Shown here one piece after another: positions 1-64,000 of a DNA stretch of 64,000 nucleotides. Position 1 is the stretch's first letter. Each line of letters starts with the position of its first letter. The stretch covers positions 60,140,001 through 60,204,000 of the forward strand of contig OZ296657.1 of assembly GCA_965655095.1 (NCBI GenBank). Direction: 5' to 3'. The position numbers and the translations under genes are program-made. The notes under the pieces were generated by a model. The model searched no databases. It saw only the letters and a program-made list of their open reading frames with translations, and had not been told where the DNA came from. This stretch comes from Haplodiscus bocki (lineage: Eukaryota).

Positions 1-127
1 TACAGGAACGCATTAGTGTGGCTCCCTGCTGGTTCCACATTTTCCTTCAATTGAGTTTCAAGCATCGTGTTACATTGTCGAGGAAATTGACGTCATTTCT
101 ATTCCCATGACATATGTTCTGTTTCAG

Positions 128-1440
128 TTGCAAACAATTTTGTCCAACCTCAGTCCGCTGCTGATTATCGGTACTACGCCTTCGGTGAGTCTGCCCGTTT
201 TGTTTACTGTCTTCTTCAAAAGATCAAGAAGAGCAGCGTATTGCCGTTAGTGGAGCAGTAGGAGGAGTACATCGCTCCCGATCGTTCAAAGTTTGCTGCC
301 ATTGACGAATAGCATTTCCCTGCTGGTACCCGAGTGCTGGTAGCCCTTGAAAAAGTGGGGAGCTTCTAGTTGAAGGCAGTCAGGCGGGGTTGCAAGAAGT
401 TTCTTTAAGACTTCGTGAACGGTGTGTTGTCAACTTTTGCAGCGAAGCTTGCGATAGGCCAGGGGTTGAGTTGTTCCTGCCCTCCTATTTTGGTTGGTGG
501 AACCGATTATGCCCCTATGCAACTCTTTGACATGTTGCTTGATGGACTCCTCCAGAAACGCTGGGTGAGGGGCGCGGAGATGGAGGCCTGCATGTCAGAA
601 TACCAGTCGTTTGTGCAAGAGCAAACGCCGCTGGAGCGAATTTCAACAAGGAGCCGCCTTGACGTAGAGAACGTGCTGACTCTCTGCTCTTCACAGTTGG
701 TTTTGGTGCGCGGCGCCATATGTTTTAAGTACATATTGTTTCCAAACAAGTAGGGTGTAGTCTCACTGTTACCATTGGCTCCTTCCTAATTCGTTTCAGG
801 TCTCTCTCCTAATAGCTCTCGCTATTCGTGGATCCGTCTGGGGACAGTTTTACAATGAACCTCGATTGGGTTGCTATTCGTTTGGGGACAGTTTCACAAT
901 AAACCTGGAATGGGTTGCTATCAAAAAGGATGTAATGCTTGGAGTCCAGCTTTGTATTCATGATTTTGGGAGATAGCTACTTTTCAATCAGTGCTATTTC
1001 TTCTCAGAGACGGATGTCACGATGCTATCTGAGGCTGCTGCCGTTGCTGATAGCCTCACTAGCAGCTCTGTGTACGCCCCGTGGTCAGAGGTGGAGAGCG
1101 ATTCCTTGGGTCAGAATCTTGCAGAACTGAAAACATGCTTCGAAAACGGACTTGATCGGCGTCGTGCCGTCAAATATACGAGCGAACACTAGTGTGCTAT
1201 GGGTGCTGCGCAGTCATCATCTGGTGAATCTTCCCCAGAATACGGTGTTCGTAAATCAACGGTCGTGGAAAAGGGTCAACTTGATTATGTGCTTGTTGTG
1301 GCTCCATCCCGTAAGGTTGCTGGTCCAGCTGACAACATTCATCTCCAAGAAAAAAGCAGAAACAAGTGTCCCGGCGTCCAGTTAACTTGCCGCGTCAGTG
1401 TGAGGTTTTACGTCGCTCTATCACTCCTCCAAAACGTGCT
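128..1440 (+). pseudogene. Degenerate intron-containing ORF, possibly a hAT-related transposase C-terminal region
   Basis: Reading frame with several stops (…GCKKFL*DFVNGVLSTFAAKLAIGQGLSCSCPPIL…LLDGLL…EYQSFVQEQ). Putative acceptor ctgtttcag at ~127 and a short GT..AG intron at ~750-799 with a ctaat branch-like motif. Residue spacing recalls hAT-type C-terminal helical regions; assignment by recall only. Confidence 0.3.
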
Positions 1441-1959
1441 GTAGTCGAAGATCCGACTTTTGCTTCTGCCTTGGCATCTCAGCCTCCCCGTGGCAAAGCT
1501 CGGGAAAGTGGGCGATATCGGGGAGCCGCGCCTATCTTCCTCGAGGGGATGCCGTGACTGAAATTGTTTTGCTTGGATTTCCATAAATTGCAGCTAATCG
1601 TGATATTTCGCTTTTGTTTTTAACATCTGCAGTTTGAAACTGTTTTCTCTGTTCTTCATTGTGCTTTTTGTGTTTTTAAATTTCTAGTCGAATAGTCTGA
1701 GAAAGGAAAAAAAAAGGAAATCTTGAATGACATGAATCCGACCTTTATGTAAAAAATAGAGCTGATTTTAGTATTAGAGACCGTGTTTTGAAGTAAGTTA
1801 GACTGATTAGTAAGTGATTTACTCACCATGGAAAAGCTTAGAAAGAATTTAGCAATTTTTTGCATCGCTAAGTATTGGTTCCGTAACACGTTCCTGAAAC
1901 TTCTGGAACGTCCCTTTATGCGTTCCGTGGAAAACACTAGTGCAGCACACTAGCTGAAA

Positions 1960-3700
1960 TCTGTACACTTCATTACAATTAGGCTTCGGGCTATGACGTA
2001 AATGACAATTCGAACTGCATGGGTTGGCAAGACTACTGTTCGGTTGTTCCAAGCTGGTTTCTGCGTCAGATTCCACGTGGGGATCTGTTACGTCACATAC
2101 TTGTTCTGTTTGGGGAAAACGTCTGGGGAACGCTCTCGTGAGGTTCCCGGTGTATTCCCCGTTTGCCTGGTTGACAAATCAGATCGTACAGCAAATTCGG
2201 GTGATTTGGATGGCGTGAAAGTGTTGTTTTCGGCGTCGAAAATTGACCTTTCATTTTCACACTCTCACGCCCTGGCACACAAATCATCGTGTTTAGTGCT
2301 CACTTCCGGATACGGTTTCCAATCTTGTGGCGTGATTGGTATATCAGGCAGGGGTTGTCGGGCTGTGAACTGATGCAATCACATGCGATGAAGCACTTGC
2401 GTCTCGTTGGTGCCATTTTTGCGTACAAAATAATTGTTGCTTGGTAATAACTTTTGAAAATTGTAGGGGCCAATCCTTAGAAGTCCTGCACAAGGAGTTT
2501 TACTCCCTTGATAATCTACTTCCGGTTGTAAGACATATACATAATCTGCTTCTTTGAGTTTTGAAGAGTTGGCCTTTTTGTCGTAATAAGCTTGATATTT
2601 GATGTAAATTTGCATGGCGTTTTTGCGAACATCTTGATAGATCATCTCCGTTCGGTGCAGAACATCTTGGATAATTTGCAAAAAGGGAATGGCTGCTTGC
2701 TGTGGGCGAATTCCCAATTATAGGTCCAAAACATTATAGAAATTGCGTCCATGAAAAACTCTGCTTGGATCACATCCAAGGCTTGCGTGAAAAGACGTGT
2801 TGTTTTCAAGGACCGCAAGGCTGACATGTTTATGCTACAATGCTCTTCGTTCGCCTGTTTCACTCCTCAACGCTAGTTTGATTGACGCGTGATATCGTTC
2901 GAGCAGCCCAATCGGTTGTGTGTGCTTTGTTTTGGCGTGCTTTAGAGTAATGCCAAGGACACCGGCCACTTCTTCAGTTACGTGAGACACAAAGGCTGAT
3001 CCCATATCCGAGATGAGTGTCGTGGTAAGTAGGCGTCCTTAGTCATATTGTTAAAAAAAACTTTAGCACTTGTTTTTCCGTCTTGGCTATATGATGGGTA
3101 CGCAAATAAATAGCTGGAAAACACGTCCATGGCTGTAACAATGTTTTTACAGCCACCGGAAAAAAGTAATTCCGGCACCAAATCTTTTTGCATGGCGTCT
3201 TTGGCGCAGTAATGTGTTCACTAAGATTTTGCAGGATAGCACGGGTAACGCTGCGATTAATTCGTGATTTTCTGATGCATTGTTCACATGACATGACCCT
3301 TTTCCTGATCCATTCCGCCAATTCTGGGCAAAACAAATTTCCCAGTAAGTAATTAATGTTTCGCTAATTCCTATGTGTTTTCCAAAATCTCCGTTCAGAC
3401 TTCGGAGTACTTCATTAACTAATTGCTCTGGGATGAGAATTTGGTTTTATTTGACGCTACCGATGCTCAAAAAAAATTTCTGAACATCGGGTCATCTTTA
3501 AGAATAATGCGGTCTTCATTTGCCTTGTAGTGTTGGTATGGTGGGTCTGTTTTAATTAGCACTTCGTCAAGTGGCTGTCCTAAAATTTTCAATTTCAGAT
3601 TCCTCAAGACCAGATTGACGTCTTGCTCTACTTGTATTCGCGCATTTGCCCTGATTCCATTCAGGGAAAACGACGCGGCGTTTCTGGCGATCATTTAAAA
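1960..3700 (-). pseudogene. Gypsy integrase (HHCC remnant, DDE core, GPY/F) and pol C-terminus
   Basis: Fragments SCEQC, MQKDLVPEL…IVTAMDVFSSYLFAYP, LLERYHASIK and YYDKKANSSKLKEADYVYVL…RIGPYNFQKLLP, split across frames. Confidence 0.92.
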
Positions 3701-3799
3701 TTCATTCACACAAGATTGCAGTGATGCTGGTTCCCCATTTGCCACCCATTGTTTCGCATTTTGTCGAGATCGTTCTTTTCTTTCAAGGGTTTGTTTTTT

Positions 3800-5330
3800 T
3801 GACTCATTCTGCTTGTGTGAAGAAAAATAAGTCTTCACCGGCGACATCCCAGGAACATGTGGTCACATCAATGCCTGTTGTTTGGATGTCTTTATGGATT
3901 TGGAGTATCTTCTCCGTGACTTTGAGTTCCAGTCTGGAGACAAAGTCAGCCGCAGTGTTGACTGAATCAGCAAGGTGTGCTATTTTGATGATCAATTGTA
4001 ACACATAATCACATGCATTCCAAAATGCGGTTGGAATTACTTCCGTTGGAAAAAAACGTGTGACAGATTTGTCATCTGTCAGAACAATTGTTGGCTTCGT
4101 TGCTTCTCACAGACTGTGTGCAATCTCAGGAAATGCCAAATACATTGCCATAATTTCTTTTGAGCATATGGACATTTTGAGTTGCACGGGGAGAAAGTTT
4201 TCGAGCAAAACGCCGCGGGGGCGTACGTTTTGCGCTTTGACTGTATTTTTTGACCGGGATAGTCTTCAAATCATGAGGGCATATCCGGCACTTCTGAAGC
4301 TGGCATCCGCCATTAGGACATGCTGCTTTACTGGAATAGGTTGTTTCAGTGATAACTCACAAGCATCACTGAGCGCTTTTTTGACTGAATCAAATTTTTC
4401 CTTCAATTCCGACATAATGTTGATTGGTACTTCAATTTTAAGCAACTTTTAGAAAGGATTAAGTTTTTCAGCCATCCTGGGAACATAATTTCTGTAATAT
4501 TTCAAGAATCCTAAATACCGTTGTAGTGGTTCTTTTCAATTGCAGAATCTCCGTTTGTCCAGAAAATTGTGGATTTTCCGAGTTTGTGGTGAGATTCCTT
4601 CTGGTGAAATCGTTGTTCCGAGAAATTCAACTTGTCTGATTCCAAAATCGCACTTTTCAGTTGTCAGTTTCAGTCAGGTTTGGCAAATGCACTTGAAGAC
4701 TGCCCGAATGTTCCGGGTAAGGTACGTAGCATTGTTGTCTTTAATTCCAATGTCGTCCACGAACTGAGCGCATTGGTCAGCTTCAACAGCTGGGTCCAAA
4801 TACTCGCGAATGGAACTTGAAAAAGAAAAAACATATCTGCTGAGACGTTGTGCAAGTCTCTTGTAATCAAAAGTTCTGCCAGCAAAACTGAATGCGAGCA
4901 TTTCCACTGACCGTTGGTCCGCCATCTGCAAGCAGTGATAAGCCTGACGGCAATCTAGTTTGCAGAATACAGACTTCCCTGCCAAGAGTTGTGCTGCGTC
5001 TGACAAGATATTAACTGGAAGATTGTTGTTGGTATAATCATCAGCAGTCAGACTTTTGATTTTCCTGAGATCCACAAGAAGACTTAGTTTTCCGTTGGGT
5101 TTCCTATGTGCAAACATGGGGCTTGCGTATTTGGAGAAAGGCAGTACTGTAGTGATTCCATAGTTGTGCATCAGAACTAGTTCAACAATTAGGTCTTTTT
5201 TCAAGTGGATTGGCATTAGCAGACTTTGGCTGTATGCAGCTTTTTTGCCTTTCCGAATTAGTTTCACCTGGACTTCTTTGTTCGTTCCTATATCCATTCT
5301 GTGTCTGGCGAAAATGTCATGATAGTCGAC
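3800..5330 (-). pseudogene. Gypsy reverse transcriptase and RNase H
   Basis: ORF 4674-5297: SKYASPMFAHRKPNGKLSLLVDLRKI, KLDCRQAYHCL, YKRLAQRL, QFVDD (YxDD variant). RNase H LMADASFRSAGYALMI near 4270-4320, VRTDDKS, and NTAADFVSR. Confidence 0.95.
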
Positions 5331-5999
5331 CGGATTGTCTTCAGTTACTTGTTTCTCTACTTCTGTAAGGAGTGTGTCAGTCCAATAAAATATTTCAAGG
5401 AATTTAATTCGGGATGATGTGCTTTTCTGTGGATTGAGTTTTCCTTTTTCTTTGAGTTCAATTAGTTCTTTGAGGATTTGTGCCTATATTGGGGTGTGAT
5501 CCTCCGGTTTTCCAGGACTCTGGTGTTGGGAAAAAGAAAATCTTCTTTATCTGTTGGGGTTCGTTCGTTCAAAAGGATTCGTGTAGGTAGGCAGTCAGGT
5601 CAGGGTCACCTTGCTGAATCATACTGGGGATTGCCAAATCTAATGGTTTGATGTACTTGGATTGCTCCGGAGTGACTACGGAGAACTCTGCAACCTGTGT
5701 ATTGTTTCTGATTAAATGTGGTGATTCCGTTGCTTTGGTTACCCTGACTGCTACTCTCTTGTCGATTATTGTCGACCTTGAGTGGGAAATCAGCAGACTT
5801 GCCATTTCCGTAAAATTCTCCAATGGCATCACAGTACCTGTTGTGCTCTATTTTGAAGGATGGTGAACAAAAGCTGTGATTGCTTTTGTGGTCCTTAGTG
5901 TTATCGTGAGGGCATCGTCAGTGAAATCAAGTTGGGGTTTCGCAGTTATTTCACTTGAGGCAATTTTAATTGGCATCGTCAAGGGTGGGAAATGTAAGA

Positions 6000-6400
6000 G
6001 GCCGTGTGTTGTGTTGATGACCACACTGTTATTCCTCATAAAGTGCTTTCCTATGATTAGCCCTGTTTATTTCTTCATCACGACGAATTGTTCAGCAAAT
6101 ATGTTGTCTCTAATTACAAAATTAAAGGTGGCTAAATCTAATGGATTTTCTAACCGGCCATTTGCTACTTGTAGATACAAATTGAAAGGGTCGTCGATTT
6201 GAAGAAATCTTGTCGGGTCCTTTTGTTTCAAAGTGTCCAAGTCATTCTGAGTAAATGAACTGACTAAGGCTCCGGAGTCCAACAAGGCATCTACTGTTAA
6301 GTTATTCTCGAAATCTAGAGACGCGTATAACTTTCCCTGTTTTTGTTTTTGGACCACCGTAGAGGTTAATGGGACATGCAATTCATGGTCTGTTCATCTC
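6000..6400 (-). pseudogene. Retropepsin-like aspartic protease of the Gypsy element
   Basis: LTVDALLDSGALVSSF (DSG active site) and LQVANG flap, followed by a frameshifted LIIGKHFM segment. Confidence 0.9.
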
Positions 6401-6799
6401 TCATCAACTTTTCCTCAAATAGTGGGGTTGTTATCTTGAGAGGTGGAATGGTAGTATCTCTCGTAGAGGTAGTCTTTGTATGCTTTTCTGATTCTTGGAA
6501 AATGACGGGATAACTATTGGAGCCGCTGAGAAACCTTACTGGTTCGTTCCTTGTTCCATTTCCTGGGGGTTGTTCCGTGGCAGTTACGTGATTCTGTGGT
6601 TGAACTCCCCGGGGTGGCGACAATTGACTTGCTACATTCGTCACTTAAGTTTCTTGAGTATATTGTTTTGTGATAGGCAATATTAATAATTTTTAAACTG
6701 TGTTGATTTATAGATGTTTCCGGGGTTCGCTACCAGACAACCTCGGGAACTGGTGGAAGTTTTGCTGTTTTAGTTGTCTCCGGTTGGTCGCATGCAGCT

Positions 6800-8419
6800 C
6801 CGCAGTGAAGATCTGGTGTTCTTAGTTTAATGTTTGGGCTGCAGTTTGAACATTCACACCCGACCTGTTTTGAGCATTTCCTTGTTGGACCTGGTTCTGT
6901 GCTTCCAGTCGTCTGTTCGGGAGAGGCGGTCTATTAGCTGCGTTTGCTCCAAAATAAAATTTGTCAGCGGAATAGTTGGTTTTACCACAAGTTTCTCAAG
7001 CTGGAGAGACAGGTTTTGGCTTTTTGTCATTTATTTGTATTGTTTGCGTTTGTTTTGTTGGAAATCTTATTGTTCGAGTTAAAGTTCGTGTGACCACCCT
7101 TATTGTTGTTGTTGTTGCCAGCAATTTTTGTGTTGTTTTTGGCCTGGTCTTTTTCTCGTTTGAGTTGACGGCACTGGTTTCGGCAGTGACCTGGCATTTT
7201 GCAGTGGTGAAGTGGTGATAAGATGGTTTTGGTTTTTCTGGATTTTGTTGTGTGGCTTGTTGCGTCACAGTATTTACCTGCAGCTCATCTGGAGCTTCCA
7301 AAACGTTCAGTTCCAACTCGTTTTCCAGATGTTACGCAATCTGTTCATCGGTGCCATTCTCAAAATGCGCCCGATTAATCAGTCTCCTCAGCTCAGGAGC
7401 CGTTTTGGCATATAATAATTGCTCGATAATTGCCTGTGTGGCAACTCCGAATGCATTTTTCGCCAGCTTCTGGACTTCGTCTAGAAAATCGATGAAATTC
7501 TGGTTCGCTGCGTTGAAGACCAGTCGTTGAAATTTTATTTCGCTGTAACCATTGATTGGGGTTTCACGTATTTTTACGGAACATAGTCAAAATTTGTCCC
7601 AAAATCTCTCTGTTGAGACTGGTGATGCTTTTCAATGTTTGTAACGCATCACCAGGCAAGAGAAAAGGGAAGTACTTTATGTTGGCTTCTTCCGTGAGTT
7701 GATTGTGGATTTTCAAACTTGCTTAGAACAGACCACCAAACAGTTCGAATTTCTCCGACTTTGCGTCAATGGTAGGCATTGTGGTTGTGAGTGATTTAGG
7801 CAATTTCGAGATTCTGTTGATGTTTTTATTGAAATTGGCAGAATTGCTGTTAGTCGACAATTGTTGATGAACCAGCAAAATGTCGCCTGCTTCAATTCTT
7901 GAGGGGGTGTTATCACTGCGGAATTGTGGCTAACTTGTGGAGCACGTCTTCAATTGTTTTCCTGATGAAGTCCCTGGGGAGCAGTAGGGAATCTCTTGTT
8001 GAACTCCTGTCACCATGTGATGTGTCGTTTTCTGACCTGAATCGATTAAGTTACTAATACGACAGGCAGAGAACTCTATTTCGGGACAGGAGTCGTTTAA
8101 AGAACGATCCCTAGTGGGTTCCCGGTTTTCTGTGTTGTCCTTCTGGTTGTTCTCGGATCAGCTACGGAAAAGTCCAAACTTGTGGGTTCAGAAAAAAAAT
8201 CATCAAGTTTAGACAGAGCACCCAAAATGCTTGGCTCCGTCCGGCTAAATTCCTATGGAAGCTTTTCAGTGATCTTCCCTTTAGTTGTTTTAGAAACTTC
8301 GTGGTTGTATTTTTTGCCATCCCCGGATTACGCGTGTTTTGTTACTGCTTGTTCCCTGTGTTTTCTTGTGTTTCTCTCAAAAATTCCGATAATTTTCTCT
8401 TATTTCTCAATGTTGCCAT
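6800..8419 (-). pseudogene. Gypsy gag (capsid region plus two degenerate zinc knuckles); start codon lies inside the LTR
   Basis: ATG at 8419 begins MATLRNKRKL…, homologous to ORFs 12150-12452(+) and 15781-16095(-). Downstream fragments IDFLDEVQKLAKNAFGVATQAIIEQ and ELNVLEAPDELQVN. Knuckle remnants near 7180-7220 and *ETCGKTNY near 6970-7000. Confidence 0.85.
8003..8015 (-). promoter_or_regulatory. Primer-binding site (TGGTGACAGGAGT, tRNA-Leu-like)
   Basis: Directly follows the CA end of the LTR on the minus strand. One mismatch to the common tRNA-Leu PBS TGGTGTCAGGAGT. Confidence 0.7.
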
Positions 8420-9735
8420 AATTCTGAGGGAAAAAATTGTCAGTTGTGAAGACTCATTTGATTTTTTTTCTTTAACAAGTCGTTGACCTCCTCTTTTTAT
8501 GAGGGAAAAGGGTTCAATTATAGCAAACAGTTAACGATGGAAAATTTGAGTACAATACCGAAAAGGCTACACTTTATAAAAATGTAATAGTATTTTTTTT
8601 CTCCTATTTATACCTTTTCCATGGCGGTAAACATAGTTTTTTACACGCCAAAGCAAGGTACAAGTAGAGAAAAGTACTTTAATCATAATATTTACAGAGG
8701 AAAAATGCCAACTCCGTCTGGAAATATACACCCTTCCGTCCGCTTTGCCCTTCGTAGAAGGCGTCCTTTCTATCTTTCGACAGAAAATTGTACGGGTCCA
8801 ATCCAGTAACAGTGGACATCAAAGTACTTATCCCCCCGCCGACACAATGAGTATTAACATAAACAATACATCAAAGAGATTTTCCATAAAAGGAAGGTAC
8901 TATAACAAGGCACCAAGCATTAAAAGAAAACATTAAATTTAAATATAATAAAATACATAAAAGCGATGCAAAGGTTCATGTTTACTTGTGTTTAAATCCA
9001 CTGCTGGGAACAAAATTTGGTTATTTCCTAATCCGCTCCTCATTTCCACTGGCCGGTTCTTCATTTTGGCCGAAGCCTTCCAGAACGACCAGGTAGACGC
9101 TTGTACCACTGCTCTCCGCAGTGCTACTGAGAGGAGTGAAATAGGTGACTACAAAACCATTCCGTGTTCCTCGAAAATGACACAGCGTAGTAGCAGAGAG
9201 GATTGGAAGATATTCTAGTGACGTCACCAGATTGGTTGCGACAGAACACATAGGAAACAAATTTTCACTTTTTAAGCCACGCTCTGAAGTTGTAGTTGTA
9301 ATAACTATTGCAAACTCCTTGACACTGTCAGTCTTGATACAGAAAACTGCAAAAATGAATGTAAAAAGATGGACTTACATAATAAATAGCTAAATTAGAT
9401 ATAACTATTCCACCTATTATTGATATAAATCTACGGTAGGGAAAACAAATGAATATCGGTTTGTTCCGTAGTTGCTCCGTCCTAGTCTATATCAGTGCAC
9501 CAGAATTGCACGTATAGGACACATGGCTTTTGAATGAAGTAATGAAAATGGAACCTTACGTAAACACTACGTATCGTTTACATGAAATAAAGTGTAATGA
9601 ATGGTATTACGAGTTTATTAGCATGTATGTGTAAAGTTTGAATTTGTCAAGAGTTTTAGTCTTTTTATGACGGGCCTGGAATGTCCTTTGCCGGGGAATT
9701 CTTTTGTCCGCAGGCTTCGCAGACGTGCTGCGACA
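8016..9735 (-). repeat. 5' LTR (~1.7 kb) of the Gypsy element
   Basis: Starts TGTCGCAG on the minus strand (aligns with 11011 tgtcgcagtatatccgcgaagcct) and ends CA before the PBS. Internal blocks such as tggtgacgtcactag and the gag N-terminus are shared with the other two LTRs. Confidence 0.85.
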
Positions 9736-10997
9736 GCAGGTTTCGCAGAATTCCTGCGACAACAGGTGACAAAATACCACCTTCAGCCTATCGGAATCAC
9801 TCAGGGCCAAACTTTTTTAGAAATTAACACTTTATTGTAATCGGTGTTTTCAATGTAAATGTTTCCTGTCATTTTCTGTTCTATAAATAGTTTCTTGTCA
9901 ATCTCTATTCTCTTTCTATGATTCGAAAAGTCTTTACATTTATCAGCTGTAAAAATGAATTTTTTCAAGGAATTTTTTCTCAAAAACAGTTTTTTTACTC
10001 GAAATACCACTTTTGTCGCAAAAACATGCAGAGAAAAATCATCTGTTGAAGATTGTGGAAGAAATCACGCTCATACAAATTTGCAGAAAAAAATCTACAC
10101 TTGTCCGTTAACAAAAAAACTTTTGGGGAGAACTTTCAGCTGAAAAAACAATAACTCCAAACCCTGAGTAAATTAATTTTGAAGCACTTCCAATATTTCC
10201 CACCAAAAAACTGCCATGAGAAACATGAGTAAGCTTCTAGAATCTAAAACAACTGCACAGTAGAGGTTCTTCATCATTTTTACATCACCTTTCGCAATGA
10301 CCTCCAACAACAAGCTGTTCCGCAACTCCACCCGGACTGTCGTCACCCATCTCCACAACAACTTTCTCTTCAGGGGCACATGGAGGTTGATGAAAATGGC
10401 AAAATGAGTTCTGGCAGAACCTTACTGACTCAGTTTCTGCTCGAGGTAAAGTGATCCCCTCATGGAGATAACACTTTTCTCAGACATTCCATGGAATAGC
10501 AAGACTTGACTATCAATTACTAGATTTACATACCTTATTCAGTAACCACTTACTCATTCTAATTTTCATGAACTTGTCTGCCAGCAAGGACGTCAGATTG
10601 ATATTTCAAGGATACGTTGAGGAACGAAACTAAAGAATTCCACATTTCAAAACTTTGCTTTCCTTGACTTCTTCACACACTAATACCCTCAAATTCAACT
10701 CACTATTACTTAACTTCAGCAAATTTACCGTTCCTTACTGACACTACAAAAAAATTTCAAGCTGAAAAGAAACTTGCGGAGAAATTACGAATGTACCCCG
10801 TCACTTGACAAAGTACTCTTGGTGAATTCATCAGTTCTCATCATTAAGCATGAATCCTCATTTATGATTCGAAATAATACTGGCGATTGGTCATCTTGTG
10901 AACTCCCGACACTTGCGATTTCTATGTAGAACAATCAACGAGGAGCAGAGGACATCGAAAACAGAAAAGAACATTGACCATGGGAATGTCCTTTCAC

Positions 10998-11010
10998 AAA
11001 AAAGGGGGAG
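10998..11010 (+). promoter_or_regulatory. Polypurine tract (AAAAAAGGGGGAG)
   Basis: Purine run immediately 5' of the LTR start TGTCGCAG at 11011. Confidence 0.85.
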
Positions 11011-12594
11011 TGTCGCAGTATATCCGCGAAGCCTAGGGGCATAAATAAAGATAACGACATCCCCGGAACGTCAAAAAAATAGAAAAAACTGAACGAAAAA
11101 TTTTAAACTTTTCTATTTCCATTTATATAATAATGTTGCAGTCATATATCAACGCCTTTATATGTAGTTGATACGTATCAAACACGTATCACTCCTCAGT
11201 AAATGTTCATGTAACTTCTAGGTAATTTTTAAGTAGCACTCCCGTGTACTGATCCAAATTGGGACGGAACTGTTACGGAACGGACACGTGTCTACCTAGT
11301 AGCTACACTAGGAGTGAAGATTTGATCCGTACGCGTTCCGTCGCCACCGATCTGGTGACGTCACTAGAAATGCAACCAATCCGCTGTGCTATTATGCTGT
11401 GTCAATTTGGACAAATACGGGACGGTTACGTAGCCACCTTTTTCATTCTTCTCAGTAGCACTGCGGCAAGCAGTGCTACAAGCGGTTGCGTAGTCGTTCC
11501 GGAACGCTTTGGCCAAATTTGGGAACCGACCTGTAGTAACGAGCAACGAACTAGGAAAAAGCCTAGTTTTGTTCCAAAAGTGGATTTATTCGATGCAACA
11601 TTATTTCCAAACATGTAATTATGATTTTCTATGATTCTTTTGGTGTATTTTACCTAACTTTGGTGCATTATTTAATTCTTTCTTCTTTTGGAAAATCTTT
11701 CTGATCATTTGTTTATGTTATTATTTATTGTGTCGGCGCGGGAATAAGCACTTTGATATCCATTTCCGACTAATCAGACCCGTATATTTTCCCTCGAAAG
11801 ATGGAAAAAACGCGGTCTGCAAAGGAAGAAATGGACGGATTGGTGTTTCTTTCCCGCCAGAGTCGGCATATTTCCTTTGTAATTATTATGACTAAAGTAC
11901 TTTTCCCTACATTGTACCTTTACTTGGCGTGTAAACAATTACGTTTCCGCCATGGAAAAGGTATATATAGGAGAAATGAAAGTACTAGAAAGAAGATTCG
12001 CAATATCATTTTCATTATCAGTTGCTTGTACTGATTGCGCCTAGTTGTTTATTCTAAAGAATCACATTTTTTTGTTATAATCTCAATTTGATTAACAAAT
12101 GAAAACTAATTCAGTCTTCATAACTCCGTAGCATTTTCCCTTCAAAAAAATGGCAACATTGAGAAACAAACGAAAGTTGGCAGCCGTTACAAGAGAAACA
12201 CAGAAGGAACATCCTAGGAACGGCGAGTCACGAAACACGTCCTTTACCAGAATTAACGAGGAATCTATCAAACAAATTTATGAGGAGATTGAAAGCAGAG
12301 TCACTAAAAAACTTTCACAGGAGTTCAGCAGGACAGAGTCCCGCATTTTAGGTGCTCTGTATAAATTAGACGAATTTCTCTTGAACCCACAGATACGAAC
12401 GCACTCCGGAACAGTTCCGGGAACATTCCGAAACACAAACGTGGAAAACTAGCGAACGAAATAGGATGACCCCCAGAGTGATCCTCATCCTGAAGCAGGC
12501 ATCTTCCGCAGCCACACTACACAAAACTCTGGTCCAGAAGTTGGCCGCAACATGGTGACAAGAGTTCAGAAAGAGAGTCTCTGCGGACATGACA
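11011..12594 (+). repeat. LTR of a second copy of the Gypsy family (3' LTR by PPT); end at 12552 or 12594
   Basis: TG start after the PPT. Homologous to 8016-9735 in the opposite orientation. Contains gag N-terminal ORF 12150-12452. CA|TGGTGACAAGAGT at 12551-12565, then a second CATGACA ending at 12594. Confidence 0.85.
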
Positions 12595-14539
12595 TTATCG
12601 GTGAATTTCACTAGAGTCTCAGTAAGGGTCGTAAAAGTCAAATGTTTTAGGCGAGATTCAAAGCTGAAAAGTATTTAATGAAAAGTTTTTGGCATCTTTT
12701 TTGGAGAAAAACTTCAAACTTTTCCAAAATTAGACAAAATCAGGGTAATCATAACTTTTTAGTTATTGGTCCGATTTTGAAACAAAAAACACTAGTGAAA
12801 TCTTATGAGTAATATAAGGAAATTTTGGTTTAATTGTTTTTATGTAAAATTGCTGTGGTTTATGAAATTAGCCTTCCAACTTTCCTAAATATTGCTTTGA
12901 GAGTTTACTCAATTAAATCAGCACTTTAGTTGCTGAACTGTAATTTTTGAGGCGTAATTTTCTAAATCGATCTAAATTGTTTCAAATTGAAGTTTCAGAA
13001 GTCTGAAATCGTCTAATACCATTTGTGTAAAATGTTTTGATAATTTATGAACACCAAAGATTAAATCCTTCAATATAAACTCTATATAACAGTCAGTCAT
13101 TTTGATACAAAAAAATCTATAGTGAAATCTAACTAAGAAAAATAACGTTAAAAAGTAGATACTTATTGTTTCCATGACTTCTCAGATTTTTAAGGCTGAT
13201 TTTCAGTTGTTGATATTTTGACCTCCGCAGATGGTCATTTGGAAGATTAGAATTGTATTACAATCAAAAAAGATCGTTTTACAAAATAATGTTTCAATCA
13301 AGTGCACGTGTTTTTGTCCTAGGAGAATTTGGGGAAAGAAATTTTGATTTGCAACTCAGAAAAGTCAGCATAGTAAAAAATACATATTTTTTCTGTTAAT
13401 CAACAAAATCTTTTGTTTTCCCTGCATCTTTTTATTCTTTTCTTTCTTTTCTCTTTTTCTTTTCTTTTTTTTCTTTTCTTCATTTTATCTTTTCTTTTTA
13501 TTCATGCTTGGACTCTTGTTCGCTTGACAAGTTCTTGGAATATCTTGAATATCTTGAGTTTGTGGGTTTGTTGACATAATTTCACCGATTAGTTGCAAAG
13601 CAATTTGTAAGTTCACAAAAAGATTCCAAGCAGTGGGCAACCATTTTTTTTCTATTAAATGCGTTTTGTATTGTGTTCTAAATAACTTTTAGAAATGAAG
13701 GAATGCTTAAGCCTTCCTTGAACAGTTTTAGGGTGAGAGATGCAAAGCTATAAACGCCCTTGGCGCGTCAAAAAGTTGAGCAACGAGCTTCTTTCTCGTT
13801 GGTTGGAAGTCTCTGAATCCAGAGTTTTAAACTTCCCTTGTTCACTCTGACTTACCACGACCATTGATAATAATTTCACAAAAGGTGAGGACAGTGTTCC
13901 ACTGTTCAATCTTTGTGAAAGATCCAATTGCCCCTGAAGCACAGGGAGTTGAGGACCATTCTCCTTGTTGAGTGGGCCCAACTATTCCACATTGAATACA
14001 GTTGGATTTCGCGTCGTCACAAGTGCTAATTTTGATACCCTGTAGTCTTTCTCCTGAAGTAAGAAAAACGTAAGAGAAAACAACAAGCCAATAATCGCTG
14101 GAGTCGGCTTACAACAAGACATCACAATCTCAGAAGAAGAAGATTGTGATCGAAGGAACAAGATCATTTTCAGAGACGATGATTTATGTGACAGAGTTGT
14201 TTATCATGACTTCGGGTGGATTTTAAAACTCGGTTGAATGCATTGAAACGAAAGTAATTACCGATTTAGTCCCGCAGAATCTGCAGAATGCGCTAAAATG
14301 ACAAGCTTGACTAAAAATGGTGGTCCTTTCCATCCGTCATTTCTTTTTCAGTTTCCATCCGATTTTGATGGAATAAAAGAGTTTTTCATCAAAATCGAAA
14401 AAATCTATGGATGATTTTTAGCAAGCTCATCAAGCTTTCAAGAAATTTTTGGTTCCAAAATGTTTTCCCAAGTTTTTGAGCTTTGAAACTCCTAATTTTT
14501 ATGGGAGTTGACTAAATTAAAATCACTACTGTAGGTTCA

Positions 14540-14874
14540 TTTAGATTTAATTGGTGTCCATCTGTCTTTTGCGCATCAAAAACACTTCGATGTTAACTAA
14601 TTGGCTAACCGCAGCAATCTCCTCTGTTCAGGAGATCAACAGAAACCACTTCTGCAAGAACGTGTTGGAAATAGGCGAAGCCGTATTGGTAGGAGTCACT
14701 GCAGAAACAGTAATTGAAATGAGTATCGTATATTCCATCGATAGCGTTACCTATTACAGGGTTAGAAGTGTGATATATCGGACTGTGTTCTGACGCAGTC
14801 AGAGCAAGATTTCTGGTGGCGAGAGGTTTCGAAATCAATGAGACTGAAACAGAACAGTGTTGTTGACTGACCAT
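14540..14874 (-). pseudogene. F-type lectin (fucolectin-like) domain, disabled
   Basis: RNLALTASEHSPIYH…NAIDG…CFCS…VDLLNRGDCCG carries the NLAL, AIDG and RGDCC motifs. It is followed by a stop/frameshift, after which QLVNIEVFL continues in another frame. Confidence 0.75.
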
Positions 14875-15623
14875 GTTCTGTTGGTTACATGGCTTTTAGC
14901 AAACACCTATAAAAATTAATATGCTGACAAAAACTGGGTTTTTGCTCGATGACATTTTCAAATCATTTCTATTAATTTTCCGGGTTTCCCCACCCAGTCC
15001 AGTCATCGTCTGGAGATAGAGTGAACCATAATAAAATAAAACATAATCGTATGTTAAAAGGTCTTGAAGCATAAATAGCATAGAATATAACCAATTCGAA
15101 ATCATGCCCTGACACAGCTTATGACTGAACTGGAATTGTTTTTACATCGCAATTGCCCCAGATGATTACGAGCAGCAGATAAAGTCGACAAGTAAGGAAA
15201 ACCGAGTCCTTATGTGTTGAGGGCTCGCACTTATTTTGAGACCCATAAGAAACTGATCTCTAGTACAAACTGTCTGGAGCTTTTTGGCAACAAAAATATT
15301 TCAAATAGTTCTCATAATTTTATCAATTGATCTACGGACGAATACCTCGAAATGTAGACCAAGTTTATGGAATCGATAACTGCTATCTTAAAACTTTAAC
15401 CCTTGAAGTTCACAGTAGCTGCAAAGGCTGCTTAGGTCTTAGATAATATTTAAGCGTTTGGCCTGTGGGTCCTAATTGCACTTTTCCGACGAAAAAAATT
15501 CACGGGGAAAATTGTCAGTTCAGTAGTCGGAGTTTTTTTTTCCTTTTCCTGCAATTGACCATGACGCGCAAACTTCGTGTCTGCAGAATCGTTGGCGACT
15601 TGCAAATTACATTTGTGCGGTGG

Positions 15624-17095
15624 CGAATCATGCCTCATCTGGGACTGAATTCATAGATTGGGGTGACAGATAGATGAAGGCACCTACTTCAGGAAGAAGA
15701 TCATTCTAGGAACGGTCTTCGTTTGGTTCCTAGTATTTTGTGTTAGAATTCAGGGTTGTTACTGGAAAAGGCGTGTGATTTCAGAAGAAAATCCTATAAC
15801 TTGGACAGAGAGCCCGGAACTCGGCTCTCTGTCCTTTTGAACTCCTGGGACCCTTTTTGTTTGTCACGCTGCTTTCTATCTCTTCTGACACCTGAATGAT
15901 GTAGTCCTCGTTCATTTCAGGAAAAGCTGTGTTTTGTGACTGGCTGTTCCTAGAGTATTCTCCCGGGCCTTCTCTAGCAACTTCTGCCAATTTGTTTTTG
16001 CTCCTCAGTGATGCCATTTTGAAGACAAAGACAATCGGATAGTGTTTAGAACTGGAATTTTTTTCTAATTTTGGTTCCAATTCGAGAGGAAACATAAATG
16101 TATAATATCTTAAGTCAAAATTGAAGCCACCAGTAACAACCAGAACAATTAATTCTTAAATTATTTGAACCTTAGTTTCTCCGATATACACCCTTTCCTT
16201 GGCGGGAAACATAATTGCTTACACGCCTAGTCAGAATATAAAGTAGCGAAAAATAATTTAAACATAATATTTACAAAATGAAAATGCCGACTCAGGCTGG
16301 AATTAGAACAGTTTTCTATCCATTTCCTTTCTCATTGGCCGAGTAGTCTCCATCTTTTGACAGAAAACTAAATCGTCGGAATTGAAAATCGAAGTGTTTA
16401 ATCCCGCGCTGACATCTGATATAGTAACAAAAACAATAGACGAAAGGCTTTCAATTTTTGGAAAAAAAAAACAAAAAGAATGTGCAGAAGAGTGATACAG
16501 CTGAGGAAAAAGTGTTATTAACAGCTGACTATGGTGATTGCATGTTTCACACAAAGAAGAAAAACTGTGCTGGTTCAAAACGGAACAATGGTAAAAGTGG
16601 AGAAAATCTAGGTGGAAACTAGCAGCGTTCCTAGTCTGTTCCTCATTTTACACAATCCGGAACGGCCTGATTTTCGATTTTAGCGCTGCTGAGAGTGGTA
16701 TTACCATGAGGCGAGAAAGAGTGAATTGGGAATTGTTCCGTAATTGGCTTTCCCAACACGGCCTGCTAAAATATTAATCTTTAATACTGACTGAATTGAC
16801 TGTGACGTCACAGGACTAGTAGCGACGATACACGTACGAACAAATACTCACTCCTAGACTCTATTTCGCTAGGCCACAGTTGCACTATAATTAATTCAAG
16901 GACAAGGTCAATTTAGTTGACTTTACAGCACTGTAGAAACACACAATCATACTCACGGATTACTTTACATGTTAAAGAAAAAGGAGTGTAATTGAATTTT
17001 CAAAGTGAAAAGCCAAGTTTCAGTTTACAGCGAGTCGTAGGATGTGCTTCTCATTGGTACTGGCTGCCCGCAGGTTCCGAAAATAAGATACGACA
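15624..17095 (-). repeat. Solo LTR of the same Gypsy family with a 4-5 bp target-site duplication
   Basis: Starts TGTCG on the minus strand at 17095, contains the gag N-terminus (MASLRSKNKL…) and the gtgacgtcac block. Flanked by ggtg(g) at 15619-15623 and ggtg(a) at 17096-17100. Excising it restores continuity with copy B of the host element. Confidence 0.8.
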
Positions 17096-17519
17096 GGTGA
17101 CAACGTGCATCGGTAACCCACAAGCAACGGTCTTGAATTTCGTTATCCGCTTTGATTGTTACATTGTTTTGGATACTCGTTAACATTTTCCCACTTTTTG
17201 AAAACAAAAACAAAAGAAAAGAACGGGGAGTTTTCGATTGAAAGTTTTCCGATAAGTAGTCGCTTTGTCTTCACGAAAAATATCCGTTTTCCGACGTACA
17301 TAAAACGAATTGTTCTTTTTTGAACATTTTGAAAAAGTTTTGCAAAATGATTTGGTTTCTTCGAACCAAACTTTTCATACTTTTTATATCAGATTTCAAA
17401 ACAAAATTACAAATGCAAGTAAACGATTCCTTCTGCATTTTTATATTAGTTTTTTTTCTCCGCTACCTCTGTGGTGAAACAAAACTTAGTTACTCCGAAA
17501 GACTTCTGTAAGAAGCCAT

Positions 17520-20500
17520 TGTTCTGTGATACCCAAACTGGGAGATGCCAAACAGCGCAAATAGTATTAATTATCCATGATGATAAAACTCATTTTTCTT
17601 GAGAAATGTACTATTCAATTCTTTCACCTAGGGTTCTTTCGAAATTTTTTTAACTTTCATAAGAATGTTCTCCTGAAAAGCAATGATTTTGTTCTCTGCA
17701 TCAGAATCCTGGAAGACCGGAAAAAACTACAAAGTGGCATTATTTTTGAAAAATCTCGTTTTGCATTTTTTTAGCTCCCTTTTGGCTTGTTCAACTGGCT
17801 TCATTGCTTCCATCAGTTTTTAAACAACGTTTTCGACTGTTTGAAAGGCTGTTCAAGTGAAAGGTTTTCCGACTAGTTTCCTGGCGTCTGAATGCTGATT
17901 ATTGAAATAACTGAATTAACAAAATAAAATGCGCTTTCTTTACATCAATCTCGTTCTTCAAACTCATAGTTCATATTAAACACAGGTTTATTTCGTTCCA
18001 TGAAATTCTGAATTGAAAGATTACAATTTGGGGCAAACTGGTCGGTTTTAAAGTTACTGTTTTTGTTGCTTCCACAAGAACCTAATAGCGAAGAATCACA
18101 TTAAGGTGCTAATACTATTGATTTACATCGATGAACCAGCTCTTGCATCTCCGTATCTGCTGGGGGCTTCTTTTAATCAAGGTTGAAATCGGAAACTCAG
18201 TTTTTTATGAGGGTGATCAGCTGAAGAATCCATGACTCTGTTCTTGCCATCAGAACCCTGACCGTCTGAAGGTTGCAAGTTAAAAATGAATGGTCTCCTT
18301 GTTCAAACTCAAGCTCCTGCATAACTAGAGGCTTGATTTTTCCATAAAAATTTCAGTCAAAAACAGTAGTTCAGGAAGGTCCATTTGAAAACCATCAGTA
18401 ATGAGCTATACATCATTACCCTGGTGGTTCAAAAAGCCAAGAAACTGACGGGGGTTGACATATCTCCACATAGAAAACCTTGTTCCTTCTTAACTAAAAA
18501 AAATACGATCTAATGAGGATACATTTGACGAGTTTCTGGTCCTAAAAATGTTCTTGACCAAAAAGATCATGGAATTTAATCACTGAGTTCCATTTTAGCC
18601 AACTCGAAAATGCCAAGAAGACTTGTTTTGGCTTCAACATTTTGTCGACAATCCAAATTGTTCAGCTCCCCAATCATAAACGTGAAAGGTTACTTCAAGG
18701 TTTCGATCGAACTATTTAAATGTGTGAGAAACTAGGTGAATGAAAAATCAATACTTTCGTTCGAGGCAGCCGAATCCCTCTAGTCTGAGAATTCCAAAGA
18801 GTCCACAAACTTATTGATTTTCAACCAAATTAAAACGCATATTTCCCGGAACTACAAACTTTACTCTACCAATCAAGCTCGCTATCTGAAAATGTATGTT
18901 CTTCCTCGAGTTGTCAATTTGAAATTTATTGGTTTTTGTAAGTGCATCGGAATACCGACTATCTGAAAATTCCCAAAATTGTCTTTGTTTTTGATTCATC
19001 TCAACTTTTGAGCGCATAATCTTCGGTTTTTGCCATCAACATCTCAAAACTTCAGAAGAGTATTGCGTCAGAAAAAACTGATTTGGTTCTTTGCATCAGA
19101 GACATTATGGCTTGAAAGCTCCAAAAAGTGCAAATGAAAGATGCTTATCCCTGTATTCAAAGTAACTTTTCCCTGTAAATTCGGGCTTCATTTTCTCCAT
19201 CATGGTCTCAGTCGGAAACTTCTCACTTTTAAAGTCGTGCTCAACTGAGTAAACATCACTTTTTACTCCTTGCATTAGGTTCACAAACACCAGCTAAACG
19301 AAATTTTTTTAACAGTTTCGTACAAAACTCAATTTTTAGACCCTTATCGTCCAGTTAAAATTAGCATGTTTTCTCCCAATGATTTCTCAAATCAGACTTT
19401 CAACCTTGTGGCGGCGTAAGTTTTTGAAAACTTTTGGTCTGGATAACGAAATGGTGTTCTGGATCATACGAAGTTCTAAGAATACGCTAAAGACGTTGAT
19501 TTATCTCCAGAATCCAACTCATACAACGTTACAGTTCCGAGTTTTGTTTCCTATATCGAACTCTTATTGGGATTTTTTCGTTCTTGCCGGAAAAACTGAC
19601 ATGAAAAAGATTGAATTTGATCTTTGCATTGGAATTTTGATGGGAAAACCTTCCTAAATAATAAAAAAGTTTTGATTCATCTCGACATGCAATTCAATAA
19701 TTTCCGTATCTACAAGCTTCAGCTTTTCCACCAACACCACAATCGAAAGCTTTAAAAATGTAGGGAAAAATTCGATTGAAGGAACATTTGTTTTTCTCCA
19801 CATCGGATTTTGATCGTCCGAATGTTCTAAGAAGTGCCATTAAAAAACTGATTAGTCTCGGTAATCGAATTTGTTTTTCATTCAAATCGTCAGACATCAT
19901 TTCTTTCATCAAGGTTTCTTTCTTGGGGGAACTACTTGATTTGAAATTGATTGATTCTCTTCTTCGCTTTGAAATGCTGATATATCGAATCTCCCCAAAT
20001 GTGCTATTAGTCTCTTTTCATCTCGCCATTCAAACTCATCTTTTTCATACCTACAGCTTTGATTTCCTCCAACCAGGTCCCAACAAAAGCCTTACACTTA
20101 TAAACGAGTAAACATATTAAAAATCAAAGCTTTTTTCTCTGGAACCAGAGTGCGTATAGACCGAGAAGTCCAAAAGTGCTATTTTTAGAGAAGAAATCTC
20201 AGTAATTCAACTTACTATTGTCCGTAACTACCAGCTTTAATTCTTTCATCAAACAATAGCCTTAAACTTTTGAGAAAAAAGTCACTAGAGAAATCATAAA
20301 CGTATTTTCCTGCAACAAAATTATGACAGTTCGAAACCCGGAGAAAGTTTTTTGTGAAAAATGTTATCTTGATTTTTGAATTCAACTTCCTCCGTAACTA
20401 AAAGCTCGATATCTTCTATCAAAATCTCAATCAGCAGCTTCATATTTGTAGAAGGACGTTCGAATAAAAGTTCTCAATGACATCTTCCTTGCATCATGTC

Positions 20501-23500
20501 CCAATGAACCGGGTAATGAAAGATGTGCCGATGGTTTTGCACAAACCTCATTTTCAGAGTATTTTTCTAGGTATCTGTTGGATTGCCTTATCTCATTGAA
20601 ATTTGAATCAAAATTTTCAAACATGGGGGTTGCTGAGGATTTGAAACATTGTCGTTTATGATCCTGAAAAGGGCAATTTGACGCTTCGAAAGTTTTCAAA
20701 AAAGCTGAAAACATTGATTTACCTGAAAAAAACCAGTTTTCCCATAACTAGAGGTTTCCTTTCCTATATCAAAGATTCAAGGTCTCAATCGGGAGCATCT
20801 TACTTAAAAAGGCGTGCTTTTTTCAGAAATAACCATTTTTCCCTCAGGTTGTGACACAGCGGTTAAACGAAAAAATGCCAGTAGTTTCAAACAAATCTCA
20901 GATTTCAGAAACTTATCGATCCGTTAAAAAGGGCTGTTTTTACTCCATCCACTTCTCAATCACAAACTTCATTTATATAGAGGCCCAAATTAATGAAACA
21001 TTGTCACTCTGGATACTGGCATGCGTTTCTTGATGATTTGCAATTCACGAAACGTGTTGAAAAAAGTATAACTATCTCCTCTCCTTAATTCAATTCATTG
21101 TTCCGTCAACTCCGGGTTTCATTTTCTGCCTCAAGATCTCAATGAAAAACCTGAAGTCTTTGGTGGATGAATTGTCATTAAAGAGAATGGTTTTGATATT
21201 TGCATTGGAGATCTGACGTCCAGAATTTCCCAACTGTGTTTTGATACAGGTTCAACTCGATGTTCAGAAAAATTTTGTCCGGAATTACAGGTACAATCTT
21301 TTTCATCAAGGTCCGAACCAAAAGCCTCAAACTTTTGAGAAAATTATCATTAGGATAACCATTGACTTTGTTCCTCGCAGCAGAAACACATAATTGATGA
21401 AAACCAAAAGTGCAAACAAATTTGACTCCCATCGATAATCAAACCCATGTTTTCCCTAACCACAAGCTTTTCTACTTCCATCAAGTTATCAATCCAACAA
21501 TTTTTGTTTTTGTCGATTTGTTCGAATTGAAAAAATTTGATTCCGATAAAAGCAACGGAATGCCGACTGTACCAAAAATCTCAAAAGTGCTATTTATTTT
21601 GATTCAACTCTCAAATCGACATTCGAAGGAAGTTTTTTTCCGTGACTTCAGTAAACAACTTAATCGAAATCTTTCCAAATCTAGAGAAATGTTCGATTGC
21701 AAAATCCCAGACATTATCCCCCACATCATATTTTTGATGGCTCGAGAAATCCATGAAGTTATTTCAAGCGAGGCTCATATCGGTAGTCAAACTCATGTTT
21801 TTCAGTAGTTACAGGCCTCACTTCCTCCATCGAGGCTTCAATTGAACAATATATGCTTCTAGTAGGCCAATAACTTCCAACTAGACTGATTTTGATCCTT
21901 GGATCAGATTCATGACTTTCCAAAAACTCCCAGCCATGCAAATGTTATTGGATCTTTTCCATATGCGACCACTTTAACTTGCCTAACTTCAGGTATGATT
22001 TTTTCATCATTGTCTCAAACGAAAGCCTTGGAAAAGTGAGATGGCTCATTGAAAGGTCATTCTTTCCCGGCAGCAGAAAATCGGTAGTCCAAAAAGTCCA
22101 AAAAAGGTGAATAATTTTAACTCATATTGATAAATAAACTCATGCTTTTGCGAAACCACAAACTTTTTTGATTCTATCGAGTCTTCCATCAAAAAACTTC
22201 TGTTTTGGCTGAGGTATTTGATTTGAAAATGGTTGATTTTGATACGTGCATCGGAATTCAGACTGTCCAAAAGACCCCGTAATTTCTAATATAAGCGATT
22301 CCTCTCGACTGTCGGACTCATATTCTTCTGTAACTTCCATCAATAACTCAATCCAAAACCTCACATTTTTAGAGGAGTAGTTGATCGAAAACTTATTGAC
22401 AGTATCCCCTGCATCAGACTCGTGAAGGCTCTTGATTTCCAAACAAGTGCTTTAAAACTGTGGTTATCTCAGTATTCAACCGCACATTTTCCCGTAATTA
22501 CAGGTTTCCTTTCCTCCATCAAGGCTTCAATCGAACCCCATCTGCTTCTGGCAGACTAGTCAAGTTGAAAAGAGTGATTCAGTTCCTTATATGTGAGTCT
22601 TGGTAGTCCGAAGGTTCCCAATCAAGCTAATAATATTGATTCATCATAAAAATCGAACACAATAATTTTCACCATTTCCTTCTTGACTTTTTCCATCAAC
22701 ACCTCAAATGAAAATCACTCAAATGCACGCAGACAATTTTTTGAATACCGTTGATTTTTTTGCTGCATTACAACTTGACGGTCTCAGTATTCCCAGAATT
22801 GCTTTTAAAAACTATTTATTTCTGCCATCAAGCGCACCTTTTTTGTGACTGCACGTCTAATTTTTCTACCAAGATCTGATTGGAAAGTGTTTCAATTGTA
22901 GAGGTATAATTTACCGAAAAATCACTGTCTTTTTTGTCTTGTGCATCGGACTCTTGTTGGTTCAAAAATTCAAAATTGTGCTTTGGAACTAAACTCATCT
23001 CGGTGTCCAAACTCAATTTTTTTCCGTAGGTGTAGCTTTCATTTCTCCCGTCAATCTCAGAGTCTAAAGCTTTATGATTTTGGAGGACCATTCCATTGAG
23101 AAACAATGCCTTTGTTGTTTTGGATGAGAGTTTAAATGGTACGATTTTTCCAACAATAGCAATTAGAAACGATTTGTTTCAGTTTTCAAAGTCCTAGTTT
23201 ATGCGTAACTGCAGGCCCAAATTCTTCTATGAGGTTTTCAACTGAAAACATTCTCTTTTTCGTGGACTACTTGATTTAAAAACGGTTGGTTTGGTTCCTT
23301 GCATCGGAATCATGAAACACCAATTTTTCTGAAATGTGAAGTCAGAATTGATTCATCTAAGCTCTCACTTCCATTTTAAATGCACTTTCAATGACACCTT
23401 TGATTTTTTTTCAACAAAGTCTTGATTGAAGAATTGTTGTTGACATATAATTCGATTGAAGACTTTTCCTTTTTTTTCGCATCAAACCCTCTCATTCCGA

Positions 23501-24350
23501 ATTTTACCAAAAATGCAAACGAAAAAATTTTTTCCCAATTTCGTAAGCTTCCACAATTACAAGCATTTCTCTTCTATCAACAAACCAATCAGAAACTTCA
23601 TTTCTCTGGGACTACGAAATTTGAAAAGGAATAAATCTGTTGCAAATATCCGAATCTTGACAACTCGAGATACCAAGAAAGTCTTCGAACAATGATTCAC
23701 CTTGATACTCAAATTCGTCTTCGTCTTCCTCGGAAATGGTAGGCTTACTTTTTCTAGTCAAGGTCTCAATCAGACTCTTTCTACCTGCAGCAAATGGTGG
23801 CATAAGAAACGATCAATTCCGTTTTTTTTGCGTTGATATCCCGTTACTGCAAAAAGTGACAATAAAACAGTTCCTTCTCGTTAATCGAAATCACCTTCAT
23901 CTATACTTGCAGGCTGGATATCTCCATCGAAGTCGCAATCAAAACTTCAGATTTTCACAGGAGTTTCGGAACAAAAATTTATCGATGTATTCCATGCATC
24001 AAATCCTTTCACAGTGGGCACACGAACATGTGCCAAAAGTTTTGTACACAGTTCAAATATCAGATTCTTGCTTTTCGGTAATTTCTGACTTGACTTCTCC
24101 CATCAAATTCTCAATCAACAGTTTTAAGCAAGTGCCTGGAGAACCAATGAAGTTCTTGACGTCAAAATCCTGATACACCGAATTTGCGATGATATCTTTT
24201 ATTATTGACTTAATCCGATTTCGAAATTCATATTGCTAAGGAAACACAAGCTTGATTTCCATCTTCAAGATCTCATTCGGAGTCACTCTACTTGTAGAGG
24301 AGTGTTCGATTAACGATCTATAAGCCCGTTTTCTATCGGAATCCAAACCA
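17520..24350 (-). repeat. Highly diverged tandem array, period ~165-180 bp (mode ~177), roughly 39 units
   Basis: Motif cttgcatc(g/a)ga(a/t)tc recurs near 21898, 22067, 22246, 22409, 22585, 22763, 22942, 23120, 23298, 23478, 23645, 23830, 23994, 24170 and 24333, and similarly from ~17700. A second motif ttccatcaag recurs in phase. Confidence 0.8.
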
Positions 24351-24565
24351 TCAAAAAATGCCCGGAAAAATTTTAGTTTTGATTTGTTGTTCCAACAATC
24401 TTTTTTGTGCTTCTTTGATGGAAAACAAGGCACTTTGACTGCACTTCGTTTTCTTGGCTCCACTCAATAATCAGGAGCGTGTTTTATTTAAACAAAAAGG
24501 CGTTCAATTGTATAAAAAAAAGATGAAACTCTTACACTGCTTTCAGTTTGAAAGATGCCATTTAA

Positions 24566-24830
24566 CCCTGATCAAAGTTTCAGAGATACTCAGCACTGAG
24601 CAAAACTGATCAAGAGAACAAGAACGATATCAGTGGCAATCAGAGTTGTGTACACTGAACAGCTGTGTTTTTCTCCGCGGTCAGCGTTGCTCGCAACTGA
24701 AGAAAATACAGCACTGATCAGCGTTCGGAAACACTGTTCCCGGGACAATCAGCTCTGAAACGGTTGTGATCGGCGCTGATTTTCGTAGTTCTGAAAAATG
24801 TTTTAGCGCTCAACAGTGTTGATTTTGGAA
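24566..24830. repeat. Degenerate MITE-like sequence built from CAGC(A/G)CTG palindromic motifs
   Basis: Repeated tcagcactga / cagcgttg / cggcgctga / tagcgctca motifs. Termini not resolved. Confidence 0.45.
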
Positions 24831-27800
24831 AGTTTCTTTTCAATAACAAATTCTGCACGGAATAAGCGCAGTTGAATCTATCGTCAAAGTATAGACTGGC
24901 GGACCTTAACGAATATCGACAATGAACAGTTCGTGAAGAGCTGCATCAAATGTAACCAGCGCCAACATAAACTGAAGCAACCGATGAAGAGAATAAATGC
25001 AGACCGCGTCTGGGGTATCATATGGACTCGCTCTACGAAGAAAATTGAGGAAAGACTCTTGTCATCCGCGATGCCCGATTCGTTTGAAGTTTTCTGGAGC
25101 ACGGACCATATACGGTTGTATCCAACAATGCAGAGGAACTCATCGCCTCTCCAGCCTTGAATGACAGAGTGATTGAGTTCTCGAGGTTGTTACAGGTCTA
25201 ATATACAGTTGTGGTCCCCAAGTAAAAGAGGCTCAGCCAATCGGGACCTTCAAATTTCAAAACGCAGTTTGATTTTTCTGAGAAAAAGTCTTGCACGCTC
25301 TCTTGCAAGCTATTTTCATAAGACTTTGTTTTTTCACTAAACTTCTTCGAATGCCAGAAGAAGTACACCAGCAAAACTGTAACGCGAACGAAGCCTCCGA
25401 AACTAATTTTGACTACATGATGTCGTTCAGAAAGTGACATACCAGCCACTCAACAACCATGAACCGCGCAAATTAACGTAAATCGTCCAAGAAAGACAAA
25501 ACACAAGCCAGCTCCCAAAAGACAACTGAAAAATTTCATCATAGATGGACAATGTTCATCATCGCTGACAACAAGTAATGCGAGACCGAGCCTTCAGCAA
25601 CGAACCATGATTGACGTAACTGATGGTTTATTTCCTCCGGTCTCGAGCCAGTCCGACGACTTCAATCCATTGGCCACCTAACAGAACCCCAGTCAGCTAA
25701 CATTGACGAAAAGACCGAAGCGGAACCGAGCCTAAACCCAAAGATAGCAGGTTGTCTGTTTCTGATCAGAGCAAAAATTTTGAAAAAGAAAAAAGAAAAG
25801 CAGTTAAAGGATGCAATCTACAATCATATATTGAACAACAACAAAGTAGTTACTGAACAAGATCGGAGAAATTTCCACTCTACCGGAACATGGTTACAAA
25901 AGTTCAGATTTTACGTAATGGACAAGCATTTTAACCCACGTCTGAAATTTTTCTCCATTGTATCAATCAATTTCAATGAGAAACTAATGGTATCACAGAT
26001 ACGCTGTAATTTTACAAAACAGTTGTTCTAAAATTCAAACCATTTCAATTAGTTATGCTACGACAATAAGAACATGTTTGGTTGAGAAGATCAGAAGTAG
26101 ACAACGTAGTGAAAATTGATGAAAACGCTTGAAGTTTTAATAAAAAAGACATTCCAAGAAAATAAAGAATAATATTTACGAACTGTTTTGCAAAATGTCA
26201 GTTTAACTCAAACTAGCCGTAACAATCAAAAACGTTAAGCTCACTAAAAGAGATAAATTTCAGAGAAACGGACCCATATTAAATCCGTTACATTACCGCA
26301 CAAAACCAAACAACAAAATTTCGTTGTATCTTGGGCGCATACAAAAACTCGATAACAAAGATATTGTTGTTCACTTTTTGTTCGCAATGTGAACTGACAA
26401 TCTGAATTCTGTGTCCTGAAATTCACTATTTTGAAATGTTTCATGAAGGTCTCTCAGGTTTGAATGGCGCTAATTCTAAAAAAAATAGAAGTGGTCAGGT
26501 TTGGGTCGATGCTGTGTAGCGCTCGCATTTTTCATGTCCTCCGGGTCAATTTTGACAACTTTTGAAAAACGATAAATCTGTAACACCGCGCTGATATCAG
26601 GCTTTGGAACAGAGTTAAGGATCTGTACAGAGGTGGTAGGGAACACGAGGAAATATGCAGTTATAGAGTGTTGAAAATCTTTATCTGCAAAAAAAACTAT
26701 TGAAAACAAACAACTTTTCGATGCAACAGTTTGTCGACTAGGGGCTAGATGGCCGCAATCCAAATAATACTCACCAAGGAAAAAAATTGACTTAACACGC
26801 AGGATAAATGTTTTCAATTATCCCACTTCAAACTTTAGATATTAGGCAGGAAATTTGCAAAAAACATAAACCTCCGCCCTTTTGCGAAACTTGCGGGCCA
26901 AGAGAAAACGCAACAAATCCTAAATTCTACAACGAATAGCTGGGCGTCAAGGTAAACACCTCCAACGATCGGCCGGGAAAGAGACATCTTCGACGTTTCA
27001 AGTACAGACTCCGATTTCTTGCACGGAATTCAAAAAAGGCCTTCCTTTGCTTTCAACTAAATGTTCAGACAAATACAATTTGGGAGAGATGAATGAGTAA
27101 CGGAAAAGATTTGCCAGTGAGTGAAAGGGAAACGAATTTTACGAACAAGGGAAGTAAAAATATCTTCAATTTTTCATATTTAGGCCAACATTTTCGAAAA
27201 ATAAACACGAAAAATAAGCAGAAAAACTTCAACGAACAATGAACAGAAAATAGCCTCCGGTTTCCCAACCTCAAGTCAAGATTTTCGCATTGAAAATACA
27301 AGAATGTCCGAGCTAATTCGTAGAAAGTCTCAGTCGAAAAAAATTGACTCCTCGGTGAACATTGTCATACCACTAACCATTGAGAAAAACTGTTTCAAGT
27401 GACAACGTAAAAAAAACATTCGATTTTACAAAAACAAGTCAAGATTTTCCGCTATGAAACTACAAAGTAAGTAAACGAAAATTCTCTGTTGAAGTTCTAG
27501 CTTGCAATCAGTTGAAAGAGCACCAAAGAGAAAAAATACAAACACCATTCGATTAGAAAAACGAATCCAACGAACAAAGCAAAGAAAAAGCTACTTCGTT
27601 GTTCCAATCTCAAGTGGGGAGTTTTTCATCAGAGACGCACTAAATAGAAGCATCAAGCTACTCCGTAGAATCCATAGGCTTCAACTAGTTAGAATAATTC
27701 TAGAAAAGCTAACTGTGCCATCGTTAGTGAGAAGAACGACTTCAACGACTGACGCAAGAAAAAACAATCGCAATTTTGCAAAAACAATCCGCAATTTTTC

Positions 27801-28029
27801 TCAAGGAAATCACAAATAAGATCGTCCCATGCTACTCCACAGAGCCTCTGAACCACGAGCTAATAAAGTAGCACTGGACGAAACCAATATCGCTACTTTA
27901 CATTGAGATAGGCATCCCTAATGGTTAACGCAACTGCAATTGTTATTACTTTGCGTCATATTCTTTAGACGTCACCTTCCTCTCAAATTGGTTCCTTTTT
28001 CTTACCCGATGTTTGCCAATTGAGCTCGC

Positions 28030-28820
28030 ACTAAACACGATGTTGGCTCGCGTCGTGAATTTTTTTCCCAAGATTGCCAAAAAAACCAAATTGGCCGAAA
28101 AGGCCAAAATGGCCAAAAAGACCAAGATGGCCCAAATTGCCGAAATGGCCACAATGGCCGAATTGACCATAACGGAAAAAAATGCCGAAAATGCCAAAAT
28201 GGCCGAAATGGCTAAATTTGCCAAAAATTCCACAATCGCCAAAAATGCCCATTTTCACAAATTGGTTGAGATTGCCAAAATATCCAAATTGGCCAAAATG
28301 GCCAAAACGGCCAAAAAGGCCAAAACGGCTAATATTGCCACAATTGCCAAATTTGTCAAAAACGCCAAAATGGCTGAAATGATTAAAATTGCCAAAAGTG
28401 CCACAATTGCCAAATTTTCCAAAATTGCCACGATTGCCAAGATTGGCAAGGTTGCCCATATTGCCAAGATTGCCCATATTGCCGAGACTGAATTTGTAAG
28501 ATATCTCGAAAAGTTCAGAAAATGGGCCTTTTTTTGAGAAAATAGATGGTTTTTTCGAGAAAAGACTTGAATTTCATGAAAAATCGCTAAAGGTGGCATA
28601 TTTGCTGTAAAATGCGAATCAAATGGTTTTAGTTCTCAGACGTGTCTTTTGCCCTATATATTTAGTTTTTTAGCAAAAAATCACCAAACTCTGAACGTTG
28701 GAAGAATTAGAAACTATGATGAATAAAGTGTGTTTTTTCGAAAAAAAAGTTTTCATCTTTTTAAAAGCCTTCTTTACAAAACATTTACAAAAAAATACCG
28801 GTGGTAGCCGGCCGTCTTGT
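28030..28820 (+). mobile_element. Non-autonomous Helitron/Helentron-like element with a 9-bp minisatellite core
   Basis: 5' imperfect palindrome cacgatg…cgtcgtg. Array (aa[t/a]tg/ggccaa)n at ~28070-28485. 3' GC-rich hairpin ccggtggtagccgg followed by CTTGT. No TSD evident. Confidence 0.55.
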
Positions 28821-29032
28821 TAAGTTTCCAATTACAACTAAACATTTCTGCCCTCAGAATGAAAAATTCTCAGATCTGATACATTTGATAAACTCGGAAA
28901 AAATGTGAGTTTTTGAACAATTGGCAGAAAGAGACGAGTCAAACATAATATACTTGCTTCGCTATGCTGCGCACGCCTATCACAGAAAGGTAGCAGCGCT
29001 TTGCAAACATTTGCACTAAGCTGAGAAATTAC

Positions 29033-29369
29033 CTTGATTGTAATGCCCACCGGCAAAATAATTGGAGATATCTCTCAACAAAAGCTTGAAACCGGTCAAT
29101 CAAGATTAACGTTTTTCCACGAGGTTCCAGCTGATTACACTTAGTAATACAAAAGACTCCAAACGCCTTGAAGTAGACAAGAGTTGAATGGATGCAATCT
29201 GATGAGTAAATTCCTGGAAAAGGCACAAAACAATTGTTACTGCTTTCATAATGCAAATTCAGATATTGACAATAAAAGTGTGAAAACAACTGGAGCTGCT
29301 ACTTCGTAGACTTTTCCATCAAAGAATTTTTCAAAGAGTTGGAGCGGTGTGCAGTCTGAACAAAAGTTC
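29033..29369 (-). pseudogene. Probable degenerate exon of the FN3-repeat gene
   Basis: Acceptor ttttacag| and donor |gtaatt. Frame TFVQTAH…K*QLQLFSHF…CNQLEPRG has one in-frame stop. FN3 likeness is weak. Confidence 0.35.
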
Positions 29370-30029
29370 CTGTAAAAATTTGTTCTATGGATCCTCATAA
29401 AAAATTAACCGTGATTTTGAAGCGCAAGTTGAAATATTTTGCGATAAATTTCGGAAAAAGCAATCCCCATTTCTCCCCAAAACTTCAAACAGCAAAAATT
29501 TCAATAGGCAGTGAATAGATAGATTCAGTGCCAGCAGTACTGATTACAAAAAAAACCGTTTCAATGAAAAACGCAGTCAAAATTATCTCTGATTTTTCAA
29601 AGGCAAGTTGTTATTTCGCACTGAAGGGTCGAAATTGACAATACCGGCTACCTGGGTCGATTTTTTTGAGATTCGCCATTATCTTTTAGATTGCCAGTAA
29701 TCCCCTTGATACCGTCGTTAAAATTCTAAGAACAACCGATGCACCATTAACGAAGAACTTTTGTTGAGAATTGAGGTTGACCGTCCATATTTTCCTACGA
29801 GAAGCCGTTATTCCCGCCGATATCCACAAAAAGCGCCATTATTTTTTGTGAAAATGATGCAGAAAAAGGCGTACCCAATCGGAAAACCAGATTTCGGCAA
29901 AAGAAAAACAAAAAACGTCGGAATATTTTTGTTCCAAAATGGAGGCTTTCGTACACTGAAATCTCCGCCAGGAAAAATCTGTGAAAATGGTGGAAAAATC
30001 CAGTTCCTTACAAAAAAACAGACATTCGG

Positions 30030-30710
30030 TTCCATCATCTCCAATTGCATTGGTGGGAGTAAAGATTGTTCGACAACTATATTTACTTTTTTTTCTTTTT
30101 TATTTATTTTTTTGACTAGCATATTTTGTCTTTTTATATGTATTGAGTCTTTTCCATATCGTTACATGTCGGAATCTGGTTGTTTGAATTTCCGATTGAT
30201 GTCACTTTTGTGATATCTTGATTCTGTTTGTCAGGTATTGGGATCCTATGGAGGCCATGTTCTCGTCATGGATCCTGTCAAGTGAGCTATCTGGAGCTCA
30301 CAACCTGAAAGCTCCTCGGTTAAAATGTAGGGATTCTTGTTTCCATCACAAGCAAACCTTGTTTGCGGAAGGGAGCATTGTCTGACAACAATTTTACTTT
30401 TTTGTTCTTTTGATTAATATGGTTTGTCTTTTCAGATGTATTGGGTCTTTTCTATTTTGTGCGACATCTGATTTGGGCTGTTTTACCTTCAATGTGGTGT
30501 CATTTTCTTTATATCTCTATTTTGTTAGGCAGTTTTGGGGGTCCTTTGGAGACCATGTTTTTGTCTTGGATCCTGTCAAGTGGGCTACATTGTACCCGCG
30601 AGCTGAGAGCCTTCAATTTGAAACAAAAGGACTGCTGTTCCCATCATCTGCAAACTTTGTTTGTGGAAGGCAACGTTGTCCAACAACTTGCTATACTTTT
30701 TTAATCCTTT
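30030..30710. repeat. Diverged ~300-bp tandem duplication (about 2.5 copies)
   Basis: ccatgtt…ggatcctgtcaagtg.gcta…ccatca…gcaaac.ttgtttg.ggaagg at ~30255 and ~30553, with a partial earlier copy near 30030-30090. Confidence 0.75.
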
Positions 30711-31198
30711 TGACCAGCTAGTTGAGGTCCAAAATTGAAGACTTTCGCTGTTAATGTTGAATGACAGGAAAGGAAAAAGATCTATGATTTTTCGATTACA
30801 AGTTAAGATATTTTGCATAAAAAGTTGAAAATGGCGAAAAATGTTCAAATCTCGGACCATTTGAGAATCTCTGAAAAAATGCGGGTTTTGGAAAAAGAGG
30901 GGCACATTAGCCACTGATTAAATCAACAGGATGCTGCACAAACTGATACTACGTTGATATTTTCCGAACAATTTTTGTCAGGAATCGCCTGTGCACTGAG
31001 TTTTTAAAACAAGACAGTTCCACTCAGCTTTCACACAGAATGGTGAAAAAAATTTTAATACAAAATTTTCGAACTATTCGACGTTTGGTTGAGCAATCAA
31101 ATTGTTTGCGGAAAAGAAGTTTTCTCGTTTGAATGTCCCACAAATGTTATTGAGGTTGTTATTATTGAGGTTTCATCAGAACTTCAAATCTAACTTAC

Positions 31199-31398
31199 GC
31201 AAAGGTGGAACTGGAACTGTATCGTAACTAATGTTTAGAAGGGGCGATGTTTTAGCTTCCCCATCATAAACCACTTGCGCTTGGACGTGAATTTTGAAGC
31301 TAGTTCCGGCTGTAAGATTACCCAAAGTGTAGTTTAAGACGGCCCGATCCACTTGGCAAACCGAAGAGCATCCATAGTCGTGACTGAACATTTCAAAG
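31199..31398 (-). CDS. Fibronectin type III exon
   Basis: Open frame YTLGNLTAGTSFKIHVQAQ…NISYDTVP (FN3 E-F-G strands). Acceptor aaaacag| and donor |gtaagt. Confidence 0.7.
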
Positions 31399-31686
31399 CT
31401 GTTTTACTTCAATTTTTAGAGTTAACTTTTCATTGGAAATTTTTAATGAACTTTTCCACAAAAATGCTCAGATTAAAATAATAATGTTTACAAACATTGT
31501 GGGCATAACCTTGAAAAGTCACAAAATGCAATTATCACTCATTAAATTCACGAGATTTATTTCCTACTTTTGAATGAGTGTGGTGCTACGATTAGAAATT
31601 ACAGAAAGAAGGTTGCATCATCTTCCTTTTAATTAATTTTACAACTTGATTTGCAATGGAAGTGGCGGAGTCTCAGTCTAAATTTC

Positions 31687-34600
31687 GGTGGCAGGACAAA
31701 ATACCCAAACCCAAAACATCCGAGCCCAAAATACCTTAACCCAAAATACTCAAAGTCCCATAATACCTTAGATTGAAATAACCATACTAATTAAAAAATT
31801 AACAGCGTCTTAACTCTAAAGTTAGGTTTAATCATCTTTCAAAATATAGGTGGTGTCAGATTAAAATACCATCAAATTAAATTTCTCACAGAAAATTACC
31901 TTGAACAGAAAAAACAATTCTGAAAAAATTCATAACTAAAATTCAAAATCCCTAAAAAATCAACGGAAATTGGTATATCTAAAATTCCGTGCCTTCTTTT
32001 CCGAAAATTTTCACACAAAATAATTTTCTGAAGTTGTAGTTTTTGAGACTTTCGGATTAATAATTTTCATTATTCTTGTTTTTTTTGTTCGTGGCCGCCC
32101 ACAATACTCAAACCTTGGCCTTTCCAAAAAGGTAAAAAAAATAATTTCTAATAATTTTTTAAAAACATTAAAGTGTAACCCACAAACTTTTCGGCACTGT
32201 GAGTCAAAATTGTGGTACCCCCGTTTTTGCACCAGACCGGAGCAAAGTGCGGATTTGAGCCTTGATGGCCTTATCTATCTTTCACATTTATCTGCCTTTG
32301 TTGTATTTGTCATAAATTGTAGTGCATAATTTCGAGTTTGCAAAAACTTTATATTTCAAAAAAGCCATTTTTTGCAAATTAGATGCTAAATGTGGTAGCA
32401 GTTTGTTTCACTGTAATTAAAATCGTGTATAGAATTTTGCTCTAAAGAGCAATAGTAATTAACATCATAACTACGATATCAATTAAATAATTATGCATCA
32501 TTTAAGTATTTTGGGTACTTAAAGTTAAGACGCTTTATCAATTTAATTAGTATGTTTATTTAAATCTTGGGTATGTTAGCTTTGAGTATATTGGGATATT
32601 GGGTATTTTGACCATGAGTATTTTGGACAGTGAGTATTTTGGGCTTGGGTACACAGTAAAACTGCCCCGTGCAAAATTACTTGCAAATGCAGGTAACTTC
32701 ATCAACCGGCCGCATATAAAAAGGCCCCACACGCAGTTTACCTGCGTTACAAGCAGTTTACTCGTAACAATGAGTAAATTTACCTGCGTCTACGCGGCGA
32801 GCACCGCATGCAAAATACACGTGAATTGCCTGCAGCCGCTTGTAAATTTAACTGAATATAGTAGATATTTTAGAGGTAATTTTACATGCACAACTCTTGC
32901 AAATTCGCCCGCGACTGGTATGCAAAACTGCCTGGTTTGCAAGAAGAAAAACGTGCAATTTGCAGGCAAAAGAGACCCGTAATCACGTGCAAAAATACCT
33001 GCAATTGCAGGCAAAAATCGCTGCAATCGTAGGGAAAATTACACAGAACTGCACGCAAAAATACCCGGAATCGCCAAACAAATACTCTCAATTGCAAACG
33101 ATTTAGCAGAAAATTCAAGAAATTCTGTTGTTACACCACGGGTAATTTCACATGCAAATTGCAGATAAAATCTGCATCCTGCAGATGAATTTAACCGCAA
33201 CTTGCGTGTTTTTTTACAATTGATCGCGTGCATTCTGCGGGAGGCGCTTGCCGTGTATATGCAGGTATATTTACCTGCTTTTAACTGTAAACTGCATGTA
33301 ACGCACGTTAAAAGCGTTTGACGACCTTTCACATGCGTCTTTCCTGAGGTAAAATATCCCACCTTTGCAAGTAATGTAACCATGTCAGAAAACTAATAAT
33401 ACTTGTGGGAAAACTATACCGGAAGATTCCCTTAAAAAAGAAGTAAAAATGCATCGTAAAACTAAAGCTCATAAATCGCTATTAGAAAATCGTATGCCTA
33501 AAAACTACGGAAACATTTGGAGAACAGACCAGAGTACCCCTCAAACTAACTATCGAAAATATTTGATGTCATCAAAAGAGAATCGCTCTTGAGCAATTCT
33601 TGCAGATTTCGGTCTTTCCAGATGTGAAGTTGACGAAACCAGGCATATCTCAACAAAAAAGTCCAGAAGCAATCCATTGGCAATCAAATGACTTTTGGAA
33701 TCCAATTGAAAGTTTTTGCGTAAAAGTGTGGTACGAGAAAAGTTCAATCTGAGACTTGACCCACAGATGAGAAAACTCATTCCATTTAACGATGCAACTA
33801 TATTCACCAACATAATTAAGTGGAAGAGAAGCTGCATCCAATTTTCTTCCTTTATGTCTTGACAATATTTGAGCACGAGCTCCAAAACTTGTATGCATCT
33901 CAAAAACTTCAAGTTTTTTTGTAGTCTTCGCAGGCCAGAAACACATATCCGTACGCGCCATACTGCTCATCACCAACGAGCAGGTATCTTTTTAGGCTCT
34001 ATTGATATGATTCAAGTTACAAACATTAGAGTGAACGGAGTAGAACATAAAAAGAGAGTTAACAAGAAAAATAAACTTGGAAAACGGACTAATTGATTTT
34101 CAGAAGCAATCAAAAAAGCGAAATTTGAAGAAGCTTGTACATATCAAGTAAAGTTGCATCGGATAGATTAGTCTCCTCGTTGCTCATTGGGTAAGAGTCC
34201 CCATTGTGCTTTTATATGATCAAATCTTTGATTGAAGGTGTTTTAAGTTACACTTTACTGTAGTCCAATAAGATCCTGTTTAAGGTGATGTCTTCTTCAG
34301 ATTTTTTTTCCATGAATTTGGACTTCTTGTTTCTAACATCAAAACAAAACCTCAACTGTCCTTTGCTGCTTCAGTTCTGAAAGCCGAGAAAAACTTCTTG
34401 CCGAAACACTCCAGAACCATTTGGCACTCTTTCTCTGGCAGACTGCAGTTTCGAACTTTTAAGGAAATTCTCCCCATAGAAAATCAACGCGTTCTTCCCT
34501 TTACTTATAATCCAATGGTTTTTAAAAATTCAGTAGTATCTCATTTAAAATGCACTGTGCTTTCAAGCGGTATTCAAGACCAAATCATATTTTTGATTGA

Positions 34601-35141
34601 CATTTTTTCCTCACTCGATAAAAAAAGTGAATATTGGAGAAGTGAAAAATTGACAACAGCCAGTTTCCTATCATCATGGCGACAATGAAAAAATTTTTTC
34701 AGCGAGCTATTTTTTTGGATAACGGATTCAACAGCCAACAACAAACAGTCCACCTTTTTCGGAACAGAATCAATTTTGAAAAGTTTACCATTGACTTCAA
34801 AGGCAGCAAGTGGTTATTTGGTCAAGTTGCTGGGTACTGGATAAAAGGAAACGTCCCTAGAATTGAAAAAAAATCTCCCTGACACGAACAATAAAGTCTT
34901 CACGTAAATTACTTTCGCGCGCAGGTAAATTTCTGCCAGTTACCTGCGGAAACTGCAGGTAATCTTTAGCTACGGAGAGTTTTGCCTGCATCCGTAGTGT
35001 AATTTCACCTGCGTAACAGTTTACCTGCGGCTATCGGAGGTAATTTTGCACGCGCCAGTTTTATAGTGTATTTTAGGACTTTGGCTTTGGGTATTTTGGG
35101 CTTGGGTATTTTGGGTTTGGGTATTAATTTCGGGTGGAACC
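31687..35141. mobile_element. Mutator/foldback-like non-autonomous element with 9-bp TSD
   Basis: Termini GG…CC. Flanks ctaaatttc (31678-31686) and ctaaagttc (35142-35150). Long inverted arms of cccaaaatac subrepeats: 31690-31830 versus 32505-32650 plus 35070-35130. Confidence 0.8.
32652..35068. mobile_element. CACTA/EnSpm-like DNA transposon nested in the foldback arm, TA TSD
   Basis: Left TIR cacagtaaaactgccccgtgcaaaattac; the right end reads cactataaaactggcgcgtgcaaaattac in reverse complement. TA on both sides (32650-32651, 35069-35070). Removal restores the gggcttgggtatttt subrepeat. Subterminal ttacctgc repeats. Confidence 0.8.
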
Positions 35142-35399
35142 CTAAAGTTCATAAGGCCTGATTTCAAATTGTGCATATCACTCAAAAATAAGCATTCCCA
35201 GAGTTTTCTTCAAATGCTACCACGTTTTTCCATTATTGTTTTCGAAGCTTCAACTTTCAAATACATATAATTTTTCGAGATCACACTCTGAAATTTTGTT
35301 GACGTGCATTTCATAACTTAGTCAACTTAAAATTCAAAGTTTTATTTTAATTAAGTGTTAGCTGATTGTATTTCTTGTTAAGTGGTAGTTGATGTAAAA

Positions 35400-35866
35400 G
35401 GTGTAAAATTCTAACGTAATCAATAGGTGATGACAAAATCCGTTGATTATGTAGGGAAAAGTAACTGTGGTTTCCGTTGAAAAACATCCATAGGGTGCCA
35501 CCTTGGGTGCGGACGGGTCGGTGACAAAAGTGAAATCTTGTCTGCGATCACGGGGACTGTCACCTTTGCTTTTCGCGATTACAATGAAAGTGAATTTATC
35601 CCCTTGAGTTAGGTTGTGGAAAAGGACGTTTTGGGTCAATTGGAATTCCAAACGCCGCAGTTGAGGCCTGATCGACTGACCAATTATCCAGATGGTAATG
35701 CTAGAGCCGGTCCCTGACGCGGTCATTAATTTGAACTCGAGGTCAGTTGGCGTTTCTTCGAAAGTGGTGAATTCGCAGTTCATTTTGTCAGTTCGTGTGG
35801 GTAAGGAGAAATACAAAATGGAACTGTTCTTGTCATAACTGGAAGAGAACATCTTGATGTCAAAAT
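35400..35866 (-). CDS. Fibronectin type III exon (large)
   Basis: Acceptor ttttttttcag| at 35867-35868. Open frame including VLFHNLTQGDKFTFIVIAKS…FTFVTDPSAP…STETTVTFPY. Donor not determined. Confidence 0.7.
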
Positions 35867-36004
35867 CTGAAAAAAAAGACGTTTTCGTTGAAGTTGAGAG
35901 AGAAGAAGGCGGAATATAGAAAAAAAAATGAAGTATTGCTGGATAATAAAAAAAAAACGAAAAATGTAACATTTTGGGCTCCTTCAGTCGAGAACACATT
36001 GAGA

Positions 36005-36360
36005 CCATTTATAAATCATCGATGTCGTCCTCGAAGAAACATTCCAGTTCATCAAAGTGGCAGCGAAGCAACATCGATGCCACATTGATGAAACACTGAT
36101 CATTTTGATGCAAACATTAAAGATCAATAATGTTTATAATGTGCTAATTTCTGAAACATCAATGTTGCTTTGATGTTTCATTGACGATTCGTTGATAATG
36201 AAGAAATATTGATGGTACGTGCCATTGAGGAAACATTTAGGATTTCGATAGAAACATTGAAGATAATTAATGATTACTAGGCCCCACGTTTCAAAACATC
36301 GATGTTTCATTGATGATTTATGCATCAATAACGTCTCGTTCGCAAATTCAGCAGAAGTTT
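36005..36360. repeat. MITE-like sequence of CATCGATG/CATTGATG palindromic subrepeats
   Basis: More than ten aacatcgatg / cattgatg / catcaatg motifs in both orientations. Confidence 0.55.
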
Positions 36361-37755
36361 CACGATATATCGTCGTGTCAGAAAAGAAAGGAACCTTTAT
36401 TTGTGAAATAATAATGGGACGCTACCCATACTTGCGTGATGCTCAAAAACAACTGAAAATCACAAATTATGTTTGAAACAAAAGTTTCATAGAATTTTAT
36501 CTAGTTTACAATGGTGATTTTTTTGAAACTTCTAGGATCATTATTATGGAAGTAAGAAGATTTTGCACTTCTATGTATTAAGATAGGAGGTTGATATTGC
36601 ATCACAACTTTTGATGTTTTAATTACCTTCTACTCCGTTTTTGTTTACATTTCATATACTGTCAAGATGCCCCTCATCTATTGATTACACTCAGAAATTG
36701 GCAGCTCCCCAGTGCTTACACTATCAAACTACATACGGTAGTGATTTTAATTAATGCGACTAAGCAATTTTGATACGCTCTACAAAATCCTAAGTGGAAA
36801 GATAAATAATAGGAGATCAGAGTAAACACAGGTACTCTGAGAAAGCTCTTTAAAAAAGCTACCACATGGTTAATTCATTTGCCAAAACAAGTACTTCAAA
36901 GAGGTAGAAAATCGCGTTCCAAAGTTGAGTAAAAGAACTATTCAAGCATTGGGAATATTGACTAATTGGCAATTTTCGTAAAAAATCTTGACATTGACGC
37001 ACAATAGCAAGAAACAAATTATCAAATTAAGCAAATAGCAAAAATTTGTCAGTTTTGGTTTATCCCCAGAGCTTTTATTTCTAACACTTTTTTCACAACT
37101 TTGAATTTTTAGAAGAAATTGCAAAAAGTAAAAGTATAATTTTAACATCCTATTTTAATACGTTGATTTTCACATTTAGTAGATTCAAGATGAATTTTGG
37201 AATAGTTTTTGAAAATTTTTCTGCCGACAGATGACATCAGCTGTCTCAGAAACATCAAAAGCATCTGTTGATCAAACAAATTTCCATAAATAATTTTTTA
37301 AGTTACGAAATTCTCAAAAAATGGAAAATTCGGCCAAAAACGCATTTTCTAGTTTTTGCTCTAATCGTTAGATACTTTTCAAACGAACACCATTACAATC
37401 TCCTAAAAATTCAAAGAATGTTTTGTTTCTGGTATTTTTGTCCAAAATGATTATTCCCGAAGTTATTCGTCCTCAAAGTTGACTTATGCATTACAGTTGT
37501 CGCATTATTTAAAATCACTACTGTAGACATTTCTTGAGAAAAAATCATTCCCAATGTTAATACGTTGTAAAGGGTGTGATTTCATTAGAGAATGTCTATA
37601 TATTTTGATTCTGAGTGTAATCAGTAGATGAGGAGCATCTTGACAGTATATGAAATGTAAACAAAAATGGAGTAGAAGGTACTTAAAAACATCAGTAGTT
37701 GTGATGCAAAAATCAACATTCTATCTTAATTTCTTAATTGATAATTGATCTCTTA

Positions 37756-37955
37756 NNNNNNNNNNNNNNNNNNNNNNNNNNNNNNNNNNNNNNNNNNNNN
37801 NNNNNNNNNNNNNNNNNNNNNNNNNNNNNNNNNNNNNNNNNNNNNNNNNNNNNNNNNNNNNNNNNNNNNNNNNNNNNNNNNNNNNNNNNNNNNNNNNNNN
37901 NNNNNNNNNNNNNNNNNNNNNNNNNNNNNNNNNNNNNNNNNNNNNNNNNNNNNNN
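37756..37955. other. Assembly gap (200 N)
   Basis: The round length suggests a scaffolding join of unknown true size. Confidence 0.99.
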
Positions 37956-39261
37956 AAACTGGATGCGTTCAAGTAAAATTCGAAATCTTTTTTGCCAACC
38001 AGTATATGTTAAGTTTATCAAGCGTTCCCAAAAGAACACTGCTGGTGAAGTACCCCATTTAGAGATTTTGTTCAGGTTCATCGGTATACTGTCTTTTCTT
38101 TCTCGACGGAATTTACCAGAATAATCGATCTAAGGATTCAAACCTCTTTGGTAATGGAACGGGGGTATGTTGATTAGATCTTTCAGACACGATATCAACA
38201 ATTTGGAACGTTTTAGGTTGTAGTACACCAAAAAGCTCGTTTGCTTAAACTTAGTAACAGCTCTCTTATTTTGTCCAGGTTGTTGATTGCAACACACCCA
38301 TACAACACACACTGCGAGTTAATGGAAGTGGAAGGATTGAATTTAAACATCTAACATTCTGTAGCTTTTTTTTCACGTTTGAGAAGTTTTGAATTCAGTC
38401 ATTTAAAAGAATAGCTCAACTTCATACGTAAATTTTTCATGGGAAACACAAGTTTGTATTTCACATGTAGTCTTTCATACGATGATATCATGAAACTGTG
38501 AACGATGAAAAAAGTGATATGTTCGATGCTTTCAAGGAACATTAAAGCAAATTTAATAGAAGAAGTTATTGAAAAATTCGATGAAAACAAAAGTTGAAAA
38601 GTGTTTTTTGAAAAATCAATAATTATTAGGTTTTAGTTTTCTTTTTAGTTTTAACAAGTAATTGATTTCTTCTTTTACCAAAAAAACAGCATTCAAACTG
38701 TCAAAAAAGAGCCTCTTTGAGAACATTTTTTTCGAAATTAAACTTTAATACTGATGAATTTTGATTTAAAAGCAAATAACACAAACATCACCTGGAAAAA
38801 AATTAACTAAAAAACTAGGTTTTTTTCCGACTGAACAATGGCTTTGTTTAGAAATGAAATAAGCATGAAGAGCCATTATGAAAATGGAACACGCAAAAAA
38901 AGCCACAGGGACCTTCCACGAGATCCTCAAATGTGAAGGGTGGAGGTAATTATGCTATTAGTTAATTATGAAAACTAATTAGATGGTATTACCACTAAAA
39001 GTAAAATATTGAATTTAAAAATAGTTCTCAACACAGCATCTATCAAACGACAAATCTGTAATGCAAACTACATTACAATATTTGAAAGTTCATAACTCCA
39101 GTCAAAAACAACAAAAACCTAAAATGGCAAAAGAATTATTAACATTGATGCCCCCTATCAAATAAACTTTTGACACGACAATGCATAGCTGAGAAACAGT
39201 CGCGCTCGTTTACTTCACGATTACGTAATTTGACCGTTTTTAAAGACATTGCTAGACAAAA

Positions 39262-40062
39262 ATGGCTAACTATGACTTCCAAAAAGCATTAAATTTGATC
39301 GAAAATTCCAATTTAAAGGCAATTATGCAGCATTTACTTAAAAAATTAGAGGAGAAGGACGATCAAATTCGGTTATTAACCAACCGTGTGGTGGATTTGG
39401 AGCAGAGGGTGAATGAATGTGAGAAGTATTCTTCGAAAGATAGTATCATTTTTGACAATTTACCTCTGCGAAATGATAATACTCCTCTGTCTCACCAGGT
39501 ATGTGACTTTCTTCAAAAATATTTGAACTTCACCACGCACCCACAAAATTTCAAAGCGTGCCATGTGTTGGGAAAGTGGAAGGACACAAATTCACCACCA
39601 GGAGTAATAATAAAGTTTTTGTATTACGGTGAAAAAAATGAAATATTCGGTCGCAAATCTTGGTTGGCTGGGATCAGAAACCCTCTCAATGGGCGTCCAA
39701 TATTCATGAAAGAACGGCTCCCCCCTCTTCAGCGAGAAATTAAAAAGGAAGCTGACCAACTTGGATTAATAACAACTACTATGAACTGTGATGTTAAAGT
39801 TTTCAAAAAGTCAGATGACAATAAATTCATGCCCATTGTTGTGAATTCTCTGAAAGCTGTGCACGACATCAAAAACACTGCTGTTAAACGAGCTAACCGT
39901 GGAACAAAGGACAAACCGCCAGTCAACCACACTCCCTTGCTTACATGTGGTACTTCAAAGCGTCCTCGCTGCTCCCCTGGTGATGGGAATATTGAAAAAT
40001 TTGCATGCATCGAGAGTTGTACGAAAGCCAAAACGGATATCCATAATTGCGGTCAAACTTAA
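39262..40062 (+). CDS. LINE ORF1 protein (coiled coil plus RRM-like domain)
   Basis: Intact 266-aa ORF. Heptad region LKKLEEKDDQIRLLTNRVVDLEQRVNECEKYS, then SIIFDNLP, ACHVLG, GVIIKF and IFMKERL, as in L1/CR1-type ORF1 RRM-CTD. Confidence 0.85.
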   Translation: MANYDFQKALNLIENSNLKAIMQHLLKKLEEKDDQIRLLTNRVVDLEQRVNECEKYSSKDSIIFDNLPLRNDNTPLSHQVCDFLQKYLNFTTHPQNFKACHVLGKWKDTNSPPGVIIKFLYYGEKNEIFGRKSWLAGIRNPLNGRPIFMKERLPPLQREIKKEADQLGLITTTMNCDVKVFKKSDDNKFMPIVVNSLKAVHDIKNTAVKRANRGTKDKPPVNHTPLLTCGTSKRPRCSPGDGNIEKFACIESCTKAKTDIHNCGQT

Positions 40063-40088
40063 GATAAAGTTTTTGATTTAAGCTATAA

Positions 40089-43076
40089 GTGAACGTAAAC
40101 ACGCTATTTTTATATTACCAAAACTCTAACAAGTTTGACTGCAATCGGTATTACATCCAATTAACCAATCAAACTAAACTTAAACACATTTATTTTCAAA
40201 TGTTTGGAAACCTAAAACATTGTTTTGATCCGATACTCAACAAAGACACCCTTTTTTTGAACAATATTAGGTCCTTAAAAAAAAAATTCGACCAACTGGT
40301 ATGTTTATTAGATAGTCTGCCCGAAAAACCAAAAATAGTCTGCTTATGCGAAACAAGGCTGAAGGACGAACACGAACTTGGCATGTATTGTATTGATGGG
40401 TATGAGGTGCCAATAGTTAAAAACCGAAACGGGAAAAGAGGAGGCGGTCTTGCAATCTATATTCAAAGTAATATTCGTGTCAGTGTGTCAACTAGTTCAG
40501 CAGAAATTGAAAATATCGTAGTAAAATTGGAGAGTAAGAATGAGTCTTTGATTGTTGCCCTGGTTTACCGCCCACCTCATCAGCAACTAAAAAAATTCTT
40601 AACTGAATTTGAGAAATTGTTAGATGAAAATCTTCTGAGAAAACATAATGTGATGATCTGTGGTGATTTCAACATTGATTCAACATCTAGTTCAAATAGT
40701 TATAGTGAATACCAAGAGTTGTTAACATCGTTCGGTTTGTCCCAAGTGAATGTGTTTCCAACAAGGGTAACAGAAGCTTCCAAAAAATGCATTGATCATA
40801 TCCACACAAATTCTTCAACTACTCTAAAAAACGTAACATTGGAAATAGGAATTAGTGATCACTACCCTGTATTGACTGAGCTTCCTGGAAAATGGTTATC
40901 CGCTAAAAATAATAACGACGTTTTTCAATACAGAAACCTGAAAGTCTTTGAAAATGACGAAATTGCTACCAAGTTTCTATTTCGATTATCTCACGAGCTC
41001 GGAAAACTTAATCCAATCGACTTGGATGATGAAATAAGATTACTAACCGCAACCATTCTAAATTGTCTGGATAGATTCTCGCCCTTAAAAATCAGAACAA
41101 AAAATTCTCCCAGGCAGTCTTGGGTGAACAAAAATGTCCTCAAAGCGATCGGAAACAGAGAAAAAGCTCGCCTAAAAAGCATTAAAAGCCCATCAGAAAC
41201 TAACCAAAGAAAATATCAACATCTTCGAAATATTGCCACGGTCGAAATTAGAAAAGCTAAATTCGAATTTTATGATAAACTATTAGGACGTAAACCTACA
41301 ACAAAAACCCTGTATGACGTATACAATCGTATACGTCACGGTGGAAAAAATAGTACTAAAGATGATCAAAATCTACAACCTGATGCATTAAACAATTTTT
41401 TTACTAGCATTGGCCAGAAACTTGCAGAAAGTATTGACGGAAATGGTTTGCTAAAATACCGTGGCAAAAGAACATTAGAAACGTTCGTCCTTCAGCCAAC
41501 TACAACCAACGAAGTAATGAAAGTGATTAGGCAAATATCCAATAAATCTTCCACTGCAGAAGATCAGCTGAGCAACAACGTTATTAAATTGTGTGGTCCC
41601 GTAATCTCACCGTATCTTTCCCGAATCTACAACGAATGTATTACAAAAGAAACCTTCCCGAAGGCTTGGAAAGTTTCCAGAATTTTTCCTATTTTCAAGT
41701 CAGGAGAAAGATCCTTACCCCAAAACTACCGCCCGATTAGTTTACTCAGCGCAATGAGCAAAATTTTGGAAAAAATTTTACATTCTAGAATGATTAAATT
41801 TGTGGAAAAACATAAACTTTTGAGTTCCAATCAGTTCGGCTTCCGTCCCTAACAGAGTTGTGTGAATGCAATATCTGAACTTACTGAAGCGATAAGAACT
41901 TCCGTTGACAAAAAAGAGTCAAGCTGTTTGTGCCTTCTTGATCTGCAGAAAGCATTCGACACTGTTGATCATACAATTCTGTTACATAAGCTCGCCATGA
42001 TTGGGTTTAGGGGCAAAGTACTCAATTTTATTTCAAGCTACTTAGAAAATCGTCAACAATATGTTTCCTACAACAACAAGAGATCAAATTTAAAAACAAT
42101 TGAGTATGGAGTTCCACAAGGCTCTGTACTTGGACCTTTATTATTCCTACTTTATATCAATGATCTTCCATCTGCCCTTCAAGATTGTAACATGGTTCTT
42201 TATGCGGACGATACAAGTATCTTTTGTTCTGGGAAACAATGTGCTGAGAAAATGCAAAACTCACTGGACCAGGCTAGCACTTGGTTCAGGGAAAATAAAT
42301 TGACAGTTAATCAACAAAAAAGTGAAATTTTAACGTTTGGAAAAATAAATAGCCTCTCAGTGAGGTCTTATGACTTCAAAAACTCTGAAACCTGTAAATA
42401 CTTAGGAATAATCATCGATAAGAAACTTACATTTGTAGACCATATTAAAAAAGTACGACTGAAATTATCGCAATTTTGCGGAATAGTTTTTAAGGTAAGA
42501 CATTACTTTTCACGTAAACAATTAATAATGCTATACCACTCTTTTGCAGTTTCCGTAATACAATATGGTGTATTAATTTATGGTTGTACCTATAAACATC
42601 ATCTGAATGAGATATTAAAACTTCAACGTAGAATCATTCGAGCAATATTTTATCTAAGGAACACTGACTCATTAGAGCATATTATACAAGTTAACAAACT
42701 TTTCACCGTATTTGAACTTCATGTGCGAGAAGTGTTTCGAGAAGTTTTTACGAACTTAAGACAAGGAACATTTTGGACAAAATACAATTTCACTTCAGAT
42801 AGCAGTCAAAAACAAACTCGATCTGTATCAAAAGGAAAATTGAAGATGATATCTTCTCGAAGTAATGTTCGTAAACATTCCATAGCTAATAAAGTAGTCA
42901 AAGCATATAATATCCTTCAAGAATGCGACTTAGACGTTACAAAATATCGTGATTTATCTGAAGGGGCCTTTAGAGTTTTTTTCAAGAAATTTTTCGAAAA
43001 TTATATAGTCGGTGCATCCGATTTCATTGATCTGTTTTTTAAAAAAGTTGGGTTTCGGATCCTATATGAATTCTAA
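40089..43076 (+). pseudogene. LINE ORF2 (apurinic endonuclease plus reverse transcriptase) with one in-frame stop at 41850-41852
   Basis: EN motifs NIRSL, LCET, GGGLAIY, VYRPP, GDFN, IDHI, SDH. RT motifs NYRPISLL, QFGFR, LDLQKAFDTV, GVPQGSVLGPLLFLLYINDL, YADD, YLGI. The two ORF halves are in the same frame. First ATG is at 40200. Confidence 0.95.
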
Positions 43077-45109
43077 TAATATCACACTTAGGTTTCCAAG
43101 GGGGGCCACTCGACGAGAATTTATTCTCTTTGGTCCTCCATGTTGTTGACTAATTTACCAATAATTTGTAAACTAAATAGTGTTCCTGTAACAAAGTCAT
43201 CAACTAAACTAAATTCAATTCAATTCAATTCATGAACAAGAAGCTGAATTTTTTGAACTAACAACTGGAACTGAAATAGTGATTAATTAAAAAAACAGAA
43301 TCTGACAACAAACGCTGAGAGGAAGCTCAAACGAAACGATTCAAAAACTTATATGGCTTTTTTTGAAACGGAAGGAACGAAAAAGCACCTATCGAAAACC
43401 ATATACAAAAAAAAATGAGTTATATGAACCATTATAAACCAGGTCGAGAAGAACTTCACAATATTGTTTCTGGAGAAACTAAATTACACGACTACAGTCC
43501 CAATCAGTCAGAATATGATGTAAAAACAAAAAACATTAACTGAAAGAGTAAACTTAAAAAAATTGCTTTCAGATTGCAAAATCGAACGAAAAAAAAACGA
43601 AATTTTGTTCAAAAAGAGAAAGCAGCTGCAAATAACATTGATATTCTCAAAGAGCACGAAAATTCGTCGAAAGCTTCTGTTTTTCAATTATCCAACTTCC
43701 AATCAACAAATAGTATTTTTTTCCATAAATCTTTCTGAACGTATATTACATTTACTTTATATTATAGGAATTTGTGGTAATTATGATAATGCAGGTGAAG
43801 ATTCAAAAGCTTTATTTTTTCCATTTAACAAAAGGCGTAGAGCTGACTCGGAAGATGATGATAAATGACCCATAAAGAAGTTGTAAAGAAACTAAATTGG
43901 GAAAACGAAGCCATATCAAACGAAAACTTACAAAAAAAAAGAAGTGAACCAAAAAAAAGTATATTTACAAGAGGCACAAAGATTTGTAACTATTGAGCGT
44001 TCAAATAAATTACTCCCCATGGAGGCTATTCAATGGATTGCTGACATACATGGTATGTTTCGTTACTCTTATGGATGCCCATCACTTATGTTGTTATCTG
44101 AATACATCATTGAAGGAAATTGTAAAATGCTTTTCTATGTGTATAAAATCTGATGGAACAATTGCTAAAGTCCGCATAAAAAACCTGCCGTTTAAAAAAA
44201 TTATAACAAACAAAACTATTGGAACCGCATTTCAATTTTTTTGTGGTTTGTTCACATTTTAAAAAAGTTAGACTCGAAGAAAAGTAGTGACAAACAATAG
44301 CCTAAGACATAAAAACAATGTTAACAAAAACTGTGATAATATTGGTGAAGGTTTTCAAACAATCTCACAAAATAACCAAAAAAAAACATTATGAGGAAAG
44401 TATCTTCTAAAAAATTTAAAATCATGTACGGGAGATACAAATTGTACAGTTGTATCTTACCAACAAAAGTAGGTTTGAAAGCAGATAAATCAGAAGATTT
44501 ATTGCTTTTTAAAAAAAATGCGTACAAACTTTCTTAACAAACAGAAAATAGACGAAAGAACCTATACAAATTTAGTCAATTAAATCAAAAGAACTTTTTG
44601 TTGTTAGAATATCTGTGAAAAATAAAGAAGAAAAAAATTGACTCATGCAAATGCCTGGTTTACAAATAGCTATTTCCACTTCCAAAGCAACGAACAAAAG
44701 GGGAAAATTTTGACTTTCAAAACCGGATAACATGAAGTTTATGTGACGACTAACAGAGTAAAACATCTAACTAACACAATGGCGAAGAGAGAAGTGAAAG
44801 AAGAACATATGTTTGAGAATTGCTCTTCTTAAGAGAAAAGACTTTCTAATTATCTTATCATGACTCTAAAACCCCGAAAAACTAAAGAAAGGACGGGTTA
44901 AAGGAACAAAATTATGAAGAGTATGATCATGTGATATACAGAATGAATCGGCACTCAATGAAATTTTGGACATAATCTATCGGAACCCATTTCCCTGAAA
45001 AGCAGATTTTGATACATTGGCAGGAAGAAATGGCAAAAAAATGCAAACTTTTGAGAAAGTCGCTTCATTTTTGAAAACTGAAGCTGATAATTTCTCAATG
45101 ATTGCTACT

Positions 45110-47829
45110 ATGACAATGAATGGCAAAAAATAGGGAAAAAATTGATATTCGTTCTTTTCGCATTTTGTTTCGTCATAAACTGCAGCTGTGTGAAGTTTTG
45201 TCTTGAATCCTCATCCGTCCATGAAACATTCAGTTTCAGCGGAAGGAACTCCAGACTGCGGGAACAACGGTCCATAAATCTGAAAAACCGAAGCAAAAAG
45301 AAACATTATCATCCGAAACTCCCAACAAAAGGCGCAGTCACACTGCTGCAATTTTTTCCGTCAAGGATGCACAGAAGTGATAGATTGAACGTACAACAAG
45401 TGATTTTGAAAATAAAGCCCTTCTTGAGAGAAAAAATGTTGTCGATGGAGATTTTGATTGCAGAATACAAGTCACTATACGAAAAACAAACCAGGGAATA
45501 TTCAATAAAAGAGTCATGTAGTAGTATCAAAGCTTCAATTCAGAACTTGATACAAAAATTCAAAGGTGTAGTTTTCCAGAAAGATAATTTTGAAATATGT
45601 CTGAGAGAGAAGAACTTTCGCCACTTTCGGCCAATCAGAACTCCAATTCCGATGTAGAAATCAGTTTGGAAGACTTTTAGGAACGAACAACCCGTTTCAG
45701 GTAAAAAGCTATCGAGATTGGTACCCTGATGGAAAAAAAGGATATAGGTATTTTTGAAGAAGTATAATTTTGAAGACCGGGTAAGTCATGACTAAAAGCA
45801 CTTTTGGCAATTTTGGTTCATCAAGAATCCACAGCAAGGTATACATTCAAAGTTTTCTTCTCAAATTTTCTAACTTAAGTAGGAACTAATTGACTGAGAG
45901 TATGAAGAAAGACATTGAGCTGGTAGTTATGGCGAAACCCGGGTTAGAAGACTCAGTTTTGAAAATTACTTGTTAAATTTGTTGGACTATCAGAAGTCAA
46001 TCACGAGGCACAGGAAAAAAAACTTTCACCACTAGTTTTTTTCAAAAGCCGAAGTTTTTCGATTGAGACCTTGGTGGAAGAAACGAAGCCTGCAGTTAAG
46101 GGTGACAAATGAAGATGAATTTGAATATCAAGAAATCTTGTCTGAAGGAATTTTTTTAAAAGTTTCACGTCATCACGAATCTGATGCAGCGAACAAACTC
46201 AACAGTTTTTCATCTAAGTGCTGCTCCAAAAATGTTATGTTTTGAATTGAGTTCTTGATGTACGAATTCCAACTGGTAGTGATTGAAGGATACAAGTTCG
46301 AAAATTGAGCGAAAGAAAAAATATAGCATTTTTTGGTAACTTCGGAATGTCAAAACTCTGACGCAAAGAACACAAATCGACATGTTCTCCATCGCAAAAG
46401 TCTCTATATGTAAAAAATTTTCATTTCCCATCCTGATGGAAGAAGGAAAGCCTGTATTGTTGGAGAAAAATGAGTTTGAAAAGCGAGAGAAATCAAAATT
46501 AAACAGTTTCTTGAGGGATCAAATTAATCAGTTTGATGCAAGGGAGAAAGTCATTTCTTTTTGAATCGAACAATCATCTTTGAGTGATGAGTTTCCGACC
46601 GATATCTTGATGGAGAAAAACGAAATTGTAGTGGCTGCGATTTAAAAGTCTGAATATCGATCCATACCATCAAGAAAATCATTTTTCGGAATGTTCGGAC
46701 AGTCATAAATCTGCTGCATGGATCAAAACAAAACATTTGTTATTTAAACCATTCTCTGCAAATGGAACGTTTTTGATTGAGACCTTGGTTGGTGAAGTCA
46801 TACCTGTAGTCACGGAAGACGATGAATTTGATTAACGAGACAAATCCATGTTATTATACATTCATGAAGCTTCTGATTATCTGAAACATAACAGAAGGAT
46901 CAGAAGTAATGGTTAATCAATCGAATCATCCTCCACAAATGTCAAATTTCCAACTGGGAGTTTGATGGAAAGTACCAAGCTTGTAGTGGTTGAGAAAAAA
47001 CTGTCTAAAATATTGAAGAAATAATTTTATTAACAGCAATTTTCAAAAATTATGACTATCAGCATTCTGTTGCAAGGAGTACAATTGATACTGCTCCAAT
47101 GGAACAGTTCACTACACAAAAAAGAACCTAACCGAGATCAAGATTTCATGTTTAAATCAGTATTTTTCCGGGACAGAGAGTTTGAAAACTAGAAAATTCA
47201 ATAACAATCGGGCTTTTTGGCATTATCTCAGTGTCGACGGCAAAGAACGATATGATGCAGCAGACATTTTTTGAATGAGATATGAATTTTTTTCGTTGGA
47301 TAAATTAGGATAGAGAAAAAACCAATACACAAACATAATAAGAATTAGTTGACTTCCTTATCCTTATAAAAAAACTCAACAAACTTTTGAAGACATTTAA
47401 CGCATAGACTTTTTTTCGGTTTTTACAAGAAAATCAAAACTTTTCCTCAGTTTTTGAAACAATATTGGAAAAATCAATTCATTTCAGTTGCGTCGGAAAA
47501 AAGGTAAATTTTCAGAAAGAAAACATTTGAAAAACTCGTGGAACTTTGTCGAAAAAACCCTAAGTCTTCCTATTAAAAGACAAGATCGTGTTAACGCGTA
47601 TCTAAAGAGACATTTAAAATTACAGTCCAAAACAGGAGTTGAACCCACCACCTCCCGCTTCTGAGCCGCAGTCACTAGCGACACATGTAATTTTAAGACA
47701 CCAAAGACTCTGCAGATTTGCACTCTTCGCGCCATGGGCAGTTTCAGGGAAAAAAAACGCTGACTATTGAATTGAATATTTTCTTCTCGAAAAAACCTTT
47801 TCGACGAAAAACAGTAAACCAACACACAG
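45110..47829 (+). mobile_element. Unclassified dispersed element, copy B, with ~10 units of the ~177-bp array
   Basis: Motif gaatc(t/c)gatgcaagg recurs near 45826, 45991, 46173, 46351, 46529, 46704, 46885, 47060 and 47230. Both flanks are homologous to copy A. Left boundary approximate. Confidence 0.75.
47626..47690 (-). other. Degenerate tRNA-like segment (B-box) inside element copy B
   Basis: GGTTCAACTCC at 47635-47645 (minus strand) preceded by gggaggtggtg. No full cloverleaf. Confidence 0.35.
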
Positions 47830-47849
47830 TTAGTAATGAAGCCTCCCAA

Positions 47850-50800
47850 TAAACCGCTAACCTACAAAGGTCCAAAAGCCCCACAAATGGAACCCACCTG
47901 TTTTTTCTAAAAGCAACCATAGCAGTACCAGAATTAAGCCCTTCACAAGAAATTCGGTTTTCTGAAACATCCAGAACAACACCCCAAAACCCCCAAAAAC
48001 CCATGAAAAAATATTTTTTGAAAAAAACATTGTATCTAAAAAATGTGACAAGTTTAAAAGTTTTCTAATAAAACAAGAGATAAGATTTGGTGAAATCCAC
48101 AAAAAAACCCAAGAAAACATAAATTTACATAAATAAACTAAACAAAAATTACAAATTAAAGCCACCAATCAGCTTGGAATCAAAGCTAACTATTTACTCG
48201 TTTTTATTGTAAATCATAAATATCTTACGAAACTGACATATAATTTTATTCTGAAAATCAATTCTTTACCTAGTTTGAACGTTACGGGTGAAATAAACAT
48301 CAAAGTAATGGAAAAACTGACTTTTAAAATTACTGATGCACTCATGTGGACACCTGTTTAGATACTTGTTTTCAAAAAAAACTGATACATTTAGTTCCGA
48401 GTTTAACTATATCAACATTTTCAAAATCAAACTTTACTTCTTTTTACCCTGGCCAAACAGAGTTCCCCAAATCTTTTTTTGGTAGAATACCTGAAAAATA
48501 GTTTCTGAGTAAATTAAAAACATTTCAGGAAAAAATATCATATAAAAATGTTGTATATAAACTTAGCAACTTGTGGTGTTAACTACAATTTCACTCTTGA
48601 TTCCACTCAAAACTGCAGATACATCTTTGCAATGTTTTAAGAATAGTTTTGCCAAAAACACGAAACAAAAGTTTTTTGAACAAAAGTACTCATATAATGC
48701 TTTTAAGAAACTACGCTAATTATCAACATAGACATAGATATACAGATAACTTTAGGCACATTTAATAGTTGTAGTTCAAGAATAGAAACTGAATATGCTC
48801 AAATAATTTTGGTAACTTCACTGGCCAACTGGTATAGGTTTTTCTTCAACCGATCCTAACATGGCAATTCCTGTGATGGACTCATTTTCGAGTTTTTGAT
48901 CAGATTGGCCGATATACCGTTTTGTTTTCTCCCGATGCCAAAGACCAAAATTCTGCGCTACTGACTAAACCTTTTGCCATTTACACGAAAGATAGACTGA
49001 CTAAACTTTTTAGGTGACATTAACCAAACAAAAATATATCACTTGTATTCGAACAAATCAAACGTGTGATTTATTACAACAACTCTGTCTAAATTTGCCC
49101 ATGTTTTCGATTCAGTTGCATCCTTTTCATGTATAGTGCTTGTTTATGGAAGGATTAAAGTGGAATACCCAAAAGCTTTTATTTCCAATTGTTCAGATGT
49201 AACAACTATTGAGCTGAACGAACTTTATTTACAAATAAATACCTCACACGTAAAATTAACTACATCTAGAATACAAAATCACAATGCACAGAATCGTTTT
49301 TATCCAATTATAACACGGAAAAAATACGCATCTAAAAGGTTCTCTTCTGAAAGGAAAGAAATGAGTTAATTGGAAAGAATATTGAAAAACATCATGGGAT
49401 TGATAACACTAAAAAGCCAGCTTTTCAAACATCTTCATAGTTTTTTACTTAGTTTCCATTCTAGTTTTGTAATTGATTGACTTCCTTTTCACCATGAAAT
49501 CAACATTCATATGAGAAGATTTATACTCATTTTCCTTGCTGCATCTGCAAAATCAAGATTTAATACTTGAGGTTCTGAATTAAAAACACATAACCCAACG
49601 CAAAAAACGCTAGCAAAAAATTAATTTAAAAAACAAGGTTTTCTTATTGAGCAATTTCTTTGAACAAAAATGAAATTAACATGGAGAGCCCGAGCAAGAA
49701 TGGAATACTCAACAGAAAAAAGAGCTCACATTGACCTTCCGTTGGCTCATCAAATGTGAAAAGTGGAGGTTTTTATGCTAATGATGAAGAATAGTTATTA
49801 TATGTTGTCACCAGAAGGAAATTTTTCAAATGGACTGGACAAAACAGCTTCTATCACACGAAAGAGTTGTATTACAAATTCAAATACAAGGTTTGAACGA
49901 TTATAACTCCAGCCAAAATTAACATATTTCAAAACTGGAGAAGAATTTACGACAATAATGACTTCCGTCAAAAAAACCTTCAATTTAATGGAAGCTGGTT
50001 TTTTTCAAAATATGAAATGGAAGTGAACGATAAAATATTAGAACAGCAGAATGGGAGAAAAAACGGTGGGAAGAAGCTAAAGCGAAACTGTTGAAAGATT
50101 TATATGATTGAAAAGAACCTATTTAAAATGAAAAGAAAGGAAAGACAATTATCCAAACCATGGTTAAAAAAGGCAAGACTGATATGATCGAAGATAAACA
50201 TTGTACAAATAAACTTCATAGTTATGTTTCTGGAGAAAAGACACCACGATAGAAACCTCAATCAATGAATTTTATTGCAAAAACAAAATCATGTCAACTG
50301 AACACAAAAAGAGGCAAATGAAAATTTGTAGACTAAAACTCTAACGAAATTAAGAACGAAATTCTATTGAAATGAAACAATTAGCTGATACAATTTAAAG
50401 AAAATGATTCTTTTAATTAACAGTTAGGGTTTTTTCATTGCTTCTGATATCCGGTTGAACAAAATCTAACAAGAAAAACGTTTTTTTTCGAAAAACTTCC
50501 ACGGCCACAAAACCATTACTCAGAGATATAGAGATAGAGTTGTGTGTAAATTTTGATGAAGCAGTTAAAGTTTTTTAGGACTTTTTACCTTATTTAAAAC
50601 TTTCCAGGATGAAATTTCCTTAAATGGTAATGAAAGCAGATGAATGTTCCCTCGTCGTAAAAGAAAATGCTTGTCACATCTTTATAAATGTACAGAAATG
50701 CCTAGAATTTATAGAAAAGCTTCTTTCTTTTTCGATAAACGAAGCTTCTAAAAGTTCAATTACAAAAACTACGAGAAAAATGGTGAAAACGTTGATTATT

Positions 50801-52840
50801 TGAGAAATAACAATGATTCTCAAACAGCATTCAAAACTCGGATTTGCACCAAAGAAACAAAAGGAACTTCTAAAAGTTATTAAACAATTAACTAAACCGT
50901 TTTATTGAAAACCGATTATAAAGTTAGTGCTTTGATGGAAAATTTTGTAAAGGCAATGAACAAAACATTTTGTTCAATTTTGAATTAGATTGACCACCGA
51001 GACATAAAAAGAACCAAAACCCTTAGAATTCCACAGAATAAAAAAATCAAAATCAGTTTTCCAGAGAGTAACATTTTTCTGGAGATTTGCAGTGGTAACA
51101 AATTTGATTGTAAAGGTGCAACATTCACTTTTACAAGTTTTCTGAGGAAAGTCTAAAGTCAAGTAAACAAATAACTCTGTCACCAAAAAAATGTATTGAA
51201 ACAATCGATACCTTTCCTTCCAGAAAATACAAGGACAGTCATCAGCCAAATGCGAACAAGCCAGAAGAAATATTAGGATTTATTTTCTACAGCGCTTTCT
51301 CGTCCTACACCATTAACTTCAAAACGAAACAGAAATTGGATGATAGGGCCATCAAGGTTAGGAATAAACAGGTCTGTTTTCAACATTGCAAACGAAAGTA
51401 CAAAATTTGGGACTTCTATGAGCCAAGCGATTGGAGAAGTTAATAATTCAAATCGAAGAAAAACCTTTCAAAGGACTAAGAAAAAAGTCAATTTGGTCTA
51501 GGTGAAAACTTTAACGAGATATTCAAGTCTAATAAAATAAACAGATCATAAAGATAAAAACATAAAATTATAAAACTGAGAAAAATTTGTTGAGAATTGA
51601 AAGACGATGAAATGGATTACAATTTAGATGATGATGGTGGTTTTGTTATTGATGGTTCTTCGAAAGATTACAATCAGTCTCTTCTTTAAAACCTCGAAAG
51701 TTTTCATGAAACAAATAGGACAGAAGACGAAGAAGATCATACATAAATTTCAAACCCACGTAACTCTCATTTTGTTATTTGGGAGAAACTTATAACTGTA
51801 CTTGATGCTGACGAAATTTTAAAACCATTCCAGAATCAATTATTTCTGAAGCTAGGAATATAATGAAGAGAGTAAAGGTAGAGACCAAAGATATTTTACA
51901 TTCCGCTCTAAAAAGCTTTCTAATACTGCAATTTACCGCACAATGGGATTACAAACCATATATCACATTTGTTGGTGAAAAAATAATTTAGAGACGGTTA
52001 GAAAGAAACTTCACTAAAAATGTTATTGTATTGAAGAAATAGTAATAAAAGGATAAATGGTAATACAGAACCAACGTTAATCAGTTTTGAATTGAGAAGA
52101 ACAATTTATTTTTGAAAACGTTCGCAAACCTGACACAAAACAATATGTAAAAAAAAAATATTTCTGAACATTGTAGACTCTTTTAATTGAAAGTCAGTGA
52201 GGGTATTAAAATTTATATTACCAATGGAACTATGACCTTCACCTTATTATAAATGAAACTTTCAGTGCAAATTTAGTTAGATACTCTAGCAACTAAGAAC
52301 ACAGATACATTATGTTTTCAAAAGACTTTCCGAGAATATAAAAATGTGTTGTCACTTTTTATTAATATCAATCGTGAAAGGATGGCCTTCGCTTTAAACT
52401 TAAGTAAAAAATAATGAGAGACTTGGGTATAATCTTTTCTCATCTTAAAACATCGTCTCATCGAAAAGTTGTTTCAAATTCATAATTGCTAGGTAGGGTC
52501 ACTGTTCTGCTTCAAAAACCCTATATCAGAAATGACAGGAATTGCTCAGAAACTATTTATTGGTGGAGTAAAAGTTTTAGTACAAAAAAGTTTTTCGTTA
52601 TTAAAAATAATACAAAAAAAACCGAAGGTCAAAGTCTTTTTTTGAGTTAGGAAAAACTTCTCCTAAATCAGCTTTGAAAAATTAGCTGCAAATGTAATGA
52701 AAAATCACCGAAACGTTTTGGAAAAGGGGCCGCAATTGGTTAAACAGCTGTATCTGAAGGTTTCAAAAGAAGCCATTTCTACTATACCAGACGTCAAAAA
52801 GCCTAATCATAGCGGTAAAGGATTTTATATTCACATCGGA
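47850..52840 (+). mobile_element. Heavily decayed remnant, probably a second Polinton-like family (minor-capsid-like and pX-like traces)
   Basis: Traces NWMIGPSRLGINRSVFNIANESTKF (~51330), INGNTEPTLISFEL…NGTMTFTLL (~52050-52250) and LGKTSPKSALK..LAANVMKN…AISTIPDV…HSGKG (~52640-52830) recall Polinton minor capsid and amphipathic pX genes. Assignment by recall only. Confidence 0.4.
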
Positions 52841-52860
52841 AGAAGAAGATGAAGCGAAGG

Positions 52861-54100
52861 CTAACATTTTACTAAGCGAAGCTGGTTCTCTGCTGTTTCA
52901 TATACAATGGGTATGCTGCTGAGCTTGAATTGTGTAAAAAAATTATCTGGAAAACCCTGTAACTCATCCAATTCAATCCTTGTTTCCTTTGAGCTTTCTG
53001 CAACGTGGTTGGCTCCAAGCACCACAACCACTTCCGAACTCACAACGTTTTCTTGTCCCGTCTGTTTTGAAGCCTTAGGTATCATTATTGATATTCTTTG
53101 ATTCTGAATGAAAAGAACTTGACTGTGTTCAATCATTAAATCACAAACACGAAGTGTTACCTCTGTAGTGAATATGGTGGAATCAGATTGAGCTCTCTGA
53201 TTTGTAAAGCTAGTGTCAGGATCAATTTGGAGAGACCAACTCAGGTGCATTCACTCAGTTTCCGCAAGTACCAAGATTCCTTCACTCAGTGTGAAGCAGT
53301 TTAAACAGTTATTGTGCTGAACTAAACTTGCAATCGAACAGAAGTCTAGTTTTGGTCGCATTTTCAAAAGATGCAATTGTTAGAAGTTCAAAATATATCA
53401 TGCTTCTACCTTTACGGAAGCAATGTCTGTATACGGTAATTAATGCAGTTATTATTCTTCTCATTCTAGAAGCCATTGTTAGTGACATATTCTTATATCT
53501 ACACAACGTATTTCTTGATATGACACTCGTTACGGTTGACGTTGCTTGGCTGCTACTTTAGCTGCAAAATGGAAATTTGTCAATCTAAGGTCAACGTAGC
53601 TAACTTTATTTTCCTAACTCAATAAATGCGCAATATAGCTTGCATCTTTCTTGTGCTTACGTTTTCGCGTCATGAATCCACAGTGGAAATATTTATTTCA
53701 CTTTCCACAATTGAATAATAGTGTTGCTAACACCACATTATTTCAAGAAAACCCACTAATCTTGTATCGAAAATAGCACACAGATGTTATTCTTCCCACC
53801 AAATGGGCAGAGTTCGAAAACTAATATTTCGAGTTGGGAGAGAATGCAAGTTGCCCCTCTTGAAAAACTTATTGTAGTCATGAACCTCGACGAAGTCCAT
53901 ATGAGTACTTGTTTAGTGCAAACAACTGCAGAAATTCAAAATTATTTGATGTTTCTTCTGCTATCGATGTTAGGAATAACCAACTTTTGTGGGAATTTGT
54001 GGGCAGTTTTCAAAATCACGATTGTCTATCCCTTCAATTGCAACTTTGCCCATTCAGAGTTTTGGAACACATTTCATTACATTTTTCAAAAATCATGACA
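52861..54100 (-). pseudogene. Degenerate FN3-like coding segments
   Basis: LVLAETE*MHLSWSL (A-B strands) and YGLRRG…RNISFRTLP (E-G strands), with stops and frameshifts. Confidence 0.45.
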
Positions 54101-55619
54101 ACTTACTGAATCGGCGAGCAAAAAATTTAAGAGTTCTGCTACTTGAAGTCTACCTATACAATCCATGAAACCGAATTCGGACTCAAGTTTTCAAACAATG
54201 ACCTAAAAACCTGGCTATTTGAACAAAATTATAGCTCCGAGTTCAAAAGAAACACATTGCACAACAAGGTAACGTGAGGATGATGTCCTATCTGAGTTGA
54301 TTTCCCAGATACAAAAATGTCAAACTACTAGCTTCTTTCTTGATTTCTGAAAGTAAATTACTTGCATAATTGTTCTCAATCAATTCAGCTCAAACAGAAA
54401 TTTTCTAAACCTTCTTTTTTGCCAGTTTTATTGTCGAAAACAAATACTCAACAAGCTAGCTTGCTCTAGCAAGAGGGTTTTATAAAAGCATTTTTTATTG
54501 AAAAAAAAAGAAGTCAGAGCCGATTGAGATTTCAAATAATTGAAGTTTGATGGATTCGTGCTGACATTGGAAGTTTTTTTAATAGCGGTAGTTTCAGCAA
54601 GGGTGTCAATTTTCAGCGAAAGCATAAACGGGTACATTTTCATTCAAACCATAAAGTTTAAAATATCTCACTTTTGATTCAAAAAAATTGTGGAACATTA
54701 GTATACGGGTTGAAAGTGTAAATAAGTCCACTAGCTATGGGAAGACCCCATGATGTCTATGTTGAGAACTGATTTTTAACTTTTGCACTAAACGCACCGA
54801 TCAATAAAGAGAGTGCATTCCATTTAGGGAATAGACATTTGAATGAGATTTCGTAAAGAAGACTGCCTCCTTACATATCTATATACCGTACTCTGACGCT
54901 CCCTTCCCATCACGCTTCCTCCCGTTAATGCTCCCTTACCCTAGTAATGCTCTTTCATTTGGGTGAAACTTAATGTTTTCCCGGACAGCCTTTTTCCCAC
55001 TGGGGAACCGGTAGAAGCGACAAAGGCTCAACAAGGGTTTCAAAGTTCAGAGAACTGACAAAGGTTGAATATACCGAGTGCGCTTAACTACACCAGCCTC
55101 TACGATGACCCCTTCCTGCCGACATAGCCTCTTGTACTATCATTGAAGATTAGCCTCCGAAATCTCCCACAAAACACGAGCTGGCGCTCGTCGCTTTTCG
55201 GTCTTAAGTAGCATCTCACCCATATGGTCAACCCCAAGAAGGGGAAGGTTCTACACGCCGTCTATGCAGACGTGTTATTAAAGTCTGTGGCGATAAATAT
55301 ATAAATCGATGGTAGATTCCACAACAACCGCTCCTATTCTCATCATTCGGTCATCGTATTTTTAGATAATTGGCGAAGTTAATGTGTTGTCATGTCATAA
55401 AAAGTAGCATTATTTATTCAACGCATTTATTGAACAAACTTTAGCTTACCTTACTGCAATCTGGGGATTGAAAATATTTATGAAACATCGCTTAACATGT
55501 CGTTTGTATGAAAATTTCAAATTTTAACGTTTTTCCTCCATTTTGTAAAAGCAGTTTAAAGGATTAGTTTCTGTTTTAAAATCAAATTTCCCCGGAATTT
55601 TGTTTTTTATCATTTTCAC

Positions 55620-55813
55620 TTTCTCTTATTGCTGCAGGCAAAATAGAAAGAGTCTAACTTCAGAGTTATATTGTAGAGTACTCCTGCCAACAGATTGTTT
55701 ATTGCGAAACGTCGTATAGTTGAATCATTGAGTGGTTTCACAATTTTCCCGGATACATGTATTCTTCTTTGACCCGGATGATCATCGTGAAACAGTTCTA
55801 TCAGCTGAAAACT
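55620..55813 (-). CDS. Fibronectin type III exon (not in the ORF track)
   Basis: cttttag|SFQLIELFHDDHPGQRRIHVSGKIVKPLNDSTIRRFAINNLLAGVLYNITLKLDSFYFACSNKR|gt. Open throughout, with the FN3 L-x-x-G-x-x-Y motif. Confidence 0.7.
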
Positions 55814-56089
55814 CTAAAAGAAGCAATACAAAAAATAGAATAATTATTCATTGACTTTTCAGCAATCAAAATCGGGTGAAACTATGGCTTTCAGATGTTC
55901 ACAATTTTCTGAATTCGAAGCATACGAGTGTCTCCGGGACACCCAGGTGCGTCGGTTGATATAATTTGTTTCGAAACTGTTTTTACAACTTAGTCAAAAA
56001 TTTCGAAACCACAAAAGAGCAGTCTGCATCTTTTAACTTTTGTTGTAGTTTTTGAAAAGTTGACGTCCGAAAATTGGAAGGGAAATGTT

Positions 56090-56420
56090 ACGCTTATCAT
56101 CTTCTAACGACCACAGTATACTGCTGCAGTTTGCTCCCTTCGAATATTCGCGTTCATCAACTTAGCAAATGCTCAAAAATCCTCGTTATTATTATCAAAA
56201 TTTCGTTGTACACATACTTGTGGGTATTTTGTTACAATTCTGTCCAAATTTTCTTCATCCGATGGAAGTTTCCATTCAAGTACCATAGAATTTGATCGAA
56301 CATTGGATATCTTGATCCACGTGCACTCTTCTATGGATTCAAATTTTTCACATCCTCGACTTCTGTTTATGTTAGTTGAATGATGAATCCATCCAGCGGT
56401 CAAAGTTTGAAAATCTAGAT
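56090..56420 (-). pseudogene. FN3 exon, disabled
   Basis: IKISNVRSNSMVLEWKLP (FN3 A-B strands), then a stop at 56173-56175 and a frameshifted QQYTVVVR. Confidence 0.6.
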
Positions 56421-59400
56421 AAAGACTCAACATTTAAGGCAACTACACTGAAATAGCCGTCAGAAAAATGCAATTCAGAGGTAAAGAAATCACTTGCAAA
56501 TATTTGATGAAGCTTGCACGCCATTGGTTCAAGTTTTTGAATATTGCTCGACTTGCCAAGGTGCTCCATGAACGAGTCTTCTGTTCAAAGCTCTTGATTA
56601 AAAAATTTTAAAGCGAACAAGATTTTCCAATTTTCAAAGATTACGCTATGAAATATTGCCTGATAAAATTTCATTTTCAAGTTTTAAAAAATGAGAATCT
56701 TTGTTACTAAAGAATGCATTCAAATTGTTGAGCACGCTAAAAAAATTTTCCCTGTTATAGAAATTTTTGACTCTTGGGAAATGGGATTTGCCATTCTCTG
56801 TTCATCACTCAGATCAGTTCTGACCAGTTGACAGCTATGGATAATCAGAGTTGTCAAGTAGCATAAATTCATCTAAGATTGCACCGAAGACGTTTGTTTT
56901 TTAGGCGAGCAGAGCGAAGATTTTTTTCAAAAGGGCATGTCTAAGTCATTTCCCGTCCGTGACAACCCTCTGCGTTACTCGACTTTCAATGAATATCTTG
57001 GAAACTTTTGGGCTGATTCTCGTATCTTTTAGAGAACAAACGCTATACTTTTGAGTCTTGTCTGAACAGGAACTTTCCAAAACACATGCTTTTGCGTCGT
57101 TGACAAAAAATTCGATAGAGCTATTTGCGTTGACATTTTTTTTGCCAAGAAAATTCCGAACAATTTTGAATTTTTTGATACGTTGGTCGTCTCCAGATTC
57201 CTCAGGCAAGTTTACTTGTTTCATTCAAGTGCTACTACCGGAAGTCATCCCAGGAGGTTGTTGTCGAGGCCTATTTCTTACGAACTGATGGGTTTCTAGC
57301 TGAACTAAAGTATAAATGAAGTTTCCCACAAATATTGGCAAGTTGTAGGCAAAAAAGATTACTGGAGTTCTCAGAGCCTAAAGGTGATTTCTTGTCGTTC
57401 CATGGGCTGTATTTACTCCGCATTGATTTTGATTCACCCGAAGTGGATGAATTACGATTATTATAGTGCTTTTCAACGCAATTTCTCATTTCTCAATTTT
57501 GTTAGTAAGTTTCAGTGCAAAACTACTTACTCAAAAAGGATTTTCAGAAGCCCTTGACAAAAAATACTTACTAAAAACGCTTCAAAAACCTCACGACAAC
57601 CCCGTAGCCTAAATTTGTTGAACCAGAGCGATAAATGAGTATTCTATCTCCATATTTTGTCGGTGCTCCGATTAACAGAGAAAATTACAAAATTTATAAG
57701 AAAAACTGAGGTTTTTTTTAATTTCTTGAGCCTTACGATTACAAACTGGCTCGTTAGTTTATGCTAGTTAATGATTGGCTGCAGAAGCACAGCAGTACAT
57801 AACAATTATGATCAGAATTTTTTAGACACTTTCTTGCATGAAAATGTGGCCGAGAAGCTTGAAAAAAATCGTTTTTCTCTGATGGTTTTGAGTTTCGGCA
57901 ACTGACAGGTTTCAGAATTAATATCTCATTGTTTTAAAATCCTGCTCTGAGGCACAGGATGGAACAGACGTCAGACCGGTTGCCACTGCCTGACTGCTAT
58001 CTCGTGGCCCTGTGCGAAGTTGTCTCTTCGAGACCTCTACTGGCTTGCTTGCTCCCTAACTAACGCAATGAGTCGGAAAGGGCAAAGGTGTGCCTATTGT
58101 TGCGTGAGAGGATGAATTACTGTCCTAATCTGGCAAGCAATCTCTTCGGACGTGACGGATACACCAAAAAATTTTTCGACCTCACGGTCAGACATTCTGC
58201 AAAGCATGTTCACTACAAGACATTCGGTTTCAATACTACTCTCGATGTCTTTTGTCTAACCACCTTTAGTCCTTTGCATGAGTTACAAAACGGAATTGAA
58301 GTTTTCGTATTTTAATTGTCTAACTCAGTCATATATTCGTTATTCGAGTTACAATGGTGCTGAGTATACTTACAGGAGTAAACATCAAAAGACAAATATA
58401 TTGCCGGTGATGATGTGAAGTTATCGTGTTCGAAGCGGAACGTGCTTGCTGATTGTTACTGCATGTGTCTGGTTTGTTGTGTGTGTTTCGGCTGGCGCAG
58501 GCCCAAATACTTGCAATATTTGGTCAAGTGTTCACTCAAGTTGGTCACGTAATCGTGTTTCTGACGTGTGGTTGGCTGCAGGTCTTGACAAGTTATTATC
58601 TATGCCAGGTGTTAACGATAATCGCAACTCATTTTCGTGAATCGACTTACGCCTAGTTTACTGCACTGTGCTTGTCTGACGCCAATCACGAAAATCAAAC
58701 CTCCTTGCTAGCGTCGGTATTTGACCTAAATATGGCAACAAGGCTCACAATAAATTAACTAAATCACAAAGCTAAGACCACGAAAAATGTACCGTGTCAG
58801 AACACATTTGTTTCATGGACACAAATGGATGAAATTAGAGTTCATCACAGCATATAAATTTTAGACCGTGTTGAGAAGGTACGCACTGCTGTCGTTTCTC
58901 GCGTGATGCTGGCATCATGAAAATTACACTGCGATATAGAATTAATCAACTTCCGCTCATTTAGCACTGTTCTAGGAATTTGGTTCTGGTTTCACTTGAC
59001 GAGGCCGACATACCGTGATATCAGAGACTGTCAATGAAGTCTCTTTAAGTACTTCCAGACTTGATAGTTGCACAGACTTCCTTATATGAGACTCAATTCG
59101 CTTTCATAACAATTGGGAGGAATTAATATGACATAATGATTTTCAAACCAGTTTACAATTATAAAACTGCAAAAGTTGCTTATAAATTAGGTGGCAAAAG
59201 GTAATGTCACGCTTCGTAACATATGGCATAGGTTAATTGTATATTTGTAATTGTATAAATTTTTCGTTTCCATCATGTTGGCATGAGACGAGTCGCTTTA
59301 CATAGCATTGGAAGATGTTTTGCGAGATTGAAACTTCATACTCCCTGGAGTATCCTCACAACTTTCTGCAAAATTTCTTTTCGTTTTGTGGTCTGTTCCG

Positions 59401-60535
59401 TTGTTCTCTAACTGCCACCTATTCTTTTTAACTGTAGATATGACTCCTTGAGAGGCTGTTGGGTGCGCCATTGGTAATATAAACAGCTGGAGTTGCCCGT
59501 TTGCGGGATTTTGTTTTAAAAATCCGAACTTTTTGCATTTTCTGGCAACTGTATAGCTATATCTTTGCCTCACACGGAAGCTCTAATCCATGCATCGCTG
59601 TGGCAGAGCCATTTCTTGGCGCGATATCCATATTCCTACACGCTGTTGCTCTCCGTAAGCCTGGTGCTCAGCACAAAAGCGCATATGCCTTTCTACTTTT
59701 TCTAAGGGTTTCCTCAGGTTTTCCTTGACATCTCTTGGACTATTAATTTAACTGTTTCCATTTTCGAGCCTATTTTGTGCAGACATTTGGTCTTCGGGAT
59801 TCTATTCGACGACCTTTGGGATTTTTTTCCCGTGAAAAACGAAAGTTGAAGGATTTTTTATGCAGTTAGGTATTTTAATGCTACTATTGGCCAGCCGAAC
59901 TTGCTCATCAGAAACACAATGTAAATTGAGGTTTGGAGAGTTTTTACTTGAGAAAAATTCGATAATTTGGAAAAAGTAGCAAAATTATGACAAAATTCTG
60001 CAAAATTTCAACCACCGTCCTAAACCTTCAACCTAGCTGATAGGGGCCTTTAAATTTGAGCAGTTGTGAAGACAAATTCAAAAGTTACCTCAGAAGCTCC
60101 AAAATATCTGCAGGTGGTAGTTTGTCAAAAGTTGTAGTTTTGGCAACTTTCTCCTCGACTTCGATAGAAACAGTTTATTGATGAGCATTTTCTCAGACAT
60201 GGGTTCAGTAATTTTGACTTCGGGAACACATCAGTAAGGTTTTGGGGGAGAAAATCAAACCAAGTTAGCTCGAGGTCTGATCGTTGACCATTTTGCATCA
60301 AAGCCGTGTGCAGACCTTTCGAGTAGTAGAGTAGTGAGCAGACCAGGTGGGGGGTGGAAGACCCCATGTATTAAGACAGGCTAAAGCGAGCCGACTCGAG
60401 CTGAGAGCCGGAAAGGGTCGTCAACCCGAGCCCAGAGGTCTCGGATGACGCAATACTCAATGTTGATTGGCTGACGACTCGGGTGACGTAATACTCGAAT
60501 TTGATTGGCTGGTGAGAGCAAAATCCGAGTGTATT

Positions 60536-60795
60536 CCGCTCAATGTATTAAGATAGGGTATAGTTTGGCTCAATGTATTAAGATAGGTTATAGTTTGGCC
60601 CAAGGTATTAAAATAGGGTATAATTCGGCCTACTGTATTAAGATAGGTTATAATATGGCTCCTCAATGTATTCAGATAGGGAATAGTTCGGCTCAATGCA
60701 TTAAGTTAGGGCATAGTTCTGCAATGTATTAGGCTACGGTAAAGTTAGGCAATGTATAAGGATAGGGTATAGTTCGGCAATGTATTAGGACAGGC
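60536..60795. repeat. ~30-bp tandem repeat (gctcaatgtattaagatagggtatagtttg), 8-9 copies, in the putative Polinton TIR
   Basis: Directly visible. A related unit lies at ~60365. Confidence 0.9.
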
Positions 60796-60925
60796 AGTGC
60801 CAATAAATAGTATAGGGGACGGCGGCTCTGATCATAACGGGGGGTGTCCTTTGCAAATGTGTTGTTTACAACGGATCTAATCTTTCCTTTTTTTGGGAAA
60901 TTTTCTGACTTTTAGTGGGCCTGCA

Positions 60926-61010
60926 TTTTTCATTACGCGGGCGGATAATTTATTGAGCGTGTGGATATTTTATTACGCGTGCGGATATTTTACCACGCGT
61001 GCGTATACTG
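60926..61010. repeat. ~20-bp tandem repeat (ttttattacgcgtgcggata), about 4 copies
   Basis: Directly visible. Confidence 0.85.
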
Positions 61011-61119
61011 ATATGACCTAATGCTATGTAAAAGATTATACTAAAATTAAAAACGTTAAATGGAGTATAAAAATATTAGCAAAGACATTGTATAACCTGC
61101 ACAACTACATTAGAGAAAT

Positions 61120-61515
61120 TTAAAAACTACTTGTACTGATGATTGGAAGTCCATTAACTTCGTGAACTCCTGTAATTTCTTTTTGCTGGAATTTGAAGAG
61201 ATGACAAGCTGCATACATCGTGTAGAAACCACAAACGCAGGGATCGGACTGTAGTGGTTCTGGCAACATCTGTTCATATTGCCGCTTGAGCAAACTGTAC
61301 TTTTTACGACCAAAGAAATCTGCAAAATACAATATTTGACTAGAGTTAGCGATCATCATCCAACGCTCAACCTGCATATTGCTGGGTTGCGTATTTATAT
61401 TGGCGAAAGTGTCATTGTCAAGAGTTGAAACATATTTAGAGGGAAAAGGGCCACGGTACCGTTACTTGAGTAGTAGGATACCATTGAAAATTTGCAGCAG
61501 AGAAACATTACCCAT
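61120..61515 (-). pseudogene. Adenain/Ulp1-like cysteine protease (Polinton maturation protease)
   Basis: RGPFPS…INTQPSNMQVERWMMI…YFADFFG…PLQSDPCVCGFY. Asp, Gln and Cys positions are retained; the catalytic His (normally GEHW) reads VERW. One early stop. Confidence 0.85.
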
Positions 61516-61516
61516 T

Positions 61517-62858
61517 CTAGATGTTTTTTACAGCAACACCAAATTTGTCAACTGCAACCGAAGACATTCGTTCTCCCAATACAATGAGTTCAGTAACGTG
61601 TTCTAGAGGAAAAGTAAAGTTTAGCTCCAGCCTCAGTGGTTCTCCAACTGGTTCTGGGTAATGAAAAACGTCATTAGCATCTTGAATCGAAATTATATCA
61701 AACAGTAGTAAATAGTGGTCTTTGAAAATATCAATTGGAATTGAGGAGATATCATCTGGAAAGATCATTGCTTTCATTGTTCTAACGTAAAAGCGACAAT
61801 TATCAGCAGCATCAAAGTCTACCATTGACTCACCTCCTCTGAGTGTTCTAATTTGTGTGAGATCAAACGGTTGATACCAGAATGGCTTTTCAGTATAATA
61901 TCTAGTGAACGCAGAGTTTGTATTCATTGCAATAGCAATCCGAGGAACTGGAGCAATGTTGAAAATGTTTTCTTGAGTGAACTGGCTTTGTCTGGCAGGA
62001 ATGATAAAAGTCTTTGCAAGCCTTTCCAAATATTTTAACTCCACAAAAGTGTAAGCAAGCATGTCCATTCGTTTTTTCTAATAATCATCCTTGAGAGCAA
62101 TACGACGAATTTAAAATGAACAATCAGCAAATTTGAAACTAACGTTGGTGTTGTCGCTAATGATGTAGAAATTAGGTCTGCCTCTTATTATTCGTAGCCT
62201 AATTTTGTTATTTGGATATAGCAACTCAGAAGTGGAGAAAAAGTCAACCCCCATTTTACCATTCAACATGAAGCCAACGGGTCTGCTAAGCATTTTCATT
62301 CTCCTTCTGGAAAAAGGTTCAGACAAAGGCGCTTCTATAATTTCCTCAGGAAATACTTCATAGTCGTATCCCTGGCAGTGCAAAACAGAGATGGCTCCCT
62401 TGAAATTGTTGGAAACGTAAGATTTGTGCCCATACAATCCAAAAAAGTTGTAAAATTTGCTGATTGTTGATGTACACCTCAACATTGGAAAAAATCGAGT
62501 GCAAAATGTTCTTTGCATGAGTAACGAGAGGAACTGTTGCCTCTTTCTCCTCCTCCACCGTCGCTTCCTCATTGGCTTTTGTCTTTTCTTTGTGCTCCTT
62601 TTTTACTTCTTTGCTATTGTAAGTTTTGCAACCACGACCCCTGACAGGTTTCAGTTTCAAAGCCAAGTACGTCTGTTTTAAATCAACGTAGCACATCCGA
62701 TTCGTTTGAAATTCAAACTCTATGCATTTTTCGTCTAGTAAGATAATAGGACAGATTTGTTGTTCATGGGACCCTAATACATCATCAACTACTGGGACTT
62801 TCCCTCCAAGATTTCCAGAAACTGCCGAAGAAAGATGGTACCGAAAAATATTCGACAT
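61517..62858 (-). pseudogene. Polinton major capsid protein (double jelly-roll, hexon-like), frameshifted
   Basis: IEFEFQT…YVDLKQTYLALKLK, ILHSIFSNVEVYINNQQI, LLYPNNKIRLRIIR, PRIAIAMNTNSAF…PFWYQPFDL and LRLELNFTFPL, spread over three frames. Confidence 0.85.
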
Positions 62859-62879
62859 GAAAAATGAGAATTGTCTGTA

Positions 62880-63230
62880 AAAATAACCCCTTGGGTCGAC
62901 TGATTTTTTTTGTAAGTTTTGTTAGAATGACTTTGCTCGCAGTCGTTTTCCTGCTACCACTACCCAACTGTTTTCTCAGAGTCTGTGTTCCCACACTCTT
63001 TGCAGTTGTCTTGAACTTGTTTCTACCAGTAACAACCTCTGCCATTTCTGGCGCAGCAAATTCCAACAAGTCAGCACCTACGCGTTTTGTTTTGCAGCAG
63101 GGAAGATATTTTTACGCAGAAAGGGAATTTCAGTTCTTCCGAAAACTTGCGCAAGTGCACTGAATCCCCGTCCACGTTGTCAACCAAAACCTCTAAGGAA
63201 TGGAACCTCTACTTGTCTTGAAGCAACAAT
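62880..63230 (-). pseudogene. Small basic/amphipathic virion protein (pX-like) with a QRGRG protease-site-like motif
   Basis: QRGRGFSALAQVFGRTEIPFLRK…VGADLLEFAAPEMAEVVTGRNKFKTTAKSVG…QLGSGSRK, located between the minor and major capsid genes. Confidence 0.7.
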
Positions 63231-63249
63231 CTTGTAACGTCTCTTAGGT

Positions 63250-64000
63250 TAGAAATGATTTTCGGAGACTTTTTTGAAAATCAAAACAAGACGAGTGATA
63301 CCGACAGATACAAAGAGTATTTTTCACCGCTCGTGTCTCTCAAGTAATTGTTAATACTATGAAAAAGGTTTTGAGCAGCGGTCTGAGTTGCATGTTGCTA
63401 AATGTCTGACAGTTGACGTACTGTCCCATAGTTATAAAGTCTCCAGCGTTGGGATTCGACATCGAAGGAAAGCAACGCAGCAAAGGAGCCTTCGTGTCAC
63501 CAACGATATTGTACCAAATCAGGTCCGTGTATATCATGAGAGAGTGTATGCGGATAATGTCGTAAGCAAAATCTAGTTTATGAGGTCATTTTCTTCTCAA
63601 CATTTCTCCGAATACATTACTAACATTACCTCCGAAAATTTGTCCCAGATCCGTACTAAGGAAAGCAAGACCAGAAACTTCAACTGCAAGGAAAATGTCA
63701 ACTTTTTGCGTTCTTCGAGACACTTTAACTGTGATACAAGTTTCGCTTTGATTGTGTTATTCTTGCATGAAAGTGTTCATGGTTTCAACAAAATCCATAA
63801 TGGAAGGATAAAGAGCAGGTTTCAGATAGCAGAATTGTGACGAAGTTGAAAGTTTTTTATCAAAAAACATATATTTTCCCTCCGAGACTTTTTGGTATGA
63901 TGATGGGTAGGATATTTCCGAAATTGCAAGTTCCCATTGACCTTCCTGATTCAGTTGCTCTGGTATAAAATTTGCAAAAGAGCTCAATGTATTGTCTGGA
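63250..64000 (-). pseudogene. Polinton minor capsid protein (penton-like), 5' end outside the window
   Basis: PDNTLSSFANFIPEQLNQEGQWELAISEISYP and LMIYTDLIWYNIVGDTKAPLLRCF, with internal stops. Confidence 0.82.

What the first reader, a model, noticed from the sequence alone, without database searches (positions are those of the whole stretch)
15463..24465. Unclassified dispersed element carrying a variable-length, cryptic ~177-bp tandem array (copy A; copy B at 45110-47829)
Seen: about 7 kb of apparently featureless sequence has a hidden ~177-bp period. The same array appears in the opposite orientation 21 kb away with only ~10 units. The non-repetitive arms on both sides are also shared; for example ccatgacgcg…tctgcagaatc…aaattacat (15558) matches the reverse complement of 47685-47736, and the 24340-24465 arm matches 45320-45400. 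Inference: this is one mobile unit (arm, tRNA-like segment, AT-rich spacer, array, arm) whose core expands and contracts, a possible vehicle for seeding satellite arrays. I cannot assign it to a known superfamily, and no clear TIR or TSD is visible.
Basis: partly seen in the sequence, partly recalled or inferred. Interest (0 to 1): 0.72.

Follow-up and report, generated by a model that had tools for sequence, protein, structure and literature searches.

The report
Rolling-circle transposon carrying decayed repeat array
The "featureless" 9 kb is one old copy of a very common non-coding rolling-circle (Helitron-like, type 2) transposon with a long, decayed 177-base tandem array inside it, a known kind of element and not a new class.

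Summary
Copy A (about 15479-24455, +) contains 38 head-to-tail units of about 177 bp. Copy B (about 45324-47814, -) contains 11-12 units. Tandem Repeats Finder misses the arrays because units are only about 50% alike, but autocorrelation and a unit profile find them.

The two copies belong to a dispersed family of roughly 3,000-3,500 copies in this 1.5-Gb animal genome. The layout is always the same: left arm, T-arm-like hairpin, spacer, array of 8-38 units, right end.

The ends are not featureless. They carry a 12-bp inverted repeat at the 5' end and near the 3' end, a second complementary repeat beside the 5' one, a hairpin after the 3' repeat, T-rich boundaries and no visible target duplication. 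These are the published marks of non-autonomous Helentron/Helitron2 (HLE2, "HINE") elements, which are already known to carry satellite-like arrays.

What I add:
- Arrays were already heterogeneous in the active elements and were copied as blocks.
- Unit number changes by gain or loss of whole units.
- Copy A also holds a nested, unrelated repeat.

The autonomous partner was not linked.

The parts
15479..24455 (+). Copy A, complete element (about 8.97 kb including a nested foreign repeat)
   Evidence: The sharp 5' and 3' homology limits are shared with other copies. Both flanks (15300-15478 and 24458-24640) are single-copy in the genome.
15479..15629 (+). Copy A left arm. It holds the 5' subterminal inverted repeat (15481-15492, CTTTTCCGACGA) and a complementary inverted repeat a few bases downstream.
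   Evidence: About 80% identical to at least 40 scored copies. The left-arm profile hits 15482-15624 with E=6e-38. Per-copy feature table.
15630..17078 (.). Nested insertion of an unrelated high-copy repeat that interrupts the left arm
   Evidence: Homology to canonical left arms breaks at 15624 and resumes at 17079/17159. The insert has 4,705 first-look candidates genome-wide, with matches of about 1.3 kb at about 70% identity starting sharply at 15630.
17079..17161 (+). Rest of copy A's left arm, with a degenerate T-arm-like hairpin block (about 17125-17160)
   Evidence: Left-arm profile positions 124-205 match here, E=1.5e-4. In canonical copies the block is a hairpin of the form GGTAGCGGG-TTCGAAT-CCCGCTATC. 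Only the 17-nt T-arm matches a tRNA-like model.
17162..17616 (+). AT-rich spacer of copy A; a weak first unit starts at 17457
   Evidence: Short matches to canonical spacers at 17159-17216 and 17284-17323. Weak unit hits at 17229-17599.
17617..24431 (+). Array A: 38 head-to-tail units of about 177 bp (range 162-187), non-coding
   Evidence: nhmmer unit profile. Autocorrelation. Stops are equally dense in all six frames and conservation has no 3-periodicity. Internal block duplications: units 22-25 with 26-29, and units 10-14 with 19-23.
24380..24455 (+). Copy A right end: truncated last unit, 3' subterminal inverted repeat (24415-24426, TTGATGGAAAAC), hairpin (24430-24442, GCACT-TTG-ACTGC; the 5-nt arms pair at 4 of 5 positions), T-rich tail
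   Evidence: Right-end profile E=4e-9. Alignment of 3' ends. Feature table.
45324..47814 (-). Copy B, complete element (about 2.49 kb)
   Evidence: Left-arm profile hits 47813-47616 (E=3e-50) and right-end profile hits 45456-45323 (E=2.6e-25). Feature table.
45395..47320 (-). Array B: 11-12 units. It is colinear with the arrays of copies L035 and L040: units 0-4 in register, then a 2-unit offset.
45324..45364 (-). Copy B 3' subterminal inverted repeat (45364-45353), hairpin GCAGT-GTG-ACTGC (45346-45334) and tail GCCTTTTGTT (45333-45324)
   Evidence: Sequence read directly. Alignment of 3' ends. Zero stem mismatches.

Best explanation
Both stretches are dead copies of one family of non-autonomous Helitron-like elements of the second group (HLE2: Helentron/Helitron2; such passengers are called HINEs).

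SHOWN
- The element has fixed ends. The 5' end carries a 12-bp repeat (ATTTTCCGTCGA) with a complementary repeat beside it. The same 12-mer is inverted just inside the 3' end and is followed by a 5-bp-stem hairpin and a T-rich tail.
- Between the ends lie a conserved arm with a T-arm-like hairpin, an AT-rich spacer, and a tandem array of non-coding 177-bp units in fixed orientation.
- The family has about 3,000-3,500 copies.
- Arrays were already heterogeneous (units roughly 65% alike, my estimate) in the active source elements and were copied as blocks.
- Unit number then changed by gain or loss of whole units and by multi-unit duplications. Copy A grew to 38 units this way.
- Copy A was later hit by another transposon.

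INFERRED from published knowledge of the class
- Copies were mobilised in trans by a Rep-helicase of an autonomous HLE2 element that recognises the terminal repeats and the 3' hairpin.
- Insertion occurs between T's without a target-site duplication.
- The array is passenger DNA, and its size changes arise by unequal exchange or replication slippage.
For: - Array reality.
- Fixed architecture: all 11 arm loci fetched show arm, then array, in the same orientation. Arrays start at a fixed offset from the arm.
- Sharp shared 5' and 3' limits, and the terminal structures, are present in all 8 complete copies examined. The hairpin stem has 0-1 mismatches in 7 of 8.
- Copy A's flanks are unique in the genome.
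- Copy number: the left-arm 19-mer (up to 2 mismatches) gives 2,884 matches against 5 for the reversed control. The right-end 28-mer (up to 3 mismatches) gives 3,502 against 0. Both strands and all chromosomes are represented.
- Published definitions that these features match: PMC4067079 (subTIRs, a nearby IR, a 3' stem-loop, TT insertion, strings of T at the boundaries, central repeats), PMC7492417 (HINE modules, 140-180-bp monomers, fixed orientation, no TSD) and PMC11417382 (canonical HLE2: 12-16-nt TIRs plus a stem-loop after the right repeat, T|T insertion).
- Block inheritance: colinear orthologous units are 0.65-0.73 identical on average (up to 0.85) while units within an array are 0.52-0.55 identical. 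Chain scores exceed order-shuffled controls. For L027-L042, spacer identity is 0.73 and orthologous-unit identity is 0.726.
- Possible partners exist: DUF6570 and Helitron_like_N lie in single open frames of 1,971-2,225 aa.
Against: - No autonomous element with the same termini was identified.
- No empty site was found, so T|T insertion and the lack of a TSD rest on inspection of about 8 complete copies.
- The microsatellite typical of DINE-1 and Cg_HINE left arms is not seen.
- The terminal repeats of individual old copies carry 1-5 mismatches.
- Repbase and Dfam were not available.
Confidence: 0.85

Rival explanations
1. A non-autonomous canonical Helitron (HLE1), not HLE2.
For: The hairpin lies about 10 nt from the 3' end, as in canonical Helitrons (PMC4067079). 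Some copies start with TC. The genome has many Helitron_like_N hits.
Against: The 3' end has no CTRR (it ends in CTCTTGTT). Terminal inverted repeats are present. The boundaries are T-rich and not A|T.
Confidence: 0.05
2. A cut-and-paste MITE or foldback-type element with internal tandem repeats, moved by a DDE transposase.
For: It has short inverted repeats near both ends and is non-coding. DINE-1-like elements were long misfiled as MITEs (PMC4067079).
Against: The right repeat is subterminal, with a hairpin and tail outside it. No TSD is visible in 8 complete copies.
Confidence: 0.05
3. A tRNA-derived SINE (retroposon) with an internal array.
For: A conserved hairpin with the B-box-like loop GGTTCGAATCC lies in the left arm.
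Against: ARAGORN finds no tRNA in the window or in 10 other copies. Rfam matches only a 17-nt T-arm. The block lies about 170-190 nt from the 5' end. There is no A/T or simple-repeat tail and no TSD. 5' ends are uniform and not truncated.
Confidence: 0.02
4. A tandem hammerhead-ribozyme 'retrozyme', or a decayed gene encoding a 59-aa repeat protein.
For: The unit size (177 bp = 59 codons) fits both ideas. Retrozymes occur in invertebrates (bioRxiv 10.64898/2026.07.22.740005, seen; title and abstract only).
Against: No hammerhead or any credible Rfam match at E<=5 in array A or in five better-preserved arrays. Stops are equally dense in all six frames, no frame stays open through the units, and there is no 3-periodicity. 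No Pfam hits for the longest ORFs.
Confidence: 0.02
5. A local inverted duplication, not a mobile family.
For: Two copies lie in opposite orientation 21 kb apart.
Against: There are thousands of copies on all chromosomes. Copies A and B are no closer to each other than to copies elsewhere: A-B arm identity is about 70% while A's arm is about 80% identical to others, and the A-B unit chain score is 0.08.
Confidence: 0.01

Closest known systems
Cg_HINE elements of the Pacific oyster, and related bivalve elements (Pearl, DTC84, MgE): Helentron non-autonomous elements carrying satellite-like arrays (PMC7492417)
   Same: Left module with a 5' subTIR and a complementary IR; variable spacer; central array of 140-180-bp monomers in fixed orientation; short right module with a 3' subTIR followed by a palindrome; T-rich insertion sites; no TSD; thousands of dispersed copies; autonomous partner unresolved there too.
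   Different: Arrays here are much longer: 8-38 units, against mostly 5 or fewer there (longest 29). Units here are much more diverged: about 45-50% pairwise difference, against 8.5-21% monomer diversity. No left-arm microsatellite is seen here. A T-arm-like hairpin is present here ('tRNA' does not occur in that paper's text). Sequence relatedness was not tested because no reference sequences were at hand.
DINE-1 / HINE families of Drosophila, mite and mosquito (PMC4067079)
   Same: 13-bp-class subTIRs, an IR a few bases from the 5' subTIR, a 3' stem-loop, strings of T at the boundaries, and central repeats that can make up about half of the element.
   Different: DINE-1 has a conserved core and a microsatellite. 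Several of those families were tied to an autonomous Helentron at more than 95% identity. Here no partner was tied.
Canonical HLE2 structure as defined for HELIANO (PMC11417382)
   Same: [quoted passage not shown] The genome holds DUF6570+RepHel frames, which that paper names as the HLE2 marker.
   Different: Whether the partner belongs to the endonuclease-bearing (Helentron) subgroup or another HLE2 subgroup is unknown.

Membership tests
HLE2 non-autonomous element (HINE) | Short inverted repeats at the 5' end and near the 3' end (11-16 nt) | tested here: met
   The 5' repeat is ATTTTCCGTCGA and the 3' repeat is TTGACGGAAAAT; the consensus forms are complementary at 11 of 12 positions. Both are present in 8 of 8 complete copies, with 1-5 mismatches per old copy.
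HLE2 non-autonomous element (HINE) | Inverted repeat complementary to the 5' subTIR a few bases downstream | tested here: met
   ATTTTCC...GGAAAAT with a 7-12-nt gap in all copies. A one-base offset inflates the mismatch counts.
HLE2 non-autonomous element (HINE) | Palindrome or stem-loop after the right repeat at the 3' end | tested here: met
   GCAGT-GCG-ACTGC, with 0-1 stem mismatches in 7 of 8 copies, followed by the tail GCCTCTTGTT. The 28-mer spanning the repeat and the hairpin occurs 3,502 times against 0 for the control.
HLE2 non-autonomous element (HINE) | Insertion between T and T, with strings of T at the boundaries and no target-site duplication | tested here: inconclusive
   Boundaries are T-rich on both sides and no direct repeat longer than 2 bp flanks the 8 complete copies. 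No empty site was available: copy A's flanks are unique in the genome.
HLE2 non-autonomous element (HINE) | Central tandem repeats in fixed orientation relative to the ends (frequent in the class, not obligatory) | tested here: met
   11 of 11 arm loci. Full copies hold 8-28 units, and 38 and 11-12 in the window.
HLE2 non-autonomous element (HINE) | Microsatellite in the left module (typical of DINE-1 and Cg_HINE) | tested here: not met
   The left-arm alignment shows only A/T runs. TRF finds no conserved microsatellite there. The mite HINE scheme in PMC4067079 does not include one, so I treat this feature as non-defining.
HLE2 non-autonomous element (HINE) | An autonomous HLE2 (Rep-helicase) element in the same genome sharing the left and right terminal sequences | not tested
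   HLE2-type frames exist: DUF6570+Helitron_like_N in open frames of 1,971-2,225 aa. Their flanks could not be fetched.
Canonical Helitron (HLE1) | 5' TC, 3' CTRR after a hairpin, insertion between A and T | tested here: not met
   The 3' end is CTCTTGTT, the 5' start is mostly TTATTTTCC, and the flanks are T-rich.
tRNA-derived SINE | tRNA-like head with A and B boxes at the 5' end, a 3' tail, and a TSD | tested here: not met
   No tRNA by ARAGORN. Only a 17-nt T-arm match. No tail or TSD.
Non-LTR retrozyme | A hammerhead ribozyme in each tandem unit | tested here: not met
   No hammerhead match at E<=5.

The most novel reading that the evidence does not exclude
The array may not be mere passenger DNA. 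The active lineage carried an ordered series of old, distinct 177-bp units for a long time, kept their length (162-187 bp), and kept several conserved blocks inside each unit. That could mean the periodic blocks do something for the element, for example multiple protein-binding or chromatin-phasing sites that aid its replication or its silencing. My test could not separate this from uneven mutation rates. Conserved columns are also slower in dead orthologous copies: 0.22 against 0.355 mismatch. That ratio (0.62) is similar to the one for paralogous units (0.57).
Probability: 0.1. Interest if true: 0.6.

Novelty: new member of a known kind. Interest (0 to 1): 0.3.

Why it matters
The practical value is for annotation. 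A family of about 3,000-3,500 copies, probably several Mb in total, is invisible to Tandem Repeats Finder and easy to mistake for a fossil repeat-protein gene or an unclassified element. Its termini and unit profile now allow it to be masked and counted.

It also gives a clear example that a rolling-circle passenger can carry a long tandem array through many rounds of transposition while the array decays. Old arrays inside such elements therefore need not be satellites that grew in place. Array length still changes by whole units, which is the raw material assumed in published models of satellite birth from HINEs.

Tried and rejected
1. CODING REPEAT (59 aa) OR EXON PLUS MINI-INTRON UNITS. The left arm of both copies starts with an ATG and translates into similar peptides, which briefly suggested paralogous first exons. 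I rejected this: stops are equal in all frames, no frame is open in unit register, there is no 3-periodicity, there are no Pfam hits, and the arm is a repeat with thousands of copies.

2. HIGHER-ORDER (DIMERIC) REPEAT, suggested by stronger autocorrelation at 2x and 4x the period. Unit identity is nearly flat with lag across 12 arrays: 0.527 at lag 1, 0.532 at lag 2, 0.523 at lag 3, 0.533 at lag 4. Rejected.

3. CRYPTIC ONLY BECAUSE COPIES DECAYED AFTER INSERTION. This is partly true. Orthologous units are far more alike than units within an array, so much of the heterogeneity predates transposition.

4. UNITS AS DEGENERATE COPIES OF THE 3' TERMINAL MODULE. The last unit runs in register into the right end. 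The terminal 48 nt score 7 against the unit, with a shuffled mean of 7.0 and a fraction at or above the observed score of 0.56. Not supported.

5. SELECTION ON CONSERVED BLOCKS INSIDE UNITS. Inconclusive.

6. WHOLE tRNA. Rejected.

7. HAMMERHEAD RETROZYME. Rejected.

8. EMPTY-SITE TEST THROUGH THE FLANKS OF COPY A. The flanks are unique, so no paralogous empty site exists.

9. TAXON LEAD FROM THE NEIGHBOURING LINE REVERSE TRANSCRIPTASE. Uninformative.

STEPS NOT DONE
The first batch was cut to 10 kb, so minus-strand loci lack their arms.
I reran it with the consensus derived from stored alignment files.
Full report

Tandem Repeats Finder, even at minimum score 30, reports no array with a period near 177 bp anywhere in the window. 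The periodicity is nevertheless there.
- Base autocorrelation peaks at lags 177/178 in 17.5-24.4 kb.
- In 45.6-47.3 kb it peaks at 178, 352, 530, 707 and 886, with z of about 4-5.6. Control stretches show nothing comparable.
- A sliding test confines the signal to about 18.0-24.0 kb and 45.5-47.0 kb.
- A unit profile, seeded from five 179-bp slices and iterated with nhmmer, converges on 38 regularly spaced units on the + strand (17617-24431, spacing 162-187 bp) and 11-12 units on the - strand (47320-45395).
- Units are about 47-52% identical to each other within an array, which is why TRF and ordinary BLASTN miss them.

2. THE ARMS

- Left arm: 15482-15616 matches the reverse complement of 47811-47681 at about 70% identity, score 46.
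- Right arm: the pairwise match (24389-24457 vs 45390-45322) scores 22 and is no better than shuffles, whose maximum is 23. A right-end profile built from other genomic copies still hits exactly there: 24380-24450 (E=4e-9) and 45456-45323 (E=2.6e-25).
- The window holds only these two copies.

3. NOT CODING, NOT A KNOWN RNA

- Stop codons are equally dense in all six frames.
- No frame stays open when stops are mapped in unit register.
- Column conservation shows no 3-periodicity.
- The longest ORFs have no Pfam match.
- Rfam gives nothing at gathering score.
- No hammerhead or other credible hit appears at E<=5 in array A or in five better-preserved arrays. This excludes the retrozyme idea raised by a paper seen.

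4. A DISPERSED FAMILY WITH FIXED ARCHITECTURE

The window lies on contig 10 of a 1.5-Gb assembly. A LINE-type element and CpG observed/expected of about 0.85 point to an invertebrate-type animal. Other agents' notes call it probably a coral; I did not test this.

- The left arm has 1,525 first-look candidates. All 40 scored are about 80% identical over window 15482-15624.
- In all 11 other arm loci fetched, an array of the same units starts about 0.5-0.65 kb downstream of the arm in the same orientation.
- Whole-genome motif counts: 2,884 matches for a left-arm 19-mer (up to 2 mismatches; reversed control 5) and 3,502 for a right-end 28-mer (up to 3 mismatches; control 0). Both strands and all chromosomes are represented.
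- Complete copies are 2.2-3.8 kb with 8-28 units.
- Copy B is 2.49 kb with 11-12 units.
- Copy A is 8.97 kb with 38 units plus a nested foreign repeat.

5. TERMINI AND CLASS

Homology among copies starts and stops at single positions. Copy A's outer flanks are unique in the genome.

- The 5' end reads T[T/C]ATTTTCCGTCGA, then a run of A/T, then TCGAAAGGAAAAT. This is a 12-bp repeat with a complementary repeat beside it.
- The 3' end reads TTGACGGAAAAT-ATC-GCAGTGCGACTGC-GCCTCTTGTT. This is the same 12-mer inverted, followed by a hairpin with a 5-bp stem and a T-rich tail.
- These parts are present in all 8 complete copies scored. Individual copies carry 1-5 mismatches in the repeats, and the hairpin stem has 0-1 mismatches in 7 of 8.
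- Flanking DNA is T-rich, and no direct repeat longer than 2 bp brackets the copies.

This is the published structure of Helentron/Helitron2 non-autonomous elements:
- subTIRs, an IR 3-22 bp from the 5' subTIR, a 3' stem-loop, TT insertion with strings of T at the boundaries, and central repeats (PMC4067079);
- the HINE modules and 140-180-bp monomers of the oyster elements, with fixed orientation and no TSD (PMC7492417);

The canonical Helitron marks (5' TC, 3' CTRR, A|T insertion) are not met.

The genome encodes HLE2-type enzymes. DUF6570, which PMC11417382 names as an HLE2 marker, lies about 1.3 kb upstream of Helitron_like_N inside single open frames of 1,971-2,225 aa. I could not fetch those loci, so the partner is not linked.

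6. THE 'tRNA-LIKE SEGMENT'

Canonical left arms carry a conserved hairpin of the form GGTAGCGGG-TTCGAAT-CCCGCTATC.
- Its loop is the classic T-loop/B-box sequence.
- Only 17 nt match a tRNA-like model (E=0.0065).
- ARAGORN finds no tRNA in the window or in ten other copies.
- The hairpin folds well in about half of 17 copies and is decayed in the others.
- Copy A retains a degenerate version at about 17125-17160.

7. COPY A'S LONG SPACER

Homology to canonical left arms breaks at 15624 and resumes at 17079. The inserted 15630-17078 is another high-copy repeat: 4,705 first-look candidates, matches of about 1.3 kb at about 70% identity, with a sharp start at 15630.

8. HOW THE ARRAY EVOLVED

- Unit identity within arrays is about 0.52-0.55 and nearly flat with lag, so there is no higher-order repeat.
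- A naive same-index comparison shows little positional orthology.
- Unit-level chaining does find colinear series between particular copies. L027 and L042 match across all 15 units of L027, with a 2-unit indel. L035 and L040 match with a 4-unit indel. Copy B matches L035 and L040 with a 2-unit offset. Chain scores exceed order-shuffled controls: 2.19 against a maximum of 1.27 for the best pair.
- For L027-L042, orthologous units are 0.726 identical and the spacer is 0.73 identical, while units within either array are 0.52-0.54.
- Arrays were therefore already heterogeneous in the source elements and were copied as blocks. My rough back-calculation puts units at about 65% alike at that time. 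Length differences arise from gain or loss of whole units inside the array.
- Copy A carries two old multi-unit duplications: units 22-25 with 26-29, and units 10-14 with 19-23. Run scores are 11.1 and 10.3, against a permuted 95th percentile of 7.7. This accounts for part of its extra length.
- Copy A has no close colinear relative in my sample of 11 other arrays.

9. TESTS THAT GAVE NO ANSWER

- Conserved blocks inside units could reflect function. Conserved columns are also slower between dead orthologous units (0.22 against 0.355 mismatch), with a similar ratio to that for paralogous units. Uneven mutation rates or alignment quality explain the blocks equally well.
- The last unit runs in register into the right end, but the terminal 48 nt are not significantly similar to the unit.

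10. VERDICT

Its statements that the element is unclassified and that no TIR is visible are not. This is a new family of a known kind, an HLE2 (Helentron/Helitron2-type) non-autonomous element carrying a satellite-like array.

It differs from described HINE families in its long arrays and in the age and heterogeneity of those arrays. The role of such elements in spreading satellite-like repeats is already a published idea (PMC7492417), and I did not test it here.

An earlier follow-up of this scan on another piece of this genome (s1-376449) reached the same class for a ~175-bp internal repeat. I arrived at the class from the termini before reading that note.

11. LIMITS

- No reads were examined.
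- No Repbase or Dfam comparison was possible.
- The genome sample is small: about 20 loci, chosen by similarity of their arm to copy A's arm. This inflates arm identity (0.83) relative to the spacer (0.55-0.64).

Noticed in passing
window 39262-43076 (+): LINE-type retrotransposon: three consecutive ORFs of 266, 587 and 404 aa, with Exo_endo_phos endonuclease and RVT_1 reverse transcriptase. The reverse-transcriptase match is split between the second and third ORF.
   Followed up: partly
window 15630-17078: The repeat nested in copy A is itself a very abundant family: 4,705 first-look candidates, about 1.3 kb, about 70% identity, with a sharp 5' start. Its class is unknown. A 104-aa ORF on the minus strand has no Pfam match. 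Part of it (16176-16305) is about 78% identical to 8598-8726.
   Followed up: partly
window 28068-28483: A 9-bp minisatellite (CCAAAATTG, about 46 copies, 66% matches) lies inside a 174-aa ORF (28013-28537) that has no Pfam match.
   Followed up: no
window 8588-9269 and 11313-11987: Inverted pair, 74.7% identical over 688 bp, about 2 kb apart. It may be two copies of another transposon or one element with long inverted ends.
   Followed up: no
window 36577-36696 and 37609-37730: A 120-bp inverted pair at 91% identity lies just before the 200-N assembly gap (37756-37955). I left the gap untouched.
   Followed up: no
window 38735-39170 / 49550-49980 and 43240-43531 / 49991-50288: Direct matches at about 67% identity join both flanks of the LINE to one place near 49.5-50.3 kb. 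This suggests a second, internally deleted or solo copy of the same or a host element.
   Followed up: no
window 60534-60794 and 60928-61007: Two short tandem arrays: a 30-bp unit x8.8 and a 20-bp unit x4.
   Followed up: no
L003 (G000:C1:96898349-96901490): One left arm has arrays on both sides in opposite orientations. A second, arm-less array starts about 220 bp from the arm. These may be two elements head to head, or a rearranged copy.
   Followed up: no
G000:C3:103471830-103475454 and C3:103482801-103486424: Two copies of the family lie 11 kb apart on the same strand, with the same left-to-right motif distance (3.57 kb). This is probably a segmental duplication that includes the element.
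   Followed up: no
G000:C1:147368506-147370407; C6:63146617-63147957; C2074:9264-11165: DUF6570 and Helitron_like_N lie in single open frames of 2,203, 2,225 and 1,971 aa without stops. These are apparently intact HLE2 Rep-helicase genes and so candidate autonomous partners.
   Followed up: partly
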